DNA of 64,000 nt from a virus: positions 192,001 through 256,000 of the IMG/VR virus record IMGVR_UViG_3300028840_006907. One strand, written 5' to 3'. How positions within the stretch are numbered: the stretch's first letter is position 1; every line of letters begins with the position of its first letter. Shown piece after piece: positions 1 to 64,000 of this stretch. The notes beneath the pieces are model-generated. The model worked only from the letters and a program-made list of their open reading frames with translations, had not been told where the DNA came from and did not search any database. Made by a program: the position numbers and the translations under genes.

Positions 1-214
1 ACGGTGCTTCCATTGAAACAAATTTCACTTTCCACGTTCTTAATAGCAATCGTAGCCTTTCTCTTTGGGTAATTAACCGTTGTACCAATAGCCCGTCAAT
101 AGGTCTAGTTTGAAAAACACCTGCTTCCAGGACAGATCTTTTTCCTGTTTTATTTTCATCGAAAACAACCCAGCCTAAATGAGTTATTGATGGGTCTAAT
201 GATACTATGGCCAT
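1..214 (-). CDS. RuvC-like Holliday junction resolvase (partial; 3' end lies beyond window start)
   Basis: Minus-strand ORF from ATG at 214-212 running off the window edge; translation MAIVSLDPSITHLGWVVFDENKTGKRSVLEAGVFQT resembles the RuvC N-terminus (MAIILGIDPG...); AGAGAGG RBS upstream. Confidence 0.5.
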   Translation of the reverse strand, partial: MAIVSLDPSITHLGWVVFDENKTGKRSVLEAGVFQTRPIDGLLVQRLITQRERLRLLLRTWKVKFVSMEAP

Positions 215-269
215 ATAAATAAACCTCTCTGTGCCAATGTGAATTGGCACAGGGTGTTTTAAAAGATTA

Positions 270-899
270 TTAAACCTGATCCAGTACGTTATCCAGATCT
301 AATTTTTGAGTTGGATCACTACCCACAGTACTGGAAATACCAAGGAGGTCATTAATGTCTTCTTGTGATAGATTAGAAGCAATAGACTTTTTAATGAAAT
401 CCCATATGGGTTTCGCTTCATCAAGAATAGCCTGTTTAATATTATCTTTTGCTGTCCAAATAGATTCACTGCAAGGAGTAATATCTAGGTGTTGGTACTC
501 TTCATTTGAACAGGATACTTTGATGTCGTGGGTTGCCAAAGGAAATTCTCCGTTAACTGTTTTTAATTTCAAATAGGTTTGTTCACTGAAAAGCCATGGG
601 TACAATTCATACCCAAATGGCTTTTTGAGATTTCCCATTTTGTCGGTGTTATATTTCACGATAACAGCACCAACTCTCCATTTTGCAGGCCCTAATATCT
701 CACAACATTTTCCTTTTTTACAAAGGAAGAATCTGTCTTTAAAATGAATTTTAGATCCTGCAAACATTGCTTTAGGATCCATATAAACTATGGCCGAACG
801 GTGGACTTCACCTTTTTTGCCTTTGTATTTTTCATACATCCCACCTTTGATGTCCTCATTTTCAAATCCAAAGGTTTCAATTTGGTCACTCATTACCAA
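270..899 (-). CDS. hypothetical protein
   Basis: 209-aa ORF in track, co-oriented and tightly spaced with neighbours; no recognisable motif. Confidence 0.5.
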   Translation of the reverse strand: MVMSDQIETFGFENEDIKGGMYEKYKGKKGEVHRSAIVYMDPKAMFAGSKIHFKDRFFLCKKGKCCEILGPAKWRVGAVIVKYNTDKMGNLKKPFGYELYPWLFSEQTYLKLKTVNGEFPLATHDIKVSCSNEEYQHLDITPCSESIWTAKDNIKQAILDEAKPIWDFIKKSIASNLSQEDINDLLGISSTVGSDPTQKLDLDNVLDQV

Positions 900-920
900 T
901 CTCCTTTTACTCTTTAAAAT

Positions 921-1907
921 TTATGAATAGTTGTTTAGTAAATCATCAATATCGATTCCACTATCGTCGTCAATTTTAATTTTTGGATGGTCTTCTTTTT
1001 GGTTAACGACTTCATTTTTTAGATTTTTTGAAATTTTTTCAGTTTCTTTCTCATCTCCTTTTTGTGAGTCTATTTTACCTCCTTTTTTTTCAATATCTAT
1101 AACCTCATCTAGGTCAACTCCATTTTCTGTATCAGTCATTACACCTTTTTCTATTTCAAAAACTTTTTCTTTATCAATAGACCATTCTTCAACAGGAAGA
1201 TCTTCATCTTCAGTATTTTCATCAGGGCTGATATCGGGTACTGGATCAATTAAATTCTCATCTAAGCTCTCATCTTTTTTCTCTTCTTTTTCTTCAGAAA
1301 AGATATCTTCTACATTGACTGGAATGGAAGGATCTGCTATATCATCTGTTGATTCCTCGGCTAAAGCTTCTTTAAAAGAATCAGAATTTGCCATACTTCT
1401 ACCCATCTCTTCCATTAGACCTTTAGCTGCAGCACTTGTAGCATGACCACTTCCAAGTTTTACCTGTGCTTCCAATACTCTTAATTGCAATCTTATATCT
1501 GCATTAGCCCTAGTTAAATTTCTGATTTTCAAGGTGATTGCTTTCAAAAGATTATTAAGGTCGTTTAATTCATTTTGGTAGTTTTGGACTTTTTCACGAT
1601 CTGATCTTAAAAGAAGATTTGCTTGTGCCTCTCTATCCTTGATATTAGGTAGACTTTTAATAGGTTCTTGGGTTAAGAGAGTATCTTTTTTTAATTCAAA
1701 TTCAGCCGTAGAATTATTGAGAGCTTTCTGCATCACTGATAACTCTTTTTGTACTCGGATACTGAAATGCTCTACTTCCTCGATGTAAGCATGACATTCA
1801 CCGATCTTTTGATTAATCTCCGTAGGGTCGGGGATAGCACTGACGTCTATGTTGAATTTTATCTCAAGCAGACGGTCAAAAATTTTACCTTTATATTTCT
1901 CATCCAT
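921..1907 (-). CDS. hypothetical coiled-coil protein with acidic C-terminal region
   Basis: 328-aa ORF; heptad-like Leu/Asn/Gln-rich central part, D/E-rich tail. Confidence 0.5.
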   Translation of the reverse strand: MDEKYKGKIFDRLLEIKFNIDVSAIPDPTEINQKIGECHAYIEEVEHFSIRVQKELSVMQKALNNSTAEFELKKDTLLTQEPIKSLPNIKDREAQANLLLRSDREKVQNYQNELNDLNNLLKAITLKIRNLTRANADIRLQLRVLEAQVKLGSGHATSAAAKGLMEEMGRSMANSDSFKEALAEESTDDIADPSIPVNVEDIFSEEKEEKKDESLDENLIDPVPDISPDENTEDEDLPVEEWSIDKEKVFEIEKGVMTDTENGVDLDEVIDIEKKGGKIDSQKGDEKETEKISKNLKNEVVNQKEDHPKIKIDDDSGIDIDDLLNNYS

Positions 1908-1948
1908 TTTATGTAGTGCTCCTCTTGGATTTTAAAAGATTATTAATG

Positions 1949-2338
1949 TTATTTTTCTCCTAATTGAATCATCTCTAAAGGAATCGAATCATCTTTTAGA
2001 GAATTTACAAATTCTACTGTTTTCACATCCGTAACTTTTCCAAAGAAATACACAGATTTTATACCTACGGAAACTACTAGAATCATTTCATCGAGGTAAG
2101 GAAAATAAGTAGAGAAAAGGATAAAATTTGACATATCAGCATCTTTAGCACCAAATACAGCATCATGGATAGCCGAAACTTCCCATTTCTTATTTTTAAT
2201 TACCTTTTTATTAAATCCGTAAGACTGAATTTGTCTCCCATCCACTAAAACGGCACCTCTTTTGGGTTCACATATGGAGAGGACACTGGCTCCCCATGCG
2301 ATGTTGGCAAAGAATCTTTTCTCTTTTTTTGTAAGCAT
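1949..2338 (-). CDS. dCMP/cytidine deaminase-like protein, zinc-ligand cysteines replaced (possibly inactive)
   Basis: N-terminus ANIAWGASVLSICEPKRGAVLVDGRQIQSYGFN matches the dCMP deaminase N-terminal pattern; where PCxxC is expected the sequence is FPYLDEM; 94-nt overlap with the upstream helicase ORF. Confidence 0.4.
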   Translation of the reverse strand: MLTKKEKRFFANIAWGASVLSICEPKRGAVLVDGRQIQSYGFNKKVIKNKKWEVSAIHDAVFGAKDADMSNFILFSTYFPYLDEMILVVSVGIKSVYFFGKVTDVKTVEFVNSLKDDSIPLEMIQLGEK

Positions 2339-4524
2339 ATTTTTATGCGTTCTCCTAAATTTGTGTTTCTTCTGTGTACACTCGAATTATTTATGGCTTT
2401 TTCTATAGCAGAACCATGACCTATTACAATTACTTTTGTTTTGGCTCTGGTTATAGCTGTGTACAATAAATTTCGTTGTAGCATATTTCTACCAAATTGA
2501 TTTATGAAAGGAAGTATTATAAAGGGATATTCCTGCCCTTGTGCTCGATGAACGGTGAGAGAATAGGCAAGTCTGACTTTTTCTAGAGCCTCATCAACTC
2601 CAATATCTACGGTTTTTTCAATTAAATCAATGGTGAATTTACCACCTCCAACATGAATAACTTTTCCTACCTCACCATTAAATACAGCTAGTTCATAATC
2701 ATTTTTGATAATTATAACCCTATCTCCCCGTCGAATAATAAATTTACCTACAGTACACTCTGTTTCAGGTCCAGCAGGATTTAATACAGCTTGAAGGCCG
2801 TCATTTAATTCATTTACACTTAACGGCCCTTCGTTACGGGGAGTAATGATTTGAAATAATCTACGTTCGTCTTTAAATTTTTGAGCGATTCTTATTATAA
2901 AATTTTGAATTTTTTCTACATTGTTTTCTCTTATGAAAAAAACATCTGCTTTCGGATCAGGTTTGAATAAACTCAAATCAGTATCACCACTCTTAATTCG
3001 GTGTGCTACTTTGATGATATCGGATGCCTCATCTTGACGGAATATCTGTTCCAGTTTTATAATAGGGATTTGACCACAGTGTATAAGTTCTCTTAAAACA
3101 TTTCCAGCACCGACTGAAGGTAATTGATTATTATCTCCAACGAGGATAAGATGTACACGATTTCTTAGAGCTGATAGAAGTCTATAAAAAACTTCCTGAT
3201 CGATCATTGAACTTTCATCTAGAATTACAACATCTGTTTCATATTTATTATGCTCACCGAATAACCAATCATCACCTCGGAATCCCAACCGTCTATGTAT
3301 CGTATACGCCCTGTAATTAATTGTAGTCTCCATTTTCTTAGCTGAAATACCTGTAGGGGCCATACAGGTCAGGTCTAGTTTTAGGCGCTTTATGAGGCTT
3401 ACAACGGCCTTTAACACTGTAGTTTTTCCCGCACCGGGAAGTCCTGTAATAACAAAAACTTTTTTCTCTACAAAATAATAAAGTGCTTTCCTTTGCTCCT
3501 CACTTAATGTAAAGCCGTTTTCGTGTTCAAATTGAGTGATGTGTTCATCAACCGATTTTCGATTCAGAAAAATAAGATCTGATTCTTTTTTAATAATTTT
3601 ACATATTTTTGATGCTGACAAGACTTCAGACATATAACATGATTTTGAGTATAATGATCCTAAATCTTTTACAATTTTCTGATCATCAATAAGATGTTTA
3701 ATATGAATTAAAATATCTGTTACGGTTATGGTTTTCTTATCTATAAAGGTTGTGTTTGTCTCTCGACTGAATCTGTTGATAAGATCTACTGTGTCTTCAA
3801 TGGTAAGAAAAAGATGACCATTGGCAGGACAAAGGACATTTAATGAGTATAATATAAATGCTACTAATCTTGTTGGATCATTTTCTGGAATCCCTAATTG
3901 CCGTGCTATAAAATCAGCAGTACTAAAACCGAATCCTTCTATTTCTGTAAGAAGATACGGATTTTCTCTGATTCTTTCTTCAGCTTCGAGTCCACCTCCA
4001 AAATATCTGAGGATTTTTTTAACTCTTCTTTCTCTAATGCCAAGTGAATTTAAAAAGGCTCTTAAACTATAATCTTGACGCTCTTTCTTCCAGCGATTTC
4101 GGTTAGTTACCCAGGCTTCTGCCAGACTTTCAGCGGAAATTTTACCTATACCTTCAACTTCAATTAAACGAGCTGGTTCAGTATCGAGAACAGTGATAGT
4201 CTCACTGCCAAAATGTTTAACAATTGCCTGAGCCCTTTCGGGTCCTATATTAGGGGATATTGCACCTATAAATAATTCAATACTTTTTATTTCTTCAACA
4301 TTATGGGAAATCGTGAATGAAGTAACTTTGAAATTAGTTCCATACTTATGATGCTTTTTATAATCACCATGGAAATTAGCGACAGTACCACTAACTACTT
4401 CAGGGCCGAATTCACCGATAACAGTAATAACTGGTCCAGATGGTATCCTGACCTTCATTACTTTGAATCCGGATTCTTCATTTTGGAAGATAATTCTTTT
4501 TACTGTACCTTTAACTGTTTCCAA
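2245..4524 (-). CDS. RecD-like SF1 ATP-dependent DNA helicase
   Basis: 759 aa; Walker A GLPGAGKTT, Walker B VVILDESSMID, C-terminal TRAKTKVIVIG-type motif of RecD/TraA family. Confidence 0.8.
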   Translation of the reverse strand: METVKGTVKRIIFQNEESGFKVMKVRIPSGPVITVIGEFGPEVVSGTVANFHGDYKKHHKYGTNFKVTSFTISHNVEEIKSIELFIGAISPNIGPERAQAIVKHFGSETITVLDTEPARLIEVEGIGKISAESLAEAWVTNRNRWKKERQDYSLRAFLNSLGIRERRVKKILRYFGGGLEAEERIRENPYLLTEIEGFGFSTADFIARQLGIPENDPTRLVAFILYSLNVLCPANGHLFLTIEDTVDLINRFSRETNTTFIDKKTITVTDILIHIKHLIDDQKIVKDLGSLYSKSCYMSEVLSASKICKIIKKESDLIFLNRKSVDEHITQFEHENGFTLSEEQRKALYYFVEKKVFVITGLPGAGKTTVLKAVVSLIKRLKLDLTCMAPTGISAKKMETTINYRAYTIHRRLGFRGDDWLFGEHNKYETDVVILDESSMIDQEVFYRLLSALRNRVHLILVGDNNQLPSVGAGNVLRELIHCGQIPIIKLEQIFRQDEASDIIKVAHRIKSGDTDLSLFKPDPKADVFFIRENNVEKIQNFIIRIAQKFKDERRLFQIITPRNEGPLSVNELNDGLQAVLNPAGPETECTVGKFIIRRGDRVIIIKNDYELAVFNGEVGKVIHVGGGKFTIDLIEKTVDIGVDEALEKVRLAYSLTVHRAQGQEYPFIILPFINQFGRNMLQRNLLYTAITRAKTKVIVIGHGSAIEKAINNSSVHRRNTNLGERIKICLQKKRKDSLPTSHGEPVSSPYVNPKEVPF

Positions 4525-4526
4525 GC

Positions 4527-6488
4527 CTACTCTTCTTCGTCAAATAGTGAATAACTTTCGTATTTTATTTTTTTGTTCTCAACTTTAGTTGTTTCTGGTT
4601 CCGGTTTAGGAGTATCTCCAGTTATACCTAACATCTCAAGGAAAATTTTTTCATTAATTACCTGAACTCCGTATTTCTCAGCTTTCTGGGATTTGTTTGA
4701 ACCTTTATCTTCATTACAAACCAAATATGATAAATTTTTAACAACGGAATTCTTATTAGTACCACCATTTTCTTTCACTAATCCTTGGTAATGCCCACGT
4801 GGATGTTCCATTGATCCGGTAAAACAAAAAGACAGTCCGTCCAGAATACCTTTTTTCTCTTCTTCAACAGTAATGACTTTAAGTAATTCTGTGATCTCAG
4901 ATTTATATTTGATTAATCCCATGACTACATTATTTGCTGAAATGTCAGAAAATCCTTTTAAGGCTTTTATATCATCCACACTTTTTTCCATTAAATTCTC
5001 TATTGTACCAAATGCCTTTATTAATTCTTCTGAGGTTCCTTCAGATATCCCAGGGATTCCTAGAGCAGATAAAAACACAACAGGGGTAAGAGTATATGTT
5101 TTATCAATATTATTCATGACTTTTTGAGCAGATTTTTTACCCCATTTTTCAATTACAGCTATATCCTCTTCTTGAAGTCTGTATATATCGAAAATTTTAT
5201 TCAGTTTCCCAGCTTCACTTAATTTGTCAGCTAAGCTTTCACCAAATTCCTCTATTTTAGTAACTTTGATCCAATTTAAAATTCGGTAGAATATTTTTTT
5301 GGGACAATCATCATTTTCACATATGAGTTTGATACCATCATTAAGAAGCTTAGAATTACAGCTAGGGCACTCTGTTGGGATCTCAATAGGGTTACCCATA
5401 TGAGTAAGAACTTTGGTTATCTTTGGGATTATATCCCCGGCTTTAACTACCATTACAACATCACTACGACCTATACCAAGTCTCTTTATTTCGGCAATAT
5501 TATGCAAGGTTGCTTTTTTAACTTCTGACCCATCGATTATTACTGGTTCCAAGTGAGCCAGAGGTGTAACTACTCCTGTTCTCCCTACTTCCCATGTTTC
5601 TTCATTGAATATTGTAGCTGCACCAGGGGGTTCGAATTTCCAGGCTATTTGGGCTTTAGGTCTGTTTCTGGTAACACCCATTTTTTTCTGAACTTGGTAA
5701 GAGTTCACTTTTATGACAGCACCATCAATATCGAAAGGAAGTTTTTCTCGTTCTACAGCTATTTTTTCGAAAGCATCTACGATTTCCTCTTTTTTACCCA
5801 CTACAGTGAAAGGAATGTTAAACCCAAGTTCATCAAGTCGTTTTATTTTATCCTGTTCATCAAGAGGTTCTGTTAAATCATATGCCATTAAGAATAGGTA
5901 TTTACTGAATTTTCCATCCAGTCTTCTACTAATACCAGAAGCAGCATTTCGTGGATTACTATATTTATCATTTTCAGATAAAACTGTATTGATTTCTTTG
6001 AAATGAGTTTTACTTAATAATATTTCAGCTCTAACAGATCCGGTAAAGTCAGGCATTTCAGATCTTAATACTTTCATATGATCTACATTCTCTTTTATAT
6101 TTTCCCCAGTAGTACCATCACCTCTGGTAATAGCTTTGACCAGTTTCGATTCTTCGTGATCAAGAGAGAGGCTTAATCCATCTAATTTATACTGTAAGAT
6201 ATAAACAGTATCAGGTTTGAATTTCGATGCCCACTTGATAAATTCTTCTTTACTATGTACTTTTTCAAGGCTACCCATGAATATACCATGTTTAGCTTTT
6301 TCCCAATGGGAGGATGGCTCATGACCTACCTTTTCAAAGTAAGGGTGATTAGGAGCCTGTTTTTTAACAAGTGCTCTTAAAGTATCATACTCTTCATCAG
6401 TCATAATTGGATGACCAGAAGATTCATAGGCTTTATCTGCAGCAATAAGTTTATTTATGCTTAATTGTATATCTATCTGTTTTCCCAT
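4527..6488 (-). CDS. ligA: NAD-dependent DNA ligase
   Basis: 653 aa; adenylation motif YKLDGLS (KxDG), Cys4 zinc finger CPSCNS...CENDDCP, HhH region, C-terminal BRCT-like LDGLSFCFTG. Confidence 0.9.
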   Translation of the reverse strand: MGKQIDIQLSINKLIAADKAYESSGHPIMTDEEYDTLRALVKKQAPNHPYFEKVGHEPSSHWEKAKHGIFMGSLEKVHSKEEFIKWASKFKPDTVYILQYKLDGLSLSLDHEESKLVKAITRGDGTTGENIKENVDHMKVLRSEMPDFTGSVRAEILLSKTHFKEINTVLSENDKYSNPRNAASGISRRLDGKFSKYLFLMAYDLTEPLDEQDKIKRLDELGFNIPFTVVGKKEEIVDAFEKIAVEREKLPFDIDGAVIKVNSYQVQKKMGVTRNRPKAQIAWKFEPPGAATIFNEETWEVGRTGVVTPLAHLEPVIIDGSEVKKATLHNIAEIKRLGIGRSDVVMVVKAGDIIPKITKVLTHMGNPIEIPTECPSCNSKLLNDGIKLICENDDCPKKIFYRILNWIKVTKIEEFGESLADKLSEAGKLNKIFDIYRLQEEDIAVIEKWGKKSAQKVMNNIDKTYTLTPVVFLSALGIPGISEGTSEELIKAFGTIENLMEKSVDDIKALKGFSDISANNVVMGLIKYKSEITELLKVITVEEEKKGILDGLSFCFTGSMEHPRGHYQGLVKENGGTNKNSVVKNLSYLVCNEDKGSNKSQKAEKYGVQVINEKIFLEMLGITGDTPKPEPETTKVENKKIKYESYSLFDEEE

Positions 6489-6805
6489 TATTCTCCCTCG
6501 TCGTTATCGGTGTCATCATCATCTATATCAATTAAGATGTAACTGAATTGATCAAGTGTTTGTAAAGAGTGCCCAATTAATTTTGTTATATAATCTAAAA
6601 GTTTTTCCTTTAAAGGATCTTCCGATTTAAGAATGGTATAAGAATCTAGTGATTTACCAAATACATCGGATATAGATTTCAGTTTAAACTTCACAGCATC
6701 TAAAACCTGAAGTAAAGAATCGTTGTTCTGTTGGTCACTATTAAGTTTTTCCATATACTCCTTAAATTTATCATCCCCATATTCAGGGTCATTATTATTA
6801 CTCAT
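6488..6805 (-). CDS. hypothetical acidic protein
   Basis: 105-aa ORF ending in a D/E run; start overlaps ligase stop. Confidence 0.5.
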   Translation of the reverse strand: MSNNNDPEYGDDKFKEYMEKLNSDQQNNDSLLQVLDAVKFKLKSISDVFGKSLDSYTILKSEDPLKEKLLDYITKLIGHSLQTLDQFSYILIDIDDDDTDNDEGE

Positions 6806-7085
6806 TTTTGTCTATTCCTTTAAAATTGATAGAAGCTATCCTATATAATGATATGGAACTAACAAGGGTTTTCGATAAGTAAAAAATAAAAAAAGTTTTT
6901 AAGTCTAATGGTTTGAGTAAGTTACAAGAGGTAATTTTAGGTTTAAAAAAACCATGTTTTTTGATAAGAATATATAATATAGAGTATAAATAATCCTGTT
7001 TTTATGATTTACTAAAAAAGTAATTAATATAAATAGCTATATGAATATGTATATATGAATATAGTTATTTATTTTTTCCTGAATA

Positions 7086-7149
7086 AGGAAAAGTAAAATA
7101 AAAAAGAACAGAAAAATAGTAGTAGAAGAAGAGAGGAATGAGGATTAAA
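7086..7149. repeat. 64-bp direct repeat, copy 1
   Basis: AGGAAAAGTAAAATAAAAAAGAACAGAAAAATAGTAGTAGAAGAAGAGAGGAATGAGGATTAAA, identical to 8187-8250. Confidence 0.9.
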
Positions 7150-7395
7150 AAAGATATAGATGATATAAAAAGAACCAATATAATGAATTTAATAGTAAAA
7201 ATAAAAATTTAAGTCACCAATATAATGAATAAACTTATGAACAAAGTAAAAATATAACCTATAAAATCTTCAAAAAAAGTTAAATCATAACCTTATTTAT
7301 TCGAACCAGTTATAACAAAAAAAATAAAACCTTAAAAATTTTACTTATCACTTTACCTTTCTAACTTTGTATAAATAGTAGGAGGTAAATTTGAA

Positions 7396-7770
7396 ATGAA
7401 CACAATTTTTATCACAGGTTTGGATAAAATCTCTATTAAAAGATTCATCCAATTTATTCTAAAATACTTAAATGATTACCAAGTTGGTACACTTCATTAC
7501 TTAATGAGTGAAGAGAGCATAAACTATTACATCGAAGATTTTTCAAATAAATTTCAAAAAAGGATCTTCTCTTACTTCTTAAGGAAATCAGGAGATTCTA
7601 TACCCAATCTTCCTACTTCAATAACTGATAGTGCTGATCTTATCATATGGTTTGATTTATACAGTACTAAACCAATAGTTAAACAGAGTAAGACAGAACC
7701 GCATATTCTTAAAGGGGCTCTTATGGATTGGGCAAGACACATAGAGAAATTAGAGAAAGGGGGATTGTAG
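7396..7770 (+). CDS. hypothetical protein
   Basis: 124-aa ORF preceded by strong RBS TAGGAGGT 7-8 nt before ATG. Confidence 0.55.
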   Translation: MNTIFITGLDKISIKRFIQFILKYLNDYQVGTLHYLMSEESINYYIEDFSNKFQKRIFSYFLRKSGDSIPNLPTSITDSADLIIWFDLYSTKPIVKQSKTEPHILKGALMDWARHIEKLEKGGL

Positions 7771-8160
7771 AAAGCCAGTTTGAGGAGGATATTAGGGCTC
7801 AACCCTGTTTGAGGACCACCGGGGCACACGAGGCCGTTGTAACGATGTAAGTCGGTAGTGCCGTGTCATTTAGGAGTTCGATCCAGGGGGATAGATCGTG
7901 CCATGACTCCTGTCAGTATACCGTCATAGGTAAAACCGAGTTACTCAAGATATATTATACCGGTCTGAAGGGTTCATCAAACATGAGAAGTTTACATGGG
8001 TACAAGCCGTTTCTAAGAGTACCTCAAAATTGAATTTTAGCTGTTTTAGGAAACAAAGCCTTACTATGCATGTAGTAAGCGAAATGTCGCAGGCTCGTGC
8101 CTCGCTAGTGACCCAGCGGGGATGGTGAAGACAGAAAGGTGCATTAAAATTGAGTAATAG
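7771..8160 (+). ncRNA. candidate structured noncoding RNA (family unassigned; strand uncertain)
   Basis: ~390 nt noticeably GC-richer than surroundings, no convincing ORF, long-range complementarity (GGCACACGAGGC near 7820 with GCCTCGTGCC near 8090), local hairpins (AGGAGT...ACTCCT). Confidence 0.3.
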
Positions 8161-8186
8161 ATGTATCAATAAATAAAAAAATCAAT

Positions 8187-8250
8187 AGGAAAAGTAAAAT
8201 AAAAAAGAACAGAAAAATAGTAGTAGAAGAAGAGAGGAATGAGGATTAAA
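8187..8250. repeat. 64-bp direct repeat, copy 2
   Basis: Exact copy of 7086-7149, 1101 bp downstream. Confidence 0.9.
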
Positions 8251-8376
8251 TAGTGAATTAAATCAATGAGTTACAGTGAGTGCTACTGTGTAATTTAAAG
8301 CGGATTTAAATTTAAAATTAGTACTAAAAAATACAGTATAGTCTAAAAATAAAGGACTATTTATTAGGAATAAATT

Positions 8377-8559
8377 ATGTGTAATGGTTTATCTATTAAG
8401 GAAGATTTACCTAAAGTTGATATCCATGTTGAGTGTGACTGTGGAGAAGAATTAGACATCGATTTACATGGATGGAGTCTGTCTGTGTACGGTGGACTAG
8501 TATTTAAATGCCCTTCCTGTGAGTCAGAAATAAAGACCTATATGGTAGAGAGTGTGTGA
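8377..8559 (+). CDS. small zinc-ribbon protein
   Basis: 60 aa with CDCG...CPSC cysteine pairs. Confidence 0.45.
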   Translation: MCNGLSIKEDLPKVDIHVECDCGEELDIDLHGWSLSVYGGLVFKCPSCESEIKTYMVESV

Positions 8560-9367
8560 TACAGTTATGTGGAAACAAGATATAATACATGAGTTATTTA
8601 AAGAGACGATTAAAGTTAAAGGTGTTTTATACAAAATGGATATAGGAGAAGCTTATCCTCATGTCAAAGAGGGTCTCCCTATTTTAAAAGAATTCCTTCC
8701 AAAAACTGATTGTTATTACATGGGTACTCTTGATCTTACTGTGAAACTTATGGGTCAGTTTGAGAAGAATGCAGAACAAATGAAGTCAAATTATGATTAT
8801 GAAAACATACATTTTCCAAAGAAATATACTTTATGGGAATACTCTCTTCCTAAAGGAGGAAGGCATGGTATCAAAAAAGAGGCTCTGTATGTTTTAGATG
8901 AAGATAATAAAATATTCATTTGGCCGTTAATTTTTAGTCCAGAATTTAAAATATGGATTCCAGGTATGTATTGGGTATTTCTTTTTAAGAATCCTGCAGG
9001 TACGATGAAATTAGTGGGTCCAAATGATTTAAAAGAAGAAGAGATAGAGGATTTTGAAGAGACAGGACGGCGAGTTGTGTCTTATGTTCTAACCTTTTTG
9101 AAGATATTATCTTGTAAAAATGTAAAACAAGAAACCGTGACTTCTTATTTAACAAAACAGAAAAGGTACGGTAATAGACCTCTTTACCCTTATAAAATGG
9201 TGAGAGTTAAATCTATTAAATCGTATGAAGAGGATCCTGATTCTTCTGATTATGAAAACATTAGCTTCTGTCGTGGGCATTTTAAACAATATTTCCCAGA
9301 TAAACCGTTATTAGGAAAGTATACAGGTCTTTATTGGTGGGATCCTCATTTGCGGGAGGATGAGTAA
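8552..9367 (+). CDS. hypothetical protein
   Basis: 271-aa ORF, overlapping start with upstream stop. Confidence 0.5.
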   Translation: MCDTVMWKQDIIHELFKETIKVKGVLYKMDIGEAYPHVKEGLPILKEFLPKTDCYYMGTLDLTVKLMGQFEKNAEQMKSNYDYENIHFPKKYTLWEYSLPKGGRHGIKKEALYVLDEDNKIFIWPLIFSPEFKIWIPGMYWVFLFKNPAGTMKLVGPNDLKEEEIEDFEETGRRVVSYVLTFLKILSCKNVKQETVTSYLTKQKRYGNRPLYPYKMVRVKSIKSYEEDPDSSDYENISFCRGHFKQYFPDKPLLGKYTGLYWWDPHLREDE

Positions 9368-9372
9368 AGAAA

Positions 9373-10332
9373 ATGAAGTTACCTCAAGTAATTGGTCATG
9401 AAGAATTGAAAATCAGATTGATACCTCGTTTAGAAAAACATCCTGCAGGAGTCTTTCTCTTCTGTGGTCCAGCCAGTGTGGGGAAACGTACAACTGCTTT
9501 TGAAGTGGGTAAATCCATCTTATGCAAAAATAAATCAGAAAAGTGTAAGTGCGATTCATGTAAGAGATTTAATGAAGGTCATCCGGACTTTTTGTGTATT
9601 GGTACTGAAAGTAGAATAAAGGTAGCTGATGTTAATTCTATTATAGATTTTTGTACCACTGCTCCATTTTTATCAAATAGTAAAATTATTGTTATTGATA
9701 ATGCCCATGAAATAACTCTTGAGGCAGCTAACCGGTTATTGAAATTATTGGAAGAACCTCCTTTAAATTTTTCCTTTTTCTTAATTACGTCAAATCCGGA
9801 AGCAATAATACCTACTATTGTTTCCAGGTGTATTAGGTATGAATTTGGAAATTTATCCCGAGAGGAACTGACTATAATTATAAAGAAGAAATTGGGATTC
9901 AGTCCTAAAAAGGCTGAAACTCTGGGATGGCTTGCAGCAGGTTCTTCATTAGATATATTCGATAAGGCTGGAGAGTATTTAAAATATCGAAACATGGCTC
10001 TTGAATTGGTTTCGAATATGAAAAAAAGATATCTGGTAGATTCTATTGATTATATCGATAAGATCGAAAAAGGTGATTTATCTCTTTTTAATGATATGAT
10101 TGTTTTAGTATTAACAGATTTAATATTATTAAAAAATAATATTTCAGAGATTGCAAATATAGATAAGAAAGACAATCTTGTTAAAATAGCTGAGATTTAT
10201 AATGACCGAGCATTGATAGGAATTGTTGGGTTATTCAGTCAAGTAAAAAGATACTTGTATTTGAATATAAATCTGAATCTCTATTTAAAAAATGCTGTGA
10301 TAAAAACATATCCATTATTTAAGGCGGATTAA
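9373..10332 (+). CDS. holB: clamp-loader AAA+ subunit, DNA polymerase III delta-prime-like
   Basis: 319 aa; P-loop FCGPASVGKRTT, cysteine cluster CKNKSEKCKCDSCKRF typical of HolB/DnaX zinc module. Confidence 0.6.
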   Translation: MKLPQVIGHEELKIRLIPRLEKHPAGVFLFCGPASVGKRTTAFEVGKSILCKNKSEKCKCDSCKRFNEGHPDFLCIGTESRIKVADVNSIIDFCTTAPFLSNSKIIVIDNAHEITLEAANRLLKLLEEPPLNFSFFLITSNPEAIIPTIVSRCIRYEFGNLSREELTIIIKKKLGFSPKKAETLGWLAAGSSLDIFDKAGEYLKYRNMALELVSNMKKRYLVDSIDYIDKIEKGDLSLFNDMIVLVLTDLILLKNNISEIANIDKKDNLVKIAEIYNDRALIGIVGLFSQVKRYLYLNINLNLYLKNAVIKTYPLFKAD

Positions 10333-11297
10333 TGAAATATAGGGAAGCTTTAACTTCATTACGTTTTAAGAAGAATACAAAATTTGCTCTAGTTGGTAAA
10401 GAGAGTTATTTGAAAGAATATTTCATTAAAATAGCAAATAAAATCTATAATACTTATACAATAAAAACATTTTTCCCTGAGGACCAGTCAGAAGCTCTCA
10501 GTCTATTGAGATGCGATTCTTTATTTGAAGATAATTTTTTAGTTTTAAATAATTTTGATAAAATGAAGATTGACATTTTTCAGGATACTTTAAATACCTA
10601 TGATGGAGTAGTGGTTATTACTCTCTCAGAAAAAGCTAATATAAAATCGAGAGCTATCACAAAAATTTTTAGTGATTTAACTGTAGTTGAGTGTTCTAAA
10701 CTGCGTGAATACGGCAACGATTATCCTTTATGGATAAGAGGATTGATAACAGAAGCAGGTTTTAGTGCAGGTGATAATATTGACCAATTGCTTTTTTCTA
10801 GAGTTGGGCCGAATATGCATGTCCTTGCTCGGGAACTGGAAAAATTGTTTTTATTAAAATCAGAGGAAAAAGTGATTACTTCAGAGGATGTGAAAAAAGT
10901 CGTTGCAATATCAGCAGTAAGTACTGCATTTGAATTGTTTGAACATCTTTTAAGAAGGAATGTTAATAAAGCGTTGGCTTGTTTTTCCTCTTATTCGAGA
11001 AATAGTGATAATTTTTTCGAGATTGTGTCATTTATAGGTTCTTATCTTGAAAAGATGTATCGGATGATTCTTTTACGGGAGAGAAAATTTGATGTTAATG
11101 ATGTAGCTGATATAGTAGGTATACCTAAATTTCTTGTAAAAATGAAATATTTGCCGTGGGCCTTATCTTTTGGGAAAAATGGTCTCGCTAAAAAAATAGA
11201 TGCTATCTGTAATTTAAACATTCAGTTAAGGTTATTTAGGGGAAATAAAAAAATTCTCTTTGAGAGATTTATTTATAGTTTTTCAAAAGATTATTAA
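10332..11297 (+). CDS. putative clamp-loader delta-like subunit
   Basis: 321-aa ORF translationally coupled (TAATG) to the delta-prime-like gene; size and position fit HolA, sequence support weak. Confidence 0.35.
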   Translation: MKYREALTSLRFKKNTKFALVGKESYLKEYFIKIANKIYNTYTIKTFFPEDQSEALSLLRCDSLFEDNFLVLNNFDKMKIDIFQDTLNTYDGVVVITLSEKANIKSRAITKIFSDLTVVECSKLREYGNDYPLWIRGLITEAGFSAGDNIDQLLFSRVGPNMHVLARELEKLFLLKSEEKVITSEDVKKVVAISAVSTAFELFEHLLRRNVNKALACFSSYSRNSDNFFEIVSFIGSYLEKMYRMILLRERKFDVNDVADIVGIPKFLVKMKYLPWALSFGKNGLAKKIDAICNLNIQLRLFRGNKKILFERFIYSFSKDY

Positions 11298-11305
11298 TTT
11301 GTTGT

Positions 11306-11983
11306 TTGCATTTTTTTAAACACGTTGTAAGATTATATATGGTTTTAAATGATGTTGAAGGTGCGGTCCATCTCATTCATGAGCATGGTGAAAGATTCGA
11401 AGGTTGGTATTTTTCTAAAAATATTTTAGAGAAAAAAGACCTTACACTTAAATATAAAAAGATCCAGTTAACGTACAATTTTAATGTACTGGATTATAAT
11501 TTTCGTTTTGTTATGCCTTCCAGGATAGAGTTCATTGGGGGCCTAATTTCTTATTCAAATGGGGAACGGGAATTAGGGATATTTAGGTTTCCGCGTGATG
11601 CTGATGGTAAGTTTATAGCTCCTATATCTTTGGATAATAAAGAGATAAATGATTACATGAATTTATCAAAGGATGCAATAGATAAATTACTATCTTTAAA
11701 AGAACCTTTAATTTTTGAAGCCTTTAGAATACCTCAATATGGGTTTGAGTTGTTTGACCTAACTCCTGAAATTATTGAGGATATAAGAAAAGACACTGAT
11801 GATGAGTTTGTGGAGTATGTAAAGAGTGTTCCCGACCGCGTCATTAAAGAGAAAACAGCCGAAATCATAAATAAAATTAACTCTGGGATTAATTATCTTT
11901 TAATACTCAGAAATGTCTTGAATCGTCAATGGAAAGACCTAAATGAGGTATCCTTGGCGACAGATGGAATAATACATATATAA
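11306..11983 (+). CDS. hypothetical protein
   Basis: 225-aa ORF. Confidence 0.5.
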   Translation: MHFFKHVVRLYMVLNDVEGAVHLIHEHGERFEGWYFSKNILEKKDLTLKYKKIQLTYNFNVLDYNFRFVMPSRIEFIGGLISYSNGERELGIFRFPRDADGKFIAPISLDNKEINDYMNLSKDAIDKLLSLKEPLIFEAFRIPQYGFELFDLTPEIIEDIRKDTDDEFVEYVKSVPDRVIKEKTAEIINKINSGINYLLILRNVLNRQWKDLNEVSLATDGIIHI

Positions 11984-12002
11984 GTATAGGAAATCAAATA
12001 AG

Positions 12003-15000
12003 ATGGAGATCGAGATGCTATCACCTTTTGGGAAAATTGTCTGGGAAGATCGATACGCGCTGAAGGATGAATATGGGAAATTAATTGAAAAAAATATTTT
12101 AGAAACATTTCGTAGAGTTGCTACAGCTATTGCTTCTAAGGAAAAAGACTCTAAGTTTTGGGGTGACAAATTTTATAAGATTATGGCAGACCAATCTTTC
12201 TGTCCAGCCGGTAGAGTCCTAGCCCATTCAGGTACACATTATTCTCAACTTCTCAATTGTTTTGTTCTCCCATTCCAGGATGACAGTCTGGAAGAGATTA
12301 TGAACACTGGTAAAAACATGGCTATTGTTCAAAAATATGGTGGGGGCTGTATTGGAGGTGAGAGTAATATTCTTACTAATAAAGGTGTTGTACCATTAAA
12401 AGAAATTGTTGAAGGAAATGATAAAGATCTTAAAGTACTATCTTTTAATTCTGATAATAATGAGATGGAATACTGTGATATTTTAGAAAGACATACAAAT
12501 AATTTATCTGGGGATCGTGTATTCGAAATTGAGTTCGATAATACAAAAGGCGGTGTTGCATCAAGAATAAGAGCTAGCGATTGGCATCCCTTTTTTGTTT
12601 TTGATGGAGTAAAGATAATCCAAGTACGTGCTGATGAGTTAAAACCTGGGATGGCTGTAATAGGCTCAACTGATTTAGGGGTAAATTTAAAGTATGATTC
12701 TATGGGTTGGTTATTAGGTTATATTGCTGGTGACGGTTCGATTGATACTAATAATGGGGAAGATGTACGTGTTAGGGTAGTAGATGACAGTGAAGAGTGT
12801 GTTAAACGTGCAGCAGGAATATTTAATACATCTTATAAACCTTCTAGTGATAAACGTTATAAAGTAAAAATGTGGGCTTGTGAGGTTTATGGAGATGAAG
12901 CTGGGATGGTAAAGGATGAGTTTGGGGGGTATCAAACTAGTGGTACAAAACATGTCCCGAATTCTATCTGGGAAAGTTCTCCTGAAAGAAGACTTTCTTT
13001 TTTAGTTGGGCATATTGATGCAGATGGCTGGTTTAATAAAGAGAAAAAAAGATTTGAAGTTTTTACTGTTAGTAATGAATTGGCAAAAGAATTAATAGCC
13101 TTAGCTGGTGGTCTTGGTATTCGGGCTTCACTACGTTTTAGAAAATCACGTAAAGAAAATGAGCAAGATGGTTGGGAAGTTAGGTATAGTAGCTCTCAAT
13201 TTTCGATTGATTTAATTGTTAATATTAGTGCAAAACATAACCCACTCAATGCTGGATGGGTTATGGGTACTATAAATTTATCTCATGAATGGAAAGATCA
13301 TTTAAAAAGCGTAGGTATTAATGTTTATACAAATAAAGCATGGAGAAAGTCAATTGAAATTGATGGTGTAAAAAGATCATTAGTTTATTGGTTACAGCAT
13401 GGTAAAGCTTCAAGAGAAACTGCTGCTTCTATTCTTAGAGTGTGTGGTGAAGAAAAGATAGCAAGTGCTGTTTTATCTAGCCAAATAGTACTCTCTTCAA
13501 AGGCTACAGGAATTTCAGAAACATTATATGATCTCACTATTGCAAAAAATCAAACATATATGGCATCAGACCCAACTACAGGGGCTTATGTTGTTGTGCA
13601 TAATACAGGATTTAATTTCAGTAGGCTCAGACCATCAGGTTCATATATAAAAGGTGTCAATGGTCGTAGTAGTGGACCCATCGGATTTATTAGCATGATG
13701 TCAACTATCTCAGAAATAATTGAACAAGGCGGGACCCGCAGGGGCGCGTCAATAGGGCTTCTTGAGGCATGGCACCCTGATTTATGGGAGTTTGTTTCTT
13801 ATAAAACTGAACATAATTGGGAATGTCTTCGAGAATTTATTGATGTGAATGATTACGATAAATGGGAATCATTTAAATATGAAAATTTATATAAATGGCA
13901 AATGTTCAATGTCTCTGTAGGAATTACTGATGATTTCTTAGAATCTGTTAAAAACAATAAGGAATGGGTATTTAATTGGAAAGGGGAAGAGTGGGAACTT
14001 TATACCGTTATTTTTAAGAAATATATAAGTGAAGGTAATTACAAAGAATTAACATTTGAAGTTACAGCTAACAATGATCCTACTGCTATATGGAAAGTAA
14101 GAAAGAAAATACCTTATCCTACTGGTAGTGATATATTTGAAGTTACATCAAAAAGAAAAGTAAAAGCTTCCGAGATCTGGGATAGACTGTGTTATAATGC
14201 CTGGGCTGATGGATGTCCGGGCATTATCAATTTAAGTACTGCTCGTAGGATGCATAATTTAGAATATGCCTTCCCTATAGAAGCTACTAATCCTTGTTTT
14301 ACTGGAGATTGTAAATTGGATACTATCAATGGTCCTATGACTTTTGAAAGTCTTGAGGATAAAGAAATTGATCTTAAAACTCCATATGGTTCTATTGAAA
14401 AAGGTAGAATTTGGAAAACAGGGGTAAAATCTACTATCAGATTAAAATTTAATGATGGTAGTTCAATAACGGTTACTCCCGATCAACTATTTTTGTGTCA
14501 TAAAGGAAAAGAGATACGGGCTAAGGATTGTTTAAATAAATGTTTAAATACTTCGGATATACCGTTAAGTGTAGTTTCAATAGAGGATAATGGTGAACAA
14601 GAGGTCTATGATTTTTCAATCCCATGTAATTGGGGTATAGTTAATGGAATAGTGGCTCATAATTGTGGGGAGCAACCTTTAGGGGGATTTAGTTCTTGCA
14701 ATTTGTCAAGCATACTCCTTCCTAATTTTGTTATAGAGGATACCAAATCAGTTGATTGGGATAAACTTAAAGAGGTTGTTCATACTGCTGTCAGATTTTC
14801 GGATAATGTTGTAGATAATTGTGAATTTCCGATTCCGGAAATTAAAGATAAAGCATATCAGGAAAGACGTGTCGGACTAGGTACTATGGGAGTTCATGAC
14901 ATGTTAATCAAAATGGGACTAGATTATGATAGTGATGTGGGTCGTGATGCTGTGGAAGAGGTATTAAGATTTATTCGGGATGAAGCTTATAAAGCATCAA

Positions 15001-16085
15001 TTAAAATTGCGGAAGAGAAGGGGTCTTTTCCAGCCTTTAAAAAGAAAGAAATTTTAAAGAGTGGGTTTATAAAAACACTTCCACCAGAGATCGTAAAATT
15101 GATTGGGAAAAATGGTATTAGAAATAGTGCCCTTTTATCCCAGGCACCCACAGGATCGATCTCAGCGTTAAATAACGTTTCATCTGGGTGTGAACCATGG
15201 TATTCATTATCCTTCCAAAGAAACACTCGTTTGGGTTCCTATGAAGATGGTTGTCCAACTTATATTGAATGGAAGAAAAATAACCCCGAAGCTCCCATAC
15301 CATCCTATTTTAAAACAGCTCCAGAAATAAGCCCTACAGATCACGTAAAAATGCTTATTCTTTTTAGTAAATACATTGATTCAGCGGTGAGTAAGACAGT
15401 TAATCTCCCAAATCATACAACAGTAGATACAGTTAAAGAGACATTTATTTATGCTATGGAAAATGGTGTAAAAGGTCTGACTGTTTTTCGGGATGGTTCT
15501 AAAGAAGGTGTTTTAGTAAATAAACAAAACAAGAAAAAAATTGAAGAAATAATTCCATATACAGATAAAGAAGATTGTTATGAAAATGTAATGTCTCCTA
15601 AAAAGCGGGGAGATAAAACAACTGGTTCAACATATCGTATTCATATGCAAAGTCATAATTTATATGTTACAGTTAATCGAAATAGAGATGGTGATTTAGT
15701 AGAGCTTTTTACTACAGTTGGAGAGAGTAAAAAACCTAATGCACATCATACTAGTGGTGTTGAAGATTCCTGGGCAGAGGGTCTTGGTAAAATAATTAGT
15801 CTAGCTCTGCGTGCAGGAGTGAAACCTAGTTCAATAATTCGGAATTTAAAAAATATTCCATCAGATAAACCAGTATTTGTTACTATCGGTGATAATGAAA
15901 ATTCTGAGCATATACCTTCTCCACCTCATGCTATTGCTAGGGTAATAGAAGATGAGATGAGTAATGGTGAAGAAGAAATTAATATTCAAGGAGGTTATTG
16001 CTCAGAATGTGGCTCAACAAATACTAAAAAGAAGAGTCCCACTTGTTACGAGTGTTTTGACTGTGGCTACGTAGCTTGTGGTTAA
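12003..16085 (+). CDS. nrdJ: ribonucleotide reductase, class II (adenosylcobalamin type), containing two inteins
   Basis: Extein motifs GGG/TGFNFSRLRPSG and TNP/CGEQPL restored after removing two in-frame insertions; C-terminal Cys-rich tail. Confidence 0.8.
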   Translation: MEIEMLSPFGKIVWEDRYALKDEYGKLIEKNILETFRRVATAIASKEKDSKFWGDKFYKIMADQSFCPAGRVLAHSGTHYSQLLNCFVLPFQDDSLEEIMNTGKNMAIVQKYGGGCIGGESNILTNKGVVPLKEIVEGNDKDLKVLSFNSDNNEMEYCDILERHTNNLSGDRVFEIEFDNTKGGVASRIRASDWHPFFVFDGVKIIQVRADELKPGMAVIGSTDLGVNLKYDSMGWLLGYIAGDGSIDTNNGEDVRVRVVDDSEECVKRAAGIFNTSYKPSSDKRYKVKMWACEVYGDEAGMVKDEFGGYQTSGTKHVPNSIWESSPERRLSFLVGHIDADGWFNKEKKRFEVFTVSNELAKELIALAGGLGIRASLRFRKSRKENEQDGWEVRYSSSQFSIDLIVNISAKHNPLNAGWVMGTINLSHEWKDHLKSVGINVYTNKAWRKSIEIDGVKRSLVYWLQHGKASRETAASILRVCGEEKIASAVLSSQIVLSSKATGISETLYDLTIAKNQTYMASDPTTGAYVVVHNTGFNFSRLRPSGSYIKGVNGRSSGPIGFISMMSTISEIIEQGGTRRGASIGLLEAWHPDLWEFVSYKTEHNWECLREFIDVNDYDKWESFKYENLYKWQMFNVSVGITDDFLESVKNNKEWVFNWKGEEWELYTVIFKKYISEGNYKELTFEVTANNDPTAIWKVRKKIPYPTGSDIFEVTSKRKVKASEIWDRLCYNAWADGCPGIINLSTARRMHNLEYAFPIEATNPCFTGDCKLDTINGPMTFESLEDKEIDLKTPYGSIEKGRIWKTGVKSTIRLKFNDGSSITVTPDQLFLCHKGKEIRAKDCLNKCLNTSDIPLSVVSIEDNGEQEVYDFSIPCNWGIVNGIVAHNCGEQPLGGFSSCNLSSILLPNFVIEDTKSVDWDKLKEVVHTAVRFSDNVVDNCEFPIPEIKDKAYQERRVGLGTMGVHDMLIKMGLDYDSDVGRDAVEEVLRFIRDEAYKASIKIAEEKGSFPAFKKKEILKSGFIKTLPPEIVKLIGKNGIRNSALLSQAPTGSISALNNVSSGCEPWYSLSFQRNTRLGSYEDGCPTYIEWKKNNPEAPIPSYFKTAPEISPTDHVKMLILFSKYIDSAVSKTVNLPNHTTVDTVKETFIYAMENGVKGLTVFRDGSKEGVLVNKQNKKKIEEIIPYTDKEDCYENVMSPKKRGDKTTGSTYRIHMQSHNLYVTVNRNRDGDLVELFTTVGESKKPNAHHTSGVEDSWAEGLGKIISLALRAGVKPSSIIRNLKNIPSDKPVFVTIGDNENSEHIPSPPHAIARVIEDEMSNGEEEINIQGGYCSECGSTNTKKKSPTCYECFDCGYVACG
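12348..13604 (+). mobile_element. intein 1 with LAGLIDADG homing-endonuclease domain (419 aa)
   Basis: Starts Cys (CIGGESNIL), ends VVVHN followed by Thr; two LAGLIDADG-type blocks LLGYIAGDGSID and FLVGHIDADGWF; splits the RNR GGGxGxxxSRLRP motif. Confidence 0.8.
14295..14663 (+). mobile_element. mini-intein 2 (123 aa, no endonuclease domain)
   Basis: Starts CFTGDCKLDTING, ends NGIVAHN followed by Cys; splits the RNR NPCGE active-site motif. Confidence 0.75.
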
Positions 16086-16123
16086 TATATAAACAAAAGG
16101 TAATTTTTAAAGGAGATCGATCT

Positions 16124-16429
16124 ATGATTACAGAGATCCAAGGTAATTGTATTTCAAAAGAAGGTAATGTAATAGTGGATTTTTATACAAGTACATGTAG
16201 TCCTTGTAAAGCTTTGAACCCTATTTTAGAGGAAATTTCTGAAATTGAAGGGTTAGTAGTTCAAAAAGTTGATGTTACGAAGAATCCTGAATTATCTCAA
16301 CAATTTGGGGTGATGAGTGTCCCTACTGTGGTATTCATGAAAAATAATCAAGTGAAGAATACGGTACGGGGTTTAAAATCCAAAAATGATTTGCTATCGA
16401 TGGCAAGGAAATGCTTTAGTGGACGATGA
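16124..16429 (+). CDS. thioredoxin-like protein
   Basis: CSPC active-site motif (YTSTCSPCKAL); AGGAG RBS 8 nt before ATG at 16124; directly downstream of RNR. Confidence 0.7.
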   Translation: MITEIQGNCISKEGNVIVDFYTSTCSPCKALNPILEEISEIEGLVVQKVDVTKNPELSQQFGVMSVPTVVFMKNNQVKNTVRGLKSKNDLLSMARKCFSGR

Positions 16430-16733
16430 AAAGTATAAAATAGAATTAGATCTGGATAGGAATAGAATAAAATCTGTATTATTGGAAACATATAAAACTT
16501 GTATGAATGTACTTGAAGTTGATTTCAATATAACTGCAGATGAATTTGTCTCAAAAGTAAATAAATTTCTTGAGAGTAATCGGGTGGCATCGGTGCCTAT
16601 TTCTTTGAATTTACCATCTAAGAAATACCCTGAATTGAAGATAGATGTAAATTTTCAAAAAAAGAGTGTCATTGCCAGGATGCTTAATAAAAAGAAACGT
16701 ATACTTTTAAATAGGTATCTAACTAAATTATGA
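16386..16733 (+). CDS. hypothetical protein
   Basis: 115-aa ORF; start uncertain (overlaps thioredoxin end). Confidence 0.4.
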   Translation: MICYRWQGNALVDDEKYKIELDLDRNRIKSVLLETYKTCMNVLEVDFNITADEFVSKVNKFLESNRVASVPISLNLPSKKYPELKIDVNFQKKSVIARMLNKKKRILLNRYLTKL

Positions 16734-16927
16734 AAGAAAAAATAAAAGTTACAGGTAAAGTTAAGTCAACCTCTGATCCATTTTTAATGGATAGAACAAG
16801 TTATCATTTAATTACAGTTGAAACTGACCGAGGTTTATTTAGCCTGCCTGTTGAGAGACCAGATTCATATAAACTTTTTGAAGAGGTAGAAATTTCTGTA
16901 GTTATTAAAAGTAAAGATAAAAAATAA
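16730..16927 (+). CDS. hypothetical small protein
   Basis: 65-aa ORF, ATGA start/stop overlap. Confidence 0.4.
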   Translation: MKEKIKVTGKVKSTSDPFLMDRTSYHLITVETDRGLFSLPVERPDSYKLFEEVEISVVIKSKDKK

Positions 16928-16928
16928 T

Positions 16929-17414
16929 ATGTCTATTAATCCTTTGTTTTTAAAATTTCTAAATCGTGAAGCTCCTGTACTTGAAATGTTGAGTTCATTT
17001 TCACGGTCTAAAGATCCTTATACTTCTGAGGCTGCTAATGAATTAATGGAAAATCCTCCTGACTTGGAGGAGTTCCGGAAAGAATTTATCGATGCTGTAA
17101 GAGATATTATTAAAGAAGGACCAGGTAAGGAATTTTCTGCTTTTGTTGACCATTATATGGCACCTTCTTTAGAAGAGGATGTAAAAACTGTTAAGGGTCA
17201 ACGGGGTGAAAACATACATCGTACAGCTAGAGTAAAAGACAAAAATGAACCTTGGGTGCAAGCTTTAATTTGTTATAATCTCTGTCTTTATATCAGAGCT
17301 TTTGGTTTAGAAGCTTTAAAAACATGTAAGGTTTGCGGTAGATTTTTTGCTCATAAGGGAAAATGGGCCGTATACTGCAGTGACGTATGTAAATCAAATA
17401 AAAATAAGAAATAG
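16929..17414 (+). CDS. hypothetical protein with C-terminal zinc ribbon
   Basis: 161 aa; CKVCGRF...CSDVCK. Confidence 0.5.
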   Translation: MSINPLFLKFLNREAPVLEMLSSFSRSKDPYTSEAANELMENPPDLEEFRKEFIDAVRDIIKEGPGKEFSAFVDHYMAPSLEEDVKTVKGQRGENIHRTARVKDKNEPWVQALICYNLCLYIRAFGLEALKTCKVCGRFFAHKGKWAVYCSDVCKSNKNKK

Positions 17415-17421
17415 AGATAAT

Positions 17422-18177
17422 ATGATAAAGATTGGTGCTGTTTATTGCGTCTATGATGCCTCTACATTTTTATATGAGTCTGTTCATAGAATTTATCCTT
17501 TAATGGATAAAATTGTTTTCATTATAAATACAAAACCATGGTATGGTGAACCTGTACAAGATGAACCTTTTAATACCTATAAAAAGATTCTGTCTATAGA
17601 AGATCCTCAGAATAAATCTCTCATTTTAACAGGTACTTGGAATAATGAAGCTTCTCAAAGAAATGATGGCTTAAAATTATTAAAAGGTCTTGATATTGAT
17701 TGGTGTCTTATAGTAGATGATGATGAACTTTATAATCGCTCTGAATTGCTCTCTATTATAGGTATGCTTCAGAATGCTGAGCATGCTGCTTATTTAATTT
17801 ACCATCAAATTTATTGGAAAAACAGAAATACTATTATTGAAGGTAAATTTGGTTCTTTTCCTACTTTTACTAGAACTAATGGAACTGTGCATTTTAATGA
17901 GGATAGAATGATACTTGTTAGTGAACCTCATACTTGGTTTACAATATCTTCAAATAATATAATGTGTCATCATATGTCTTATATACGTTCAGATTCTGAA
18001 ATGTTGAGAAAAATCAAAAATTTTTCTCATGCTGATGGAGTACCTGAAAATTGGTATAAGGAAAAATGGTTGAATTGGAATAAGGATACAGTTAATTTAC
18101 ATCCTTCACCTAATAATGCTTTTAAGAGAGCAATCTCAGTTTCAGAATCAAAATATAATCTTGATCCAATTTTTTAG
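17422..18177 (+). CDS. hypothetical protein, possible nucleotide-sugar transferase fold
   Basis: ATG at 17422 just after upstream stop; acidic DDDE (DxD-like) motif; assignment weak. Confidence 0.3.
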   Translation: MIKIGAVYCVYDASTFLYESVHRIYPLMDKIVFIINTKPWYGEPVQDEPFNTYKKILSIEDPQNKSLILTGTWNNEASQRNDGLKLLKGLDIDWCLIVDDDELYNRSELLSIIGMLQNAEHAAYLIYHQIYWKNRNTIIEGKFGSFPTFTRTNGTVHFNEDRMILVSEPHTWFTISSNNIMCHHMSYIRSDSEMLRKIKNFSHADGVPENWYKEKWLNWNKDTVNLHPSPNNAFKRAISVSESKYNLDPIF

Positions 18178-18191
18178 TTATCGAAAACTCT

Positions 18192-18208
18192 CCTTCGTGT
18201 CGTATAAT
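18192..18208 (+). promoter_or_regulatory. phage promoter-like motif CCTTCGTGTCGTATAAT
   Basis: One of four copies of TCGTGTCGTATAAT-like elements; -10 hexamer ends 4 nt before the UDG ATG. Confidence 0.45.
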
Positions 18209-18212
18209 AAGT

Positions 18213-18812
18213 ATGGGAAAAACAGAAAGATTAAAAAAACTTGAAGAAATTGCAGAGAAGTGTTATAACTGTGAATTAGGTAAAACACGTAATAGGTTAG
18301 TCTTTGGTGAAGGTAGTGCTAACTCAACTTTTATGATAATAGGTGAAGGTCCTGGGGAAACAGAGGATAAAGAAGGTCGTCCTTTTGTGGGGAGATCAGG
18401 TCAATTATTACGAAAGATGTTAACAGCCATTGATCTTAATCCTGAAAAAGACGTTTTTATTGCTAACATAGTAAAATGTCGCCCTCCGAAAAATCGGGAT
18501 CCTAAAAAGAATGAAATTACAACATGTATAAAATTTTTGAGAAAACAGATAGAGATTATTGAACCGAAATTAATAATTCTTTTAGGTAAGTCTGCAGTAA
18601 AAGGCATTTGCCCTGATTTAGCGAAAGAGAGTGTTGAAAGATTACGTATTATATCAAAAAATCTCGGTATGTTAATTTACAATGATATTCCAGTTGTTGT
18701 TACTTATCATCCTAGTGCTTTACTAAGAACTCAATGGAGAAGAGTAGGTGCCAAGGAAGATTTTGAATTTCTTCAGAATGTTTATAAGGAATTCAAGAAT
18801 GATGAGCGATAA
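18213..18812 (+). CDS. uracil-DNA glycosylase, family 4
   Basis: GEGPGETEDKEGRPFVGRSGQLL and HPSALLR motifs typical of family-4 UDG; N-terminal CxxC pair. Confidence 0.8.
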   Translation: MGKTERLKKLEEIAEKCYNCELGKTRNRLVFGEGSANSTFMIIGEGPGETEDKEGRPFVGRSGQLLRKMLTAIDLNPEKDVFIANIVKCRPPKNRDPKKNEITTCIKFLRKQIEIIEPKLIILLGKSAVKGICPDLAKESVERLRIISKNLGMLIYNDIPVVVTYHPSALLRTQWRRVGAKEDFEFLQNVYKEFKNDER

Positions 18813-19413
18813 AAATAGGAGTTTTTGGGAAAAAATGCATAAAGATAATAGTAGATTGTGGTTAACCGATTCTGATCCGAATTATGTCTATGAGTTACAC
18901 AGTTTGACAAAAGATTTAATTAGATCTAAATATAATATTCTGGAAGTTGGTGTCGGCACAGGTAGATCTATTATTCGGTTAAGTGACATGCATTCTGTCT
19001 ATGCCGTAGATATAGCGGAAGAGGCATTAAAGAAGGTTAGGTTATTTGCTACTACTATTCAGGTTTATGATGAAGAGAATTGGCCTAAAGATAAAATTGA
19101 TATAGCTCTTTGTCATTTAGTATTTCAACACTGTAATGATAATAATTTCAGGTATTTAATTAGGCAAATATTAGAGAGTTTAACTCCTAAAGGTTATTTT
19201 ACTTTTCAAAGTGCTGATGCAGAGAAAAAGAATTTAAATAAAAATTATAAAAAATATGTAAAAGAGAACCACATGTATTTTAGGTCAAAAGATGATGTGA
19301 CAAGAACCGTTGAAAAGATGGGGGGAAGAGTTTTATCTATTTCTGATGATATTGTTCATATCAATGAATGTTATATAGTTTGGAATATTTTCAGAGTAAA
19401 AAGGTCCTTTTAA
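18799..19413 (+). CDS. class I SAM-dependent methyltransferase
   Basis: Motif I ILEVGVGTGRS; start taken at ATG 18799 (track ORF begins 18748 inside UDG). Confidence 0.6.
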   Translation: MMSDKNRSFWEKMHKDNSRLWLTDSDPNYVYELHSLTKDLIRSKYNILEVGVGTGRSIIRLSDMHSVYAVDIAEEALKKVRLFATTIQVYDEENWPKDKIDIALCHLVFQHCNDNNFRYLIRQILESLTPKGYFTFQSADAEKKNLNKNYKKYVKENHMYFRSKDDVTRTVEKMGGRVLSISDDIVHINECYIVWNIFRVKRSF

Positions 19414-19417
19414 ATAA

Positions 19418-20098
19418 ATGGTAATTCTTGAATCCGGTGTTGGTTATAGAATACAAGAGAATTATGTATTTGATAACGAGGTGATTCAATTTGGAGCTGC
19501 TAGAAGTGGCACTACCTTAATGTGGAATATACTAGCACGATTATTTAGAAAAGTTTGGAAATCTCATCAATATATACCAAAATCGATGGTTGAGAAAGAT
19601 ACGAAAGTATTTATAACAATAAGACATCCAAGAGATATGGTCCTGTCTTTAATGAGGGTGGAAGAAGATATTGATGATTTATCTTCAATTACTAAAGAAA
19701 AATTAGAAGCTTATATAACATGGATTGAGAGTTATCAGAAATTTTATGAAACTTTTTATAATGAATACGATCATTTTGATTTCAGGTTTGAGAATTATAA
19801 TATTAATACAGTATTTAATGTAATTGAAAATAATTATGGGGAGATACCTGAAAATCTTAAAGAAAAAATTAAAAAAGATGTAAGTAAAGAACAGGTATTA
19901 AAGGATGTATCTCATAAAGGAAAAAGGCAATTAATAAAAAATGGTTATAGTGCTTATTTTCTTAATAGGAATAGTAAACATATATCAGATAAAGAACCAG
20001 ATGAATATTTTAATATGTTATCTTTAAATTTACAGAAGAAATTAAATAAAAGTCTTGGCGAGTTTAAAATTTTTCTAGGATATAGTGCAGGAATTTAA
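19418..20098 (+). CDS. sulfotransferase-family protein
   Basis: P-loop-like FGAARSGTT (5'-PSB-like) and RHPRD (3'-PB-like) motifs. Confidence 0.5.
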   Translation: MVILESGVGYRIQENYVFDNEVIQFGAARSGTTLMWNILARLFRKVWKSHQYIPKSMVEKDTKVFITIRHPRDMVLSLMRVEEDIDDLSSITKEKLEAYITWIESYQKFYETFYNEYDHFDFRFENYNINTVFNVIENNYGEIPENLKEKIKKDVSKEQVLKDVSHKGKRQLIKNGYSAYFLNRNSKHISDKEPDEYFNMLSLNLQKKLNKSLGEFKIFLGYSAGI

Positions 20099-20141
20099 AA
20101 GAAAGATAGTTCTTTTATAAAACTAATAATCTTTCAATATT

Positions 20142-20663
20142 TTGGCTATATGTATGGATGTATTGCTAGTAATGAATCCTCAAAATAGCTTTCTTTCTGA
20201 GACCGGAAGCGTTTATATGGGAGAAAGAGCTGAGGTTTTAAAAATCCGGTTAATTGATTATTTTTCAAGATTTACTAAAAAGATAATATTTTTCCGAGAG
20301 AAACACGCTCTAGAAGATGAATTTTTTGTAACAGATAAAACTCATTCAATTACAAATACAGAAGATTTTTTAATTTGTGATTCATTGAAGAAGTTTGCTA
20401 ATACTATAATAGACAAAACAAGGTACAATGCCTTTTTTCGGACTCCGCTTGAAGAGACATTAATGCGATTAAAGGCAAAACATATAGGTATTGTAGGAAT
20501 TGAAACACATTCTTCAGTTCTGTTTACTGCTGAAGAATTACGAAATAGATTATATGAAGTAACAGTAATAGAGCCATGTGTGATGTCAAGAGATGATTAT
20601 TTACATGGTTATGCTATTACATTAATGTGTCATCTTTTAGGAGTGAGGATAGCCAATGGATAA
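20142..20663 (+). CDS. isochorismatase/cysteine-hydrolase-like protein
   Basis: N-terminal DVLLVMNPQNSF and central GIVGIETHSSV resemble isochorismatase-family core; catalytic Cys not evident. Confidence 0.4.
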   Translation: MAICMDVLLVMNPQNSFLSETGSVYMGERAEVLKIRLIDYFSRFTKKIIFFREKHALEDEFFVTDKTHSITNTEDFLICDSLKKFANTIIDKTRYNAFFRTPLEETLMRLKAKHIGIVGIETHSSVLFTAEELRNRLYEVTVIEPCVMSRDDYLHGYAITLMCHLLGVRIANG

Positions 20664-20997
20664 AACAACTTATTTTAAGCTTGAGTGTCCAAGATGTCAT
20701 TCCCCAGCTCGTGCCAAAGTGAACAAGAAAGTGTATAAATTTTTAATCTATCGATGCCCTTTTTGTGATAGTAATGTTGTTTATTATGAAGACACTGTAG
20801 ATATTTTGTCTGATGAATTTATGAAAACATTGATGAAAGATAAACATCTTACTTTTTGTGGCGATGCTGTATTTCCAAAAGTCTCTCCATCAAACGAAAG
20901 TATTATAAAGGAAGAAATCACACTTGATCGAATTAGAGATTTTGTGATTACTCTTAATACAGAAAAGGATTTTCAGACATTCCTTAAAAAAATTTAA
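20656..20997 (+). CDS. zinc-ribbon protein
   Basis: CPRCHS...CPFCDS near N-terminus. Confidence 0.45.
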   Translation: MDKTTYFKLECPRCHSPARAKVNKKVYKFLIYRCPFCDSNVVYYEDTVDILSDEFMKTLMKDKHLTFCGDAVFPKVSPSNESIIKEEITLDRIRDFVITLNTEKDFQTFLKKI

Positions 20998-21023
20998 TTT
21001 TTCTTCTGAACATTTCTCTGTCT

Positions 21024-21036
21024 CACTTCGTATAAT
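21024..21036 (+). promoter_or_regulatory. promoter-like motif CACTTCGTATAAT
   Basis: Partial copy of the recurrent TCGTGTCGTATAAT element; TATAAT ends 4 nt before ATG at 21041. Confidence 0.35.
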
Positions 21037-21040
21037 ATGT

Positions 21041-21451
21041 ATGGAAGAAAACATTAAAGCTGGCGATTTGTTGTTTTTAACTGAGTCTTTTCATAAATAT
21101 ATTAGTAAAAAGTTCCCAGACTCAAAAATTATTCTGACAAATAGGATAGCAAAGTTAGAAGAAATTATTGATTGGGAAAGTGTTAAAGGTAAATCTATAA
21201 AAGCAGCTCGGTTAAAAAGCGGTAAGTGGAAAAACCTACCCATTGAAGAGAATAAGTACATAGTCTCTATCTATTACCATGATTTAACTGGTCGAAAGGG
21301 CCAAAAGGGTGTTGCTGAACGGGCTGTGCCTATGTTTCGGTATCACCCCAAGTCTGGTAAACCCTTCTTTGTTAAAATCCCTGATTGGATATATAAAGAA
21401 ATAAATAAGAAATGTGAACATTTTCGTGTGGAATTGGAGGAAGAAGAATGA
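21041..21451 (+). CDS. hypothetical protein
   Basis: 136-aa ORF. Confidence 0.5.
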   Translation: MEENIKAGDLLFLTESFHKYISKKFPDSKIILTNRIAKLEEIIDWESVKGKSIKAARLKSGKWKNLPIEENKYIVSIYYHDLTGRKGQKGVAERAVPMFRYHPKSGKPFFVKIPDWIYKEINKKCEHFRVELEEEE

Positions 21452-21804
21452 ATGGTAGTACCTCAGATAAATTCCTTTATGCTGTAAGAAATAAAAAGGG
21501 CTTATGGTTTAAGAACGGTAGAAGATATGAAGACGATAATTGGGTGGAAGATTTTCAGAAAGCTCGTATTTATAGCAGAATAGGAGATGCTCGAAGGACT
21601 ATTACTTGCTTTATGGATGATGATGACATTGCTAATGTCGTTGTATTTAAAGTAACTGAAGTTAGAAGTATTGATGATACGGAACGTCAAGAAGTACGCA
21701 TCGATAGGGAAGAGAAGAAAGAAAAAAGAAAACAATTAAAAAAAGCCAAAATAAAAATGGAAGAAGCTCAACGAGAATACCAAAAACAATTAAGTGGGGT
21801 CTAA
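21448..21804 (+). CDS. hypothetical basic/acidic protein
   Basis: 118-aa ORF, ATGA overlap with upstream gene. Confidence 0.45.
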   Translation: MNGSTSDKFLYAVRNKKGLWFKNGRRYEDDNWVEDFQKARIYSRIGDARRTITCFMDDDDIANVVVFKVTEVRSIDDTERQEVRIDREEKKEKRKQLKKAKIKMEEAQREYQKQLSGV

Positions 21805-22348
21805 AGTGAGGATAGTTACTACTTCATGCACTAAGGGTAGGTCAACTGCCATCACTATAGAAGCTGATAAAGAAGAAGATTTAACTGTTCTTAAGGGAAT
21901 GTTAAATTCTCATGTATGGGTTCGTATGAATAAATATAATGAACTCGAATCAGCCCCAGCCCATCGGGATCCTCCACTAGTATATGATGATAGAATTGAT
22001 CCTATATGGGATGGTAAACCTGCTATGACCAAAAAACTTCGTGATTTTGAAAAAGAAGATAACTTGGGAAAAGATCGTTCTATTTATGTGCAGTCTATTG
22101 AAGGTTATGATGGTGATAGAGATACAAAGGCTCAGAAATTAACATTTAATGGATTTGTATCTTTGCGAAGTAGAAAAGGTATGAGAGATGGTAAGTGCTG
22201 GGAAATATGGTATTTACCAGGACCCTGGGCAGCAGAAGGAGAATTAAGAGGGAAAAATATTGAATATATAATAGATTGGTTATGTAGGGAAATAAGACCG
22301 GGAACTATTGAACTTGGTGGTCGCCGTTATGGATTGGTTTTGGATTAA
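21794..22348 (+). CDS. hypothetical protein
   Basis: 184-aa ORF. Confidence 0.5.
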   Translation: MGSKVRIVTTSCTKGRSTAITIEADKEEDLTVLKGMLNSHVWVRMNKYNELESAPAHRDPPLVYDDRIDPIWDGKPAMTKKLRDFEKEDNLGKDRSIYVQSIEGYDGDRDTKAQKLTFNGFVSLRSRKGMRDGKCWEIWYLPGPWAAEGELRGKNIEYIIDWLCREIRPGTIELGGRRYGLVLD

Positions 22349-22350
22349 TT

Positions 22351-23034
22351 ATGTTTCTTGATATTTTAATAAAAAATCTTCATAGATCGATACATCGTTA
22401 TCCTGAGGTAATACGTTATTTACATTCTCGGTATGTTACAGATGAAGATATAAAAAAATATGAGATAGGTTATAATAAAATAGTATCTATACCTGAAGAT
22501 CCTGGTACTGATAGACAGAGAATGATGGAAGAGTGTTATAAAGGGAGAAAATTAGAAGGGAAGATTATTTTTCCAATAAAGGATAATATGGGTAATATTG
22601 TGGGTTTGACAAGTAGATCCATTGAGAATAAGGAATTTAAAATATTCGTTACTGAAATTGCCCGGTATACTGGATTTTTCTTTGGGTTACCAGAAGCTTT
22701 ACCGTTTGCTTATAAAGAAAATAGAATTTATGTAGTTGAGGGTCAGTTCGATTTCTTTGCTCTTGTTAAAGTTTTTCCGAATACTGTAGCAACATTGACA
22801 TCATATTTATCAGAAGCTCAGTATAATTTTTTACGCTTTTTTTGTGACACAATTGTTACTGTTTTTGATCATGATGAAGCCGGGATACGTGGTCGGGAAA
22901 ACGCAGAGAATTTTAAAGGAGTTATTCAGATGGATTTAGGTGTTCATAAAGATCCTGCGAGATGTTTAGAAAAACGTTCTTTTCAAGATTTTAAAAAATA
23001 TGTTTTACGTAAATCTCCTGCAAATATTTCATAG
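22351..23034 (+). CDS. Toprim-domain protein (primase-like)
   Basis: YVVEGQFDF ... VFDHDEAGIRG matches Toprim E...DxD signature; no clear DnaG zinc finger. Confidence 0.5.
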   Translation: MFLDILIKNLHRSIHRYPEVIRYLHSRYVTDEDIKKYEIGYNKIVSIPEDPGTDRQRMMEECYKGRKLEGKIIFPIKDNMGNIVGLTSRSIENKEFKIFVTEIARYTGFFFGLPEALPFAYKENRIYVVEGQFDFFALVKVFPNTVATLTSYLSEAQYNFLRFFCDTIVTVFDHDEAGIRGRENAENFKGVIQMDLGVHKDPARCLEKRSFQDFKKYVLRKSPANIS

Positions 23035-23076
23035 AACTATATATAGGAGAACTATTTGTGAAGAGGATGTATATCT

Positions 23077-23454
23077 ATGAGTGAAAAGAGCCCTTTTAAA
23101 AAGACTCGATTGGAAGAATATAGAGAGAAATTGTATAAAAAGATTACTTGGATTATTTATATAGTAAGGTGTGCTGATGATACTTATTTCGGAGGAATGA
23201 CAAGAAATTTAAAAGAAGATTTAGAGTTAATTAATGTTCATAGAAGGGGAAAATATTTCAGTAAGAATCCAGAAAGGTTACCAGTAGAGCTTGTTTACCA
23301 TGAATATGTTCCTTTTAAAGAAGCTATGGCTAAATTCAATTATTTGAAAAAGATGAATAAAAGATTGAAGTTAAAGTTGATTAGAACTAAAGTATGGCCA
23401 TATGGTGGGGCTTGGAAGGAATTTGCTGAAAATAATCCTGAATATTTAGTGTAG
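23077..23454 (+). CDS. GIY-YIG nuclease-domain protein
   Basis: IIYIVRC ... YFGGMTRNLKEDLELINVHRRGK resembles the GIY-YIG core with Arg and Glu. Confidence 0.55.
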   Translation: MSEKSPFKKTRLEEYREKLYKKITWIIYIVRCADDTYFGGMTRNLKEDLELINVHRRGKYFSKNPERLPVELVYHEYVPFKEAMAKFNYLKKMNKRLKLKLIRTKVWPYGGAWKEFAENNPEYLV

Positions 23455-23460
23455 GAAGTT

Positions 23461-23489
23461 GTTGACAAGTATTCGCCTTATATTTATTA
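23461..23489 (+). promoter_or_regulatory. sigma70-like promoter candidate upstream of dnaX
   Basis: TTGACA, 17-nt spacer, TATTAT; a second extended -10 (TGTATAAT) at 23522-23529. Confidence 0.4.
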
Positions 23490-23601
23490 TTTAAAATAAG
23501 TTTAATTTAAGTAATAAATAATGTATAATGAGTATTTATCTACGGATAAGTCAAAAATGTAAGGGAGAACTCAAATTAAACTAGCTATAAAATACAGACC
23601 A

Positions 23602-24954
23602 TTGACATTTGATGACGTGGTAGGCCAAGAAGGGACTGTTCTAGTCTTAAAAAAAGCTGTAAGCAATGATAATTATGGTTCAGCCTATCTATTCTCTGGG
23701 CCTTCAGGTGTTGGGAAAACTACAATAGGTAGAATCTTTTCAAATACGATCCTTTGTGAATCACCTATAAATAATAGCCCATGTCTTAAATGTGAATCTT
23801 GTTTATTATTTAGAAAAGAGCAACATTTTAGTTATAGAGAATTAGATTCTGCCTCTTTTGGTGGTAAAGAAGATATGGTAAAATTACGTGATGATGCCTC
23901 TTCTCTGGGAGTATCAAAGAAAAAGATCATTCTTCTTGATGAGAGCCATGATATCAGTAAAGCTGGTCAGGATTCCTTATTAAAACAAATAGAACAGTGT
24001 CCTGAGCATTTAATTTATTTGTTCTGTACGACTGATCCTGATAAAATGAATGAAACTTTACGAAACAGATGTACTCCATTTCATTTTACCCGTATAGAAC
24101 CACCTCTTATAAAACAAAGATTAAAAGTAATTTGTGAAAAAGAAGGCTTTACATATCAGGAAGAAGTATTGGATATTATATCGGAGAGATCTGAAGGTCA
24201 CGTACGCAATGCCATAAATCTATTGGAGTTAGTCGCTTATCTTGGTGAAATTACTATTGAGAATTTAGACAAGATCTCCAAAGATTTTGAAGAAGATATC
24301 TTTACTATTTTATCTAATTTAGGTATTGATCTTAATAAAGTTATCAGTACTTATAGAAAGATTTCTTCCTATTTATCGGTATTTGAATTCTATAACTCAT
24401 TTCTATCTTTAGTAAATGATTCGGTAAAATTATTATACGGCTATGAAGATTTTCTTGAAAAAAGAAAAAAATTATTAATGAAATTGAAAACCATTCATGG
24501 TCAGAGTCTCCCTGAGTTCCTGAATTACCTTATTACACGGGATAAATATGTGGAAAAGGTTGGAATTGAGAGTGATTTGTTAATTTTACATTACAAATAT
24601 AGTGCTGATAGTTTTGTACCTCGGATACAACAAAAACCCTTAAAAAACCCACAAATAACTAATCCTAAAAATAAAGATGAAGAACTTAAACCTCCGTCTT
24701 TCACTGTGGATGAACTCACAAAAATGGGCGTTGAAAAACGTAGTGAGTTTCTTCGTAATCAGCGAAAAAATCATAAATTGGAGGATAAGGAAGAATCATT
24801 AGTTGTGCCAGCAGAATGGCCCTTACCAAAAGAAGAGAGACCGGGGAATACTGACAATGGGGAGGTTGAGTTAACACCTCACGAATTCTCTTTGAGATTG
24901 GTAGGAGGACGAGGTGGCAAAAAGCAACAAATGGCTGATTCTCGAACTGAATGA
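23602..24954 (+). CDS. dnaX: DNA polymerase III tau/gamma-like clamp-loader ATPase
   Basis: GPSGVGKTT P-loop, zinc module CLKCESC, SRC-type region; conserved N-terminal YRP.TFDDVVGQE begins in-frame upstream of 23602, so true start may be ATT at 23575 after RBS AAGGGAG. Confidence 0.8.
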   Translation: MTFDDVVGQEGTVLVLKKAVSNDNYGSAYLFSGPSGVGKTTIGRIFSNTILCESPINNSPCLKCESCLLFRKEQHFSYRELDSASFGGKEDMVKLRDDASSLGVSKKKIILLDESHDISKAGQDSLLKQIEQCPEHLIYLFCTTDPDKMNETLRNRCTPFHFTRIEPPLIKQRLKVICEKEGFTYQEEVLDIISERSEGHVRNAINLLELVAYLGEITIENLDKISKDFEEDIFTILSNLGIDLNKVISTYRKISSYLSVFEFYNSFLSLVNDSVKLLYGYEDFLEKRKKLLMKLKTIHGQSLPEFLNYLITRDKYVEKVGIESDLLILHYKYSADSFVPRIQQKPLKNPQITNPKNKDEELKPPSFTVDELTKMGVEKRSEFLRNQRKNHKLEDKEESLVVPAEWPLPKEERPGNTDNGEVELTPHEFSLRLVGGRGGKKQQMADSRTE

Positions 24955-25426
24955 AATCGAGGATATTAATTATCATGAAATAGAATCGACAATTATCAAC
25001 ATTTTTGGAGATAAGGTTGATTATTTCATACCAATCCATCATGAGCGGATGGGTTCGTATATTAGCACAAGTGTTTTAATTGATGGCTATGTTTTTGTAA
25101 GAGATTGTTTAGAAGTTCGTGAAAATTTGAACAATCTACAAGAAACAAGAGTTTTTTCAGGAGCTTTGTTTCTTTCAGGTAAATACCAAACAGTGAATTC
25201 GGATGAAATAGGATCATTAAAGAAAAAATTAAAGAATTCATTAAAAAGAAAATTCATTGTTGGTATGAGAGTGATAGTACTTGATGGAGTTTTTAAAAAT
25301 TTGAAAGGTGAAGTGATTAGTATAGAAGATAGTGGGAAAAAAGTTATGATTAAGATTAAGCGCTTGACCCGTGAAATTATAGCACCCATACCTTCGACAC
25401 TTTTGGAGTATTATAAAGACAATTAA
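24914..25426 (+). CDS. NusG-like transcription factor (NGN plus KOW)
   Basis: KOW-like GMRVIVLDGVFKNLKGEVISI; N-terminal KWLILEL segment. Confidence 0.5.
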   Translation: MAKSNKWLILELNEIEDINYHEIESTIINIFGDKVDYFIPIHHERMGSYISTSVLIDGYVFVRDCLEVRENLNNLQETRVFSGALFLSGKYQTVNSDEIGSLKKKLKNSLKRKFIVGMRVIVLDGVFKNLKGEVISIEDSGKKVMIKIKRLTREIIAPIPSTLLEYYKDN

Positions 25427-25458
25427 TAATCTTTTGAAACTTTTCTTGAGATAGAGAT

Positions 25459-26373
25459 ATGGATAATTTAATAGTAGATGGTTTTGGTATAGTTTATAAG
25501 TCACATTATGCTTTTAATACCCTATTAACTTCTACAGGGATATTATCTGGAAGTGTTTATGGTTTTTTGATTAGTATGAGAACTATTAAAAATAGTTATC
25601 CTCATTGTCATCTGACGATTGCTTGGGATAATGATGCTACAAGAAGAAAAGAAGCCTTTAGCAGTTATAAAAGTAATCGTAAAAAAATAGGTCTCTTTGA
25701 ACAAATAGAAGATCTCAAAGAAATTTTTTCAAATTTAAATGTCTCTCAGGCCGAATATGCGGGAGAAGAAGCTGATGATGTTATAGCATCTCTGACAAAG
25801 AAATACACTGAAAATTTAGTCTATATTTACAGTTCAGATAAAGATATGTTTCAATTGGTTGAAAATGGGAAAGTTATTGCCATAAGACCTAAAAAAGGCA
25901 AAAATCCTGAGAGATATTATGATGAAGAGAAAGTCAAAGAAGAATTTGAGGTCAGTCCGAAAAATTTTGCTTGTTTTCAATGTTTTCGAGGGGATTCTGT
26001 CGATGGCATCCCAGGAGTCCCACGTGTGAAATCTTCTTTACTTGCTTACCTTTCAGAAAAATACGAAACTCCAGAAAGAATCTACCAACATCTCGATGAA
26101 GAAAAATTAACTCCTTATCAAAGAAAAGCTCTTTTAGAATTTAAGGAACAAATAACAGTTAATATGCAGTTAGTGACATTACGTACAGATTTAGTATTAA
26201 ATGTGATTGATGGTGAACCTAAACCTTCTGCATTATTACCTTTTTTAGATAAGTATGAAATACGTTCAATTAACCCAGATACATATGCAAGAGTCTTTGC
26301 AGATATCCCTTCTTTTAATGCAAGAAAAGCTCCTAGTTTTGAGAGCTATTCTTTATTTGATGATGAGGAGTAA
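25459..26373 (+). CDS. 5'-3' exonuclease / flap endonuclease (PIN-like)
   Basis: N-terminal LIVDGFGIVYKSHYAF and acidic clusters typical of Pol I-type 5' nuclease; helix-hairpin-helix-like DGIPGV. Confidence 0.7.
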   Translation: MDNLIVDGFGIVYKSHYAFNTLLTSTGILSGSVYGFLISMRTIKNSYPHCHLTIAWDNDATRRKEAFSSYKSNRKKIGLFEQIEDLKEIFSNLNVSQAEYAGEEADDVIASLTKKYTENLVYIYSSDKDMFQLVENGKVIAIRPKKGKNPERYYDEEKVKEEFEVSPKNFACFQCFRGDSVDGIPGVPRVKSSLLAYLSEKYETPERIYQHLDEEKLTPYQRKALLEFKEQITVNMQLVTLRTDLVLNVIDGEPKPSALLPFLDKYEIRSINPDTYARVFADIPSFNARKAPSFESYSLFDDEE

Positions 26374-26377
26374 AGTT

Positions 26378-27016
26378 ATGAAAAATAGTTCTTTTTTAAG
26401 ACGGATGGATTGTGTTGAGATGGATGCTCGTTTTTCTAATGAGAATGCCATTAAATACAGTGAACTGAAAAGTTCTTTAATAACTTACGAAGAAATCAGA
26501 CCTTTTTTATATCGTTTACCTCCTCGGGAAATAGATCTCATAGAGCTTTATTATAATGAACGTAAAAATCAAAAGGATATTGCAAAGATATTCGGTGTTA
26601 CTCAAGGAGCTATTTCTAGCCGGTTGACTCGGGCAAAGAAACGATTGAGATTTTTAAAGGATCTTCCTAAAATTAGTGACGAGGAAATTGATGGTTGTTT
26701 GTGTAAATATTTTGACCGATTAGAGTTAGAGATAATTAAATTTATGATGTTGACTACTTGTCAGAGTAAAACAGCTCAATTGATAAATAAAAAGTTCAAT
26801 CTTGTTGATGCAAAGAAAAAAATGACACAGGTCAAAGTCCGTCACAGATTCGAAAAATGTTTATGCAGATTAAAAGAAGAGATGAAAAAAGATCCTGAGA
26901 TAAAGAAGTACCATAAGTTGCTCGAATATATAAAGAAGAACCTTTATAAATTGCATGAAGTGAAGTTACCTCATTTTGATCGGGGTACTCATGCGGTTTT
27001 TTCAATTATTGTGTAA
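26378..27016 (+). CDS. sigma-70-family-like factor (region 4 HTH)
   Basis: QKDIAKIFGVTQGAISSRLTRAKKRLR resembles sigma region 4.2; start chosen at ATG 26378 after FEN stop. Confidence 0.5.
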   Translation: MKNSSFLRRMDCVEMDARFSNENAIKYSELKSSLITYEEIRPFLYRLPPREIDLIELYYNERKNQKDIAKIFGVTQGAISSRLTRAKKRLRFLKDLPKISDEEIDGCLCKYFDRLELEIIKFMMLTTCQSKTAQLINKKFNLVDAKKKMTQVKVRHRFEKCLCRLKEEMKKDPEIKKYHKLLEYIKKNLYKLHEVKLPHFDRGTHAVFSIIV

Positions 27017-27130
27017 AAAATAAAAATTTTACTTGCTCTTTCTGGTTTTTTAATTTATTTACTTTAAATGACCGAGCATGCAGGTCTAAGCGCATGTGTG
27101 GGTGGGCCGCCAATCGAGATGCCCAAAATA

Positions 27131-27150
27131 AGTAACTGTTACAGGTTACT
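27131..27150. promoter_or_regulatory. inverted repeat AGTAAC-N8-GTTACT abutting start of downstream gene
   Basis: AGTAACTGTTACAGGTTACT directly before ATG 27151; preceded by GC-rich hairpin CATGC...GCATG. Confidence 0.3.
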
Positions 27151-27168
27151 ATGAAAAAGGAGACATTT

Positions 27169-28128
27169 ATGTCTAACGAATTAACTCCCCGTATTGAAAA
27201 AGCATCCGAACTCCTGGGTGTAGAAACCAATTCCCTTACAAAACATCTTGATGAAAATGGAATTTCCAATGATTCCACTGGTGTGACCGTTTTGGGAGCA
27301 AAAACTACTACGATTGATGATCTTGTAGAAATTCTTGGTAGTCTTGAAACTAAAGCTCCTAAACTTAAAATCAAGACTGCTGCAGGTTTTCTGAAGAATG
27401 GTTTAGAAGAAAAGCCGGAGCCTACCCCTGAACTTGTTCCTTCCTCTCCAAGTTTTTCTATTGCACGAGAGCTAAAAATGGCTCGTCCTATTGAGCAATG
27501 GTCTGATGATGATCTTCTAGCCAGATATATCAAGGATCGTGAAGTAGATGTCGAATTAGAGCTTCATAAACGGGCTAAACAGGATCGTTTTATTGTTTTA
27601 GAACCGTCTGATAAAGGTTATGAGCCGGGTAAGGAAGTAATAGATTTTGTTAAGAGTATAGAACTTCTTAAAAGTGCTCGTAAAGGTAAAATGAAAAATC
27701 CTTCAACACTCCCCGTGATTGGTGGAGTCAGACCTGTTTATTTTATCACTGAGTTCAATATTAATGATCGAATGACTGAATTATGCCCTATCTGTGGACA
27801 GGGTTTATATAACAGTTATTGTGATCGTTGCATCATTGATTTTACTGGGATTGATGATGATTCTCGTGCTTATATGAATCTTGTAGCAAAGATGGAAACA
27901 TTTAATACCAGTAGTGCGAGTGATCGTAAGGCTCTATTTGCTAGCGCTAAAAACGGTATCACTGGTTTGAAATCAGAATGGCCAGCTTTGGCACAGACAT
28001 TCGATGAACTTAAAGCTACACAGCAATTACCTCAGATTAGGGTAATTACATCACGTCCTTCGAAACAGGGTAAAGAAGATCCTTTTTTCCAAGATGGTAA
28101 TCGTTCCGTTGGAAATAAGAAATTTTAA
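27169..28128 (+). CDS. hypothetical protein (possible structural protein)
   Basis: Strong RBS AAAAGGAG before ATG 27169 (alternative ATG at 27151); Cys4 cluster CPICGQ...CDRC. Confidence 0.5.
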   Translation: MSNELTPRIEKASELLGVETNSLTKHLDENGISNDSTGVTVLGAKTTTIDDLVEILGSLETKAPKLKIKTAAGFLKNGLEEKPEPTPELVPSSPSFSIARELKMARPIEQWSDDDLLARYIKDREVDVELELHKRAKQDRFIVLEPSDKGYEPGKEVIDFVKSIELLKSARKGKMKNPSTLPVIGGVRPVYFITEFNINDRMTELCPICGQGLYNSYCDRCIIDFTGIDDDSRAYMNLVAKMETFNTSSASDRKALFASAKNGITGLKSEWPALAQTFDELKATQQLPQIRVITSRPSKQGKEDPFFQDGNRSVGNKKF

Positions 28129-28144
28129 TTAATTGGTTTTAACA

Positions 28145-28168
28145 CATAGTCCTCTTATGAGGACTATG
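28145..28168. promoter_or_regulatory. perfect 10-bp stem hairpin (CATAGTCCTC-TTAT-GAGGACTATG)
   Basis: Intergenic if the downstream gene starts at 28193; no trailing T-run. Confidence 0.4.
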
Positions 28169-28192
28169 AAAATAGATAGGGAGAATAAAAAT

Positions 28193-29332
28193 ATGTCTAT
28201 AAATAGGCTCACAATGGAATATAAGGGTTTTAAAGCCCAGATCATGGAAGCTAGGCGTCTTACAGGTAAGGGTGTGCATGGGCTACCTCAAGGAACACCT
28301 ATTCCTGTTTATTATTCTGATGAATTTCTGAAATTACCTGAAAATTGGATGAGGGGTCCTGGTGTCTTCGTTATTCCGGTGAGACCTGAGAAAGGTCTCT
28401 GGTTTAATTGGCGGGATAATGATGAACTAAATACTGCGGTTATTCCAACCGTTAAAGGGGCTAATCCGATTACAGGTCTTCAAACTTCTGGTTTTCATCT
28501 GGAGCAATATGATACAAAATGCCCAAAACATGGCTGTGATTTTCTAGCAGATCGATTTTGCCAAAAATGTAATCATAAATGGGAGAATCGTAATTATTGC
28601 AGTATGAGTCCTTTGTGGTGGGATGGGTTCAGAGCTGATGACGGTACCGTACGTCAGTTTTTCTTTACTGAGGATTCTATGAGAGATGTAGCAACAGCTC
28701 TTATTGGGAAAGAACAGACTGTTCCGGCTTTTGGTTTTGCTTTTTATTCAACTAAAGTAAAACGTGAGATTAAAAGAGTAGAGAGAAGATCTGGTTATGA
28801 ACAACAGATTTTATTCAATAATGCCACTCTTGATTCGCTTGATTTCCCTGTAATGAAAGAATTTAGTTCTAAGAAATCTTTTAATCCTTCTAAAACTATT
28901 GGTTCTTTTAATAAGGGTCATACCGATACTTCTTATAGTACTGAAAGTAGTTTTTTAGGTAGTCCTGAGCTATGTGGAGCTACACTAGGATCTACGACAG
29001 GTGGAGATGATAATTCAAAATATAAGAAAAGTGCTTCTCATAGAGGTATTTTAAGACAAAAACTTGAAATCCAACATGATCCTGACACAAGAGGTGTTGA
29101 TATTCCTGAGCAGAAACCAGTAATTAAAGATGTTTCAATAGGTGCTGGAGCTAAGATTCGACAAAAGTTAAATGATGATAATTACTCTTTGGAGAATTGG
29201 AATGATTCTCCTGATGCAGTAATGACTATATATTTTGTGTTCCATGATAAGTTCGAAGAAATTAAAGCTGGTGGAATGCGAGATTTAAGTGGAAAATCTG
29301 AGGGTATGTTAAATGGCATTCCAGTAGGTTAA
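28193..29332 (+). CDS. hypothetical protein
   Basis: RBS AGGGAG before ATG 28193; 380 aa. Confidence 0.5.
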   Translation: MSINRLTMEYKGFKAQIMEARRLTGKGVHGLPQGTPIPVYYSDEFLKLPENWMRGPGVFVIPVRPEKGLWFNWRDNDELNTAVIPTVKGANPITGLQTSGFHLEQYDTKCPKHGCDFLADRFCQKCNHKWENRNYCSMSPLWWDGFRADDGTVRQFFFTEDSMRDVATALIGKEQTVPAFGFAFYSTKVKREIKRVERRSGYEQQILFNNATLDSLDFPVMKEFSSKKSFNPSKTIGSFNKGHTDTSYSTESSFLGSPELCGATLGSTTGGDDNSKYKKSASHRGILRQKLEIQHDPDTRGVDIPEQKPVIKDVSIGAGAKIRQKLNDDNYSLENWNDSPDAVMTIYFVFHDKFEEIKAGGMRDLSGKSEGMLNGIPVG

Positions 29333-29452
29333 AATAATAAATATAAATAACAAATAAGATATTCCTCGGATCTTACCGGGGTTGGCCCACAGTGTGAACG
29401 GATCTAAATTTATCTAGGTTATATCCCTTACATTAGCGGGGTTATTTAAAGG

Positions 29453-29487
29453 GAATTTGATCAGTAGGTCAAATTCTCTTTTTTTAT
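29453..29487 (+). terminator. rho-independent terminator candidate
   Basis: Stem GAATTTGA / TCAAATTC with 8-nt loop followed by TCTTTTTTTATTT. Confidence 0.55.
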
Positions 29488-29570
29488 TTAATTCTCCTTT
29501 TTTTTCCTTCCTAAATGGCTGTAATAATGTATTAATATGAAAGCCCTAACATAATAATAATGTTCTGTAT

Positions 29571-30155
29571 ATGTTAGGGGGCAATCTCTTGAATAATAAG
29601 CATTCCGACTATGTTTTCCACGAACCCGGTGGAAGTTCACTTCCTGGTTCACCTGATGCGAATCCCTATGTCTTTTACCCACCGGATGAGATTCGACGAT
29701 TATTAGAATCAGAGAAAGATCCTGATGAATTGGCTAAAATGAAGAGTGCCTTACGACAATGGGAACGGATTTATGTCTATCCTGGTTACCCATATAGGTT
29801 GGCAAAAGCATTAAGATTTATAGCAGCCAAGCTTCAGAAGATAGCTGAACGAACTCCAGTCCCACAGAACAAACCTTATTACAATGATAGTCAAGTTCCA
29901 GAAGGTTTTGAAGAGATTATGGATTCTCTTCGCAGTCCTCACGATAACCAGAATCAGATCTGGGATGATTATCACAGACAAGGCGAACGACCTAAAGTTG
30001 ATATAGATACAGGAAAAGGTGACTTTCTATCTCCATCGGAACCACCTATTGGTGATACCGTAAAGGAAAGAGGAGATGGTCCAGATCCGGAAGGAATGGA
30101 GATTCCTCAACCGGGTACTGGTGGTGATCCTGATTCATGGTTTCAAGGAATTTAA
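29571..30155 (+). CDS. hypothetical Pro/Asp-rich protein
   Basis: 194-aa ORF; start uncertain. Confidence 0.4.
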   Translation: MLGGNLLNNKHSDYVFHEPGGSSLPGSPDANPYVFYPPDEIRRLLESEKDPDELAKMKSALRQWERIYVYPGYPYRLAKALRFIAAKLQKIAERTPVPQNKPYYNDSQVPEGFEEIMDSLRSPHDNQNQIWDDYHRQGERPKVDIDTGKGDFLSPSEPPIGDTVKERGDGPDPEGMEIPQPGTGGDPDSWFQGI

Positions 30156-30168
30156 TGGGAGGATATAT

Positions 30169-30459
30169 ATGGATGATATTTATAAAGAGCTAATTAAAAA
30201 TGTAGGTTCTTTAAAAAATGCTGATGAAGTTGATGTATGCGGTATGGACGATTTTATTGAGCCTAAGAAAGCCGAATCTCGATTACCTGACAAGGTAAAA
30301 GTGGCCTCACTAGGTGACCTTTCAGAATTTTTCCGAATTGCTAACAACACTTTAGTCCATAAAGCTGAAAAGGATTTATGGCGTATCAGTGAAGATGAGA
30401 ATGGTTGTGTCATTGAGAGACTTTTTAATCCTGATACTAAAGAACCTATTAGAGTATAA
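30169..30459 (+). CDS. hypothetical protein
   Basis: RBS GGGAGG before ATG 30169 (track ORF starts earlier at 30076). Confidence 0.45.
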   Translation: MDDIYKELIKNVGSLKNADEVDVCGMDDFIEPKKAESRLPDKVKVASLGDLSEFFRIANNTLVHKAEKDLWRISEDENGCVIERLFNPDTKEPIRV

Positions 30460-30468
30460 AGGAGTCAA

Positions 30469-31014
30469 GTGATGAGAAAACGGCTTACTGATGATGCGGG
30501 AAGATTTAAATCGGCTGGTATGAGAAGAGAAATACCAGAGGATTTTAAATATAACCCTAAGAAGTTGAAACATTTAAAACACATTCTTCATAATGTTACG
30601 ATAGCTCTAGGCACTTTAACATCCTCTTTAAATGAGTTTTCTAAATTAAAGGGGCCTGAAGTAAGTCCCGATGGACTTCTTGGAGGAATAGGTTATATCA
30701 TTCCCTTAAAAGACATAAAAGAGACCATTAATTCTACGATTCGCGGTTTAAGTGATGTAGCAGATTGTCTAGCTGATGAGTTGACAAATCCTAAATGGAA
30801 TTCGAAAGAAGACAAAGAGGTAAAAGAACTCATCAAGGAAAAAGAGGAAGTTCAGGAAAAAGTTGATGAAGAGGTAAATCCTGAGGATCTGGTAACCGTT
30901 GAAGAGTTAGAAGAAGATATAGATAAAAAAGAAACAGTTGATAAACAGGCTAATACCACTGTTTTGGAATCGGCTGTTAAAAATTCCCTCGTAAAATTTT
31001 TTGAAACAGCATAA
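30469..31014 (+). CDS. hypothetical protein with acidic C-terminal half
   Basis: RBS AAGGAG upstream; 181 aa. Confidence 0.5.
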   Translation: MMRKRLTDDAGRFKSAGMRREIPEDFKYNPKKLKHLKHILHNVTIALGTLTSSLNEFSKLKGPEVSPDGLLGGIGYIIPLKDIKETINSTIRGLSDVADCLADELTNPKWNSKEDKEVKELIKEKEEVQEKVDEEVNPEDLVTVEELEEDIDKKETVDKQANTTVLESAVKNSLVKFFETA

Positions 31015-31026
31015 AGGAGATCTAAT

Positions 31027-32595
31027 ATGTTAGGTGAACTTAATCAAGATATAATGGGTTGTGAAATTGGAACAAACCCAAAGTATCCTCCGATTAATAA
31101 TCTCGATTACTTAACGGTGGATACAAGAACTTATGATAATTATCCTTCTGATAATAATCCAGTACGGATACAGCCTAAACTCGCTGATTTATGGAATCAC
31201 AATAAAAACAATTGTGGTATAAATTTGATCCCCAATCAGACGGTTCAGTCTTTGGGTTTAAGAAGTGCCGATGAAAATATGAGTGAAGCAGTAGCTAATT
31301 TTTGCTGTGAGACCAAAAAAGCAATGATGATGGGTTACACAGGGAAAGAATTAGCAAAATATCTTCGTGCACGTTTTGATAAAGAAACTATTGAAGCCGC
31401 GAAAGAGGAAATGGTTAAACTTTCTGAAGAGCAAGGTTTAATGGGAAATGTTTATATTGATGCATCCGCTTTTATTTCTGCAAAAGAAGCCGAGCAATTT
31501 TTAACAATGCATCGAAATCGTCTTGCCCAGGACATTGTTATAGAAGGAGCTACCGTAGATCCGAATGTAGTGGCTTATTTGGCTAATAAGTTTCATAAAA
31601 ATGTAGTTGAAAAAATTTCATATGATGAAAAACTTTACAGAAAATATAAAGCTTATCTCGTGGATGCAAATAAAATTCCTGTTGATTTTGTAATAGATTC
31701 TAAAGAATCTCTTAGATCGGCTTTTTTATCTGAACCTGTAGAAGAAGTTGTAAAGAAAGCTAAAGCTGAAAAATCGGAACCTTTATCTAAGGAAAAAGTT
31801 GCAGAAGAATTAGTAAATAGAGGTGATAAGAATGATACAGCTCATAAACTTGCAACTGCTGATATTACTTTTCGTGAAGTTCGTCCTATCATAGAATTTA
31901 CCAGAGAACAACTCTCAAAAGGAAAAACAGGAAATAATTTAAAGGAGATATTACGTGGAAAGTATGCTTCAGTAGATTTGAACAAAGCAGCCAAATATAT
32001 AGCTGTTGTAATTTCCAGTGATATTACCTCAGAGCGTATCGATAAATTAGTGGAATCAGAAAAGATCTCTAAAAAAGTTGCTAGTGCATTAAAAGAAATT
32101 ATAAAAACTTACCCATTAAAAGTTGAAGCTTATAAAGAAGACAAATCTGAAAAACAGATTGGTGTTCCAGGTCATTTCCATTCTTTAAATAATTTGAGAC
32201 AGGATTCACATTTATCGGAATATCATCAGGCTTCAGTAGAATCTCTTCGTAAAGGTAAAAGCCATGAAGATGTTAAGGAAGAACTTCTTAAAAAGTTGTC
32301 AAATGACGAAGCTGATAAAGTCCTTTTGGATGCTGTAAAGGCATTTAATGAATCTCCCGCTGGAACCAAAGCGAATGCTCCAGTGATTCCTGAAAAGAAA
32401 AAATTGGTTGCCGATATTGAACCTCCAAAAGTATTACCAGACAAAGAAACGATCATTCCACAGACTCAGGAGTTTATGGATTTTTATAAAGGTTCAAATG
32501 AGCTTATAGTCGATATCGATGGTAAATCTGCCAACTCAAATTTATTGGAGATAGAGAATCTGGATAGTAAGTCCGGTATTGATAATGCATTCTAG
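31027..32595 (+). CDS. hypothetical protein (522 aa; possible virion/packaging-module protein)
   Basis: RBS AAGGAG before ATG; position in packaging module. Confidence 0.5.
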   Translation: MLGELNQDIMGCEIGTNPKYPPINNLDYLTVDTRTYDNYPSDNNPVRIQPKLADLWNHNKNNCGINLIPNQTVQSLGLRSADENMSEAVANFCCETKKAMMMGYTGKELAKYLRARFDKETIEAAKEEMVKLSEEQGLMGNVYIDASAFISAKEAEQFLTMHRNRLAQDIVIEGATVDPNVVAYLANKFHKNVVEKISYDEKLYRKYKAYLVDANKIPVDFVIDSKESLRSAFLSEPVEEVVKKAKAEKSEPLSKEKVAEELVNRGDKNDTAHKLATADITFREVRPIIEFTREQLSKGKTGNNLKEILRGKYASVDLNKAAKYIAVVISSDITSERIDKLVESEKISKKVASALKEIIKTYPLKVEAYKEDKSEKQIGVPGHFHSLNNLRQDSHLSEYHQASVESLRKGKSHEDVKEELLKKLSNDEADKVLLDAVKAFNESPAGTKANAPVIPEKKKLVADIEPPKVLPDKETIIPQTQEFMDFYKGSNELIVDIDGKSANSNLLEIENLDSKSGIDNAF

Positions 32596-32604
32596 GAGCT
32601 GTCT

Positions 32605-33141
32605 ATGGCTGATACTGAGAGGAAATTAGAGAATCTTGATTTGGATTCTGCAATTAAGAATCCTTCTCAACCTATTTCTGCAAATTTAGTGGAAGTAACT
32701 GTTGCTCAACCTGAGGAATTAGCTGATGATGAAATTTGTCTTGCGATTAAAGAAGATGAATTGCCTGACACTGTTTTAAAAGCCGTTATTTTAGGTCTTG
32801 CTGAAGAGCAGTCTTCATTAAAGACTTTACGTCAAAAGAAACAGAATGAAGGTAAGGATTCTTCTTATATCTCAATGAAACGTGGTATGTTGTTGAAATA
32901 CATGTCTGAGACATTAATTCAACGGCAATCTTTAACTGGGTATACAGGAGAATTGGATTTAAGAGGTCCAAGATTCCGTGAAGTATTCAAAATGCTTTTG
33001 AATATTATTTCCGATACTTTTGATGAAATAAAAGTACCTCCAGAATATAAAGAGATGTTTTTTCATGCGTTATCACGAAATTTGGAGGGTTGGGAAGAGA
33101 GAGCTGAGAAGCTAGTAAAGAAGATGACACCTAAGGTATAA
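32605..33141 (+). CDS. hypothetical protein (position suggests small terminase subunit)
   Basis: 178-aa ORF immediately upstream of large terminase; no motif support. Confidence 0.35.
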   Translation: MADTERKLENLDLDSAIKNPSQPISANLVEVTVAQPEELADDEICLAIKEDELPDTVLKAVILGLAEEQSSLKTLRQKKQNEGKDSSYISMKRGMLLKYMSETLIQRQSLTGYTGELDLRGPRFREVFKMLLNIISDTFDEIKVPPEYKEMFFHALSRNLEGWEERAEKLVKKMTPKV

Positions 33142-33143
33142 GA

Positions 33144-35036
33144 ATGAGTCTTTCTGAACTTTGTACAAATTATATAGGTTCTAATAGGTTAAAAGATGAG
33201 ACTGAGCGAAATATCATAGAATTTGCTGAGGCTCAATGGGGCCTAGGTATGGGTACTATGCCTGGTATCCCGCCTTTATTTCCTGTACAAAAGTTCATTT
33301 TTAAGACTTATTATAATATTCCTCTTGATAACGGTGATGACCGAATAATAATTGTTAAAGACAAGTTTAATGAGAAGGTCAGATACCGATTTAATGAGAA
33401 AGAATATTTAAATTTCTTGTTCAATGAAGGTCGTATAAATATCAAGGAGGTCACTGGAGACCCTAAAGATTCCAGAACTGACCTGGTATTAGTCATAGGA
33501 AGAAGAGGTCTAAAAACAAGTAGTATAGCGGTTTTAGTAAGTTTTGAAACTTACAAACTTCTTAAAAAAGTAAGTCCTCATGAGTATTATGGTATTATGC
33601 CTGATGATGAGATTCGGGTATCATGTGTTGCTACCAATAAAGAACAGGCTGGTGAACTCTTTCGAAGAATCAGTGGCCATCTAGAGCGTTCTGAATATTT
33701 TAAAAAATACCGTGAAAAACCCACATTGAGTTACATGAAATTAAGTACTCAACGTGATATTGAGGAGTACGGTCCTGGTAATAGATCCTCACTTCGTATT
33801 GTTGCCTCTCCCTGTACCGGTAGAGGACTTAGAAGTTATAATAATATCATAGCTGTTTTAGATGAGATGGCTCATTTCTTTGAGTCTGATACATCCACAG
33901 ATAAGTCAGATAAAGTGATTTATGATTCTGTTACTCCTTCTGTTGCAAAATTTGTCACTCCTGAAGGTGATCTTCATGGGAGAGTTATAAGTATATCATC
34001 TCCAAATGATCGATCAGGTAAATTCTATGAACTCTATGAGCGTTCCATGGAAGCTGATTGTGACAATATATTAATGATTCAGGCTCCTACCTGGGAAGTA
34101 GACTATACTCTTTCACCTAAATACCTAAGAGCGAAATATCTAGAAAATGCTGTTTCATATATGAGCGAGTTTGGTGCTGAGTTCTCTGATAGAGTGTCTG
34201 CTTGGATAGATAATGAGCAAATGTTAAGGATTAACATTATTCCAGGTTTGAAGTTAAAAAAGATAAGCTATGAGCGTACGCCTCATTTTATGGGTATTGA
34301 CGTTGGTCTTAAACAGGATGGAACTGCTATTGCAATTTGTCATATAGTAAAAGAAATGATTGGTGATATTGAAAGAAATTTGATTGAATTGGACTGCATA
34401 GATGCACGTTATGCAAAAGATGAGGATAAAGAATATTTCCATCCGGATGAAATAGCGGATTGGATAGCTACTTATAATGAGAAGTTTTACATTGTAAAAG
34501 GTATTATGGACCAATATTATGGTTTAGCTATGATACCTAAACTTCATGAAAAAGGTATAAAACAGATTAATGCAGCCCATTTCAGTCGGGATTTTAATTC
34601 AAAAGTATATCAAAATTTAATGTCGAAAATGCTCGATGTCTCATTAAGAATTCCAGAAGGTGATGAACATTTAGTTGATGGTAAAAAAACAAAGGATCTT
34701 GATTTAGTTACAGAAATGTTAAAGTTACGGGCTGTTACTCATTCAAAATATTTAATTACAGTAAAGGCTCCAGATGTAAAGAATGCTCATGATGATAGAT
34801 CTGATGCTTTTGCTCGTGCAGTCTATTTGGCTACTGAATATATGGCTTCTGGAGGTGGTATAGTAAAAAATAATCGTATTGAGAGTACTGGTAAAAACGC
34901 TTCTTATCGCCAGTATTATATGAAACAAAAAAGAAATGCGATGTATACAATGCGGCCTTCATCTGCCCTTCAAATGGAGATTTCAAGAAACAGACATTTT
35001 AATTCATTAATGAGCCAGCTCGGAACGAGGAGGTAA
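33144..35036 (+). CDS. terminase large subunit
   Basis: ATPase Walker A-like VIGRRGLKTS, Walker B IIAVLDEMAHF; C-terminal RNase-H-like nuclease motifs GIDVGLKQDGTAIA and AHDDRSDAFARA. Confidence 0.7.
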   Translation: MSLSELCTNYIGSNRLKDETERNIIEFAEAQWGLGMGTMPGIPPLFPVQKFIFKTYYNIPLDNGDDRIIIVKDKFNEKVRYRFNEKEYLNFLFNEGRINIKEVTGDPKDSRTDLVLVIGRRGLKTSSIAVLVSFETYKLLKKVSPHEYYGIMPDDEIRVSCVATNKEQAGELFRRISGHLERSEYFKKYREKPTLSYMKLSTQRDIEEYGPGNRSSLRIVASPCTGRGLRSYNNIIAVLDEMAHFFESDTSTDKSDKVIYDSVTPSVAKFVTPEGDLHGRVISISSPNDRSGKFYELYERSMEADCDNILMIQAPTWEVDYTLSPKYLRAKYLENAVSYMSEFGAEFSDRVSAWIDNEQMLRINIIPGLKLKKISYERTPHFMGIDVGLKQDGTAIAICHIVKEMIGDIERNLIELDCIDARYAKDEDKEYFHPDEIADWIATYNEKFYIVKGIMDQYYGLAMIPKLHEKGIKQINAAHFSRDFNSKVYQNLMSKMLDVSLRIPEGDEHLVDGKKTKDLDLVTEMLKLRAVTHSKYLITVKAPDVKNAHDDRSDAFARAVYLATEYMASGGGIVKNNRIESTGKNASYRQYYMKQKRNAMYTMRPSSALQMEISRNRHFNSLMSQLGTRR

Positions 35037-35039
35037 AAA

Positions 35040-38000
35040 GTGTCGGAAGTTTATCAGGGTGATTATGCCCCTAATTTATATAATGAGGAAAAGCGTTATT
35101 ACTTATTTCAAGCACAACAGTTGACAAATCTAACTGATGCTGAACTTCGTGATTTACATAATATATCGAACACGTATGTCCGTCGTACAGTGCAAGCTCA
35201 AATTGGTGATTGTGCAATACAAGATGGTTATAAAATTGCTGAGAATACTTCGGATAAGTCTAACAATTTTCTTATAACAGGAGGAAGTGGTACTCTTGAT
35301 GATCCAGGGATGTATTATCTTAAAGGATATCGATTATTCCTTTTAGGTGATATAGCCTATAAAGATCAAACAGATACAGGTACTATTACCGATGACGGTT
35401 ATACTAAAACTATATTACCTGCTCTGACAACGCCTACTGGGGTCACCTCCACTTTAAATAGCCTTTCTTTAAGTAATCCCACTCTTATCTGTTGTGGTGA
35501 TACGAGTGCTATTGCTAACTCTTCTGATTGGGGTCGAAATTGGGTTGATAGAAATGCTATGACATCCCAAAATCTAAATGGTTCTTCTTTAGGAGACGCC
35601 TCAGTCGGTTATGCAGTTGGTAATGTGGGAGCTGTTCTTCGTACAACTGATAGTGGAAATAGTTGGATAAATATCCGAACAAGTTTACCAACTCTACCAA
35701 CAAATTATCAAAATGTTAATTTCTTTGATGCTTATTTTGTGAACTCTTCTATCGGATGGATCACGGGTCAAAGTGGTGCCATATTAAAAACAATAAATGA
35801 TGGGACTAGTTGGACTGTACAGGGATCTGGTGTCACTACTTCAGATTTAAGTGGTGTTCATGGGACTGGATTAACTGATGTGTGGGCTGTCGGTAGTAGT
35901 GGTATGGTGGTAAAAACGACTGATGGTACAACCTGGTCTCAACAAGCTAGTGGAACTCTTTTTAATTTATCAAGAGTACATGCTATTAATACATTGGTCG
36001 CTTATGCTGTTGGTAATAGCGGTACTATAATAAAAACAACGAATGGTGGTACATCTTGGTCTGCACTTACTTCTGATACTACAGAAAATCTTCGTGATGT
36101 TCATTTCACGGATTTAAATAATGGTTGGGCTGTTGGTGATAATGGTACGATTACCCGAACAGATGATGCAGGTTCAACCTGGGATTCTTCTACTATTGCC
36201 AGTGTCGATTTAAGAGCTGTTACTTTTTATGATACCACAGGATTTACTGCTGGTGGAAGTGGTGAGATTTACAGAACTCTTGATAATACAAATTGGGTGA
36301 AATATCGTACTGATTATGTTTACATTGATTTCCATCTAGCTGAGGTTTCAGGTGATGCCACCTCAGGTAGTGAATACATAGATACAAGTTTAGTGGATGC
36401 GACTGTAGGTTATCCAAGTGCCAATAGATTGAGGGTGGTCTCTGATGTAAAAGTGTCTGAAGGGTGGCCAGCTCCAGCCGATTACACCAATACTGATGCT
36501 ACCCTTCAGCATTATATCGCTCCTCTTGCGTCAATAGAGCGTTCGGTGGGTACAAGTGATATAACTTCAGCTAACATCACAGATTTAAGAACTGTTGTTC
36601 GTACTATTGGTGAGATTGATGCTGCCCTTAAAGACGGAAGTATTGGTACTTCTGCAATAGCTGATGGAGCTATTACCCCTGATAAACTTGATAGTACTGG
36701 CGATTATACAATGGGATCACTCAGTATCTTGGGAGATTCTTCTATTGCTGGTGATTTAACTATAGGCGGTATATTAGTTGTTAGTGATTATAGAACTAGC
36801 ACTATCATGGATAATCTTGTGGTACGGGGATCTGCTCAATTAGGTGATTCAACAGCTCCATATGAGGATAGTGTTAATATTTATGGTAATATTACTCAAG
36901 TATTAGATTCAACTAAAATCGCTTATGATATACAAACATCTTCAACAACTGATGCTTCTCCAATAATTAAAATTGTTTCTGATAGTACAGGTAGTGTATG
37001 GCATGTAGAAAGTAAATCTCAAACGACATCGAGTCTTTTTGATGCTACTACACAGAATATGGGGTATGATTTCCATTTAAATCATTTAGGATATGAAGGT
37101 GGCTTATTTAAATTAAGGGATGATGCAAGTAACCATACCATTACTATATCTAAGACAGCTCCAGGATTTAGAGGGTCTGTTTTAGATGTTACAAGTAATA
37201 GCAATGACCCAACAATAAATATCGTAAACAGAGCTTTATCTGATTCAACAAGTTTAAGTATTGACCAGACTCATGGGACCATGATTACTTTGAATACGTT
37301 GGGTGATGCTTCTGGTATCGATATTTATTCACAAGGCTCTGGAAGAGACCTACATATAGATCATTCAGGTACTTTAGGAATAGCTGTAGATATTACTAGT
37401 TCCAGTGCACAGGTTGCAATGAATCTTGTAAATCAGATGGGACCTGCTGTAGTAATAACTCAGAATGGTGATGATGAAGCTCTGTTGGTTTTAAATAAAG
37501 ATTCTACAACCTTAGGAAGAGCTTTAGAGATTAACCATAGAGGTAGTGATGTTGGATTAGGTGTTTATAATACTGGTACTGGAATGGGTCAGCTAATTTC
37601 ACATGTAGGTGATTCTACTCATCCTGCATTAGATATTTATGTAGCAGGGAATGAAAAAGGTCCAGCTCTTCGTATAAATAAGGCAAATGATGAAACTGGT
37701 GAAGGTATAAGAGTATGGAATCAAGGTTTTAGCGAATCCTTAAGATTAATTCAGGATAGAACCGATTCCTCAGCTACAGTACTTTTAATTGAAAGCCAGA
37801 GTATTGGTTATGATGTTAGCTCTAGTAATTGGAATATAGATAGCTCAGGTAATATTTATACCGCTGGAAGTATTACTTCTGATTCTACTGCTACTGTAAC
37901 AAGTTCTAAATTTGCTTTTGATAGTACTTATTATATGACTTCTACAGGGATGTATCTTGATAACAGTGGCTATGATTCCTCTAATCCTGCTGTAGCTGGT

Positions 38001-41000
38001 AGGGCGTTTATAGAATCAGGTTTTTTAAGAGTCAGTGACGGTACTACAGCTTCTCCAATACCTTCATGGGGTGCTACTGGTGCCACAGGAAATACTGGGG
38101 CTACAGGATCCACAGGGGCTACAGGATCAGGGACTCAAGGAACAACAGGAGTTCAAGGATCTGCCGGGGCTACTGGAGCTACTGGACCGGCTGGAACTGG
38201 TTCTACAGGAGTCCAAGGTGTCCAGGGTGAAACCGGTATTCAGGGTCTCCAAGGTGATACGGGTGTTAGTTTAGGAGCAACAGGCTTGCAAGGTATCACA
38301 GGTCTCAGGGGATTCACGGGACTGCAGGGTCAAACCGGTGTTGCTGGGGAAACCGGAGTTCAGGGAGTGCAGGGACAAACCGGAGCTTTTGGTGGCCCTC
38401 CAGGAGAAACTGGCGTGCAAGGTGTCCAAGGAAACACTGGAGTACAAGGAACTACTGGAGTTCAAGGATCAACCGGAGTTCAAGGAATTCAAGGTCAGAC
38501 CGGAATTCAGGGAATCCAAGGAAATACTGGAGTACAAGGAATTCAAGGTAATACTGGAGTACAAGGTCAAACCGGAGTAAGTGGAGAAACTGGAGTACAA
38601 GGAACTACTGGAGTTCAGGGTATTCAAGGTCAAACTGGTATAGCAGGTCAGACAGGTATAGCAGGTCAAACCGGAGTTCAAGGAATCCAGGGAATTCAAG
38701 GTCAAACAGGTGCCCAGGGTTTAACAGGAGTAGCAGGTGAGACTGGAGTCCAAGGATCTCAGGGAAATACCGGAGTTCAAGGTATCCAAGGGCATACGGG
38801 AGCTGGGATACAAGGTACTACTGGTGTTCAAGGTTTACAAGGTCAGACTGGCTCTCAAGGTACTACTGGAATTCAGGGAGAAACTGGTGTAGGTATCCAA
38901 GGTCAGACGGGTGTTGCCGGTGTTGATGGCCAAACCGGAATTCAAGGAATCCAAGGAACCACAGGAGTTCAAGGTGAAACAGGAACTCAAGGAATTCAAG
39001 GAAATACCGGAATTCAAGGAACTCAAGGAAGCACAGGAGTTCAAGGAGAAACTGGAGTTGGTGCTCAAGGAACTACTGGAGTGCAAGGAATACAAGGAAA
39101 TACTGGAGTTCAGGGAACAACCGGAGTTCAGGGAATTCAAGGTCAAACCGGTGTTCAGGGAACACAAGGAGAAACAGGTTATATAGATTCTTCCAGTGTT
39201 AATCATAACGCTCTTCTTAATTTAACTGTTGGTGATGACCATACTCAGTATGCTTTTTTAGCTGGTCGTACTGGTGGGCAAACTATAAATGGTGGTGATG
39301 CTGCTTCAGACGTTTTAACTCTTCAAAGTACTACTGATACTACAAAAGGGAACATCATTCTTAATCCTATTAGTGGGGATGTCCCTGGTAAAGTTGGTAT
39401 AGGAGTAACATCTCCGATTTATCAATTACATGTTGGAGAGATTTTAGATGGCGGTACTGTAGGTATATGTATAAATAACCAGTATACTGCAAATGGATCA
39501 GTTGATGAAACTGCTAGTTTAATATATAGATTTGGTAGGCCACTCAGTCCTCAATATAGAGTAGCAGGTCAAGTATTAGTAGGTAAGGAACAGGATTGGT
39601 GGGATTATAATAGTACTGACGCTTATATGGCTTTTCATACTACTCGTGATACAATTTCACGTGAACAGATGAGAATTAATGCTCAAGGTTATGTTGGAAT
39701 AGGTACAACAAATCCCCAAGCTAAGCTTCATGTAACGACATTTGCTCAATTTGATGAAGGCTTTTCAACTAATATCGGTATAGGTGTTACCGCTCCTCAG
39801 GCACAGTTACATGTCGGAGAGAGTGTAACTGATGGAGATGTTTCAATAATTGTGAATAACTGGTCTTGGACTGGAGGGTCTGTAGATGAGACAGCTAGTT
39901 TACAATTCCGTTTTGGGCCTCCTCCAAGTAATTATTCTGCTGGTAAAATTTCTGCTCATAAAACTTTAGATTATATGAGTTTCGATAATAGAGACTCTTA
40001 TATGACTTTTAGTGTTGTAAATAATCAATCTGAAGTTGAGCGTATGAGGATTTTAAATGATGGAAAGGTAGGTATTGGTACAACTGATCCTCAAGAAAGA
40101 CTGCATGTAATTGATAGGGGTCAATTTGATATGGGGCTACAACAACCTATTGGTATAGGTGTAACGGCTCCATTAGCTGAATTACATGTTGGTAATAGTA
40201 CTAATGGTGGTGATGTAGGCATTATTATTAATAACCAATACAATACTACTGGATCAGTTGATGAAACAGCAAGTTTAATTTATAGATTCGGTACAGTAGG
40301 AAGTGCAAATTATCGAGTAGCTGCCAGAATTTGTGCTCATAAAGAATTAGACTGGCAATCTTTTGATAATGTCGATTCAGCTTTAGCTTTTAGGACTACT
40401 CGAAATCAATCTGAAAATGAAAGAATGAGAATAACTAGTGAAGGTGATGTAGGAATTGGTACTGTCACACCTTCAGAAAAATTACATGTAGAAGGTAATA
40501 TTTATACTACTAATGGTTTTCTTGCTGGTGGGAACATCCAAATTGAAGGGGACTTTTTAGGAGGGACTGATGGTAATTCTAATTTAGGCTCTACTTCAAG
40601 AAGATTTAATAACCTTTATATGGCTTCTTCGATAAATTATAATTCTGATCTAACCTTTGATTGTACGGGTACCCATGTAACCCTTACAACTGGTGGTAAC
40701 GTAGGTATAGGAACTACAAATCCCCAAGGATTATTTCATGTTTCTGATGATACCAATGGTGGTGATGTAGGTATTGTTGTTAGTAATCGCTATATTGGTG
40801 GTGGGTCAGTTGATGAAACAGCTAGTATGATTTATCGTTTTGGCCATCCGTTAGGAGTAGCTAATAAAGTTGCAGCCAGAATAAGTGCCCATAAAGAATT
40901 AGATTGGGCAAACTCTAATAATACTGATGCTGCTTTGATTTTCTGGACTACTCGTGATGCTGTTGAACGACAACAGATGAGAATTGATAGCAATGGTTAC

Positions 41001-42053
41001 TTAGGAATCGGTATAACTAATCCTCAGGAAATATTACATGTAGATGGTAATATCGTAGGATCATCTGGTTCTAATTTAGGGTCTGCTGCATTAAGATTTT
41101 CTAATCTTTATTTGGCTTCTTCTATAAACTATAATTCTGATCTTAATTTTGATTCAACAGGAACACATGTCACTTTTACAACAGGTGGTAATGTAGGTAT
41201 AGGTACTACAGATCCGCAAGCATTATTACATGTCTTTGATAGTACTAACGGTGGTGATGTTGAAGTTATAATTACTAATGACTATTATAGTGTTAGTTCG
41301 TTGGATGAAACTACCAGTATAACTTTTCAAAATAGAGGTCACGATGGTAATAGGTATACTGCAAGTAGAATTCTTTGTGGAAAAGAAGGAGATTTTAGTA
41401 TCTCTGATAGAAAAGGTTATCTAGCTTTCCATACAGTTAATCAAAGTTCATTTGAAAGAATGCGAATTACTTATGATGGTAATGTCGGTATAGATACTAC
41501 GGCACCTTTAGATAAGCTTTCTGTCGAAGGTCAAATGTCTGTGACTCTTGCAGGTGATCGAAAATTTAAAGTAGATAGTACAGGACAAATTTATTCCGAT
41601 GCAGGTACATCAATATTTACTCCTGCTGACCTTGCTGAATGGTCAAAGGTAGAGGGGTATCTGGAAGAATATGAGTTAGGTATGGTAGTACAACAATCCT
41701 GTGTAGATTTAACCGTTAAGCTAGCTGATAGCCCTTCTGAGAGAGTATATGGTGTGGTTACAAACCGTGCCACATTTTTGGGAAGTCTTACTGGTATTGA
41801 TAAGAAAATATTAAAAGAATTAACGGATAGTGAGATAGAAGATGAGTTCAATGCCAAAAAAATAGCAATGGTAGGGCATGTTCAAGTTCTGGTAAAGGGT
41901 ACCGTTAATATAGGTCAGTCATTGACTCTTTCTGATAAGAAAGGAATAGCACGGGGAGCTACAACTTTTGAAGAAAAAGCTCTGGCTCTTGGTATTGCAA
42001 GAGAAAGTTATGATTCAACCGATATAGGACTTATTGAGGCGAGATTATTATAA
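35040..42053 (+). CDS. giant fiber-like protein (2337 aa): BNR/Asp-box propeller, collagen-like tract, tandem ~105-aa repeats
   Basis: GTG start after RBS GGAGG; repeated SxDxGxTW-like boxes (TDSGNSW, NDGTSW, TDGTTW, NGGTSW); Gly-X-Y tract about 38065-39180; six repeats containing GSVDETASLIYRFG. Confidence 0.8.
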   Translation: MSEVYQGDYAPNLYNEEKRYYLFQAQQLTNLTDAELRDLHNISNTYVRRTVQAQIGDCAIQDGYKIAENTSDKSNNFLITGGSGTLDDPGMYYLKGYRLFLLGDIAYKDQTDTGTITDDGYTKTILPALTTPTGVTSTLNSLSLSNPTLICCGDTSAIANSSDWGRNWVDRNAMTSQNLNGSSLGDASVGYAVGNVGAVLRTTDSGNSWINIRTSLPTLPTNYQNVNFFDAYFVNSSIGWITGQSGAILKTINDGTSWTVQGSGVTTSDLSGVHGTGLTDVWAVGSSGMVVKTTDGTTWSQQASGTLFNLSRVHAINTLVAYAVGNSGTIIKTTNGGTSWSALTSDTTENLRDVHFTDLNNGWAVGDNGTITRTDDAGSTWDSSTIASVDLRAVTFYDTTGFTAGGSGEIYRTLDNTNWVKYRTDYVYIDFHLAEVSGDATSGSEYIDTSLVDATVGYPSANRLRVVSDVKVSEGWPAPADYTNTDATLQHYIAPLASIERSVGTSDITSANITDLRTVVRTIGEIDAALKDGSIGTSAIADGAITPDKLDSTGDYTMGSLSILGDSSIAGDLTIGGILVVSDYRTSTIMDNLVVRGSAQLGDSTAPYEDSVNIYGNITQVLDSTKIAYDIQTSSTTDASPIIKIVSDSTGSVWHVESKSQTTSSLFDATTQNMGYDFHLNHLGYEGGLFKLRDDASNHTITISKTAPGFRGSVLDVTSNSNDPTINIVNRALSDSTSLSIDQTHGTMITLNTLGDASGIDIYSQGSGRDLHIDHSGTLGIAVDITSSSAQVAMNLVNQMGPAVVITQNGDDEALLVLNKDSTTLGRALEINHRGSDVGLGVYNTGTGMGQLISHVGDSTHPALDIYVAGNEKGPALRINKANDETGEGIRVWNQGFSESLRLIQDRTDSSATVLLIESQSIGYDVSSSNWNIDSSGNIYTAGSITSDSTATVTSSKFAFDSTYYMTSTGMYLDNSGYDSSNPAVAGRAFIESGFLRVSDGTTASPIPSWGATGATGNTGATGSTGATGSGTQGTTGVQGSAGATGATGPAGTGSTGVQGVQGETGIQGLQGDTGVSLGATGLQGITGLRGFTGLQGQTGVAGETGVQGVQGQTGAFGGPPGETGVQGVQGNTGVQGTTGVQGSTGVQGIQGQTGIQGIQGNTGVQGIQGNTGVQGQTGVSGETGVQGTTGVQGIQGQTGIAGQTGIAGQTGVQGIQGIQGQTGAQGLTGVAGETGVQGSQGNTGVQGIQGHTGAGIQGTTGVQGLQGQTGSQGTTGIQGETGVGIQGQTGVAGVDGQTGIQGIQGTTGVQGETGTQGIQGNTGIQGTQGSTGVQGETGVGAQGTTGVQGIQGNTGVQGTTGVQGIQGQTGVQGTQGETGYIDSSSVNHNALLNLTVGDDHTQYAFLAGRTGGQTINGGDAASDVLTLQSTTDTTKGNIILNPISGDVPGKVGIGVTSPIYQLHVGEILDGGTVGICINNQYTANGSVDETASLIYRFGRPLSPQYRVAGQVLVGKEQDWWDYNSTDAYMAFHTTRDTISREQMRINAQGYVGIGTTNPQAKLHVTTFAQFDEGFSTNIGIGVTAPQAQLHVGESVTDGDVSIIVNNWSWTGGSVDETASLQFRFGPPPSNYSAGKISAHKTLDYMSFDNRDSYMTFSVVNNQSEVERMRILNDGKVGIGTTDPQERLHVIDRGQFDMGLQQPIGIGVTAPLAELHVGNSTNGGDVGIIINNQYNTTGSVDETASLIYRFGTVGSANYRVAARICAHKELDWQSFDNVDSALAFRTTRNQSENERMRITSEGDVGIGTVTPSEKLHVEGNIYTTNGFLAGGNIQIEGDFLGGTDGNSNLGSTSRRFNNLYMASSINYNSDLTFDCTGTHVTLTTGGNVGIGTTNPQGLFHVSDDTNGGDVGIVVSNRYIGGGSVDETASMIYRFGHPLGVANKVAARISAHKELDWANSNNTDAALIFWTTRDAVERQQMRIDSNGYLGIGITNPQEILHVDGNIVGSSGSNLGSAALRFSNLYLASSINYNSDLNFDSTGTHVTFTTGGNVGIGTTDPQALLHVFDSTNGGDVEVIITNDYYSVSSLDETTSITFQNRGHDGNRYTASRILCGKEGDFSISDRKGYLAFHTVNQSSFERMRITYDGNVGIDTTAPLDKLSVEGQMSVTLAGDRKFKVDSTGQIYSDAGTSIFTPADLAEWSKVEGYLEEYELGMVVQQSCVDLTVKLADSPSERVYGVVTNRATFLGSLTGIDKKILKELTDSEIEDEFNAKKIAMVGHVQVLVKGTVNIGQSLTLSDKKGIARGATTFEEKALALGIARESYDSTDIGLIEARLL
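38065..39180 (+). repeat. collagen-like GXY triplet-repeat tract (9/18-bp periodic DNA repeat)
   Basis: Continuous GxQ/GxT triplets without proline, e.g. GVQGETGIQGQTG. Confidence 0.85.
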
Positions 42054-42269
42054 TAACTTTTCAATCCTGTTGAGAATGGTGACCAGTTCACTTCGGCATT
42101 TTTCAATTTCATTGAATCTGCCGAAGAATTGGTTACTATGCATTAAATTAGCATCTGTTTTTACTTTTCTTAAATCAGAAGCTTGTTGACCTAATCTTCC
42201 TCTACGTTTTAACCATCTCTTTACAAGTTTTCTCAGATTTTCAACTTCAGTTTTTATCTCATCTTTCAT
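42048..42269 (-). CDS. hypothetical small basic protein
   Basis: 73-aa ORF convergent with fiber gene. Confidence 0.4.
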   Translation of the reverse strand: MKDEIKTEVENLRKLVKRWLKRRGRLGQQASDLRKVKTDANLMHSNQFFGRFNEIEKCRSELVTILNRIEKLL

Positions 42270-42275
42270 AATATT

Positions 42276-44027
42276 TTATGCCTTGTGAAATCGAAAACTA
42301 TTATTAAATAAATAACTAGGTTTTGACTCAACTGATCTTCCCATGTATGTTCTGGTTTTTGAGTAGCTTATATTTAAACATTTCTGAGCCCTTGTGCATG
42401 CTACGTAAAATAATCTCTCTTCCTCTTTTTTATCTACAGCAAAACTATGAGGCCATACTCCTTCTTCTACACCTACAACTAGGACTGTATTAAATTCAAG
42501 ACCTTTACTGGCATGAGCCGTTAATAACTTAACCCCATGTCCGGTATCTTCTTCCAGAAATGTACTTGCTAAAACCAGGTCCTCTATGGTTCTAAATTCT
42601 CTGATGATTTCTAAAAATGAAGTCAGCATTGTACGGTCACTATCTTTTTTAATAGTAGTTCTATAATCTGTTTTATATAAGATAGTCTCAACAGCCTCTG
42701 AAGGAGTCATGCCCTTTATTTCATTTAAGATATTTATAAGTCCTCTTATACGGGGCATTTCATAAGCCATAGTTTCTAGATAAGACCAGCCTTCTCGAAG
42801 TAAAATTTCTTTTTTCTTTGCTCCGAATCCACGAGGGGGTACATTTACGATTCGGTTTAAACTTTCTAAATCATCTCTATTCGTACTGGCTTTGAGAAAA
42901 CTCATTAAATCTTTGGGAACTCTACGCTTATAATAAGGAAGGGCACCAACAACTTTATATGGTATGTGTTTACTTGCAAAAGCTCTTTCAAAGAATAAGG
43001 ATCTTGCATTTACGCGAAACAGTATTGCGGTATTTTCGTAATCGTTGGCTCTTATAAGGGCATTGGATATTTTCTCTGCCTCGTCTTCCTGACTATTAAA
43101 TCCGGTGAAAGATATTGATCCTTGGAAAGGGTTTTTAGCAACCATCTGATTACCGTATTGAATGTATTGATTGGCATGTTTTATGATCTCTGGAGAACAT
43201 CTGTAGTTGAAACTTAAGTGACATACAGTCGGTTTATGTAATTCTATAAAATGTTTTATGTTCTCAGGATGGGCACCCCTAAATTGGTAAATGGACTGAT
43301 TAAAATCAGCCACTACAAACAATGTCTTTGAATTTTTTGTGTATAGTTTATTTATAATGTCATATTGAATTAAAGATGTATCTTGAAATTCGTCTACTAA
43401 TAGATGAGGCCATTTTTTTGAGTAAAAATCAGCGCAATCTTTATGTCCTAAACAGTCATTGGCATAAATGAGTAGGTCATCGAAATCACATGCATTATTT
43501 TTTAGAAGAATCTCTTGGTAAGTTTTATATACAAGTAAAAAATTTCCTTCATTCAGTTCTGATGTAAACTGCGAAAGTCTGAATGATTTCCTGACATTAT
43601 CGGACCCCATTGATTTGATATGGCTAATAGCCAAGACATATGTTTTGGGTTCTCCGGGCAATTCCCGAGATTTAATGATTGTTTTTACAATTGATAACTG
43701 ATCACCGTCATCATATATACTAAAATTAGGTTTTATTGGTAAATGCCGTGTAAAATTTCTGATTATCCCTACACATAAACTGTGAATTGTGCTGACTTGC
43801 ATTTTTCCAATAGAGTCACAATGTAACTTTAATCGCTCTTTCATTTCATTGGCTGCTTTATTCGTAAAAGTAATAGCACATATATTATCTGGAGAAATAC
43901 CTTGTTCCATAAGCCTTAAAATCTTGGCTATAAGACATCGGGTTTTTCCTGATCCTGCCGAGGCATTAACCATTGTAGGTGATGCAGCTTCAACGGCTCT
44001 GGTTTGTTCTGTATCTAATGATATCAT
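42276..44027 (-). CDS. UvrD/Rep/PcrA-like SF1 DNA helicase
   Basis: Motif I SAGSGKTR, motif II VDEFQDTS, motif VI TAHASKGLEFNTVLV. Confidence 0.85.
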   Translation of the reverse strand: MISLDTEQTRAVEAASPTMVNASAGSGKTRCLIAKILRLMEQGISPDNICAITFTNKAANEMKERLKLHCDSIGKMQVSTIHSLCVGIIRNFTRHLPIKPNFSIYDDGDQLSIVKTIIKSRELPGEPKTYVLAISHIKSMGSDNVRKSFRLSQFTSELNEGNFLLVYKTYQEILLKNNACDFDDLLIYANDCLGHKDCADFYSKKWPHLLVDEFQDTSLIQYDIINKLYTKNSKTLFVVADFNQSIYQFRGAHPENIKHFIELHKPTVCHLSFNYRCSPEIIKHANQYIQYGNQMVAKNPFQGSISFTGFNSQEDEAEKISNALIRANDYENTAILFRVNARSLFFERAFASKHIPYKVVGALPYYKRRVPKDLMSFLKASTNRDDLESLNRIVNVPPRGFGAKKKEILLREGWSYLETMAYEMPRIRGLINILNEIKGMTPSEAVETILYKTDYRTTIKKDSDRTMLTSFLEIIREFRTIEDLVLASTFLEEDTGHGVKLLTAHASKGLEFNTVLVVGVEEGVWPHSFAVDKKEEERLFYVACTRAQKCLNISYSKTRTYMGRSVESKPSYLFNNSFRFHKA

Positions 44028-44338
44028 TAATTATAATTCCAAAATCTTGTTTTCATACTTATAACTGAAGCACCCGCTACAATGTTAACGAGTAATCCAT
44101 AATTATAAGTATGGTTAATGTTATGTTTCTTTTTTACATCGTAAAGTTTTTTTAATGTTAATACTATTTCAGCTACTTCTAATAATAATGGAACTTCTTT
44201 TATTTCCTCTGAAGACTTGACTACTGGTTTATATAAATCGCTAAAAATCTTTTTAAAATAAACTTCTACCTCTCCTTTATCCGTCTTGAAAAAAATTCGA
44301 TACCTCCCCTTACCATTCTTTTTTAGTACCTCCATCAT
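44027..44338 (-). CDS. hypothetical protein
   Basis: 103-aa ORF coupled to helicase start. Confidence 0.4.
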   Translation of the reverse strand: MMEVLKKNGKGRYRIFFKTDKGEVEVYFKKIFSDLYKPVVKSSEEIKEVPLLLEVAEIVLTLKKLYDVKKKHNINHTYNYGLLVNIVAGASVISMKTRFWNYN

Positions 44339-44416
44339 AAGTCACTGCTAGTTTGGCTTTAATTAGCATTTTACCTAAATCTTTTCCGTCAACAAAGAAA
44401 TAAGTCATGAATTTAG

Positions 44417-44638
44417 TCATGTTTTATTCTTATTTTTTGAATTGCTCTTTTCATCGATTATATATTTTTTAATAGTATATACCTTTATTATTCCGAGTTT
44501 TTTAAATATATAATCTTGAAATTCTTTTTCTAATTTATCGAAATCATAACTTACTAATTCTAAAGCCCATTTTACCCTGAAATCTTTTTCAGCTAATTGA
44601 ATCAATTTTATTTGAAATTCTGTTTGTGTTAATTCCAT
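44417..44638 (-). CDS. hypothetical protein
   Basis: 73-aa ORF. Confidence 0.35.
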   Translation of the reverse strand: MELTQTEFQIKLIQLAEKDFRVKWALELVSYDFDKLEKEFQDYIFKKLGIIKVYTIKKYIIDEKSNSKNKNKT

Positions 44639-44658
44639 AAATTTTAAGAAAAGTCCTT

Positions 44659-44934
44659 CTATATTTTAGTTAATGGCTCGTCGTATTTTTCAAGAGTTTC
44701 ATCTCTTTTAACCAATTTGCAGTTTACAAATTCAGGCATTCTCGGGTCTTTATTAAATGTATCCACTAATTCCTGAGCATCATCTTTAAATAGACAACAT
44801 GCTTCGTGTGGGTCTTTCACGAAATGTGTCCATGAGTCATTCTCTGAACTGCGAATTTTTTTCATAGCATAAAAAGTACCATTCGGGTGTTGGATTAAAT
44901 AATCCTGGCTAGTATCTGTGTAAAAATCGTTCAT
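44659..44934 (-). CDS. hypothetical protein
   Basis: 91-aa ORF. Confidence 0.4.
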   Translation of the reverse strand: MNDFYTDTSQDYLIQHPNGTFYAMKKIRSSENDSWTHFVKDPHEACCLFKDDAQELVDTFNKDPRMPEFVNCKLVKRDETLEKYDEPLTKI

Positions 44935-45089
44935 AATATACCGCCTTTTGAATGAGTGTGAATAAGTTAATAGTGAGTCCTTTATAAATATTATACCAGT
45001 CTACCCTTGAAACTCTCCCAAAAAAATTTTAATAAAAAATGTGATGGTTTGTAATTCGTTGAGAAGTATAAAATTATAAAACAAAAAAA

Positions 45090-45428
45090 TTAGTCTAAAA
45101 ACTTCTCAATATTTTCTATTGAATTAATGATTTTACCATTTTCTTGTATGAAATAAAATCTTTTTCCACATTTTATACAACTTATTACAGCCATGTTGGG
45201 AACAACTTCTTTAAAATGAAATTGATTATTGATTTGATCTATTACTGATTGCATATTTGAGAAGATGGTATTTCTTTGATATAATGTGAAGACATATTTA
45301 CAGTGAGGGCAGATAATTCGATGAGGATCAACAATTTTTTCCTTATGTTTTTTTATAAGTTCTATGATAAAACTTATAATAATGTAAATACTGAGAAAAG
45401 TCATGGGAAAAATTAATAATTCTTTCAT
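45090..45428 (-). CDS. hypothetical membrane-anchored zinc-ribbon protein
   Basis: N-terminal hydrophobic helix, CPHC ... CIKCGKRF. Confidence 0.45.
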   Translation of the reverse strand: MKELLIFPMTFLSIYIIISFIIELIKKHKEKIVDPHRIICPHCKYVFTLYQRNTIFSNMQSVIDQINNQFHFKEVVPNMAVISCIKCGKRFYFIQENGKIINSIENIEKFLD

Positions 45429-45429
45429 T

Positions 45430-45813
45430 CTAAAGATAATCCTCTATTCGTTTAGCCTTTTCATTCAGATATAATAGGACTTTTTCATCATCTTTGATTT
45501 TACCTTTATCATCGATATATGAAGTCATCTCAATAGATTTGATAGGTTTAACAGTCCCATGATTGATTTCAATTTTTCTATGTACTCCTTTTACTAACAA
45601 GTCAATTTCTTCTTTCTCATCTGAGTCCCAGTGGTACTCTGGGAATAAATAATTAATCTGATTCTTACCATAACCTTTAAATCGACTCAGGATGAAACTG
45701 TTATCAAATTTGTTAAATATGCCTAAAGTCGAATTTCTTGCCATTATAAGATACAGGCAATTGTGTATACATTTATTTAATGGGACATATGATTTAAATT
45801 TCTCTATGCTCAT
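45430..45813 (-). CDS. hypothetical protein
   Basis: 127-aa ORF tightly coupled to E1-like gene. Confidence 0.45.
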   Translation of the reverse strand: MSIEKFKSYVPLNKCIHNCLYLIMARNSTLGIFNKFDNSFILSRFKGYGKNQINYLFPEYHWDSDEKEEIDLLVKGVHRKIEINHGTVKPIKSIEMTSYIDDKGKIKDDEKVLLYLNEKAKRIEDYL

Positions 45814-45828
45814 TGAGTAATATATTTT

Positions 45829-46470
45829 TTATCTATCAAATTCTGAAATTTTCATATCTTTTAAAGTGATTATATAATTCTTTTTAACACCACTCTCAAT
45901 GAATTTGATTAATGACTCCGATGCTACTGCCACTGCCAGAAGTATAATATTCCTGGCCAATGGGTACTCGCATACATCAGGAGCTATCGTGTCTTTTGGG
46001 ACGGTATAAGATTCGTTCCATATTATTTCCGCGTAATCCTGAGACAGCCCGACATGTAAACAGCTCAAACCATTATCCTTACAATATTGATAAACTAATT
46101 TTCGGCTAATATTATTATCAAAAGAATCGATGATAATATTTGGTTTTTTCAAATATTTACTCACAGTAGTTTTATTAAGTTCTTTACTATTGGCATTCAA
46201 AACAGTTTTGGTTGAAGCATATGCTCTCATTTTCATAGTCGCTACTTTGTAGGTACCTTTTTCATTTTGGTTCCAGATCTGGGTACCATTATTGTGAGGT
46301 TCAATTCTGTCTTTATCGATAATTGTAATTTCTTTGAATCCCTGTCGAACTAAATTATCACAAAGATTTGACCCTATTGCTCCGACACCACAGAGTGTAA
46401 TTGGGGTTGTTGATAATTTACCAACTACTTCTTCAGATCGATACATTCTTTCATGTATTAATAAATCCAT
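45829..46470 (-). CDS. ThiF/MoeB-family E1-like adenylyltransferase
   Basis: Rossmann GxGxxG (LCGVGAIGSNL) followed by IIDKDRIEPHN (DxDx-IE-xxN) signature of E1-like enzymes. Confidence 0.7.
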   Translation of the reverse strand: MDLLIHERMYRSEEVVGKLSTTPITLCGVGAIGSNLCDNLVRQGFKEITIIDKDRIEPHNNGTQIWNQNEKGTYKVATMKMRAYASTKTVLNANSKELNKTTVSKYLKKPNIIIDSFDNNISRKLVYQYCKDNGLSCLHVGLSQDYAEIIWNESYTVPKDTIAPDVCEYPLARNIILLAVAVASESLIKFIESGVKKNYIITLKDMKISEFDR

Positions 46471-46474
46471 AATA

Positions 46475-46999
46475 TCATCCTATCCTAGCTATAATGCGAT
46501 CTTTTAACAAGACAAAGGGAATTTCAATACAACCTACAATCCGGTCTTTGTCTCTTTTATATAAATAAAATCTTTGTACTTCTGATTTGATTCCACATAA
46601 TAACGGTTTACCCAAAGCTTTGACCCAACCAGTCATAGTTTTATCATCTAAGGATGAAGGTTCCATTATATTACTTGGATGAGTATGATTAAAACCTACT
46701 ATTTTATTTCTGTCTCTGATTACTTTTTCCCAGTCAAAATCAACTGAACCAGGACCACCAGTGGATTCATAGATTAGTCTACCATAAATCCATTTGCAGT
46801 ATTTTTTACCATATATGATCCAACAATTTTCGTTAATTGTTTGTACTACTTCAATAGCTTCTATTGTTAATTTATTTTTATTGTAAATACCTTTATATGT
46901 TCGACCACATTCTGGGCATGGCATTCTTTGTGTTTCATTTTCTGTAATCCAGCATATATATTTTCCGCACTTACATGTAAATTCACTGCTTTCGGGCAT
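46475..46999 (-). CDS. JAMM/MPN+ metalloprotease with N-terminal zinc ribbons
   Basis: HTH-PSNIMEP-S-SL-D fits JAMM motif HxHx7Sx2D; two CxxC pairs at N-terminus. Confidence 0.7.
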   Translation of the reverse strand: MPESSEFTCKCGKYICWITENETQRMPCPECGRTYKGIYNKNKLTIEAIEVVQTINENCWIIYGKKYCKWIYGRLIYESTGGPGSVDFDWEKVIRDRNKIVGFNHTHPSNIMEPSSLDDKTMTGWVKALGKPLLCGIKSEVQRFYLYKRDKDRIVGCIEIPFVLLKDRIIARIG

Positions 47000-47025
47000 A
47001 GGGATATATCCTTATTTTAGATTTT

Positions 47026-47925
47026 CTAATACAACGTTCTACTTATTTGATGAGTGCGTTGACCCTCTTTTATTACAGAAATTAATGCTTTTAAATCATA
47101 GTCTTTATCACCAACATGACCTGTTTCATGGTCGGTTAAACAGATGCCTGCAGTAATAACGTGGTGACTTTGATCTTTAGTAACAATAGTATTAAATTTC
47201 TCTCCATCGATTTCATATGTTACATAAATATGATCCGATTTTTCATCACTGCTCAGGTATTTACCTCCGGCAAATTCTATATCACGTTGAATCTTTGTTT
47301 TTTTCTTTTCTTCAAGTGCTCGTTCACGTTCTTCTTTGATTTTTAAATCGATTTTGTATTTTATGTTAAAAGCAATTTTCTCCTCCAATGTCAGACCAGA
47401 GAATTTTAATTTAGATGGGTCTCTGAATTCTTTCAGGGACTCATTAAGATAATCTGTAATCATCGGATCGGCTGACATATCCATTGAATCAAACCAGATA
47501 TTAGCTCCGTCAAATCGGCATAGACATTTAGAAAATGTTGTAACCATATCATCGAAAAGAAGAACTGGGTATAATTCTGATACTTTTAATCCCAGATGAT
47601 TACTCTTTATCGGGATCCCAAGATAAAAATCTTTCTTTTTATGTACTAAAACCATTCTTATCTTTGGTAAATATTTAAGATAAGATTGAATCTCATCTAT
47701 TTCCGCTAAATCTATTGCTTCAGCCCGTTTATTATCAAGTGCTTTGAATTTGTACCATCCCGGTTCTGTTTTCGGGATGTTTAAGTAATGAATAATTCCT
47801 TGAATACGGATAATGATTCGGTCATTATAATACACAGGAGAAATGATAGTCTTTTCAGTCATCATTTCTTCCTGTTTCCCTATTTTATCAATAAGGTTTA
47901 AAATATTATCTTTTCTTACGGTCAA
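47026..47925 (-). CDS. hypothetical protein
   Basis: 299-aa ORF between JAMM and Ro60-like genes. Confidence 0.5.
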   Translation of the reverse strand: MTVRKDNILNLIDKIGKQEEMMTEKTIISPVYYNDRIIIRIQGIIHYLNIPKTEPGWYKFKALDNKRAEAIDLAEIDEIQSYLKYLPKIRMVLVHKKKDFYLGIPIKSNHLGLKVSELYPVLLFDDMVTTFSKCLCRFDGANIWFDSMDMSADPMITDYLNESLKEFRDPSKLKFSGLTLEEKIAFNIKYKIDLKIKEERERALEEKKKTKIQRDIEFAGGKYLSSDEKSDHIYVTYEIDGEKFNTIVTKDQSHHVITAGICLTDHETGHVGDKDYDLKALISVIKEGQRTHQISRTLY

Positions 47926-49462
47926 AAGATTTCCTCACGGGTAAAGGTGTATCCATGATCTCATATAGAAGATCGAGTTTTGATTTTCTGGATAGCAATG
48001 GAATTAATCCAGGCAATCCATAGTAATCGCTACCTTCAGGTTCATAGTAATCGAAAGGTATTCTAGCTTGTTTTAAATACATGCTGAATTCTTTACGACT
48101 CCATGAACTTGGAATGTAAATAATAGTAATAGTAGGAGTCACATTAAATTTTTTAACATAATTATCCCATATCTCAACGAAAAATGGATTATTATTTTCA
48201 CCTTCATCAGTGACCACTATTATCTGTTCTACATAATAGTTTTTTCTAATAAGGTAATCTAATGCTATACCTATGGAAGTCCCACCATTACTTTTTACAG
48301 GTCTGAAAGCCCTTTCCCAGGCAGACATATTCGGTTCATTAGCTGTGATCTCTCTGGCCATTGTATCAAAAGTAATAGCATAGAGAGGAGCTTCTGTAGC
48401 ACCTGAAATAAGAGCCGCAACATTTTTTCCGACTTCGATGGCTTGAGTCATAGAACCTGATTTATCGATAAAGACTGCAGTAGGTACTTTTATAACACCT
48501 TTCTTTTTAATTTGCTGATCTGCAATTTCATCGAGGATCTTTTGAGATTCCTCATTTTTGATCCGACCTGTTTTCTTTGCTTCTTTGGATTTTAAAGCTG
48601 ATACATTTTTAGCTTTTTTAGCTTTTTCCAATTTAGCCGTAATCAATGTTTTTGTATCCTCATTGTCCATGGCACCACGTTCTTCTAGGGAAGCATAGTT
48701 ATTAATAACTTCCTGTGGAGACATAGCATTGATTAGAGCAATCAGAATTGTAGGAGTGATTTGATCAACCAAACCTACAGCCACCGTATAAGGTACTTTA
48801 TGTTCTATAATCAGCTTTGCCACTTCAGTCGGATTATCAGCTTGTGCTATTTTTTCGAAAACATTTAATTTACTGTCCGTAGGACGTTCATTTCCGAAAA
48901 GAATCTTCTGAGCACGTTCACTAGGTGCTATACGAAGAGTAGCATATAATCCTTTAAGATCTTTTGGACTTTTTAGGGCAATAGCATCAAAAAGATCGTT
49001 GTTGGTTTCAATATATTGAAGAAATTTCTCAACATCCCTTTTAAAGGCAGTAGGAATATTTTTGTAAAGACCTACATTTTTTTCTTCAATTTTTACTTCA
49101 TCGATCATTTTTTTCTTCATTTTTATTTTTTTGCCCGTTTTATTTCTGATCTTTATTTTTTTACCTTTAATAAAACCGACCACACGTCTTTTAAGATATA
49201 CAGGTATTTCCCTGAAGAGGGCTAGCCCAACTTCACGGTTGTCAAGAAATTCATCAACAATAAGTGAACCGATGAATACTTCTTTATGATCCCGAATATC
49301 TCCATTCTTGTAGTACCAGCTTCCAAGGTGGGCATAAAACAGCGGATCTGCTTTTTGTAATTCAAGATGGGTATTTTTTAATTTATCTAGGTCCCGGTGA
49401 GGGCAACTCAGAAATGAGTTAAGCATGTTAACTCTGATATCATTTTCGTTAGCTTGGTTCAT
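47906..49462 (-). CDS. rsr: Ro60/Rsr-like RNA-binding protein (TROVE-like N-terminal region plus vWA domain)
   Basis: C-terminal vWA with MIDAS residues FIDKSGSM, NGGTSIG, VVTDEGEN (same arrangement as Ro60 DVSASM / AGGTD / FTDNE as recalled); N-terminal ~320 aa with ILIAL helix; next to tRNA-mimic RNAs. Confidence 0.6.
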   Translation of the reverse strand: MNQANENDIRVNMLNSFLSCPHRDLDKLKNTHLELQKADPLFYAHLGSWYYKNGDIRDHKEVFIGSLIVDEFLDNREVGLALFREIPVYLKRRVVGFIKGKKIKIRNKTGKKIKMKKKMIDEVKIEEKNVGLYKNIPTAFKRDVEKFLQYIETNNDLFDAIALKSPKDLKGLYATLRIAPSERAQKILFGNERPTDSKLNVFEKIAQADNPTEVAKLIIEHKVPYTVAVGLVDQITPTILIALINAMSPQEVINNYASLEERGAMDNEDTKTLITAKLEKAKKAKNVSALKSKEAKKTGRIKNEESQKILDEIADQQIKKKGVIKVPTAVFIDKSGSMTQAIEVGKNVAALISGATEAPLYAITFDTMAREITANEPNMSAWERAFRPVKSNGGTSIGIALDYLIRKNYYVEQIIVVTDEGENNNPFFVEIWDNYVKKFNVTPTITIIYIPSSWSRKEFSMYLKQARIPFDYYEPEGSDYYGLPGLIPLLSRKSKLDLLYEIMDTPLPVRKSFDRKKR

Positions 49463-49483
49463 AATATCTCATCCTCCTTATGT

Positions 49484-49750
49484 TCAGGTTTCAATTTTTC
49501 CGAAAGTAGCATTTGGTCTAACTGTAATGTTACCATTTTTATGGTGTTCAACAACTAATTCAGCAAATTCTGATGCTGGTCTATCATAATGATCTACTAA
49601 AGCCAATTTAATTTGTTCACCAGTTATATTATCCGATGTGATCTCGGTTCCTGGTTCAATCCCGAGTTGTTCCCATCTGTCTTCTGGGAAAAGATCTTTG
49701 AGATTAATATCTTCAGTTTGACCATCATACATTATATGGACTTCACTCAT
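49484..49750 (-). CDS. hypothetical small protein (first gene of the Ro60-like operon)
   Basis: ATG at 49750 with RBS AAGGAGG; promoter-like motif upstream; 88 aa. Confidence 0.5.
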   Translation of the reverse strand: MSEVHIMYDGQTEDINLKDLFPEDRWEQLGIEPGTEITSDNITGEQIKLALVDHYDRPASEFAELVVEHHKNGNITVRPNATFGKIET

Positions 49751-49790
49751 ATGAGCCTCCTTGTAATAAGTTAAAAAAAGAGTCCCGTAT

Positions 49791-49806
49791 ATTATACGAC
49801 ACGAGA
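49791..49806 (-). promoter_or_regulatory. promoter-like motif TCTCGTGTCGTATAAT (minus strand)
   Basis: Copy of recurrent element ~35 nt upstream of the minus-strand operon RBS. Confidence 0.45.
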
Positions 49807-49888
49807 TTAACATTTCATTAAGTAAAAAATTGGGTAGAATATAAATTCTTGTGTGTCATCATGGTAAATAACTTTTTTAAAAAAATTA

Positions 49889-49917
49889 TTGACACACTTA
49901 AAATTTATGGTTATATT
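49889..49917 (+). promoter_or_regulatory. sigma70-like promoter candidate for the tRNA / structured RNA locus
   Basis: TTGACA, 17-nt spacer, TATATT, ~40 nt upstream of tRNA. Confidence 0.4.
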
Positions 49918-49955
49918 ATTGACAGTTCTGCACTCTAACTTTTGATGCTTACATA

Positions 49956-50032
49956 GAGAAAATAGCTCAGTTGGTCAGAGCGCGAGATTTAGGTTCTTGA
50001 AGTCTTCGGTTCAATTCCGAATTTTCTTACCA
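49956..50032 (+). tRNA. tRNA, predicted anticodon UAG (Leu-type) with short variable loop and encoded CCA
   Basis: Cloverleaf: acceptor GAGAAAA/TTTTCTT, D arm GCTC-AGTTGGTCA-GAGC, anticodon arm CGAGA-TTTAGGT-TCTTG, 5-nt variable loop, T arm TTCGG-TTCAATT-CCGAA, A73, CCA. Confidence 0.75.
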
Positions 50033-50249
50033 TAAAATTAGCACCTTCAACTTGTGCAGAACTACTTAAACCAAGAAATAAAAGTCAGACATTCTAATTA
50101 TTAGGGCGTACATGGCGTTAAAACCATGCTTCCTGCAGAAATCAGGAAGCAATCTCTGGGCCAAGGCTCAGGGGCGCACTGATGACTTATGTCTGACTTA
50201 ATATAGATTGTAAAGTGTTGTAAAATAAATTTGATCTTTGAAAATTATA

Positions 50250-50429
50250 GGATAATGCCTTCTAACCTGTTGGGCTTACAAATTTTACTGGTTCGACTCC
50301 AGGTTCCGCCTCTCGGTCCTTTTGTAAAGATTGTAAAGGATCAGGAGGCGGAACAAGCCGGGTGGTCTGGCGATTGAATGCAAATCAATTTATTTGAAAT
50401 TAACGCTCTTTTAACTTGGGCATTTATCC
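50250..50429 (+). ncRNA. tRNA-mimic structured RNA unit 1 (Y RNA / YrlA-like candidate)
   Basis: Outer stem GGATAATGCC/GGCATTTATCC then T-run; T-arm-like GGTTCGACTCC; long hairpin GTTCCGCCTC...GAGGCGGAAC; D-arm-like GCCGGGTGGTCTGGC; hairpin ATTGA-ATGCAAA-TCAAT. Confidence 0.55.
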
Positions 50430-50477
50430 TTTTTTATAGTAATTTATAATTTTATATAAAGTGATCTTTGAAAATAT

Positions 50478-50660
50478 GAGGTAAGTGCCTCCTAACATAA
50501 CGGGCTTACAAATTAATAGGGTTCAACTCCCTGTTCCCCCGCCTAAGTCTTTGTCATATAATGATTAAGATTTGGGCGGGGGAACGAGCTGGGTGGTTCA
50601 GCAATCAACGTTTAATTGATGAAAAACATTTTTACGCTCTTTTAACTTAGGCACTTACTC
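50478..50660 (+). ncRNA. tRNA-mimic structured RNA unit 2 (Y RNA / YrlA-like candidate)
   Basis: Outer stem GAGGTAAGTGCC/GGCACTTACTC then T-run; T-arm-like GGGTTCAACTCCC; long hairpin GTTCCCCCGCC...GGCGGGGGAAC; D-arm-like GCTGGGTGGTTCAGC; hairpin ATCAA-CGTTTAA-TTGAT. Confidence 0.55.
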
Positions 50661-50683
50661 TTTTTATTAAATTGAAATTACAA

Positions 50684-50855
50684 GGAGCACCTTCTAACCT
50701 GTTGGGCTTACAAGTTATTCGGGGTTCAAATCCCTGTCCCGGCACTAGGTTGATTCCCTAAAAGTCAACCCAGTGCCGGGATAGCCAAATTGGTAAAGGC
50801 GACTATATTGAACATAGTAAACAAAACTATCTACGCTCTTTTAACTTGGGTGCTC
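50684..50855 (+). ncRNA. tRNA-mimic structured RNA unit 3 (Y RNA / YrlA-like candidate)
   Basis: Outer stem GGAGCACC/GGTGCTC; T-arm-like GGGGTTCAAATCCC; long hairpin TCCCGGCACT...AGTGCCGGGA; D-arm-like GCCAAATTGGTAAAGGC; hairpin ACTAT-ATTGAAC-ATAGT. Confidence 0.55.
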
Positions 50856-50899
50856 TTTATATATTTCTCGCAAAAGGAATACAGGGTGAAACAGGAGTA

Positions 50900-50940
50900 T
50901 AGGGATTAAGAAGAAATTTTTGATCCCTATTTTATTTTTT
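50900..50940 (+). terminator. terminator candidate after RNA locus
   Basis: TAGGGAT ... ATCCCTA stem with 16-nt loop followed by TTTTATTTTTT. Confidence 0.35.
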
Positions 50941-50955
50941 CCCGGATTTTCCCTA

Positions 50956-50972
50956 CCTTCATGTCGTATAAT
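50956..50972 (+). promoter_or_regulatory. promoter-like motif CCTTCATGTCGTATAAT
   Basis: 16/17 identical to the element at 18192-18208; ~45 nt upstream of ATG 51016. Confidence 0.45.
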
Positions 50973-51015
50973 TATTAGATAAAGATTTTCTAAACATTTT
51001 ATTAGGTAATTAATT

Positions 51016-53643
51016 ATGACATGTAAAATTTGTAAGAGTAATCTTTCTTATACTTTTGATAAATTTCCAGCTTATAAGTTCTGTCCTTGTTGTAACCTTT
51101 ATTTTCAAGAAGAATTTCCACCAAAGATATTTGAAGGTCCTGATGAGAATAACGGGCATGGTCCCGGTACAGGTCATTTAATGTCTGAGGATGAAAAGGA
51201 AATAAATAAAAATTTCGCTAATGTTCTCTATGATATGTTTATTCCTCGAACTCTTCTAGATATAGGTTGTAAATACCCCTATTTTATTAGTGTGTTAAAA
51301 GATAAAATAGATGTATTAGGAATTGATCCTATTTCAGAGATCTTGAAATATGGAGAAGAATTGGGTGTCTCTGTAATTCGTGATGATTTTGAAGATATGA
51401 ATATTACTCCTTTAAAAAATAAATTCGATTTAATAACTTTGATACATACTTTCGAACATTTTTATAGCCCAATAGAGACCATGAAAAAGATAATCGAATG
51501 TCTTACTCATAGAGGAGTGCTTTTAATAAGAATTCCAAACATAGATATTGAAGGTATAGAAAGAGATTTTACTGATCATCATGTTCAAATCCATCCCTTT
51601 ATATATTCAACACAAGCAATGTATCGAATCGCTCAAAAATTTGATTGTGAAATTTTTAGGGTCGATGATATTATTGGATATGGCCAGAGCGATTTTTATT
51701 TAAGGAAGAAAAGGGACCATCTTTCTTTATCGGTTTGTATGATTGTAAAAGATGAGGAAAAGAATGTTTCTGATTGTTTGGAGAGTATAAAAGATGTAGC
51801 TGATGAAATCATAGTTGTGGATACCGGATCTATAGATAATACCAAAGAAATAGTATCCAAATATACAACAAAGATATATGACTTTAAATGGATTGATGAC
51901 TTTTCTGCTGCTAGAAATCACTCTTTAAGTAAGGCAACGGGTGACTTTATTTTATGGCTTGATGCTGATGATATTGTAGAAAATCCAGAAAAGATTAATG
52001 AAATATTAAAAAATGATGATGCTAAGATATTTAATTTTAATATTAAATATGGAAATGATGTCTTTAGTCAGGCTAGACTATTTAGGAATTTTTATAATAT
52101 AAAATTTTCTGGTAGAGTTCATGAATATCCTGTAATCGATAATTTATATATAAAAGATACTGAAGTTAATGTAATTCATAAAACCGAAAAACATTCAACA
52201 GAAAACCGTTCTGATAGAAATCTCCGTCTCCTTAAAAAAGAATACGAAGATAATCCGAACAATTCCCGGACACTTTTTTACCTGGCAAGTGCTTATAAAG
52301 AACTTACTCGTTGGGATGAAGCTATAGATTTTTATCGAAAATATTTAACTATTTCTATCTGGAAAGATGAGAGATGGATGGCTCAAAAGAATATTGGATG
52401 TATTCTTTCCTGGAATAGAAAATATGAAGAAGCCATTGAAGAATTGAAGAAGGCTATTGAAATAGATGATCGATGGGCTGAGTCATATTATTATATAGCT
52501 GAGTGTTATTTCTATTTAAAAAACCCTCAAGAATGTATAAACTGGTCTTTAAAAGCTATTGAGAAAAAGATGCCCGAATCACCTCTTTGGAAAGAGATCC
52601 CAATTTATAATGACGCACCATACCGTTATCTCTTTGCTTCTTATGGTTCTTTAGGTGATTTTGAGAAAGCATTGCATTATTGTAAGATAGCATCAGAAAA
52701 AGTTCCTGAGGATGAATGGCTTAAGGAAAGAGTCACTTATTTTGAGAATGCTACAAAAGGAGTTCCTGTTGTAGTCGAATGTAATCGGTGGGGGGCTTTG
52801 GGTGATTGTTTAATGACAACTGCATCTTTACGTGCCATTAAGCATAAGATTCCGGGTTGTTTTATAAGATATGTCACCCATCCTAGTATGTTCCCGATCC
52901 TTGAAGGGAATAAGTTTATAGATGAACTTGTATCAGAATCTAAATCTGAGAACTCAGAAAAGGTTTATTTCTCATATCCTGACAGTAAATCTCCTATTAA
53001 AGATGAAGGTTATCCTAATAAGCCTTTGAATCGCCATTTAGTACGTATATTCGCAGAATGTGCTGGTTTAAAAGAATTTGATAATCTAAAGATGGAGTGT
53101 ACTCTTACAAAAGATGAGGAGAAATCAGGTCAGTCATTGAGATCTCGATTTAAGAAATATGTGACTCTTCATATCCATTCGGGTTGGTCTGAGTATAAGG
53201 ATTGGTATAATGATCGTTGGGAGACTGTTGTAGATGAGTTATTTAAAAGAGGTTACGTGGTTGTTCAGCTAGGCCATAAAGATGAGGGTCTCTTAGTTGG
53301 TACTGTGGATTATAGAGGCCATACTATAAAAGAAGCTATCTCTGCAATAAAATATGCTGATATTCATTTAGGAGTGGATTCATTTACAAACCATGCCTCG
53401 GCTACTGTGGGGACTCCTGCAGTTATTTTATTTGGGTCTACTTCTCCAACCGGTTCCGGGTATGATCAGAATATAAACCTTTATAAAGATTTGAAATGTC
53501 AGCCTTGTTATAAAGAATATGCATGGTCTAAGGATAATAAAGGAAAATGTCCTTATAATAAACTATGTATGGATCAGATCCTGGTTCAGGAAGTATTAGA
53601 CGGTTTTATGAGATTAGAAAAAAAATTATTTATTGATGGATAA
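51016..53643 (+). CDS. multidomain glycosyltransferase (Zn-ribbon, methyltransferase-like, GT2, TPR, GT9-like)
   Basis: N-terminal CxxC pairs; LLDIGC methyltransferase-like motif; GT2 core SVCMIVKDEE...EIIVVDTGSIDNT...LWLDADD; TPR-like helices; C-terminal GT9-type LGVDSFTNHASATVGTPAVILFG. Confidence 0.7.
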   Translation: MTCKICKSNLSYTFDKFPAYKFCPCCNLYFQEEFPPKIFEGPDENNGHGPGTGHLMSEDEKEINKNFANVLYDMFIPRTLLDIGCKYPYFISVLKDKIDVLGIDPISEILKYGEELGVSVIRDDFEDMNITPLKNKFDLITLIHTFEHFYSPIETMKKIIECLTHRGVLLIRIPNIDIEGIERDFTDHHVQIHPFIYSTQAMYRIAQKFDCEIFRVDDIIGYGQSDFYLRKKRDHLSLSVCMIVKDEEKNVSDCLESIKDVADEIIVVDTGSIDNTKEIVSKYTTKIYDFKWIDDFSAARNHSLSKATGDFILWLDADDIVENPEKINEILKNDDAKIFNFNIKYGNDVFSQARLFRNFYNIKFSGRVHEYPVIDNLYIKDTEVNVIHKTEKHSTENRSDRNLRLLKKEYEDNPNNSRTLFYLASAYKELTRWDEAIDFYRKYLTISIWKDERWMAQKNIGCILSWNRKYEEAIEELKKAIEIDDRWAESYYYIAECYFYLKNPQECINWSLKAIEKKMPESPLWKEIPIYNDAPYRYLFASYGSLGDFEKALHYCKIASEKVPEDEWLKERVTYFENATKGVPVVVECNRWGALGDCLMTTASLRAIKHKIPGCFIRYVTHPSMFPILEGNKFIDELVSESKSENSEKVYFSYPDSKSPIKDEGYPNKPLNRHLVRIFAECAGLKEFDNLKMECTLTKDEEKSGQSLRSRFKKYVTLHIHSGWSEYKDWYNDRWETVVDELFKRGYVVVQLGHKDEGLLVGTVDYRGHTIKEAISAIKYADIHLGVDSFTNHASATVGTPAVILFGSTSPTGSGYDQNINLYKDLKCQPCYKEYAWSKDNKGKCPYNKLCMDQILVQEVLDGFMRLEKKLFIDG

Positions 53644-53940
53644 ACGCCATGTAGCAATTATTCCTTTTGGGTTCTCTATAGATACGTTTGTAGTAAATTG
53701 AGAAAGGAGTTCAAAAGGAGTGGTACAAATTACTTCTTTAAGTTCATGCTTATCTATAAGGACTGGTCCATAAGCTACGAAAAAGCAATTAATTATCAAT
53801 TCTATTAGATCAGTTGAGTTAAATTCCTCGATCCATTCTCTCATAAAATCACACCAGGCTTGAGGTGTTGGGGTATCGTCATGTTTTTCAAAGAGTTTTG
53901 CTAATTCCGTATAATCTTGATTTGTGTAAGTGATGCTCAT
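53626..53940 (-). CDS. hypothetical protein
   Basis: 104-aa minus-strand ORF convergent with glycosyltransferase. Confidence 0.35.
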   Translation of the reverse strand: MSITYTNQDYTELAKLFEKHDDTPTPQAWCDFMREWIEEFNSTDLIELIINCFFVAYGPVLIDKHELKEVICTTPFELLSQFTTNVSIENPKGIIATWRLSINK

Positions 53941-54250
53941 CTGGTATTCCTTTCTTTACGTCTTCAATTCTAACCTCTATAAATATTATACCAGGAATTG
54001 GGTGAAAAACTGCCAAAATAATTTCGGCCTTTTTGTAACCTCATAGATATCAATAGATTACCACAGATAAAAATTTATCCTATTATTTATATCTTATTAT
54101 CCATTTTAATAATGTTTTAATACTATCTAGCTCCAATAAAATCTTCTATTCTAATAAATGTTCTTAGTGGGACATATCCGAGGATCAGAATTTACTTTAA
54201 GTGCTACCTTAGGTAAGATGATCTAACCGGCAAAAAGCTAAGGAGTTACG

Positions 54251-57200
54251 ATGGCCAAGACAAAAAGGAAATGGATTGAGCTGGATTGGTACAATCCCAA
54301 TGCCTTACGTGCACAAGACATACCTTACGATCAAACCGAAAGTGTAAAAGATGCTATAGATAGAGCTGCCTCTGGAGTTCTCGGTCCGACGGGGACCACG
54401 GGTTCGACCGGTTCAACAGGTTCGACGGGTCCAACGGGTCCGACGGGAGCCACGGGTGCGACGGGAGCAGGAATCCAGGGTGAAACCGGAGTCGCTGGAG
54501 TTCAAGGAGCTACCGGAACCGGTGGTGGTGGAGATACTGGTGTCCAGGGTGAGACCGGTTTACCCGGAGCCACAGGAATCCAAGGTACAACCGGTATCCA
54601 GGGAACTACAGGAATCCAAGGTGAAACTGGAATCCAGGGACATACAGGTACAGTTGGAACAACGGGTGTTCAAGGAGAAACCGGTTCTCAGGGTACTACT
54701 GGAATCCAGGGAGAAACTGGAGTAAAAGGTGAAACTGGTATTCAAGGTCAAACCGGTATAGCTGGTGGAGCAGGATTTCCAGGAGCAACTGGAGTCCAGG
54801 GCGAAACCGGAGTCCAAGGAACTACTGGGGTTCAAGGGGAAACCGGGGTTCAAGGAACCACAGGAGTAGCCGGAGCAACCGGAGTCCAGGGAACTACTGG
54901 CGTCCAGGGAACTACTGGCATCCAAGGTGAAACGGGTGTCCAGGGAGATACTGGAGTTGGTGCCACTGGAATCCAAGGAACCACAGGTATCCAGGGTCAA
55001 ACCGGTGTTCAAGGTATCACCGGAGCTTATGGTGGTCCTCCTGGAGAAACTGGTGTCAAGGGAGAAACCGGAGTACAGGGGGCTACTGGAATCCAAGGTC
55101 TTCAAGGATTGCAGGGAACCAAAGGTGAGACCGGAACACAAGGTATTCAAGGCCAGACCGGAGTTCAGGGAGAAACTGGAGTTCAAGGGCAGACTGGTAC
55201 AGGTGCTCCAGGAGCCACTGGAGTTCAAGGGCAGACTGGTATCCAGGGAACCACTGGAATAGGTTTAGGTTCAACAGGAGTAGCGGGAGCAACTGGAATT
55301 CAAGGTACTACCGGAGTTCAAGGTAGGACTGGAGTCCAAGGATTTACCGGAGCTGCTGGTTTAGGTGAAACTGGTATCCAAGGAGCTACCGGAGTCCAGG
55401 GTGCCACAGGTATTCAAGGGACTACTGGTGCAGGAATCCAAGGAGCCACAGGTATTAGTGGTGACACGGGAGTTCAAGGAGCCACAGGAATTAGAGGTAC
55501 TACTGGTGCAGGAATCCAAGGAGCCACGGGGGTTCAGGGCATTCAAGGTCAAACTGGAGCCCAGGGCGAAACCGGAGTCCAGGGTGAAACCGGAATAGAA
55601 GGTTCTCAATTTGCAGGATTTAATTATAAAGCAAAAACAGACAATCAATCTGATACAGATCCTGGTATAGGAAATTTAAAGTGGAGTGCTGTAGCTCAAG
55701 TCACATCTAGTGAGCTTTATGTGGATGATGCTGACGTTAATTCTACGGATCTCAGTAATTTTTACCTCACTTTAAAAGCTGCCGACTCTTTACGTATTGT
55801 TCGTATGGAAGATCCTTCTCAGTATCAGATTTTTAATATAACAAACGTTACTGATAGAACCGGATGGTTCCGTTTATCTGTTACACCTGTTGTTTCAGGT
55901 GGTTCGACTTTTAGTTTAAATGATAATATCATACTGATATTTAGTATATCAGGTCCTAGAGGTCAGACCGGAGTAAAAGGTGAGACTGGAATTCAAGGAA
56001 CTACAGGTGTTGCCGGAGCCACAGGAGTCCAAGGTCAAACTGGAATTCAGGGTCAAACTGGAATCCAGGGCATACAGGGCCAGACTGGAATTCAAGGACA
56101 AACTGGTATTCAAGGTCAAACAGGAATCCAAGGTCAGACAGGTGTTGGCGCTCAGGGTGCTACTGGTGTAGCTGGTCAAACCGGGGTCCAGGGAGAAACT
56201 GGGATACAAGGTCAGACTGGTGCAGGAATCCAGGGAACTACTGGTGTTCAAGGCGTTCAAGGATTAACAGGTGTGCAAGGCCAGACAGGTGCCGGAATCC
56301 AAGGTGAAACCGGAGTCCAGGGTACTCAAGGTTTAACCGGTATACAGGGTCAGACAGGTGCTGGAATCCAAGGAGAGACTGGTGTTCAGGGAAACACTGG
56401 GGCTTTTGGTGGTCCTCCCGGAGAAACTGGTGTTCAGGGAGAAACTGGTGCACAAGGTTTAACTGGAGTCCAAGGTCAAACCGGAGCAGGTATTCAGGGA
56501 GCCACTGGTATTCAAGGAGTTACTGGAGTTCAAGGCCAAACCGGTGCTGGTATTCAAGGAGTCACTGGAATCCAAGGACAAACTGGTATACAGGGTCAGA
56601 CAGGAGTAGCAGGTCAGACCGGAGTCCAAGGAATACAAGGCCAGACAGGAGTAGCAGGTCAGACCGGAGTTCAAGGAATTCAAGGACAAACCGGAATAGC
56701 AGGTCAGACCGGAGTTCAGGGTATACAAGGTCAAACTGGAATTCAAGGGCAGACTGGTGCTGGAATCCAAGGTACAACTGGAGTAGCCGGAGCTACAGGA
56801 GTTCAGGGAATTCAAGGTCAAACAGGAGCTGGAATCCAAGGTACAACTGGAGTCCAGGGAACTACAGGAGTTCAAGGTGAAACTGGTACTGGTATTCAGG
56901 GAGAAACTGGTACGCAAGGTATTCAGGGTCAAACCGGAATTCAGGGACAGACTGGGATTCAAGGTAATACTGGTGTAAAAGGTGAAACCGGAGTTCAGGG
57001 TTTTCCAGGTCCTCAGGGTACGAAAGGTGATACTGGTGCTCAAGGTATTCAAGGTGAGACAGGAACTCAAGGAATTCAGGGCCAAACTGGAGTAGCTGGA
57101 GAAACTGGAGTTCAGGGTCAAACGGGTACTCAAGGAATTCAGGGTCAGACTGGTGTAGCTGGTGCAACTGGTGCGGGAATTCAAGGTCAAACTGGTGTTC

Positions 57201-60200
57201 AAGGAATCCAAGGTCAGACTGGAATCCAGGGGCAAACTGGAGTCCAGGGTGAAACAGGTATAGAAGGATCTTTATGGGCTGGATTTAGTTATAATGCCAA
57301 GACTGATGATCAGTCAGATACAGATCCTGGTACAGGGAATCTTAAATGGAGTACTGTTGCTCAGGTAAATGCGGGTGAACTTTATGTAGATGATACTGAT
57401 CAATATTCCATAGATTTAAGTAATTTTTATCTTACGTTAAAGGCTGGTGATTCTCTTCGAATAATTCGTCAGGAAGACCCTTCTCAATATCAAATTTATA
57501 ATATAACAAATGTTACAGATAGAACAGGTTGGTTCCGTCTTAGTGTGACCTATGTTACTTCAGGTGGATCTACTTTCAGTCTTAATGATAATATTATTCT
57601 TGTTTTTGTTAAAGCTGGAATTCAAGGTCAGACAGGTGCCCAAGGTATTCAAGGTCAAACAGGAGTCCAAGGAATTCAAGGACAGACTGGAGTTCAAGGA
57701 GCCACAGGTACCCAAGGAATTCAGGGGCCACAAGGCCAGATAGGTCTTCAAGGTACTACTGGGGTCCAAGGTGAAACCGGAGTCCAGGGCACACAAGGTC
57801 AGACGGGTATCCAGGGTACAACAGGTGCCGGGATTCAGGGTCAAACCGGAGTCCAGGGAATTCAGGGTCAAACCGGTATTCAAGGTCAAACAGGAGCAGG
57901 TATTCAGGGAGCTACTGGTATTGCTGGTATAGATGGTCAGACTGGAATCCAGGGTGAAACCGGAATTCAGGGCCAAACTGGAGCTGGTATTCAGGGAGCT
58001 ACTGGTATTGCTGGTATAGATGGTCAGACTGGAATCCAGGGTGAAACCGGAATTCAGGGCCAAACTGGAGCTGGAATCCAAGGTGAAACCGGTATCCAAG
58101 GAATTCAAGGATTAACAGGTATTCAAGGTACAACTGGTGCTGGCATTCAGGGAGAAACTGGAGTACAGGGTACACAAGGTCAAACAGGTGTTCAAGGTCA
58201 AACAGGTGCCGGAATTCAGGGTGAAACCGGAGTCCAGGGCACACAAGGTCAAACCGGTATTCAGGGTCAAACTGGCGCTGGTATCCAAGGTGTGACAGGA
58301 ATTCAAGGAATACAAGGACAAACTGGTATCCAGGGTCAAACGGGTGCCGGAATCCAAGGAGAAACCGGAGTCCAGGGAGAAACAGGAATACAAGGTCAGA
58401 CTGGTGCAGGAATCCAGGGAACTACTGGTGTTCAAGGCGTCCAAGGATTAACAGGTGTCCAGGGTCAAACTGGTGCTGGTATTCAAGGTGAAACCGGAGT
58501 CCAGGGTACTCAAGGTTTAACTGGTATACAGGGTCAGACAGGTGCTGGCATTCAGGGAGAAACCGGGGTCCAGGGAGAAACTGGAATACAAGGTCAGACT
58601 GGTGCAGGGATTCAGGGTGTGACAGGAATTCAAGGTCAAACTGGAGTTCAGGGAACTACAGGAATCCAGGGTCAAACAGGTGTTGGGATCCAGGGTGTGA
58701 CTGGAGTTCAAGGAATTCAAGGTCAAACCGGTATTCAAGGTCAAACCGGTATTCAAGGTGAAACCGGAGTGTCTGGAGCTACAGGTATTCAGGGAATTCA
58801 AGGTCAAACCGGAATCCAGGGTCAGACCGGAGTCCAAGGAGAAACAGGTGTACAAGGTTCTACAGGTGTATTAGGTGATCCTAATTGGATAGATTTTGTA
58901 CCTCAAGCATCTGCTCCTAGTCATCAGGAAGCTCGCCTTTTTTATGATTCAACAGACCATTCATTGAGTTATTACAATGAAGAATCTGATGTTACCCTGA
59001 ATTTAGGTCGTGAATTATATATCAGAGTGTATAATGCAACAGTTTCAACAATAACTAACGGTCAAGTAGTTTATGTCACAGGTGTTGCTGCAGGATACCC
59101 CACAATAGATTTAGCAGATGGTAGTGATTTAACTAAGACTAATAATATAGGAGTGGCTACTCATAATATAGAAGCCTCAACATTTGGTTATATCACATTA
59201 TTTGGATTAGTAAGAGATATTAATACTAATGCTTTCAGTGCTGGTGATGAAGTTTGGTTAAGTGAAAGTACTCCAGGTGGTTACCAGTCTTTTGCAGGTA
59301 CATATGCCGTTAAAATAGGTTATGTTGTTGTTTCAGATACATTAAATGGTTCAATAATGGTAGCTATGGGTGATACGGAAGCTACTATAGCTGGATTGAA
59401 TGATGTAAATCTTACTAGTATCTCTGATGGTCAGTATTTACAATGGGACTCGGATTCTACTAAATGGGTTAATGTTTCTGAAAGTCCTCAAGGTGATACA
59501 GGTATCCAAGGAGCAACTGGAGTTCAAGGAATTCAAGGAACTACAGGAGTTCAAGGAGCAACTGGAGTTCAAGGTATTCAAGGAACCACAGGAATTCAAG
59601 GACAGACCGGAGTTCAGGGTGAAACCGGAATTCAAGGAACTACAGGAGTCCAGGGAGAAACTGGTACTGCAGGAATAGACGGTCAGACAGGAGTTCAGGG
59701 TGAAACCGGTATTGCAGGAATAGATGGTCAGACAGGAGTTCAAGGTACTACCGGAGTTCAGGGAATTCAAGGAACTACAGGAATTCAGGGAGAAACCGGT
59801 ACTGCAGGAATAGACGGTCAGACAGGAGTTCAAGGTGAAACTGGAACTGCAGGAATAGACGGTCAGACAGGAGTTCAAGGTACTACCGGAGTTCAAGGAA
59901 CCACTGGAATTCAAGGTACTACCGGAATTCAGGGAACTACTGGAATTCAGGGAGAAACCGGTACTGCAGGAATAGACGGTCAGACAGGAGTCCAAGGTAC
60001 TACTGGGATTCAGGGGGAAACCGGAGTCCAAGGTACCACAGGGATTCAGGGAGAAACCGGAGTCCAAGGTACTACTGGAATTCAGGGAGAAACTGGTGTT
60101 TTTGGGATTGTCAATTATATCGATTATGAACCTCAAGATACAGTTCCTTCTCATTTAGAAGGTCGTACCTTTTATGACAGTACAGATCATTCTTTAAGTT

Positions 60201-63200
60201 ATTATTTAGATTCAACCGATGTGACTCTTAATATAGGGCAAGAATTTCTTATTCGAGTTGAGAATAAATCGGGTGGAGCAATAGTAGATGGTCAAGCAGT
60301 CTACGTCACTGGTTCTAATGAAGATGTCCCTGAAGTAAATCTAGCAAAAGCAGATTCTTCAAATACTTCTGAGGTTTTAGGTATTGCTACTCAGGTAATT
60401 GAAAATGATACGCAAGGTTATGTTACTTGTGCTGGAAAAATACGTAACTTAAATACTAGTGATTGGACTTCAGGAGATTTACTTTATTTATCTGATAAAA
60501 CTGCTGGTGCATTGACCAATGTTCAACCTTCAGGTAATAGTAATATATTTAGTGTTCATATAGGTCTTGTTATAAGATCACATGCTAGCGATGGTGTTAT
60601 TTTTGCTCACCGTCATATTCCTCATTACCGTCCAGAACAGTTAAGAGATACCACTGCATCTTCTTTAACTGATGGTCAGGTTTTATCTTATGAAAGTAGT
60701 ACAGATAGATGGATAAATAGCACTTTACCTTCAATTACACAATCTATAGATAGAAATGAACCTGGTGGTTTTGTCAACAGAACAGACAGTACAGTAGGTT
60801 TTACTGAATCTACTCGTACTTTGCAAGTTACAACCGCGAGTTCTTATGATATCTATCAGGCTGGTACTAAATATACAATTAATGCAACCGATTCTACTCA
60901 AATTCCTGATACAAATGGTTTGCACTATATTTATTTCGATACCACTAATATGACTGTACAAACGAATCCAGCACTTCAGAATATTCTAGATATCATATAT
61001 GAAAAATCTCTTATTGCTGCGATATATTGGAACTCTTCCGATGATAGAGCTATTATAACCAATGATGAACGTCATGGTATTGTGATGGATGGTAGGACCC
61101 ATTCTTATCTTCATACTACTAGAGGAACTCAATATACATCACCAGGCTTAACTCCTGGAGATTTTGATATTGATGGAGCTGGAAGTAATGACAGTGCCAG
61201 TCAAATGAGTATTTCTGATGGGCAAATACAAGATGAAGATATTTGGTTTGAAATTCAAGATGGTAATCCTCAAATATTAGATCCTATAGCTGAAATTCCT
61301 GTTATTTATAAAGATGGTGCAGGAGCTGAATGGAAAATAAAATATTGGACAGCTTCATGGGCATCTGCAACCTCTTATCCTACTGGTACTATAATAAGAG
61401 AGAGTAATTCTTATTTTAGATCTAGTGGAGGAACTTCAGGTGGTGCTCTTCCTGCTTTTTCTGCAAATCGTGAACCAGGTGATACTATTGTTGATAATAC
61501 AATTACGTGGACAAATGTTGGTTCTCCATTGTCTCCTGTGATTAATTTTGTGGGAGGTAATTATAGATTAGCATATAATCAGTTTACTGGTGGGGCATGG
61601 CAACAAACCGAAGTAACAAATGGTAATTATGTTCTTACTCATATATTTGCTACGACTGATATTTTTCATCCTATTATGGCTATTCAAGGTGAGAATGAGT
61701 ATGGTAATGTTGCTGCAGCTAGAGCAGGAGCTTTAACAGAACTAGATAGTATTGTATTGTCTGGATTGGATTTTCCTGAATCAATATTTCTTGCTACAGT
61801 TATTTTTCAGACTAATAATACTTATACTAATCAAGTAAAAGCTCGAACTATCTCAACTGATACAGGTGATGATTTTATAGATTGGAGATTTTCTCAAATC
61901 AATGCAGCCTCAACAGGTGATCAAGGTCCTCAAGGAGAAACTGGTGTTCAAGGGGTACAGGGTGAAACCGGAGTACAGGGTGAAACCGGAGTAGCAGGAG
62001 CAACTGGTGTTCAAGGAATACAAGGCCAGACTGGAATCCAGGGAGAAACTGGAATTCAAGGAGCCACAGGTGTTGCCGGAGCAACTGGTGTTCAAGGGAT
62101 CCAAGGTCAGACTGGAATCCAAGGAGAAACTGGAATTCAAGGAACTACGGGAGTAGCAGGAGCAACTGGTGTCCAAGGAATCCAAGGAGAAACCGGAATT
62201 CAAGGAGAAACCGGAATTCAAGGAGCAACTGGTGTTCAAGGTATTCAAGGAACAACCGGAGTTCAAGGAATTCAGGGAACCACAGGAGTTCAGGGTGAAA
62301 CCGGAGTCCAAGGAATTCAAGGAACCACAGGAATTCAAGGAATTCAAGGAACCACAGGAGTTCAGGGTGAAACCGGAGTCCAAGGAATTCAAGGAACCAC
62401 AGGAATTCAGGGTGAAACCGGAATTCAAGGAATTCAAGGAACCACAGGAGTTCAGGGAACCACAGGAGTTCAAGGAATACAAGGAACCACAGGAGTTCAG
62501 GGTGAAACCGGAGTCCAAGGAATTCAAGGAACCACAGGAGTTCAGGGAGAAACTGGAGTTCAGGGGATCCAGGGTCAGACTGGAATTCAGGGAGAAACTG
62601 GAGTAGCCGGAGCAACTGGAGTACAGGGCCAAACAGGAGTTCAAGGAATCCAAGGTCAAACTGGTATACAGGGAGAAACCGGAGTAGCCGGAGCAACCGG
62701 AGTACAGGGTCAAACAGGAGTTCAAGGAATCCAAGGACAAACTGGTGTTCAAGGAGCAACCGGAGTAGCCGGAGCTACTGGAGTTCAGGGAGAAACAGGA
62801 ATTCAAGGAATCCAAGGACAAACTGGTATACAGGGAGAAACCGGGGTAGCCGGAGCAACCGGAGTACAGGGCCAAACAGGAGTTCAAGGAATTCAAGGAA
62901 ATACTGGTGTTCAAGGAGCAACCGGAGTTCAAGGAACTCAAGGAGATACTGGAGTTCAAGGAACAACTGGTGTTCAAGGTGAAACCGGTTTAGAAGCAGC
63001 TTATCATTTCTTTGCGGATCAGTTGGATAGTCCTAATAATGCTGATTGGGCTGTTAATGCTCTTGCTCCAGCTTCTGCTGATACTACAAATAATGCTCTT
63101 GTTGTACGTCGGTTTGATGATACGGATGAAGAAGGTGTAGGATTTATGGTAAATATTCCAACAGGAAGGACAAATATAGTATTTGGATTTAAGAGTAGGG

Positions 63201-63487
63201 CTGAAACAGCTCCTGGATCGGCGCATAATGTAAAACCAAAGGTATATGTCAGGGAAATACCTGATAATACTACTGTGGAAAGTTGGTCTTCTGGTTATGA
63301 TTTAAATGCTTTAAGTATGCCAACAAATACCTATTTTCAATATGATTCTCAATCTGTAGCTTTTACCGCTCTTGATATTACAGGTGGGAGATTGGCTCAA
63401 TTTGAAGTAACAAGAGATCATACGGGTGTAACTCCTGATTTAACTGGTGACTGGGACTTGCTAGAGCTTAATGTTTCATTTACCTAG
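54251..63487 (+). CDS. giant collagen-like fiber protein (3078 aa) with duplicated globular modules
   Basis: RBS AAGGAG before ATG 54251; six proline-free GXY tracts separated by two pairs of duplicated non-collagen modules and unique C-terminal domains. Confidence 0.85.
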   Translation: MAKTKRKWIELDWYNPNALRAQDIPYDQTESVKDAIDRAASGVLGPTGTTGSTGSTGSTGPTGPTGATGATGAGIQGETGVAGVQGATGTGGGGDTGVQGETGLPGATGIQGTTGIQGTTGIQGETGIQGHTGTVGTTGVQGETGSQGTTGIQGETGVKGETGIQGQTGIAGGAGFPGATGVQGETGVQGTTGVQGETGVQGTTGVAGATGVQGTTGVQGTTGIQGETGVQGDTGVGATGIQGTTGIQGQTGVQGITGAYGGPPGETGVKGETGVQGATGIQGLQGLQGTKGETGTQGIQGQTGVQGETGVQGQTGTGAPGATGVQGQTGIQGTTGIGLGSTGVAGATGIQGTTGVQGRTGVQGFTGAAGLGETGIQGATGVQGATGIQGTTGAGIQGATGISGDTGVQGATGIRGTTGAGIQGATGVQGIQGQTGAQGETGVQGETGIEGSQFAGFNYKAKTDNQSDTDPGIGNLKWSAVAQVTSSELYVDDADVNSTDLSNFYLTLKAADSLRIVRMEDPSQYQIFNITNVTDRTGWFRLSVTPVVSGGSTFSLNDNIILIFSISGPRGQTGVKGETGIQGTTGVAGATGVQGQTGIQGQTGIQGIQGQTGIQGQTGIQGQTGIQGQTGVGAQGATGVAGQTGVQGETGIQGQTGAGIQGTTGVQGVQGLTGVQGQTGAGIQGETGVQGTQGLTGIQGQTGAGIQGETGVQGNTGAFGGPPGETGVQGETGAQGLTGVQGQTGAGIQGATGIQGVTGVQGQTGAGIQGVTGIQGQTGIQGQTGVAGQTGVQGIQGQTGVAGQTGVQGIQGQTGIAGQTGVQGIQGQTGIQGQTGAGIQGTTGVAGATGVQGIQGQTGAGIQGTTGVQGTTGVQGETGTGIQGETGTQGIQGQTGIQGQTGIQGNTGVKGETGVQGFPGPQGTKGDTGAQGIQGETGTQGIQGQTGVAGETGVQGQTGTQGIQGQTGVAGATGAGIQGQTGVQGIQGQTGIQGQTGVQGETGIEGSLWAGFSYNAKTDDQSDTDPGTGNLKWSTVAQVNAGELYVDDTDQYSIDLSNFYLTLKAGDSLRIIRQEDPSQYQIYNITNVTDRTGWFRLSVTYVTSGGSTFSLNDNIILVFVKAGIQGQTGAQGIQGQTGVQGIQGQTGVQGATGTQGIQGPQGQIGLQGTTGVQGETGVQGTQGQTGIQGTTGAGIQGQTGVQGIQGQTGIQGQTGAGIQGATGIAGIDGQTGIQGETGIQGQTGAGIQGATGIAGIDGQTGIQGETGIQGQTGAGIQGETGIQGIQGLTGIQGTTGAGIQGETGVQGTQGQTGVQGQTGAGIQGETGVQGTQGQTGIQGQTGAGIQGVTGIQGIQGQTGIQGQTGAGIQGETGVQGETGIQGQTGAGIQGTTGVQGVQGLTGVQGQTGAGIQGETGVQGTQGLTGIQGQTGAGIQGETGVQGETGIQGQTGAGIQGVTGIQGQTGVQGTTGIQGQTGVGIQGVTGVQGIQGQTGIQGQTGIQGETGVSGATGIQGIQGQTGIQGQTGVQGETGVQGSTGVLGDPNWIDFVPQASAPSHQEARLFYDSTDHSLSYYNEESDVTLNLGRELYIRVYNATVSTITNGQVVYVTGVAAGYPTIDLADGSDLTKTNNIGVATHNIEASTFGYITLFGLVRDINTNAFSAGDEVWLSESTPGGYQSFAGTYAVKIGYVVVSDTLNGSIMVAMGDTEATIAGLNDVNLTSISDGQYLQWDSDSTKWVNVSESPQGDTGIQGATGVQGIQGTTGVQGATGVQGIQGTTGIQGQTGVQGETGIQGTTGVQGETGTAGIDGQTGVQGETGIAGIDGQTGVQGTTGVQGIQGTTGIQGETGTAGIDGQTGVQGETGTAGIDGQTGVQGTTGVQGTTGIQGTTGIQGTTGIQGETGTAGIDGQTGVQGTTGIQGETGVQGTTGIQGETGVQGTTGIQGETGVFGIVNYIDYEPQDTVPSHLEGRTFYDSTDHSLSYYLDSTDVTLNIGQEFLIRVENKSGGAIVDGQAVYVTGSNEDVPEVNLAKADSSNTSEVLGIATQVIENDTQGYVTCAGKIRNLNTSDWTSGDLLYLSDKTAGALTNVQPSGNSNIFSVHIGLVIRSHASDGVIFAHRHIPHYRPEQLRDTTASSLTDGQVLSYESSTDRWINSTLPSITQSIDRNEPGGFVNRTDSTVGFTESTRTLQVTTASSYDIYQAGTKYTINATDSTQIPDTNGLHYIYFDTTNMTVQTNPALQNILDIIYEKSLIAAIYWNSSDDRAIITNDERHGIVMDGRTHSYLHTTRGTQYTSPGLTPGDFDIDGAGSNDSASQMSISDGQIQDEDIWFEIQDGNPQILDPIAEIPVIYKDGAGAEWKIKYWTASWASATSYPTGTIIRESNSYFRSSGGTSGGALPAFSANREPGDTIVDNTITWTNVGSPLSPVINFVGGNYRLAYNQFTGGAWQQTEVTNGNYVLTHIFATTDIFHPIMAIQGENEYGNVAAARAGALTELDSIVLSGLDFPESIFLATVIFQTNNTYTNQVKARTISTDTGDDFIDWRFSQINAASTGDQGPQGETGVQGVQGETGVQGETGVAGATGVQGIQGQTGIQGETGIQGATGVAGATGVQGIQGQTGIQGETGIQGTTGVAGATGVQGIQGETGIQGETGIQGATGVQGIQGTTGVQGIQGTTGVQGETGVQGIQGTTGIQGIQGTTGVQGETGVQGIQGTTGIQGETGIQGIQGTTGVQGTTGVQGIQGTTGVQGETGVQGIQGTTGVQGETGVQGIQGQTGIQGETGVAGATGVQGQTGVQGIQGQTGIQGETGVAGATGVQGQTGVQGIQGQTGVQGATGVAGATGVQGETGIQGIQGQTGIQGETGVAGATGVQGQTGVQGIQGNTGVQGATGVQGTQGDTGVQGTTGVQGETGLEAAYHFFADQLDSPNNADWAVNALAPASADTTNNALVVRRFDDTDEEGVGFMVNIPTGRTNIVFGFKSRAETAPGSAHNVKPKVYVREIPDNTTVESWSSGYDLNALSMPTNTYFQYDSQSVAFTALDITGGRLAQFEVTRDHTGVTPDLTGDWDLLELNVSFT
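54385..55595 (+). repeat. collagen-like GXY triplet tract (first of six in this gene)
   Basis: Uninterrupted Gly every third codon (GPTGTTGSTG...GETGIEG); further tracts about 55961-57260, 57614-58875, 59491-60100, 61921-62990. Confidence 0.85.
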
Positions 63488-63498
63488 AAGGAGTATTA

Positions 63499-64000
63499 AT
63501 GCCCGAATGGGGAATAGATACCGCAGGTACTACAACAACGACGCCGAATTGGTGTCGTGCTATGGGTGGAACCTCTCCCAATATAGACAATATGCTTTTA
63601 AAAAGTGTGTCTATATATGTAGGTTCTACTCATACTCAACAAATCCGATTAGCAGTTTATTCTGGTGGTAATTTAACGACAGGTCCTGATGGTGCAACTC
63701 TCGTTTATGATGCTGGGGTGACTTCTGGCACGGCTTTAAACACATGGTTAACTATAAATATTCCTACTGAAGTAATTCTTCCTAAAAATGCTGTGACATG
63801 GGTAGCATTTAGAAATAATGGTGGTTATATAATCCATTATTATGGTACCAGTCCAGCCGGAAATGATTTTCAAACTGCTCGTGGTAGATATAGCTCTACT
63901 GTTCTTGATGGAGATGAAACTTCAGCTTTTCCTTCTACATGGCCTTCTGATGGTGGAGCTTTTGCTGCTTTTTGGTATTCTACATATATTATTTATCAAA
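63499..64000 (+). CDS. hypothetical protein (partial; continues past window end)
   Basis: Open frame from ATG 63499 after RBS GAAGGAG with no stop to window end; Gly/Thr/Ser-rich. Confidence 0.45.
   Translation, partial: MPEWGIDTAGTTTTTPNWCRAMGGTSPNIDNMLLKSVSIYVGSTHTQQIRLAVYSGGNLTTGPDGATLVYDAGVTSGTALNTWLTINIPTEVILPKNAVTWVAFRNNGGYIIHYYGTSPAGNDFQTARGRYSSTVLDGDETSAFPSTWPSDGGAFAAFWYSTYIIYQ

Follow-up and report, generated by a model that had tools for sequence, protein, structure and literature searches.

The RNA array and its neighbourhood

The window analysed here is a 64-kb stretch of viral DNA (IMG/VR record IMGVR_UViG_3300028840_006907, positions 192,001 to 256,000). It contains an array of structured RNAs on the + strand, adjoining an operon on the − strand (Table 1). 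A preliminary description had proposed three tandem structured RNAs of about 180 nucleotides at this site. All the features that it named are present on the + strand, in units of 182, 180 and 177 nucleotides with unit-to-unit spacings of 230 and 203 nucleotides. The count of three holds for these repeats but not for the locus, where five RNAs are framed by the same structural element, referred to below as the handle. The two additional RNAs, u0 and uY, lie upstream of unit 1.

Table 1. Features of the locus, with positions in the window
Feature	Position	Strand	Remarks
ThiF/E1-like adenylyltransferase	45829–46470	−	1.9e-23
JAB/JAMM-type peptidase	46475–46999	−	
299-aa conserved partner protein	47026–47925	−	N-terminal helix and OB-fold-like barrels
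518-aa cryptic Ro60 homologue	47906–49462	−	fold match; pLDDT 81
Small ubiquitin-like protein	49484–49750	−	judged from C terminus only
Sigma-70-like promoter	49889–49917	+	TTGACA-17-TATATT, 11/12; consensus match only
u0	49924–50063	+	handle around complete tRNA-Leu(UAG) with encoded CCA; tRNA model 65.9 bits; repeats
tRNA-Leu(UAG) inside u0	49956–50032	+	
uY	50082–50199	+	handle around ~60-nt non-tRNA-like payload; repeats; MFE −53 kcal/mol
Unit 1	50249–50430	+	z −4.75 vs shuffles
Unit 1, handle 5′ half	50249–50281	+	
Unit 1, T-arm	50288–50302	+	
Unit 1, acceptor-like hairpin	50303–50354	+	
Unit 1, D-arm	50357–50371	+	
Unit 1, anticodon-like arm	50373–50389	+	loop AUGCAAA
Unit 1, handle 3′ half	50403–50430	+	
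Unit 1, T-run	50430–50435	+	
Unit 2	50480–50659	+	z −7.84 vs shuffles; repeats; tRNA shape after rotation
Unit 2, handle 5′ half	50480–50511	+	
Unit 2, T-arm	50518–50532	+	
Unit 2, acceptor-like hairpin	50533–50585	+	
Unit 2, D-arm	50588–50602	+	
Unit 2, anticodon-like arm	50604–50620	+	loop CGUUUAA
Unit 2, handle 3′ half	50634–50659	+	T-run follows
Unit 3	50682–50858	+	z −6.94 vs shuffles; repeats; tRNA-Ser(UGA) shape after rotation (ARAGORN)
Unit 3, handle 5′ half	50682–50713	+	
Unit 3, T-arm	50720–50736	+	
Unit 3, acceptor-like hairpin	50737–50781	+	
Unit 3, D-arm	50784–50800	+	class-II-like; preceded by U8 A9
Unit 3, anticodon-like arm	50802–50818	+	loop AUUGAAC
Unit 3, handle 3′ half	50833–50858	+	
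Terminator-like hairpin with T-run	50899–50940	+	past last unit

The T-arm sequence GGTTCRANTCC occurs four times in the window, always on the + strand and always within 50008–50733. Shuffled sequences contained it 0.19 times on average, and four copies were reached in none of 100 shuffles. The 5′ block of the handle, YCTAAY..RGGCKTACA, was found five times, at 49934–50712, with an extra two-mismatch match at 61262, and the handle itself is confined to 49.9–50.9 kb of the window. An integron attC site or other DNA-level repeat was rejected, since the conserved blocks recur in direct, not inverted, orientation and strand-specific G·U pairs occur in the helices. The promoter ends 7 nucleotides 5′ of u0, the first framed RNA. 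The handle of u0 consists of the closing helix AGTTCTGCAC/GTGCAGAACT and the blocks TCTAAC..GCTTACA and AGCACCTTCAACTT, and that of uY of AAGTCAGACAT/ATGTCTGACTT, TCTAAT..GGCGTACA and GCGCACTGATGACTT.

When the locus was searched with Rfam at the gathering threshold, the tRNA-Leu was the sole match. At E ≤ 10 the only matches were weak ones between the long stems and miRNA-type hairpins; hammerhead, twister, pistol, hatchet and HDV ribozymes gave none, despite the sequence CTGATGA in uY.

Fold of units 1–3

As first described, units 1–3 share one order of parts: a closing helix, a T-arm, a long acceptor-like hairpin, a D-arm and an anticodon-like arm. The closing helices vary in sequence between units and keep their complementarity, the paired strands being AGGATAATGCC/GGGCATTTATCCT (with one bulge), GGTAAGTGCCT/AGGCACTTACT, and AAGGAGCACC/GGGTGCTCTTT (including G·U). 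The T-run placed 3′ of every unit is present after units 1 and 2 and is weaker after unit 3. Blocks that had been called conserved and single-stranded are indeed conserved, but they are partly paired, in the helix termed Pa below, and form part of the handle. The anticodon-like loops read AUGCAAA, CGUUUAA and AUUGAAC in units 1, 2 and 3 respectively, and therefore two of the three have U33, while all three have a purine (A) at position 37. Units 1 and 3 thus have canonical loops with U33 and R37, and unit 2 has G33.

The compensatory variation seen among the three units extends to homologues from six other contigs, and the fold holds when these are aligned. When RNAalifold was applied to nine permuted cores from seven contigs, it predicted all four arms (T, acceptor-like, D, anticodon-like), and double compensatory changes were seen in 18 of the 20 consensus pairs. 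All three repeats are genuine structured RNAs, folding much more stably than shuffled sequences (Table 1).

A portable two-helix handle

We aligned 66 distinct copies of the handle from 15 related huge-phage loci (designated by L and a number) and the window. It is about 55 nucleotides in size. In the terminal helix, Pb, which is 8–15 bp long in most copies, the 5′ end of the RNA pairs with its 3′ end; an asymmetric internal loop and a second helix, Pa, come next. The internal loop has YCUAAC past the 5′ strand and AACUU(G) ahead of the 3′ strand; Pa opens with a G–C pair, and UACA is invariant. An A-C-U is also invariant, in 66 of 66 copies, with flanking positions R..Y-R. The 5′ strand reads GUCC-CC-GA in relatives, with CCGAC in some, and the window handles have YCUAAC or YCUAAU. 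In the alignment as a whole 91.8% of cells were paired, compared with 32–51% when the partners were slid. For Pa, which took no part in choosing the copies, the figure was 87.9%, and six of its seven pairs changed on both sides, including G–C/C–G to G–C/U–A.

The handle is also found on other RNAs. In relatives it flanks true tRNAs with CCA, placing UACA just 5′ of the mature end and AAAAYUA 3′ of the CCA, and it flanks an unrelated RNA of about 290 nucleotides in L001 and L018. Closed handles lie within the D-loop of otherwise normal tRNA genes, some relatives have the handle closed by a GAAA loop, and near-empty handles occur as stand-alone, terminator-ended RNAs (for example L001 7216–7296). 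The handle is a separable, modular unit, and its combinations with tRNA scaffolds show four topologies or more. A group I or bulge–helix–bulge intron was rejected on account of the small size of the handle, its lack of bulge–helix–bulge geometry and its location at tRNA positions that are structurally permissive.

Its presence on CCA tRNAs and in D-loops could point to a role in tRNA processing. The handle would then be a processing or stability cassette for tRNA-array transcripts, acting independently of the Ro60-like protein described below. Much like the processing stems of rRNA, such a cassette might form a leader–trailer stalk; the nuclease that recognises it could be RNase III or RNase E of the host, or else the OB-fold protein. 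The flanking of whole CCA tRNAs and of the 290-nucleotide RNA is as expected on this explanation, the arrays lie inside or adjoin tRNA gene clusters, and the strong promoter 5′ of u0 and terminator past unit 3 fit a single polycistronic precursor. However, most tRNAs within the handle-bearing arrays of L013 and L015 lack the handle, as do all those in the opposite-strand arrays of L005 and L007, and the near-empty handles stand alone. Cutting at a closed handle inside a D-loop would destroy the tRNA, most Pb helices are short for RNase III, and the handle sequence matches the Ro60-binding end of YrlA. We regard the cassette as an unlikely explanation.

A diverged Ro60 homologue in a conserved operon

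A Ro60-like gene had been reported about 800 bp from the RNAs, and a 518-aa open reading frame that is Ro60-like by fold does begin 788 bp away. Its AlphaFold model contains a helical-repeat ring and a vWA domain with the MIDAS residues D333, S335, S337, T395 and D419, all invariant, and in this it resembles Ro60/Rsr (TROVE plus vWA) over the full length. The best 13 PDB matches found by Foldseek were all Ro60/TROVE proteins (E 4e-11 to 2e-8, TM 0.53–0.62, full length); full-length structure matches were to Ro60 only, and the matches in BFVD include phage TROVE/Ro-like proteins. Unlike Ro60/Rsr, the protein has no detectable similarity to TROVE in sequence: it matched no Pfam family, TROVE included, and neither phmmer nor a profile of 29 homologues found anything in the PDB at E ≤ 10. 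A tblastn search gave a single match, in an uncultured 595-kb phage. A further difference from Ro60/Rsr is a long basic β-hairpin insert (residues ~101–130) in the helical domain. By fold the protein is Ro60-like, and we take it to be a highly diverged Ro60 homologue. Two phage proteins are comparable in being phage-encoded with structured RNAs or tRNA genes adjoining, namely the Ro60 of Thermus phage phiLo (PMC12135203) and the Ro60-like gp130 of Bas63, which adjoins tRNA genes and counters the Ppl defence system (bioRxiv 10.1101/2024.10.10.617714).

A small protein is encoded directly ahead of the Ro60-like gene in most loci in which it was detected (13 of 18). Its homologues are 85–88 aa long and end in ..RPxAxFG/GG, and we judge it from this ending to be ubiquitin-like. 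The full operon (ubiquitin-like, Ro60-like, OB-fold, JAB and E1 proteins) was detected in 12 of 18 loci. Handle RNAs cluster immediately upstream of the Ro60-like gene in all 18 loci that have it. In L013 the handles and the Ro60-like gene are present and the other operon genes were not detected. The RNAs and the Ro60-like gene are on opposite strands in the window and in L019–L021, and on the same strand in 17 IMG/VR loci and L001. The operon proteins and the RNAs are for the most part found together, so that the partner of the handle could be the OB-fold protein or another operon protein instead of the Ro60-like protein. The Ro60-like gene usually stands in an operon with ubiquitin-like, OB-fold, JAB and E1-like genes, and a literature search found neither such an operon for Ro60 nor the handle described.

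RtcB is encoded a few kilobases downstream in the two closest relatives and is absent from the window; its location near those loci echoes the Salmonella rsr-yrlBA-rtcBA operon (PMC7790460). When the RNA region was compared with cultivated-phage relatives by blastn, only trivial tRNA similarity was obtained. A scan of IMG/VR for the closed-handle pattern returned eight loci, three of them true Ro60-like loci and three apparent chance hairpins. The other two are related contigs that have a handle-like hairpin (a TTACC variant) and no Ro60-like gene in the fetched flank.

Comparison with YrlA RNAs

The units had been likened to bacterial YrlA RNAs, partners of Ro60/Rsr. The evidence supports describing them as YrlA-like partners of a Ro60-like protein. 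It does not support placing them in the curated YrlA family, because RF02553 misses the window units and the motif GNCGAAN0-1G is replaced. RF02553 matched nothing in 49800–51050, and the Rfam Y_RNA model matched none of the window units, even at E ≤ 10. Related units in L016, which have the order V, T, acceptor-like, D and no anticodon arm, scored 29.1 and 16.5 bits with RF02553, against a gathering score of 69.

The order T, acceptor-like, D is the YrlA layout of Chen et al. 2014 (PMC4201824). In the RF02553 consensus a terminal helix (cggCga/ucGccg), formed like that of the handle by the 5′ and 3′ ends, is followed by an internal loop (AUGCu / aAaAcUuG) and a second helix of 7 bp, beyond which lie the T, acceptor-like and D arms. 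AACUUG abuts the 3′ strand of the terminal helix in both. YrlA RNAs also share with the units a closed acceptor-like stem-loop between T-arm and D-arm, the GG and UUCRA loop signatures, a gene adjoining that of a Ro60 homologue and the presence of several RNAs per locus, and cyanobacterial YrlA RNAs have long acceptor-like stems too (PMC4201824). In these comparisons of sequence and layout, the handle matches the Ro60-binding end of YrlA and Y RNAs.

The phage RNAs differ from YrlA in several respects. YrlA RNAs carry GNCGAAN0-1G on the 5′ strand (PMC4201824), and this motif, the CGAA of known Y RNAs, is replaced by YCUAAC in the window handles. The unit body retains a full anticodon-like arm, and the handle exits at the variable-loop position instead of replacing the anticodon stem. 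Phage handle arrays reach a dozen copies. YrlA genes are expected within about 4 kb of a Ro60 orthologue and on its strand; at 788 bp the window RNAs are inside that distance, but they are on the strand opposite the Ro60-like gene. Y RNAs are not known to flank CCA tRNAs or to sit in D-loops, unlike the handle, which is portable among these settings, unrelated RNAs and GAAA-closed forms.

Permuted tRNA genes or tRNA mimics

In the permuted tRNA genes of Cyanidioschyzon merolae and the split tRNA genes of Nanoarchaeum, the 3′ half lies upstream of the 5′ half, and the leader base-pairs with the trailer. Units 1–3 are similar in encoding the T-arm and acceptor 3′ strand before the acceptor 5′ strand, D-arm and anticodon arm. 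They could be genuine circularly permuted or split tRNA genes whose products are aminoacylated and decode. Opening of the hairpin would fall to RNase P together with a 3′ nuclease, or to RNase III followed by trimming. After the addition of CCA the product would be in two pieces or re-ligated, and its handle would be a long variable arm or a guide for processing or ligation.

Several observations fit such genes. Once rotated and stripped of the handle, units 2 and 3 and two relatives are recognised as tRNAs by ARAGORN. The acceptor of unit 3 is 7 bp long and is accompanied by U8 A9, A73, a D-arm of class II and an anticodon loop of the Ser type, and the handle of this unit occupies the site of the long variable arm of tRNA-Ser. 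Canonical anticodon loops are retained in units 1 and 3. The YrlA RNA of M. smegmatis is cut by RNase P and gains CCA in vivo (PMC4201824), and the RtcB ligase is encoded close by in near relatives. Unit 1, however, is not called by ARAGORN and breaks tRNA rules, with A8 in place of U8, no A14 and a T stem of 4 bp. Besides the G33 of unit 2, anticodon-like loops in close relatives of the window have G33 or only six nucleotides, the latter in the orthologous loops of L019 and L020. In the window units the acceptor-like helix runs 10–25 bp further than an acceptor, and would therefore be a poor RNase P substrate. The relatives have acceptor-like stems of 6–7 bp sealed by UUCG (L006_9316, L018_6192) or GCAA (L001_4398), which leaves no discriminator or trailer. 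CCA is not encoded in the permuted units, though it is present in the framed whole tRNAs, and the window units lack an acceptor end that could be freed (7 bp, then a discriminator and single-stranded flanks or CCA). Unlike the C. merolae and Nanoarchaeum genes, the units have no bulge–helix–bulge motif at the junction and their acceptor end is continuous or tetraloop-capped; the context is viral or bacterial, and no splicing endonuclease was seen.

The sealed acceptor end therefore suggests that the body is a tRNA mimic and not a chargeable tRNA. The tetraloop-capped acceptor-like stems, together with the degenerate anticodon-like loops of relatives, argue for mimics rather than decoding tRNAs, and we consider functional permuted tRNA genes very unlikely.

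Possible roles of the handle RNAs

Ro60 and Y RNAs are conserved from bacteria to humans, and their function is partly understood. We conclude that the locus is a modular variant of the Ro60/Y-RNA system, in which the RNAs presumably bind the protein. With a probability of roughly 0.65, units 1–3, u0 and uY are non-coding RNAs of the Y-RNA kind that serve the divergently encoded Ro60 homologue. Each RNA comprises two modules, the conserved handle and a body. By analogy with Y RNAs, the handle would dock against the outside of the Ro60-like ring. The body of units 1–3 is a tRNA-shaped fold that meets the handle at the variable-loop position, and therefore reads as a circularly permuted tRNA. 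This mimic may offer a tRNA surface to tRNA-recognising proteins, and the Ro60-like protein may thereby be tethered or gated in infection. The targets could be exoribonucleases of the host, among which PNPase has a precedent in known Ro60/Y-RNA complexes, or enzymes that modify, repair or cleave tRNA.

Nucleases of the PrrC and PARIS types classically attack tRNA-Lys(UUU), and permuted units of three phages (unit 2 in the window, L018_6192 and L001_4398) share an anticodon loop like that of Lys(UUU). The RNAs might thus be free tRNA decoys against host anticodon nucleases or other tRNA-targeting defences, with the Ro60-like protein unrelated or acting as a stabiliser. The activity of Bas63 gp130 against Ppl is consistent with a decoy. 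Nevertheless the conserved handle would be superfluous for one that is free, the anticodon-like loops vary among close relatives, some having six nucleotides, and nuclease targeting of these RNAs has no supporting evidence. We think free decoys distinctly unlikely; a decoy function overlaps with the Y-RNA-like reading and does not exclude it.

If RNAs of the Y-RNA kind do serve the Ro60 homologue, sequence-based annotation has overlooked a clade of Ro60-like proteins with over 1000 members, and annotation pipelines will miss such RNAs or wrongly label them tRNAs. The putative Ro60-binding end of a Y RNA would be a separable module on tRNA scaffolds, and the phage loci would provide a natural set of constructs for finding the ligand of the handle and the recruits of the tRNA-like body. 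The ubiquitin-like conjugation or sulfur-carrier set, together with RtcB in close relatives, would suggest a function in RNA repair or anti-defence.

A broader and more speculative possibility, which we put forward tentatively, is that the handle serves these huge phages, a large clade, as a portable tag for docking, by which tRNA mimics and also genuine tRNAs that can be charged are loaded onto a cryptic Ro60 ring. The ring would work with the ubiquitin-like, E1 and JAB proteins, and in some phages RtcB, as a machine for tRNA custody, repair or counter-defence, a role so far undescribed for Ro60 or Y RNAs. The points of attachment of the tag would be the acceptor ends, the D-loop or the variable loop.

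The RNA array and its handle

We rate the locus as a variant of the Ro60/Y-RNA system for which we found no earlier description in the literature. The analysis establishes structured RNAs whose modular handle covaries, beside a gene for a protein of predicted Ro60 fold, in conserved synteny. The preliminary description had placed a tandem array of three RNAs of common architecture at 50250-50855, and this is borne out by the coordinates of units 1-3, the T-loop count and the folding z-scores. The units start 230 and 203 nt apart. The ends of each unit pair with each other, and, as had been claimed for the closing stems, the pairing sequences vary between the three units yet remain complementary in all of them. 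Inward of these ends lie a block YCTAAC..GGGCTTACAA, a T-arm (GGTTCRANTCC), a long hairpin and a D-arm with GG, followed by a hairpin of 5 bp closing a 7-nt loop and then the block ACGCTCTTTTAACTT. The 64-kb window contains four copies of the T-loop motif, all at 50008-50733 (shuffle mean 0.19). When the units were folded singly by a thermodynamic method, each recovered this architecture (z -4.75, -7.84 and -6.94 for units 1, 2 and 3), and none of the shuffled sequences was equally stable. DNA-level repeats were ruled out as an explanation because the G.U pairs are strand-specific.

Coordinates of the operon and the framed RNAs in the window
Feature	Position	Strand	Remark
Five-gene operon	45829-49813	-	
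Ro60-like 518-aa ORF	47906-49462	-	start 788 bp from unit 1
u0 (framed tRNA-Leu(UAG))	49924-50063		closing helix AGTTCTGCAC/GTGCAGAACT
uY (framed non-tRNA RNA)	50082-50199		~60-nt payload
Unit 1	50249-50430	+	
Unit 2	50480-50659	+	
Unit 3	50682-50858	+	

Two further framed RNAs, u0 and uY, lie immediately upstream of the units. Inside the frame of u0 (TCTAAC..GCTTACA on one side, ..CTTCAACTT on the other) is a canonical tRNA-Leu(UAG) whose CCA is encoded; UACA stands immediately 5′ of the tRNA, and AUAAAAUUAGC comes after the CCA. The relatives have many whole tRNAs in such a frame, often in the form CCA-AAAAYUAGC. The payload of uY is not tRNA-like and consists of two GC-rich hairpins, and similar units were found in L006 (9014-9147 and 9171-9297) and in L019, one of the closest relatives of the window phage. 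All five occurrences of the 5′ block of the frame in the window fall at 49934-50712. A strong sigma-70-like promoter terminates 7 nt 5′ of the first framed RNA, and the last unit is followed by a terminator-like hairpin. A conserved leader, TGATCTTTGAAAAT (consensus RATCTTTGAAA), is present at 50232-50245 and 50462-50475 and also in L006, L019 and L021. It sits 5-10 nt 5′ of the closing helix in many units, and in L006 it is located 3′ of TTGATC-N17-TATATT promoters. From these positions, primary transcripts may start 5′ of the handle and then undergo trimming.

The handle, a module formed in the window RNAs by their 5′ and 3′ parts, was aligned in 66 distinct copies, open copies being closed in silico by a GAAA loop. 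Its four parts are the terminal helix Pb; an internal loop with YYNAAC in its 5′ strand and RACUY in its 3′ strand; a further helix, Pa, which is 5-7 bp long and opens with a G-C pair; and an invariant UACA. In the alignment 91.8% of cells were paired, compared with 32-51% when the partners were slid. For Pa, which was not used in choosing the copies, pairing stood at 87.9%, with two-sided changes in six of the seven pairs. The blocks previously described as conserved and single-stranded are therefore conserved, but they represent the internal loop and the Pa strands of the handle. A handle-like hairpin (..CAACTTGGACATGAAATTGTCTCC..AAAGCTTACCAAAA) was also seen at L024 12633-12700 and on the minus strand of L030 at ~10030-10100, in two related contigs of 157 and 220 kb, with no nearby T-loops and no Ro60-like gene in the fetched flank.

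Topologies of the handle

Across the family the handle is attached in several ways. It is open at the Pb tip around a whole tRNA with CCA in u0 and many relatives. In units 1-3 the open handle is attached, where the variable loop would be, to a tRNA body with a closed acceptor, as it is in L005_9448, L007_9455, L006_9316, L004_8993, L018_6192 and L001_4398, and in L006_8804 and L005_9123 it is joined inside the D-loop. GAAA-closed handles are found inside the D-loop of otherwise normal tRNA genes with free acceptor ends, as insertions or replacements of 55-62 nt (L001 3804-3930, 4013-4140 and 4276-4396; L014; L018). The first of these aligns over its full length with the Rfam tRNA model, scoring 50.6 bits; the 55 nt inserted in it come after GGU. 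Open handles also surround non-tRNA payloads, one of which, of ~290 nt, is conserved and highly structured in two phages (L001 ~4690-5010; L018 7402-7734) and matched no Rfam family at the gathering threshold. At L001 7216-7296 the open handle is almost empty. The attachment points are tRNA positions tolerant of length variation, which suggests that the handle remains in the mature RNA rather than being spliced out. That it serves as a processing stalk of tRNA arrays is disfavoured, since most array tRNAs have no handle, empty handles occur, and D-loops contain closed ones.

Odd anticodon loops were observed in some handle-framed tRNAs or tRNA-like units (L005 8960-9100, L009 7386-7541, L004 8993-9146, L010 6455-6615). 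The loop CUAUUAA (anticodon AUU, A34) recurs in three phages, and that of L010 is CUUCAAA (UCA, opal-suppressor type).

The tRNA-like bodies

For ARAGORN the units were rotated and the handle was replaced by a 5-nt variable loop. In this form the program called unit 2 as a tRNA of Lys-UUU shape and unit 3 as one of Ser-UGA shape with a class-II D-arm. It also called two relatives as tRNAs, but not unit 1. Nine permuted cores from seven contigs, with distal parts of the acceptor-like hairpin replaced by GAAA, were aligned and folded with RNAalifold, which unaided predicted a T-arm and an anticodon-like arm, each of 5 bp with a 7-nt loop, together with an acceptor-like arm of 7 bp and a D-arm of 3 bp. 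The preliminary description had made its case depend on a fold consistent with covariation across homologs, and such a fold was found, 18 of the 20 pairs showing double compensatory changes.

The units might be true permuted tRNAs, but their sealed acceptors and degenerate loops disfavour that explanation. In relatives a stable tetraloop closes the acceptor-like stem of 6-7 bp (UUCG for L006_9316 and L018_6192, GCAA for L001_4398), and in the window units the helix extends for another 10-25 bp. The permuted units encode no CCA, unit 2 has G33, and the equivalent loops of L019 and L020, the two closest relatives, are of 6 nt or have G33. These features stand against chargeable, decoding tRNAs, and our reading of the bodies is accordingly that they mimic tRNAs and have a sealed acceptor end.

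Relation to Y RNAs

YrlA combines a Ro60-binding stem with a tRNA-like module ordered (V), T, acceptor-like stem-loop, D; its gene lies no more than 4 kb from that of Ro60, and phages have it too (Chen et al., PMC4201824). Units in L016 share exactly this order, without an anticodon arm, and one reached 29.1 bits with Rfam RF02553, whose gathering score is 69. In the RF02553 consensus a terminal helix, cggCga/ucGccg, is followed by an internal loop (AUGCu opposite aAaAcUuG), a 7-bp second helix and then the tRNA-like part. The elements of the handle follow in identical order, and AACUUG adjoins the 3′ strand of the terminal helix in both. The 5′ side of the handle in relatives, GUCC-CC-GA, resembles the bulged GGUC-C-GA found in metazoan Y RNAs. 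In the window handles YCUAAC takes the place of CGAA. A search of the window units with RF02553 gave no match at E<=10. The proposed YrlA-like identity thus holds for element order and AACUUG and fails for family membership: the units may by analogy work like YrlA, but they lie outside the curated family. The RNA uY may be the counterpart of YrlB beside YrlA.

In Salmonella the corresponding operon is rsr-yrlBA-rtcBA (PMC7790460). Similarly, an RtcB RNA ligase is encoded a few kb downstream of the E1 gene in L019 (12197-13069) and L020 (9755-12094), the latter product, of 779 aa, being large enough for an intein; RtcB was not found in the window. In phage Bas63 a Ro60-like protein beside tRNA genes counters the Ppl defence system, and the authors guess that some of these 'tRNAs' are Y RNAs (bioRxiv 10.1101/2024.10.10.617714).

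The Ro60-like protein and its operon

The Ro60-like gene that had been proposed ~800 bp from the units is upheld by position (788 bp) and by fold, but not by sequence. The 518-aa protein had no match in Pfam, NCBIfam or PADLOC, nor among PDB chains even when a 29-homolog profile was used; PHROGs gave a weak match, annotated as an HNH endonuclease, that covers a portion of the vWA region (E 1e-4). Whole-length structural matches to its AlphaFold2 model (pLDDT 81) were to Ro60/TROVE proteins only (E 4e-11 to 2e-8, TM 0.53 to 0.62), including Thermus phage phiLo Ro60, Xenopus Ro with Y RNA, human Ro60 and Deinococcus Rsr. The next-ranked matches were confined to the vWA domain. Named matches among viral models include a crAss-like phage TROVE protein and a Gordonia phage Ro-like protein. 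The model thus supports a Ro60-like assignment that rests on fold, not sequence. The family comprises more than 1000 proteins, on contigs of up to 595 kb and including an uncultured huge phage, and its MIDAS residues are invariant. We found no account in the literature of Ro60 homologs of huge phages, save for a single line that mentions TROVE proteins in some jumbo phages.

Eighteen loci encoding homologs of this protein were fetched first and four closer ones were added later. T-loop motifs and the frame cluster directly upstream of the Ro60-like gene in all 18 first-fetched loci, and the frame motif is absent from the opposite-strand tRNA arrays of L005 and L007. The operon encodes, in this order, a small protein whose C-terminus is ubiquitin-like (..RPNATFG in the window), the Ro60-like protein, a 299-aa protein (OB-fold-like in the window), a JAB peptidase and a ThiF/E1-like enzyme. 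We found no description in the literature of the handle or the operon, nor of a ubiquitin-like/E1/JAB set paired with a Ro60 homolog. By tblastn all five genes were detected in 12 of the 18 loci and three or four in another five (two of them truncated by a contig end). In the remaining locus, L013, the Ro60-like gene alone was detected and handles were present, which mildly favours the Ro60-like protein as the partner of the handle.

We propose that the handle would dock onto the Ro60-like ring in the manner of Y RNA stems, and that the tRNA-shaped body would recruit or decoy proteins that recognise tRNA. That the RNAs are free decoys overlaps with this model, but would leave the handle unexplained. 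Within the helical ring of the 518-aa model, residues ~101-130 form a long lysine-rich beta-hairpin (KKIKIRNKTGKKIKMKKKMIDEVKIEEKNVG), which may be an additional RNA-binding arm.

Follow-up and report, generated by a model that had tools for sequence, protein, structure and literature searches.

The 64,000-nucleotide stretch of viral DNA analysed here (the window) carries, directly upstream of a giant collagen-like gene, a gene for an 875-residue protein with several glycosyltransferase-type domains, and the question it raises is what this protein acts upon. The phage itself is known from metagenomes only. A first-pass annotation of the sequence had named the threonines of the collagen tracts as the target from the position of the gene alone. 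Our analysis leads us to regard the protein as probably a soluble, cytoplasmic enzyme with three activities that puts sugars on its presumed acceptors, the giant collagen-like fibre proteins made by the same phage.

The open reading frame has an ATG start, and gene callers place it identically in four independent assemblies in which the encoded protein is 100% identical. The description of this ORF as encoding a single four-domain protein holds up, since all four domain assignments are borne out by Pfam, by the AF2 model (mean pLDDT 86.3) and by Foldseek, and the domain searches that the first-pass annotation had proposed gave Pfam matches that all lie above the curated cut-offs. The peptides that it quoted are present as well (DEIIVVDTGSIDNT at residues 263-276, LDADD at 315-319 and LGVDSFTNHASATVGTPAVILFG at 785-807). 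A Kyte-Doolittle scan of the 875 residues finds no transmembrane or hydrophobic segment (maximum 19-residue mean 0.92). A search of a phage collection for near-identical DNA gave no match, and tblastn against the same collection gave distant GT2-TPR matches only, at no more than 30% identity. Upstream of the gene, the promoter-like 11-mer (Table 1) does recur as had been claimed, with exact copies at 18198 (+), 49791 (-) and 50962 (+) and an ORF start shortly downstream of each; its enrichment, however, is modest, with 1.3 matches expected when up to one mismatch is allowed and four observed, a count that was reached in 2 of 100 shuffles, and a generic sigma-70 scan made no call at the copy preceding this gene. 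The ribosome binding site had been called weak, and fairly so: it consists only of AGG(T), about 10 nt ahead of the ATG.

Table 1. Features of the glycosyltransferase gene and its collagen-like neighbours, in window coordinates.
Feature	Coordinates	Strand	Evidence and remarks
Collagen-like block, 120 triplets, Y = Thr 51, Gln 50	38070..39185	+	Inside second giant gene 35040..42053 (2337 aa)
Putative promoter-like -10 element TGTCGTATAAT	50962..50972	+	44 nt upstream of start codon, preceded by T-rich tract
Gene for four-domain enzyme (Zn-ribbon/MT - GT2 - TPR - GT9-like)	51016..53643	+	Gene calls, Pfam, AF2
N-terminal Cys4 ribbon (C3, C6, C23, C26)	51016..51099	+	Each Cys at least 90% conserved among 21 homologues
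Class I SAM-dependent methyltransferase (MT), residues 77-213	51244..51654	+	Pfam Methyltransf_23, E 1.8e-15
GT2 (GT-A) domain, residues 239-388; DTGSxD 269-274, DxDD 316-319	51730..52179	+	Pfam PF00535, E 1.5e-20
TPR block, residues ~398-580, all-helical	52207..52755	+	Pfam TPR_1, TPR_2, TPR_12; AF2
GT9-type GT-B glycosyltransferase domain, residues 586-875	52771..53640	+	Pfam PF01075, E 6.5e-10
Cys4 cluster (C828, C831, C845, C851), insertion in GT9-like C-lobe	53497..53568	+	Invariant; aligns with TibC Cys339/342/358/370
Giant collagen-like protein, 3078 aa, proposed main substrate	54251..63487	+	Next + strand gene; G-X-Y blocks

The 3078-residue giant that we propose as the main substrate begins 607 nt past the glycosyltransferase stop; the sole ORF in this gap, a 104-aa antisense frame, is probably not a gene and has no homologue in related phages. 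The giant holds 589 G-X-Y triplets, with Thr at Y in 257 and Gln in 238, arranged in five blocks (aa 42-453, 568-1008, 1123-1544, 1748-1954 and 2556-2915), and its collagen tracts contain 0.8% Pro, 0.3% Lys and only 6 KGE or KGD out of 552. An AF2 model of its C-terminal 163 aa, made in search of a BclA/C1q-like knob, had a pLDDT of 34, too low to be of use. The second giant, upstream of the glycosyltransferase, matches Pfam Collagen (E 2e-47) and tail-fibre PHROG families, the latter through its collagen repeats; those repeat-driven matches suggest that both giants may be virion fibres. As a substrate, the upstream giant is just as likely as the downstream one.

The GT2 domain of the enzyme (Glycos_transf_2, 74.3 bits against a cut-off of 23.3, residues 239-359) has ten residues that are invariant in 21 homologues (D269, T270, G271, S272, D274, D316, D318, D319, H369 and E370), and among them the DxD metal and nucleotide-sugar motif is intact as D316-A-D318-D319, while D269 and D274 stand for the N-terminal nucleotide-binding Asp. 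TPR_1 (54.8 bits) and TPR_2 (53.4 bits) exceed their cut-off of about 27 over residues ~400-530, the helices of 398-580 are modelled with pLDDT above 90, and a single family, PHROG 13126, spans GT2 and TPR together (residues 238-578, E 2.5e-44). Among solved structures, the GT domain of GmaR gives the best sequence match (E 1.6e-42 with a profile and 1.6e-28 with the single sequence), and the best fold match to the GT2 domain plus helical repeats is SunS/ThuS (Foldseek E 3e-19, TM 0.71 on 7msp). SunS (TIGR04195) is also the best NCBIfam family, yet at 78.7 bits the protein falls far short of its curated cut-off of 350. The GT2-TPR module is thus, as judged from sequence and predicted fold, homologous to direct protein glycosylators (GmaR, SunS/ThuS) and has an SgtA-type layout.

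SgtA of C. difficile is a 358-aa protein with a GT2 domain and four TPRs, encoded immediately upstream of bclA3, and with UDP-GlcNAc and Mn2+ it transfers beta-O-GlcNAc in vitro onto Thr of BclA3 collagen-repeat peptides (PMC7157674). Compared by its published description, it shares with the phage protein the order of GT2 (GT-A) then TPR and a gene position directly upstream of a G-X-Thr collagen-like gene, whereas it has one activity, its setting is the spore rather than the virion, and it lacks the Zn-ribbon methyltransferase and Cys4-bearing GT9-type domain that the 875-aa protein adds. GmaR of Listeria monocytogenes, a flagellin O-GlcNAc transferase and MogR anti-repressor, likewise has GT2 then TPR and acts directly on Ser/Thr (PMC9638930). 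Its GT2 shares long identical runs with that of the phage, such as VDTGSxDxTKEI and DFSAARN; its substrate, however, is flagellin, its C-terminus is the anti-repressor, and it has neither a methyltransferase nor a GT-B domain. SunS and ThuS differ in modifying short peptides that contain Cys, and the phage locus showed no precursor of this kind. OGT and SPINDLY (GT41) resemble the phage protein in having a substrate-gripping TPR array directly N-terminal to a GT-B domain (Foldseek E ~1e-10 over TPR plus GT-B), but this resemblance runs mostly through the TPR repeats, the GT-B domain is GT41 rather than GT9, and they have neither a GT-A domain nor a methyltransferase.

The methyltransferase (Methyltransf_23, 57.5 bits against a cut-off of 27) has a PDB match in 3cc8 (E 1.4e-6), and together with the ribbon it matches in fold the corresponding parts of TcaB9 and KijD1 (Foldseek E 2e-10 to 5e-10); these nucleotide-sugar C3-methyltransferases likewise start with a zinc ribbon of four Cys and continue into a class I methyltransferase fold. 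Those enzymes are ~400 aa long and carry an additional C-terminal sugar-nucleotide-binding domain, whereas the phage ribbon and methyltransferase make up ~230 aa only; the three-domain TcaB9-type layout is absent, and GT2 begins at once. Since the module is this short, the substrate of the phage methyltransferase does not follow from TcaB9 or KijD1. Its motif I is atypical (LDIGCKYP in place of GxGxG), and among the 21 homologues D82 and G84 (motif I), D138, E147 and H148 are invariant and D104, the acidic residue after beta-2, is nearly so.

At the other end of the protein, the GT9-type domain follows the TPR block directly (Glyco_transf_9, 39.2 bits against a cut-off of 22, residues 690-834). 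A single-sequence search of PDB with it was almost empty; matches came with a family profile, namely 3tov (1e-12), WaaC (3e-8), TibC (6.7e-6) and WaaF (1e-5), and Foldseek gave 3tov (1.6e-13), WaaF (1.9e-11) and TibC (1.6e-10), so the nearest structures are the uncharacterised GT9 protein 3tov and WaaF, slightly ahead of TibC. Sixteen positions are invariant in the 21 homologues (R591, G593, G596, D597, G723, W724, S725, K728, G786, D788, S789, N792, H793, G807, S808 and T809), and the motifs G596-D597, K728, G786-x-D788-S789..H793 and G807-S808-T809 align to WaaC and TibC; the base D597 corresponds to the catalytic Asp of TibC, D110, and K728 to its sugar-binding Lys, K230. The four cysteines of the C-lobe align exactly with those of TibC, a member of the TibC/Aah family with the same GT-B heptosyltransferase-type fold, and in TibC they are the ligands of a ferric iron finger with a structural role in oligomerisation (PMC4358343). 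AF2 confidence is low at this cluster, as expected of an unmodelled metal site. TibC is a protein O-heptosyltransferase that hyper-glycosylates a highly repetitive protein, and it has a beta-hairpin thumb and forms a dodecameric ring. Where the phage protein has its TPR block, however, TibC has an N-terminal beta-barrel, and the profile match covers TibC residues 215-385 only. Against the BAHT/TibC/Aah model TIGR04414, whose cut-off is 200, the protein reaches 22.8 bits; the Cys4 iron-finger insertion of that family is present. It also stays far below the cut-offs of the LPS heptosyltransferase equivalogs (TIGR02193, 28.0 against 185; TIGR02195, 20.6 against 135; TIGR02201, 35.1 against 170; RfaQ, 37.4 against 467). 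Because the phage protein lies so far below these curated cut-offs, the specificities of SunS, TibC/Aah and the LPS heptosyltransferases cannot be transferred to it.

A further argument about the acceptor comes from the company that such genes keep in other genomes. At least 47 distinct viral loci of this glycosyltransferase family were recovered, in clusters of 28-76% identity, and in 27 of the 47 dereplicated clusters 16 or more GXY triplets lie within 10 kb, Thr-dominated at Y in all but one of the 27. By comparison, collagen-like ORFs were found at 1 of 120 arbitrary viral control loci, which were chance-level single matches from an RNA-scaffold motif scan (Fisher p 2e-17), and in 1 of 16 weak GT9-only clusters (p 3e-4). 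Two close relatives (L004 and L012) have an orthologous collagen gene after the glycosyltransferase; they add little independent weight, since synteny is conserved among related phages anyway. At three other loci (L001, L013 on the opposite strand, and L014) a collagen gene lies near the glycosyltransferase in a different arrangement. The N-terminal 40 aa of the 3078-aa protein are conserved beside the glycosyltransferase in L004, L005, L012 and L001, and over its C-terminal 160 aa there is 50% identity to a GXT protein encoded near the glycosyltransferase in L014. The remaining 20 of 47 clusters, including two at 35% identity (L011 and L017), have no collagen-like ORF within 10 kb, which means that the two genes need not occur together or that the partner is more distant.

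The same association is seen in bacteria. The nearest bacterial GT2-TPR homologues, found with a profile from five closer family sequences, are 31-38% identical over ~345 aa and come mostly from Clostridia and Bacilli, and at 41 of 80 such loci GXT collagen-like ORFs lie no more than 8 kb away, frequently right beside the homologue. The tracts are not the same in composition, as the phage giant alternates G-X-T with G-X-Q and has almost no Pro while many of the bacterial loci have G-P-T-rich tracts. Neither MT nor GT9 domains were found beside the bacterial GT2-TPR genes, except on one phage-like contig binned in a MAG. Some longer members of the viral family (P0018, P0019, P0022 and P0023) carry extra GT1-like and sulfotransferase domains, whose predicted activities agree with a line of enzymes that build and tailor glycans. 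Taken with the GT2-TPR homology, the viral and bacterial counts support the idea that Thr of the collagen tracts is the target, which had formerly been argued from position.

For such an enzyme we infer the order of the steps, the sugars, the methyl acceptor, the parts played by the MT and GT9 domains and the structural role of the glycans as follows. The TPR block would grip the repetitive substrate while the metal-dependent GT2 domain (GT-A, DxD) places a first sugar, O-linked, on the Y-position Thr of G-X-T triplets; judging from SgtA and GmaR, a beta-HexNAc would be the most likely identity of this sugar. The GT9-type GT-B domain, with its TibC-like Cys4 metal finger, would then add a second sugar, either extending the first or acting directly on other Ser/Thr, and the N-terminal Zn-ribbon methyltransferase would methylate a sugar, either capping the glycan or acting while the sugar is still nucleotide-linked. 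Dense Thr glycosylation would give the fibres a glycan surface, and because Pro and Lys/Glu-Asp clamps are both nearly absent from the collagen tracts, it would also let very long triple helices fold and stay folded. A (Gly-Pro-Thr)10 peptide is triple-helical when galactosylated and a random coil when unglycosylated (PMC11923368). Against this reading, inspection of the window's larger ORFs turned up no gene for nucleotide-sugar synthesis. A more specific version, which we put forward only tentatively, is a self-contained glycan assembly line, specific to phages, on one polypeptide, in which SgtA-like initiation, TibC-like extension and methyl capping run processively over hundreds of Y-position Thr in collagen-like fibres of 2000-3000 residues, and the glycans are the main stabiliser of a helix free of Pro and of salt bridges.

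Other acceptors have to be weighed against collagen. A protein glycosyltransferase of this type might instead act on flagellin of the host, on a short peptide with Cys or Ser like the glycocins of SunS, or on a different virion protein such as the capsid or tail tube. The closeness to GmaR among solved structures and to SunS among NCBIfam families would suggest this, together with the 20 clusters that have no collagen gene within 10 kb. We consider this unlikely, since the SunS score is so far below its cut-off, no flagellin or glycocin-like gene was noticed adjoining the glycosyltransferase when the called genes of the loci were inspected by eye, and half of the nearest bacterial homologue loci (the 41 of 80) adjoin G-X-Thr genes.

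GT9 is mainly a family of LPS heptosyltransferases, and methyl capping of glycan chains occurs in O-antigen and S-layer glycan pathways. The enzyme might accordingly remodel the host envelope (LPS core, glycolipid or polysaccharide) by heptosylation, a GT2 step and methyl capping, serving superinfection exclusion or receptor masking, with its collagen neighbour a coincidence. WaaC and WaaF are among the closest characterised GT9 relatives by profile, JGI labels some homologues 'ADP-heptose:LPS heptosyltransferase', and there is a weak PHROG match to GtrB-like O-antigen conversion (E 3.6e-4). Every LPS heptosyltransferase equivalog is nevertheless far below cut-off, the GT2-TPR half resembles glycosyltransferases of proteins and peptides rather than polysaccharide synthases, the Cys4 finger is a TibC-type feature, the protein has no membrane segment, and the association with G-X-Thr genes, strong and repeated in viruses as in bacteria, would have no explanation; envelope remodelling is therefore distinctly improbable.

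We give still less credence to a partly active enzyme, in which, for example, the GT9-like or MT domain is a degenerate scaffold, leaving what amounts to an SgtA-like O-HexNAc transferase of a single step with additional structural domains. The atypical MT motif I points that way, as do the structural role of the finger in TibC and the relatives that lack the MT domain and keep the remainder (P0024, P0027 and P0029). However, in homologues down to 32% identity D82, G84, D104, D138 and E147 of the MT domain and D597, K728, D788 and GST 807-809 of the GT9 domain are invariant or nearly so, and this conservation of catalytic and nucleotide-binding positions, which extends to all three domains, argues for selection on activity. 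Finally, modification of phage DNA rather than protein is scarcely credible: glycosyltransferases for the hypermodification of bases are common in phages, a 2026 paper reportedly describes glycosylated 5-hydroxycytosine, and the window is rich in DNA-metabolism genes, but Pfam, NCBIfam, PHROG, PDB and Foldseek searches gave no similarity to a DNA glycosyltransferase, the TPR block and the GmaR, SgtA and TibC homologies indicate protein acceptors, and the collagen co-localisation would go unexplained.

If the glycosylation of collagen-like fibres by this enzyme is correct, glycosylated collagen is the material from which very large phages build hair-like or tail fibres, the enzyme for it being akin to one that decorates Clostridioides spore surfaces, and these fibres would show a methylated glycan surface to hosts and environment. 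It would explain how kilobase-long triple helices fold without proline, hydroxyproline or Lys-Glu/Asp clamps, and it would offer a role open to experiment for an entire family of multi-domain viral glycosyltransferases, so far uncharacterised, some of them with sulfotransferase or GT1 domains. Should the tentative assembly-line version hold too, this would be the first collagen glycosylation system in a virus of bacteria and a Thr-glycan counterpart of prolyl hydroxylation. A possible use would be the glycosylation and stabilisation of recombinant bacterial-type collagens.

The window also contains an array of RNA elements, for which Rfam has no family. The scan of the collection with the RNA-scaffold motif, which supplied the control loci above, gave chance-level single matches only and the full cassette in no case, and the ORF beside the array (47906-49462), considered as a Ro60/TROVE protein, has no Pfam match. 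Among the larger ORFs of the window are replication and repair genes, a ribonucleotide reductase and a terminase.

The gene annotated in the first pass as a multidomain glycosyltransferase is a real ATG-started ORF that receives the same call in four independent metagenome assemblies, and the contigs bearing the identical 875-aa protein reach 469.6 kb. All peptides quoted from it are present in the translation, and a domain search bears out the methyltransferase (MT), GT2, TPR and GT9 assignments, with four Pfam families exceeding their curated thresholds (see table). A confident AlphaFold2 model (mean pLDDT 86.3; input of 21 homologues) opens with a small ribbon at the N terminus, followed by a Rossmann MT fold and a GT-A domain; residues 398-580 form a TPR block made up entirely of helices, and a two-lobed GT-B domain completes the chain. 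Since it has no hydrophobic segment, the enzyme should be cytoplasmic and soluble. We think it rather likely that this enzyme combines three activities and glycosylates the collagen-like fiber proteins of the phage itself: the TPR block would hold the repetitive substrate, the GT-A domain would start on Thr in the Y position of G-X-Y triplets, probably with a HexNAc, the Cys4-bearing GT-B domain would add a further sugar, and the MT would methylate a sugar.

Features of the window in and around the glycosyltransferase locus
Feature	Position	Strand	Remark
Ribonucleotide reductase large subunit	12003-16085	+	split by intein with LAGLIDADG homing endonuclease (Intein_splicing residues 124-534)
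(TGT)CGTATAAT -10-like boxes	18198-18215, 21029-21045	+	box-to-ATG distance 4-5 nt, for ORFs 18213.. and 21041.. as annotated
Second giant gene	35040-42053		upstream of enzyme gene; 120-triplet block, like the first giant's in type
Conserved block	44027-49813	-	between UvrD helicase and RNA array
ThiF-type E1-like protein	45829-46470	-
JAB-domain protein	46475-46999	-	weak match
RNA gene array	49889-50930	+	occupies the 1.1 kb directly ahead of enzyme gene
Sigma-70-like promoter	49889-49917	+	array start
Five tandem RNA cassettes	49923-50064, 50082-50199, 50250-50428, 50480-50659, 50682-50858	+	shared scaffold
Terminator-like hairpin	50899-50930	+	array end
Four-domain enzyme gene	51016-53643	+	ATG start; 875 aa
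Methyltransf_23	residues 77-213		Pfam, above curated threshold
Glycos_transf_2	residues 239-359		Pfam, above curated threshold
TPR_1/TPR_2	residues about 400-530		Pfam, above curated threshold
Glyco_transf_9	residues 690-834		Pfam, above curated threshold
Antisense ORF	53626-53940	-	104 aa; spans enzyme-collagen gap; 18-nt overlap with enzyme stop
Related CGTATAAT box	53908		ahead of collagen gene
Giant collagen-like gene	54251-63487	+	3078 aa; next + strand gene after enzyme gene

A collagen target had been proposed from gene position, and comparison among viruses now supports that interpretation. In two related phages (L004 and L012, 62% and 54% identity) orthologous collagen genes with the same N-terminal 40 aa follow the enzyme gene; in loci L001-L003 (58% identity, without the MT domain) four other genes lie between the enzyme and collagen-like genes; in L013 (56% identity, with other genes upstream) the opposite strand has collagen-like giants within 500 bp; and in L014 (48% identity) a protein with G-X-Thr (GXT) triplets, whose C-terminal domain is 50% identical to that of the 3078-aa giant, is encoded about 3 kb upstream. 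The link survives rearrangement. A viral-contig scan gave 79 further loci; after dereplication, 47 clusters encode the GT2-TPR-GT9 family, with or without MT. At least 16 G-X-Y triplets are encoded within 10 kb in 27 of the 47, Thr being dominant at Y in 26; the comparison figures are 1 of 16 for clusters that match GT9 alone, and weakly (p 3e-4), and 1 of 120 for arbitrary viral control loci (1.0 Mb in total; p 2e-17), which are shorter on average, with the per-kilobase contrast still about 27 to 1. The other 20 clusters, including L011 and L017 (35% identity), have no collagen gene within that distance. This counts against our proposal and would fit an enzyme that modifies some other protein, an alternative that we consider unlikely.

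The nearest bacterial homologues of the GT2-TPR module, in 80 genome loci mostly from Clostridia, Bacilli and Paenibacillus, are 31-38% identical over the whole module, and GXT collagen-like ORFs lie within 8 kb, often abutting, in 41 of them; an MT or GT9 domain is found in none of the 80 save one phage-like MAG contig. SgtA of C. difficile (CD3350; 358 aa, GT2 plus four TPR) is encoded immediately upstream of bclA3 and in vitro places beta-O-GlcNAc onto Thr of BclA3 collagen-repeat peptides with UDP-GlcNAc and Mn2+ (PMC7157674). The phage module shares both architecture and gene context with this validated enzyme, and these comparisons support the view that the phage protein is an SgtA-type collagen Thr-glycosyltransferase expanded into four domains in large phages; a literature search turned up no report of a phage system of this kind. 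Among the entries of BFVD are many uncharacterized GT2(+TPR) proteins of phages and giant viruses, as well as one phage protein named 'Aah/TibC'. In these bacterial loci (L095-L173; 41 of 80), GT2-TPR genes abutting GXT genes are very common in genomes of Clostridia, Bacilli, Paenibacillus, Syntrophomonas and Veillonellaceae, a pattern suggesting that SgtA-type collagen Thr-glycosylation may be a widespread, largely unannotated Firmicutes trait.

The established stabilizers of collagen are Pro/Hyp and Lys-Glu/Asp clamps, and the collagen of the window is missing both. The 589 G-X-Y triplets of the 3078-aa giant form five blocks in which Y is Thr in 257 and Gln in 238, X is mostly Val, Ile, Gln, Thr, Ala or Glu, and Pro and Lys make up 0.8% and 0.3%, respectively; KGE or KGD occurs in 6 of 552 Y-G-X triplets. 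It is thus reasonable to infer that this collagen depends on Thr glycosylation. Collagen-like proteins of bacteria and viruses are enriched in Thr-containing triplets, an enrichment that has been rationalized by Thr glycosylation, and (Gly-Pro-Thr)10 is triple-helical only with galactosylated threonines (survey, PMC11923368). On a fuller, less likely reading, the enzyme would be an assembly line whose glycans stabilize the helix. The second giant matches tail-fiber PHROGs via its collagen repeats. The first is 2980, 3049 or 3078 aa long depending on the assembly of one phage (L007-L010), which reflects repeats that either vary in number or were collapsed in assembly; two of its non-collagen inserts, of about 115 aa (aa 454-567 and 1009-1122), are paralogous, and a domain found once after block 3 and again after block 4 matches Phage_cement_2 (PF09956, E 1.6e-6). 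The antisense ORF between the two genes is listed by gene callers in four assemblies; it has no family match and no homologue in related phages and is therefore probably spurious.

SunS and ThuS, which glycosylate peptides, are the top Foldseek matches of the GT2-TPR module (E 3e-19, TM 0.71). With a family profile the best non-synthetic PDB sequence is the Listeria GmaR glycosyltransferase domain (E 1.6e-42), with SunS and ThuS next, and a single-sequence search finds GmaR at E 1.6e-28 with long identical runs. GmaR puts O-GlcNAc on flagellin and has the GT2-then-TPR order of the phage enzyme (PMC9638930). PHROG 13126 spans both domains (E 2.5e-44). The profile of the GT9-like domain matches 3tov, an uncharacterized GT9 protein (1e-12), WaaC (3e-8), TibC (6.7e-6) and WaaF (1e-5) in the PDB, and Foldseek agrees. 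TibC hyper-heptosylates a repetitive protein. Four invariant cysteines of the GT9-like domain align exactly with TibC Cys339/342/358/370, its ferric 'iron-finger' ligands, and D597 and K728 correspond to TibC D110, the catalytic base, and K230, which binds sugar (PMC4358343). The N-terminal ribbon and MT resemble the Zn-ribbon/MT part of TcaB9 and KijD1 (Foldseek E 2e-10), nucleotide-sugar C3-methyltransferases whose third domain the phage protein lacks. No equivalog model reaches its cut-off (SunS, 78.7 vs 350; TibC/Aah, 22.8 vs 200), so specificity is not transferable from any single characterized enzyme; this counts against the proposal, as does a search of the larger ORFs of the window, which turned up no sugar-nucleotide genes. 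The LPS heptosyltransferase equivalog models all fall far short of cut-off, and modification of the envelope or LPS, to which the WaaC and WaaF matches might point, appears quite improbable.

The domain order is kept in about 30 full-length homologues (48-76% identity) and in more distant ones (28-35%). Residues invariant or at least 90% conserved among homologues are C3, C6, C23 and C26 at the N terminus; D82, G84, D104, D138, E147 and H148 in the MT; D269-T-G-S-x-D274 and D316-x-D318-D319 in GT2; G596-D597, G723-W-S-x-Y-K728, G786-x-D788-S789-x-x-N792-H793 and G807-S808-T809 in GT9; and the C-terminal cluster C828-x-P-C831...C845...C851. They coincide with the expected functional positions, which argues for selection on all three catalytic modules. 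The MT domain is absent from relatives P0024, P0027 and P0029, as might be expected if some domains were partly degenerate, but given this conservation we find such decay very improbable. DNA glycosylation is scarcely credible for an enzyme with these protein- and peptide-modifying relatives. Longer family members (P0018, P0019, P0022, P0023 and L013 10001-13498; 1162-1443 aa) have an extra N-terminal GT1-like domain (Glyco_trans_1_2), and P0022 and P0023 have a sulfotransferase domain (PF00685/PF13469) ahead of the MT-GT2-TPR-GT9 core. They point to glycans of still greater complexity, possibly sulfated, in some of the phages. Homologue P0011 (1281 aa) bears intein and LAGLIDADG domains.

The promoter-like motif and weak RBS of the first-pass annotation are acceptable, if weakly supported, details: TGTCGTATAAT has three exact copies across the window, every one of them shortly before an ORF start, and the Shine-Dalgarno of the enzyme gene is AGG(T) only. 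Elsewhere, the -10-like boxes at ORFs 18213.. and 21041.. (CGTATAATaaGTATGG and CGTATAATATGTATGG) lie so close to the ATG that they suggest leaderless transcripts or mis-set start codons.

The cassettes of the upstream RNA array have in common a closing stem of 10-11 bp, with covariation from cassette to cassette, a P2 of 4 bp that likewise covaries, and the motifs YCUAAY-N4-6-NGCNUACA (5') and GCNCYUUUNAACU (3'). One payload is a canonical tRNA-Leu(UAG) and one a 57-nt hairpin RNA; the remaining three are 116-119-nt units running T-arm, closed acceptor-like hairpin, D-arm, anticodon arm, an order by which the units are predicted to be circularly permuted tRNA-like RNAs; two of these, once un-permuted in silico, are called by ARAGORN as tRNA-Lys(UUU) and tRNA-Ser(UGA). 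No Rfam family was found for these elements, and a scan of 120 other viral loci yielded not one complete cassette; the scaffold recurs in L012 (7416-8419) and L004 (9280-9700). The minus-strand block next to the array includes three conserved proteins without a Pfam match (299 aa, 518 aa with a weak HNH PHROG match, and about 88 aa), and its proteins are 53-68% identical in L004 and L012; the presence of both an E1 and a JAB protein in a phage suggests a role in ubiquitin-like conjugation or deconjugation. The window, at about 34% GC, is phage-like in content, with a large-terminase homologue, clamp-loader subunits, NAD-ligase, RecD2/UvrD helicases and the intein-bearing ribonucleotide reductase.

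Follow-up and report, generated by a model that had tools for sequence, protein, structure and literature searches.

What does a phage gene of 9,237 nt that is filled with Gly-X-Y repeats encode, can its layout be trusted, and what would its product do for the virus? The gene lies in a stretch of 64,000 nucleotides of viral DNA (positions 192,001 to 256,000 of IMG/VR record IMGVR_UViG_3300028840_006907), hereafter the window, and a preliminary description had presented it as coding for a giant modular collagen-like phage protein. This core reading holds: a single uninterrupted ORF of 3078 aa, matched by the Pfam Collagen model, can be read directly from the plus strand and, with its strong ribosome binding site, is a real and intact gene. 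Judging from its sequence, the product is most likely an extreme yet recognisable phage tail fibre, built of modules common to many phages. Its order is an N-terminal segment of 41 aa, collagen, A1, collagen, A2, collagen, B1, collagen, B2, C, collagen and D. The features of the locus are as follows.

51016..53643, plus strand: gene for an 875-aa methyltransferase + GT2 + TPR + GT9 glycosyltransferase, candidate fibre modifier
54240..54245, plus strand: Shine-Dalgarno sequence AAGGAG, read directly, 5 nt before the ATG
54251..63487, plus strand: whole ORF, collagen-like modular fibre protein, 3078 aa, with an identical product on NCBI contig JAEORW010000001.1, where the locus lies at 246-256 kb
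54251..54373, plus strand: N-terminal non-collagen segment, 41 aa, presumed virion-attachment end
54374..55609, plus strand: collagen tract 1, aa 42-453, 412 aa, ~118 nm, 9 interruptions by one-residue deletion
55610..55951, plus strand: module A1, aa 454-567, 114 aa, unannotated fibre repeat domain
55952..57274, plus strand: collagen tract 2, aa 568-1008, 441 aa, ~126 nm, 11 interruptions
57275..57616, plus strand: module A2, aa 1009-1122, second copy of A1
57617..58882, plus strand: collagen tract 3, aa 1123-1544, 422 aa, ~121 nm, 13 interruptions, mostly G-A-G-I-Q-G
58883..59491, plus strand: module B1, aa 1545-1747, 203 aa, beta domain folded like cement/decoration proteins, followed by a conserved C-terminal motif of ~40 aa
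59492..60112, plus strand: collagen tract 4, aa 1748-1954, 207 aa, ~59 nm, without interruptions
60113..~60730, plus strand: module B2, aa 1955-~2160, match to Pfam PF09956 (Phage_cement_2)
60731..61915, plus strand: module C, aa ~2161-2555, ~395 aa, confidently modelled, with an invariant His/Asp/Glu cluster
61916..62995, plus strand: collagen tract 5, aa 2556-2915, 360 aa, ~103 nm, without interruptions
62996..63484, plus strand: module D, aa 2916-3078, 163 aa, beta-sandwich resembling CBM6/35/36, presumed distal tip
63499..64000, plus strand: start of the next gene downstream, for a Laminin_G_3 protein whose full length on the source contig is 385 aa (truncated here by the window end), with its own GAAGGAG, 11 nt past the stop of the giant gene

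Collagen tracts and their composition

The tracts had been described as six, with over 1800 residues in total; the total stands, at 1842 residues in 593 triplets, while the number is corrected to five. Matches to the Pfam Collagen family (PF01391) reach E-values of 1.4e-62 and 1.6e-54 (207.8 and 182 bits, against a gathering score of 27.2 bits), which places the long Gly-X-Y runs within this family. Rod lengths were calculated with the established collagen value of 0.286 nm per residue. Only 13 prolines occur in the tracts; position Y is occupied by Thr (44%) or Gln (40%), and position X for the most part by Val or Ile.

This nearly proline-free chemistry, as well as the size, had been considered unusual for a phage protein, and comparison speaks against both. 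In a set of 30 related fibre proteins, each of 30 triplets or more, Thr or Gln predominates at Y and the Pro fraction has a median of 7%, falling below 3% in 7 of them; Thr-containing triplets are also over-represented in bacterial and viral collagens at large (PMC11923368). The length is at the high end, yet others are comparable: one IMG/VR locus (L064) carries an ORF that is at least 2440 aa long, 2307 aa of it made up of Gly-X-Y, and proteins with module A of 3117, 3202 and 4106 aa are on record. As these sequences go, the proline-poor Thr/Gln chemistry is normal for such fibres and the size is large, not unique.

The N terminus that precedes the first tract has no match to a Pfam or PHROG family over its 41 aa and, taken as 48 aa, no relative in IMG/VR, so that these searches revealed no recognisable tail or baseplate attachment domain. 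An obvious signal peptide was not seen there by eye.

Globular modules and their history

Two globular modules, each in two diverged copies, had been noticed in the preliminary description, with the suggestion that the gene grew by segmental copying. Both pairs are confirmed, as A1/A2 (the FAGFNYKAKTD-type module) and B1/B2 (the DPNWIDFVPQ-type module), and the proposed mode of growth is supported for the first pair and not demonstrated for the second. A1 and A2 share 82% amino acid and 76% nucleotide identity, the nearest other A module reaching at most 45%, and self-alignment of the gene places 54575-57011 on 56294-58805 with 64% identity, a block that comprises collagen, A and collagen. The two A modules differ with a dS of ~1.5 and a dN/dS of 0.095, and ~65% of silent sites differ between the blocks, pointing to an old intragenic block duplication under purifying selection. 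Sequence comparison thus supports an old segmental duplication of this block; a recent duplication of A1/A2, or one introduced by assembly, was ruled out on account of the dS.

Module A itself turned out to be widespread. A word-indexed homologue search returned nothing, but a full HMM scan found the module in 2376 protein clusters, usually in 2-7 copies per protein and often alongside collagen and Peptidase_S74; three copies are present in gp22 of Pelagibacter phage HTVC010P, annotated as a “tail protein.” No significant Pfam match was obtained for A and its relatives (best E 0.0085 over 20 members, each weak match occurring in one member), and PDB sequence-profile searches with the A, B-C and D modules gave no meaningful match.

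B1 and B2 are 40-42% identical in amino acids and show no detectable similarity in DNA. An unrelated protein from a metagenome (P0002) has a B module that is 48.5% and 42.8% identical to B1 and B2, respectively, slightly nearer than the two are to each other (42%), and module shuffling between phages would explain the similarity of B1 and B2 equally well as segmental copying. In model and in fold, the B domain agrees with Phage_cement_2, B2 resembling trimeric capsid cement proteins. Such cement or decoration proteins (PF09956; HFTV1, Pam3 and FCWL1 structures) are stand-alone chains of 120-170 aa encoded among head genes, whereas B lies within a chain of 3078 aa, flanked by collagen, where it would form an in-line node between rods, and no capsid gene was found among the neighbouring genes to adjoin the giant gene.

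Modules C and D, both unique and globular, were absent from the earlier account. A comparison of the predicted structure of C with the PDB found no structural relative. Its invariant cluster comprises H2275, H2284 and H2288 together with D2328-E2329-D2330. Proteins that contain B and C modules include ones of 450-1030 aa encoded on contigs of phage size, annotated tail fibres of Pseudomonas phage Rollin, Roseobacter CRP-6 and Nitrincola 1M3-16, and, in BFVD, “tail fiber-like,” Peptidase_S74 and collagen proteins. Database labels of the “tail fiber” kind are themselves mostly predictions.

Module D and the flanking genes

Module D is always C-terminal in the proteins that contain it. Its predicted structure has the beta-sandwich fold of CBM6/35/36; searches of Pfam, NCBIfam, PHROG and PDB sequences gave no match, and the likeness is thus one of fold and not of sequence family. 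Homologues of D are 37-88% identical, an unusually high conservation for a receptor-binding tip, and proteins of 175-250 aa that consist of D only also exist. In 54 of the 57 viral loci, the D gene is directly followed on the same strand by a gene with a LamG domain. Here this gene is the first of four LamG paralogues, whose products match PHROGs that carry the label virion structural protein. One small-phage lineage has, in seven loci, the D-fibre gene immediately behind a gene annotated “tail adaptor,” and in locus L005 the upstream gene has a tail-fibre N terminus. Other D proteins start with motifs that we read as tail-fibre N-terminal anchors, belonging to several different classes, which is the pattern expected if the anchor stays with its phage and D and LamG constitute an exchangeable distal cassette.

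A fibre gene followed by a chaperone or adhesin gene is familiar from T4 gp37-gp38, lambda stf-tfa, Mu S-U and P2 H-G. The present locus shares with these pairs a conserved C-terminal fibre domain followed by a same-strand partner gene, and the cassette with varied N-terminal anchors. It differs in that the partner is a Laminin_G_3 protein (ConA-like lectin) rather than a Tfa or gp38 homologue and is present as four paralogues, and the interaction is putative.

The glycosyltransferase encoded upstream resembles enzymes that act on proteins. Its GT2 and TPR part is closest to SunS-type peptide glycosyltransferases, with 31% identity to SPbeta yolJ and a match to the SunS-like model TIGR04195 (E 3.9e-22; 78.7 bits, far under the equivalog cut-off of 350), and its GT9 domain bears a weak likeness to the protein heptosyltransferases Aah and TibC. 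A homologue lies within 10 kb in four of the seven loci with a collagen-bearing D protein and in 1 of 44 without collagen (Fisher p 6.6e-4 after dereplication, the loci being few and possibly related). Proline-poor triple helices are known to be stabilised by glycosylation of Thr (PMC11923368; BclA3/SgtA in PMC7157674), and the Gly-X-Thr repeats of the giant protein are, from this circumstantial evidence, probably O-glycosylated by the neighbouring enzyme. The latter could instead modify another virion protein; in podovirus MW202524, a homologue is encoded after the capsid gene. The glycosyltransferase and giant genes are separated by an ORF in antisense orientation (53626-53940). Comparing 42276-52000 with phage genomes by megablast yielded no match. 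A nucleotidyltransferase of the cluster had been considered as the ADP-heptose maker for the GT9 domain, a candidate that was dropped because it matches only generic adenylyl/cytidylyltransferase models.

We tentatively envisage, as a possibility that we hold rather doubtful in its entirety, that D and the downstream Laminin-G protein form a widespread, unrecognised and horizontally exchanged tail-fibre tip cassette, in which D would dock interchangeable LamG adhesins (four here), while the Thr-rich, proline-free rods would be O-glycosylated by the phage glycosyltransferase, the result being a half-micrometre “fishing-line” fibre, glycosylated and tipped with several adhesins.

A tail-fibre model and its alternatives

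The reading that we favour, and consider reasonably probable, is that the gene encodes the subunit of a homotrimeric collagen-like adhesion fibre, of tail-fibre type, of a phage of ~470 kb. In favour of a tail fibre, the non-collagen modules are homologous to phage tail-module proteins, whose labels in the records are mostly predictions, and the LamG gene follows closely, its partner role being a prediction. We infer trimerisation, rod lengths and glycosylation as follows. Three chains would zip into five triple-helical rods of ~118, 126, 121, 59 and 103 nm, ~527 nm in total, with trimeric globular nodes (A, A, B and B-C) between them that would keep the chains aligned and probably serve as hinges. 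The 33 one-residue interruptions would make the three proximal rods flexible, the two distal rods being perfect. The short N terminus would bind the virion; at the far end, the CBM-like D and at least one of the four LamG proteins would make up the tip that binds the host, probably through a surface glycan. The nearly proline-free helix would owe its stability to Thr or Gln at Y and Val or Ile at X, and probably also to O-glycosylation of Thr.

The nearest solved folds to B are those of capsid cement and decoration proteins. The fibre might instead be set on the capsid, on the neck or along the tail as a “hair” or “whisker,” with the B modules or another part docked on the capsid lattice. We regard this placement as unlikely: B lies mid-chain between collagen tracts, an arrangement that would be strange in a capsid anchor; its fold is shared by lactococcal receptor-binding proteins, TssK and tail fibres; B homologues are found in proteins annotated as tail fibres; and D-fibres carry apparent tail-fibre N-terminal motifs and stand beside a tail adaptor gene.

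A second alternative accepts the gene and questions its layout, the collagen repeats having been collapsed, expanded or mis-joined in assembly, such that neither the 3078 aa nor the five tracts would be true. The repeat load is indeed heavy (90 overlapping tandem-repeat rows, 97 repeated 41-mers and 13 repeated 77-mers within the gene), and many D homologues lie on very short contigs, suggesting that assemblies break in such repeats. Moreover, searches of IMG/VR, metagenomes and GTDB representative genomes yielded no close relative from another, independent assembly: scanning metagenomes with B2-C returned a single distant relative, and a 45-mer taken from the gene was absent among the GTDB representatives. 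The exact protein was not in a cluster table of 15 billion proteins. The internal evidence of the sequence, together with the same 3078-aa product on the 469,617-bp contig JAEORW010000001.1, argues against collapse or chimera and makes an artefact improbable, as the longest exact repeat is 89 nt, the higher-order repeats are 70-94% identical with none identical, the A1/A2 blocks differ at silent sites with their protein conserved, the frame is open across 9.2 kb including every junction, and the globular modules are all whole domains that have homologues elsewhere.

The neighbours of the gene are the glycosyltransferase, the four LamG “virion structural” genes and a nucleotidyltransferase, and no baseplate or tail-sheath gene was recognised nearby in the window or in the neighbourhood on the source contig. 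Such a setting, lacking recognised tail genes, would suit a secreted or cell-surface protein of infection, involved for example in envelope remodelling or cell aggregation. We give this little credence, given that members of all four module families are found in the context of phage structural genes, that the LamG proteins match virion structural PHROGs, and that the N terminus shows no obvious signal peptide by eye. Least probable of all is an inverted polarity with D and its LamG partner as the virion-proximal anchor and the variable N-terminal part free, for although D is conserved where the remainder varies in length and content, exists by itself and contrasts with an N terminus without relatives, it has the fold of a carbohydrate-binding module, other D proteins open with apparent tail-fibre anchors of several classes, and collagen fibres nucleate from their C-terminal domain (PMC11923368).

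The fibre model can be set against known collagen-like systems. Closest are the collagen-like phage tail fibres and minor tail proteins (PHROGs 6320, 5073, 1806 and 30509; the side-tail-fibre collagens EPclA-D of E. coli prophages, PMC3368898), which share Gly-X-Y triple-helix segments in trimeric fibres with beta-rich flanks; many are Thr/Gln-rich and Pro-poor and, like the giant, they are all mosaics formed by module exchange. Typical members have tens to a few hundred collagen residues, compared with 1842 in five tracts here, and modules A, C and D belong to no curated family. BclA and BclA3 of the Bacillus and Clostridioides exosporium (PMC7157674) are likewise anchored by a short N-terminal part and carry a C-terminal beta-sandwich on a collagen stalk rich in Gly-X-Thr; next to them is encoded a glycosyltransferase, which in their case O-glycosylates collagen Thr and in ours does so putatively. 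They have a single tract of a few hundred residues at most and sit on spores rather than phages, and the fold of D matches CBM6/35/36 and not the C1q/TNF-like C-terminal domain of BclA, which sets the giant apart from the BclA type. Collectins, C1q and ficolins also present lectin-like heads on a collagen stalk and bind glycans multivalently; they show no homology, are far shorter, and have heads of the C-type-lectin or C1q kind on a coiled-coil neck.

Beyond this gene, the analysis brings out three large domain families outside the curated libraries, namely A, C and D, and the strict pairing of D with a LamG gene could help to annotate receptor-binding proteins of phages known from metagenomes. 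With Thr-rich collagen fibres linked to protein-type glycosyltransferases, there is a testable case of virion glycosylation outside mycobacteriophages, and proline-free, possibly sugar-stabilised triple helices of defined length may be of interest as biomaterials. The long tail fibre of T4 measures ~145 nm. If our model holds, the giant would be among the longest phage fibres inferred from sequence, its triple helix of ~0.5 micrometre exceeding that of T4 several-fold in length; it would greatly widen the capture radius of the phage and, if true, show a way by which huge phages may enlarge it.

The collagen-like open reading frame and its setting

The window derives from a huge phage. Several of its genes are phage genes, among them those for an intein-bearing ribonucleotide reductase, an NAD-dependent ligase, a RecD2-type helicase, a clamp loader and a large terminase. 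For the terminase, the best relatives come from an uncultured phage of 485 kb, at 35% identity, and from the 309-kb Tunturiibacter phage Tunturi_5. No nucleotide-level relative was found among 50,697 phage genomes.

Features of the window and of the contig sequence beyond it
12003-16085, + strand: ribonucleotide reductase large subunit, interrupted by an intein with a LAGLIDADG homing endonuclease
35040-42053, + strand: second giant ORF, 2337 aa, beginning 4 nt past a terminase-like gene
49956-50032: tRNA-Leu(TAG), inside 49813-51016
51016-53643, + strand: 875-aa methyltransferase, GT2, TPR and GT9 protein, 608 nt upstream of the collagen-like ORF
53626-53940, - strand: 104-aa ORF between these two genes, overlapping the 3′ end of the former by 18 nt
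54240-54245, + strand: AAGGAG, 5 bases ahead of the ATG of the collagen-like ORF
54251-63487, + strand: collagen-like ORF; tracts at aa 42-453, 568-1008, 1123-1544, 1748-1954 and 2556-2915
60731-61915: module C, about 395 aa, modeled confidently (pLDDT mostly >90)
L069 (source contig) 19249-26709, beyond the window end: four LamG paralogues of 385, 740, 763 and 407 aa, after the collagen-like ORF

The collagen-like ORF is indeed, as first described, a single open frame of 3078 codons. By scripted parsing, the Gly-X-Y tracts number five, correcting an initial count of six, and sum to 1842 residues with 593 clean triplets; Pfam Collagen (PF01391) matches tract 1 at E 1.6e-54 and tract 5 at E 1.4e-62. 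The globular modules A to D (the copies of A and B had been correctly placed in the first description) give the order N-terminus (41 aa), col1, A1, col2, A2, col3, B1, col4, B2-C, col5, D. Within the tracts, Thr takes up 44% of Y positions and Gln 40%, X is chiefly Val or Ile, and prolines number just 13, several of them inside a recurrent GGPPGETG motif. Such Pro-poor Thr/Gln chemistry, first described as unusual for a phage protein, proved ordinary within the set of fibres compared. GC content reaches 45-48% across the ORF vs ~33% in the remainder of the window, which is consistent with its Gly/Gln/Thr codon load and is not in itself a sign of foreign origin.

The identical 3078-aa product is encoded at 246251-255487 of NCBI JAEORW010000001.1 (GCA_016840655.1; 469,617 bp). 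That the assembly carries a wrong repeat number is quite unlikely, given that the longest exact repeat within the ORF is 89 nt and that higher-order tandem units are 70-94% identical, never identical. Moreover, A1 and A2 share 82% of their protein sequence despite differences at ~65% of synonymous sites, indicating old copies under purifying selection; a duplication of A1/A2 during assembly was ruled out (dS ~1.5, dN/dS 0.095).

The proposal that the gene grew by segmental copying stands for one part of it. In a self-alignment, the block collagen + A + collagen is duplicated (54575-57011 vs 56294-58805, 64% identity), and A1 and A2 are by far each other's nearest relatives. It is not shown for module B: B1 and B2 are only 42% identical and each is marginally nearer the B module of a metagenomic protein, P0002, so that module exchange may have brought B in on two occasions. 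Between this collagen DNA and that of the second giant ORF, identity is 65-70%, so the two could exchange sequence. This second ORF has a PSII_BNR/Ycf48-like beta-propeller at its N-terminus, then collagen of the same Val/Ile-Gln/Thr type over ~400 aa, with a GAFGGPPGETG motif common to both, and then several repeated ~110-aa modules.

Between divergent gene blocks, 49813-51016 (1.2 kb) is devoid of ORFs of at least 60 aa. After its tRNA gene come three direct repeats, each a unit of ~200-230 nt with a long hairpin and a motif, GGTTCRAMTCC, that resembles a T-arm. The three-copy alignment reveals both-side changes at 10 of 31 predicted pairs; the units were not called by ARAGORN or Rfam.

Modules shared with other phage proteins

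Module A (114 aa, two copies) returned no relatives from a word-indexed search and matches neither a Pfam family nor a solved structure. A profile scan over 1.84 billion representatives retrieved 2376 proteins at E<=1e-3, commonly with 2-7 copies each, among them gp22 of Pelagibacter phage HTVC010P, a "tail protein" with three. Gly-X-Y stretches of at least 30 aa occur in 61 of the 150 top proteins, and Peptidase_S74 in some.

Module C has ~60 homologues (30-48% identity) within 450-1030-aa proteins of phage-sized contigs, where its position differs and B sometimes adjoins it; many lack an insert of ~65 aa (roughly aa 2363-2428). We found no structural neighbour in the PDB, and the predicted structures that match come from uncultured Caudovirales, from proteins that are "tail fiber-like", contain collagen or belong to Peptidase_S74. 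Residues E2273, R2274, H2275, H2284, H2288, D2328, E2329, D2330, N2443, W2450 and E2510 are nearly invariant across 44 homologues, which points to a putative metal or catalytic site.

Scanning IMG/VR with an alignment of D, the C-terminal module, yielded 63 loci, the contigs being between 5 and 379 kb long. The D-ending proteins span 175-1825 aa, some include A, B or C, seven have at least 100 aa of collagen, and one (locus L045) reproduces the C-collagen-D order of the giant protein's final third. Among cultured phages, module D has a single match (32% identity), which forms the C-terminal end of a hypothetical protein (375 aa) of the jumbo Sinorhizobium phage Phosso (469 kb; L004, 5359-6486). 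N-termini fall into several motif classes, which on our own reading of the sequences we take to be tail-fibre anchors (for example MA.IKISDLPP..., ...VRQSGDTRDKK... and ...KRS..PGK.P....L..GE.A.N...). One small-phage lineage accounts for seven loci at which the gene immediately 5′ of the D fibre is homologous to annotated "tail adaptor" proteins, and at locus L005 the N-terminus of the gene upstream is of the tail-fibre type.

What D loci share most regularly is the gene that comes next after D. In 54 of the 57 loci with enough downstream sequence, D is followed, usually within 0.5 kb, by a same-strand gene ending in a Laminin_G_3 (ConA-like, LamG) domain, homologous to a domain of the gene that starts 11 nt past the giant ORF's stop codon. 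The four LamG paralogues there share a C-terminal domain (41-60% identical) and have unlike N-terminal parts; two carry Toxin_R_bind_N- or pentraxin-like lectin domains, and a 171-aa adenylyl/cytidylyltransferase-family gene interrupts the run. The layout resembles T4 gp37-gp38 and lambda stf-tfa, in which a fibre gene precedes a chaperone or adhesin gene. Changing N-terminal anchors with a constant D and LamG pair would fit an exchangeable distal cassette.

A glycosyltransferase-like neighbour

The GT2-TPR part of the 875-aa protein is nearest to SunS-type peptide glycosyltransferases (TIGR04195, E 3.9e-22, under the family cut-off; 31% vs SPbeta yolJ), and its GT9 part is weakly like Aah/TibC protein heptosyltransferases. 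The protein has more the look of an enzyme that glycosylates and methylates proteins than of one that modifies DNA or LPS. Because of the intervening antisense ORF, it does not obviously form one transcription unit with the collagen-like ORF. GT2-TPR homologues lie within 10 kb at 4 of 7 collagen-bearing D loci vs 1 of 44 dereplicated loci without collagen (Fisher p 6.6e-4, for few loci and ignoring phylogeny), and Thr occupies 38-89% of Y positions in the four linked fibres. In podovirus MW202524, a homologue directly follows the capsid gene, amid other glycosyltransferases, so the family seems tied to virion glycosylation generally. Bacterial and viral collagens are enriched in triplets with Thr, and a random-coil (Gly-Pro-Thr)10 peptide can become a triple helix once its Thr is glycosylated (PMC11923368); in C. 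difficile, the neighbouring SgtA glycosylates BclA3 (PMC7157674). We infer that the giant fibre may be glycosylated.

Proposed fibre architecture

Taken as a whole, the sequence comparisons suggest that the giant protein is probably a tail-fibre-type virion fibre. Many "tail fiber" labels in databases are themselves predictions; a fibre on the capsid or another virion surface is unlikely, and a non-virion role very unlikely. In the tail-fibre reading, three chains would form five triple-helical rods of ~118, 126, 121, 59 and 103 nm (~527 nm in total), taking the established rise of 0.286 nm per residue. Deletions of one residue, mostly in the form G-A-G-I-Q-G, interrupt rod 1 at 9 points, rod 2 at 11 and rod 3 at 13 and should make these rods flexible; rods 4 and 5 are interruption-free. 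The globular nodes would probably put the chains back in register and serve as joints. The 41-aa N-terminus would be the virion end, and D with its LamG partner(s) the host-binding end; the inverted polarity is the least probable of the alternatives.

Collagen-like segments of phage fibres are already well known. The size, also called unusual in the preliminary description, is extreme, yet module-A proteins reach 4106 aa, and ORF 2-7324 of a 62-kb phage sequence (L064, IMGVR_UViG_3300029288_000185), cut by the locus end, encodes at least 2440 aa. That ORF comprises 2307 aa of Gly-X-Y, in which X is Ser/Pro and Y is Gln/Thr, has a small beta domain at its C-terminus and lies a few kb 5′ of the same phage's collagen-D fibre gene. 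The giant protein is thus an extreme case of a known type; less expected were three findings, namely large uncurated domain families (three of them), a strict pairing of D with LamG and the glycosyltransferase association.
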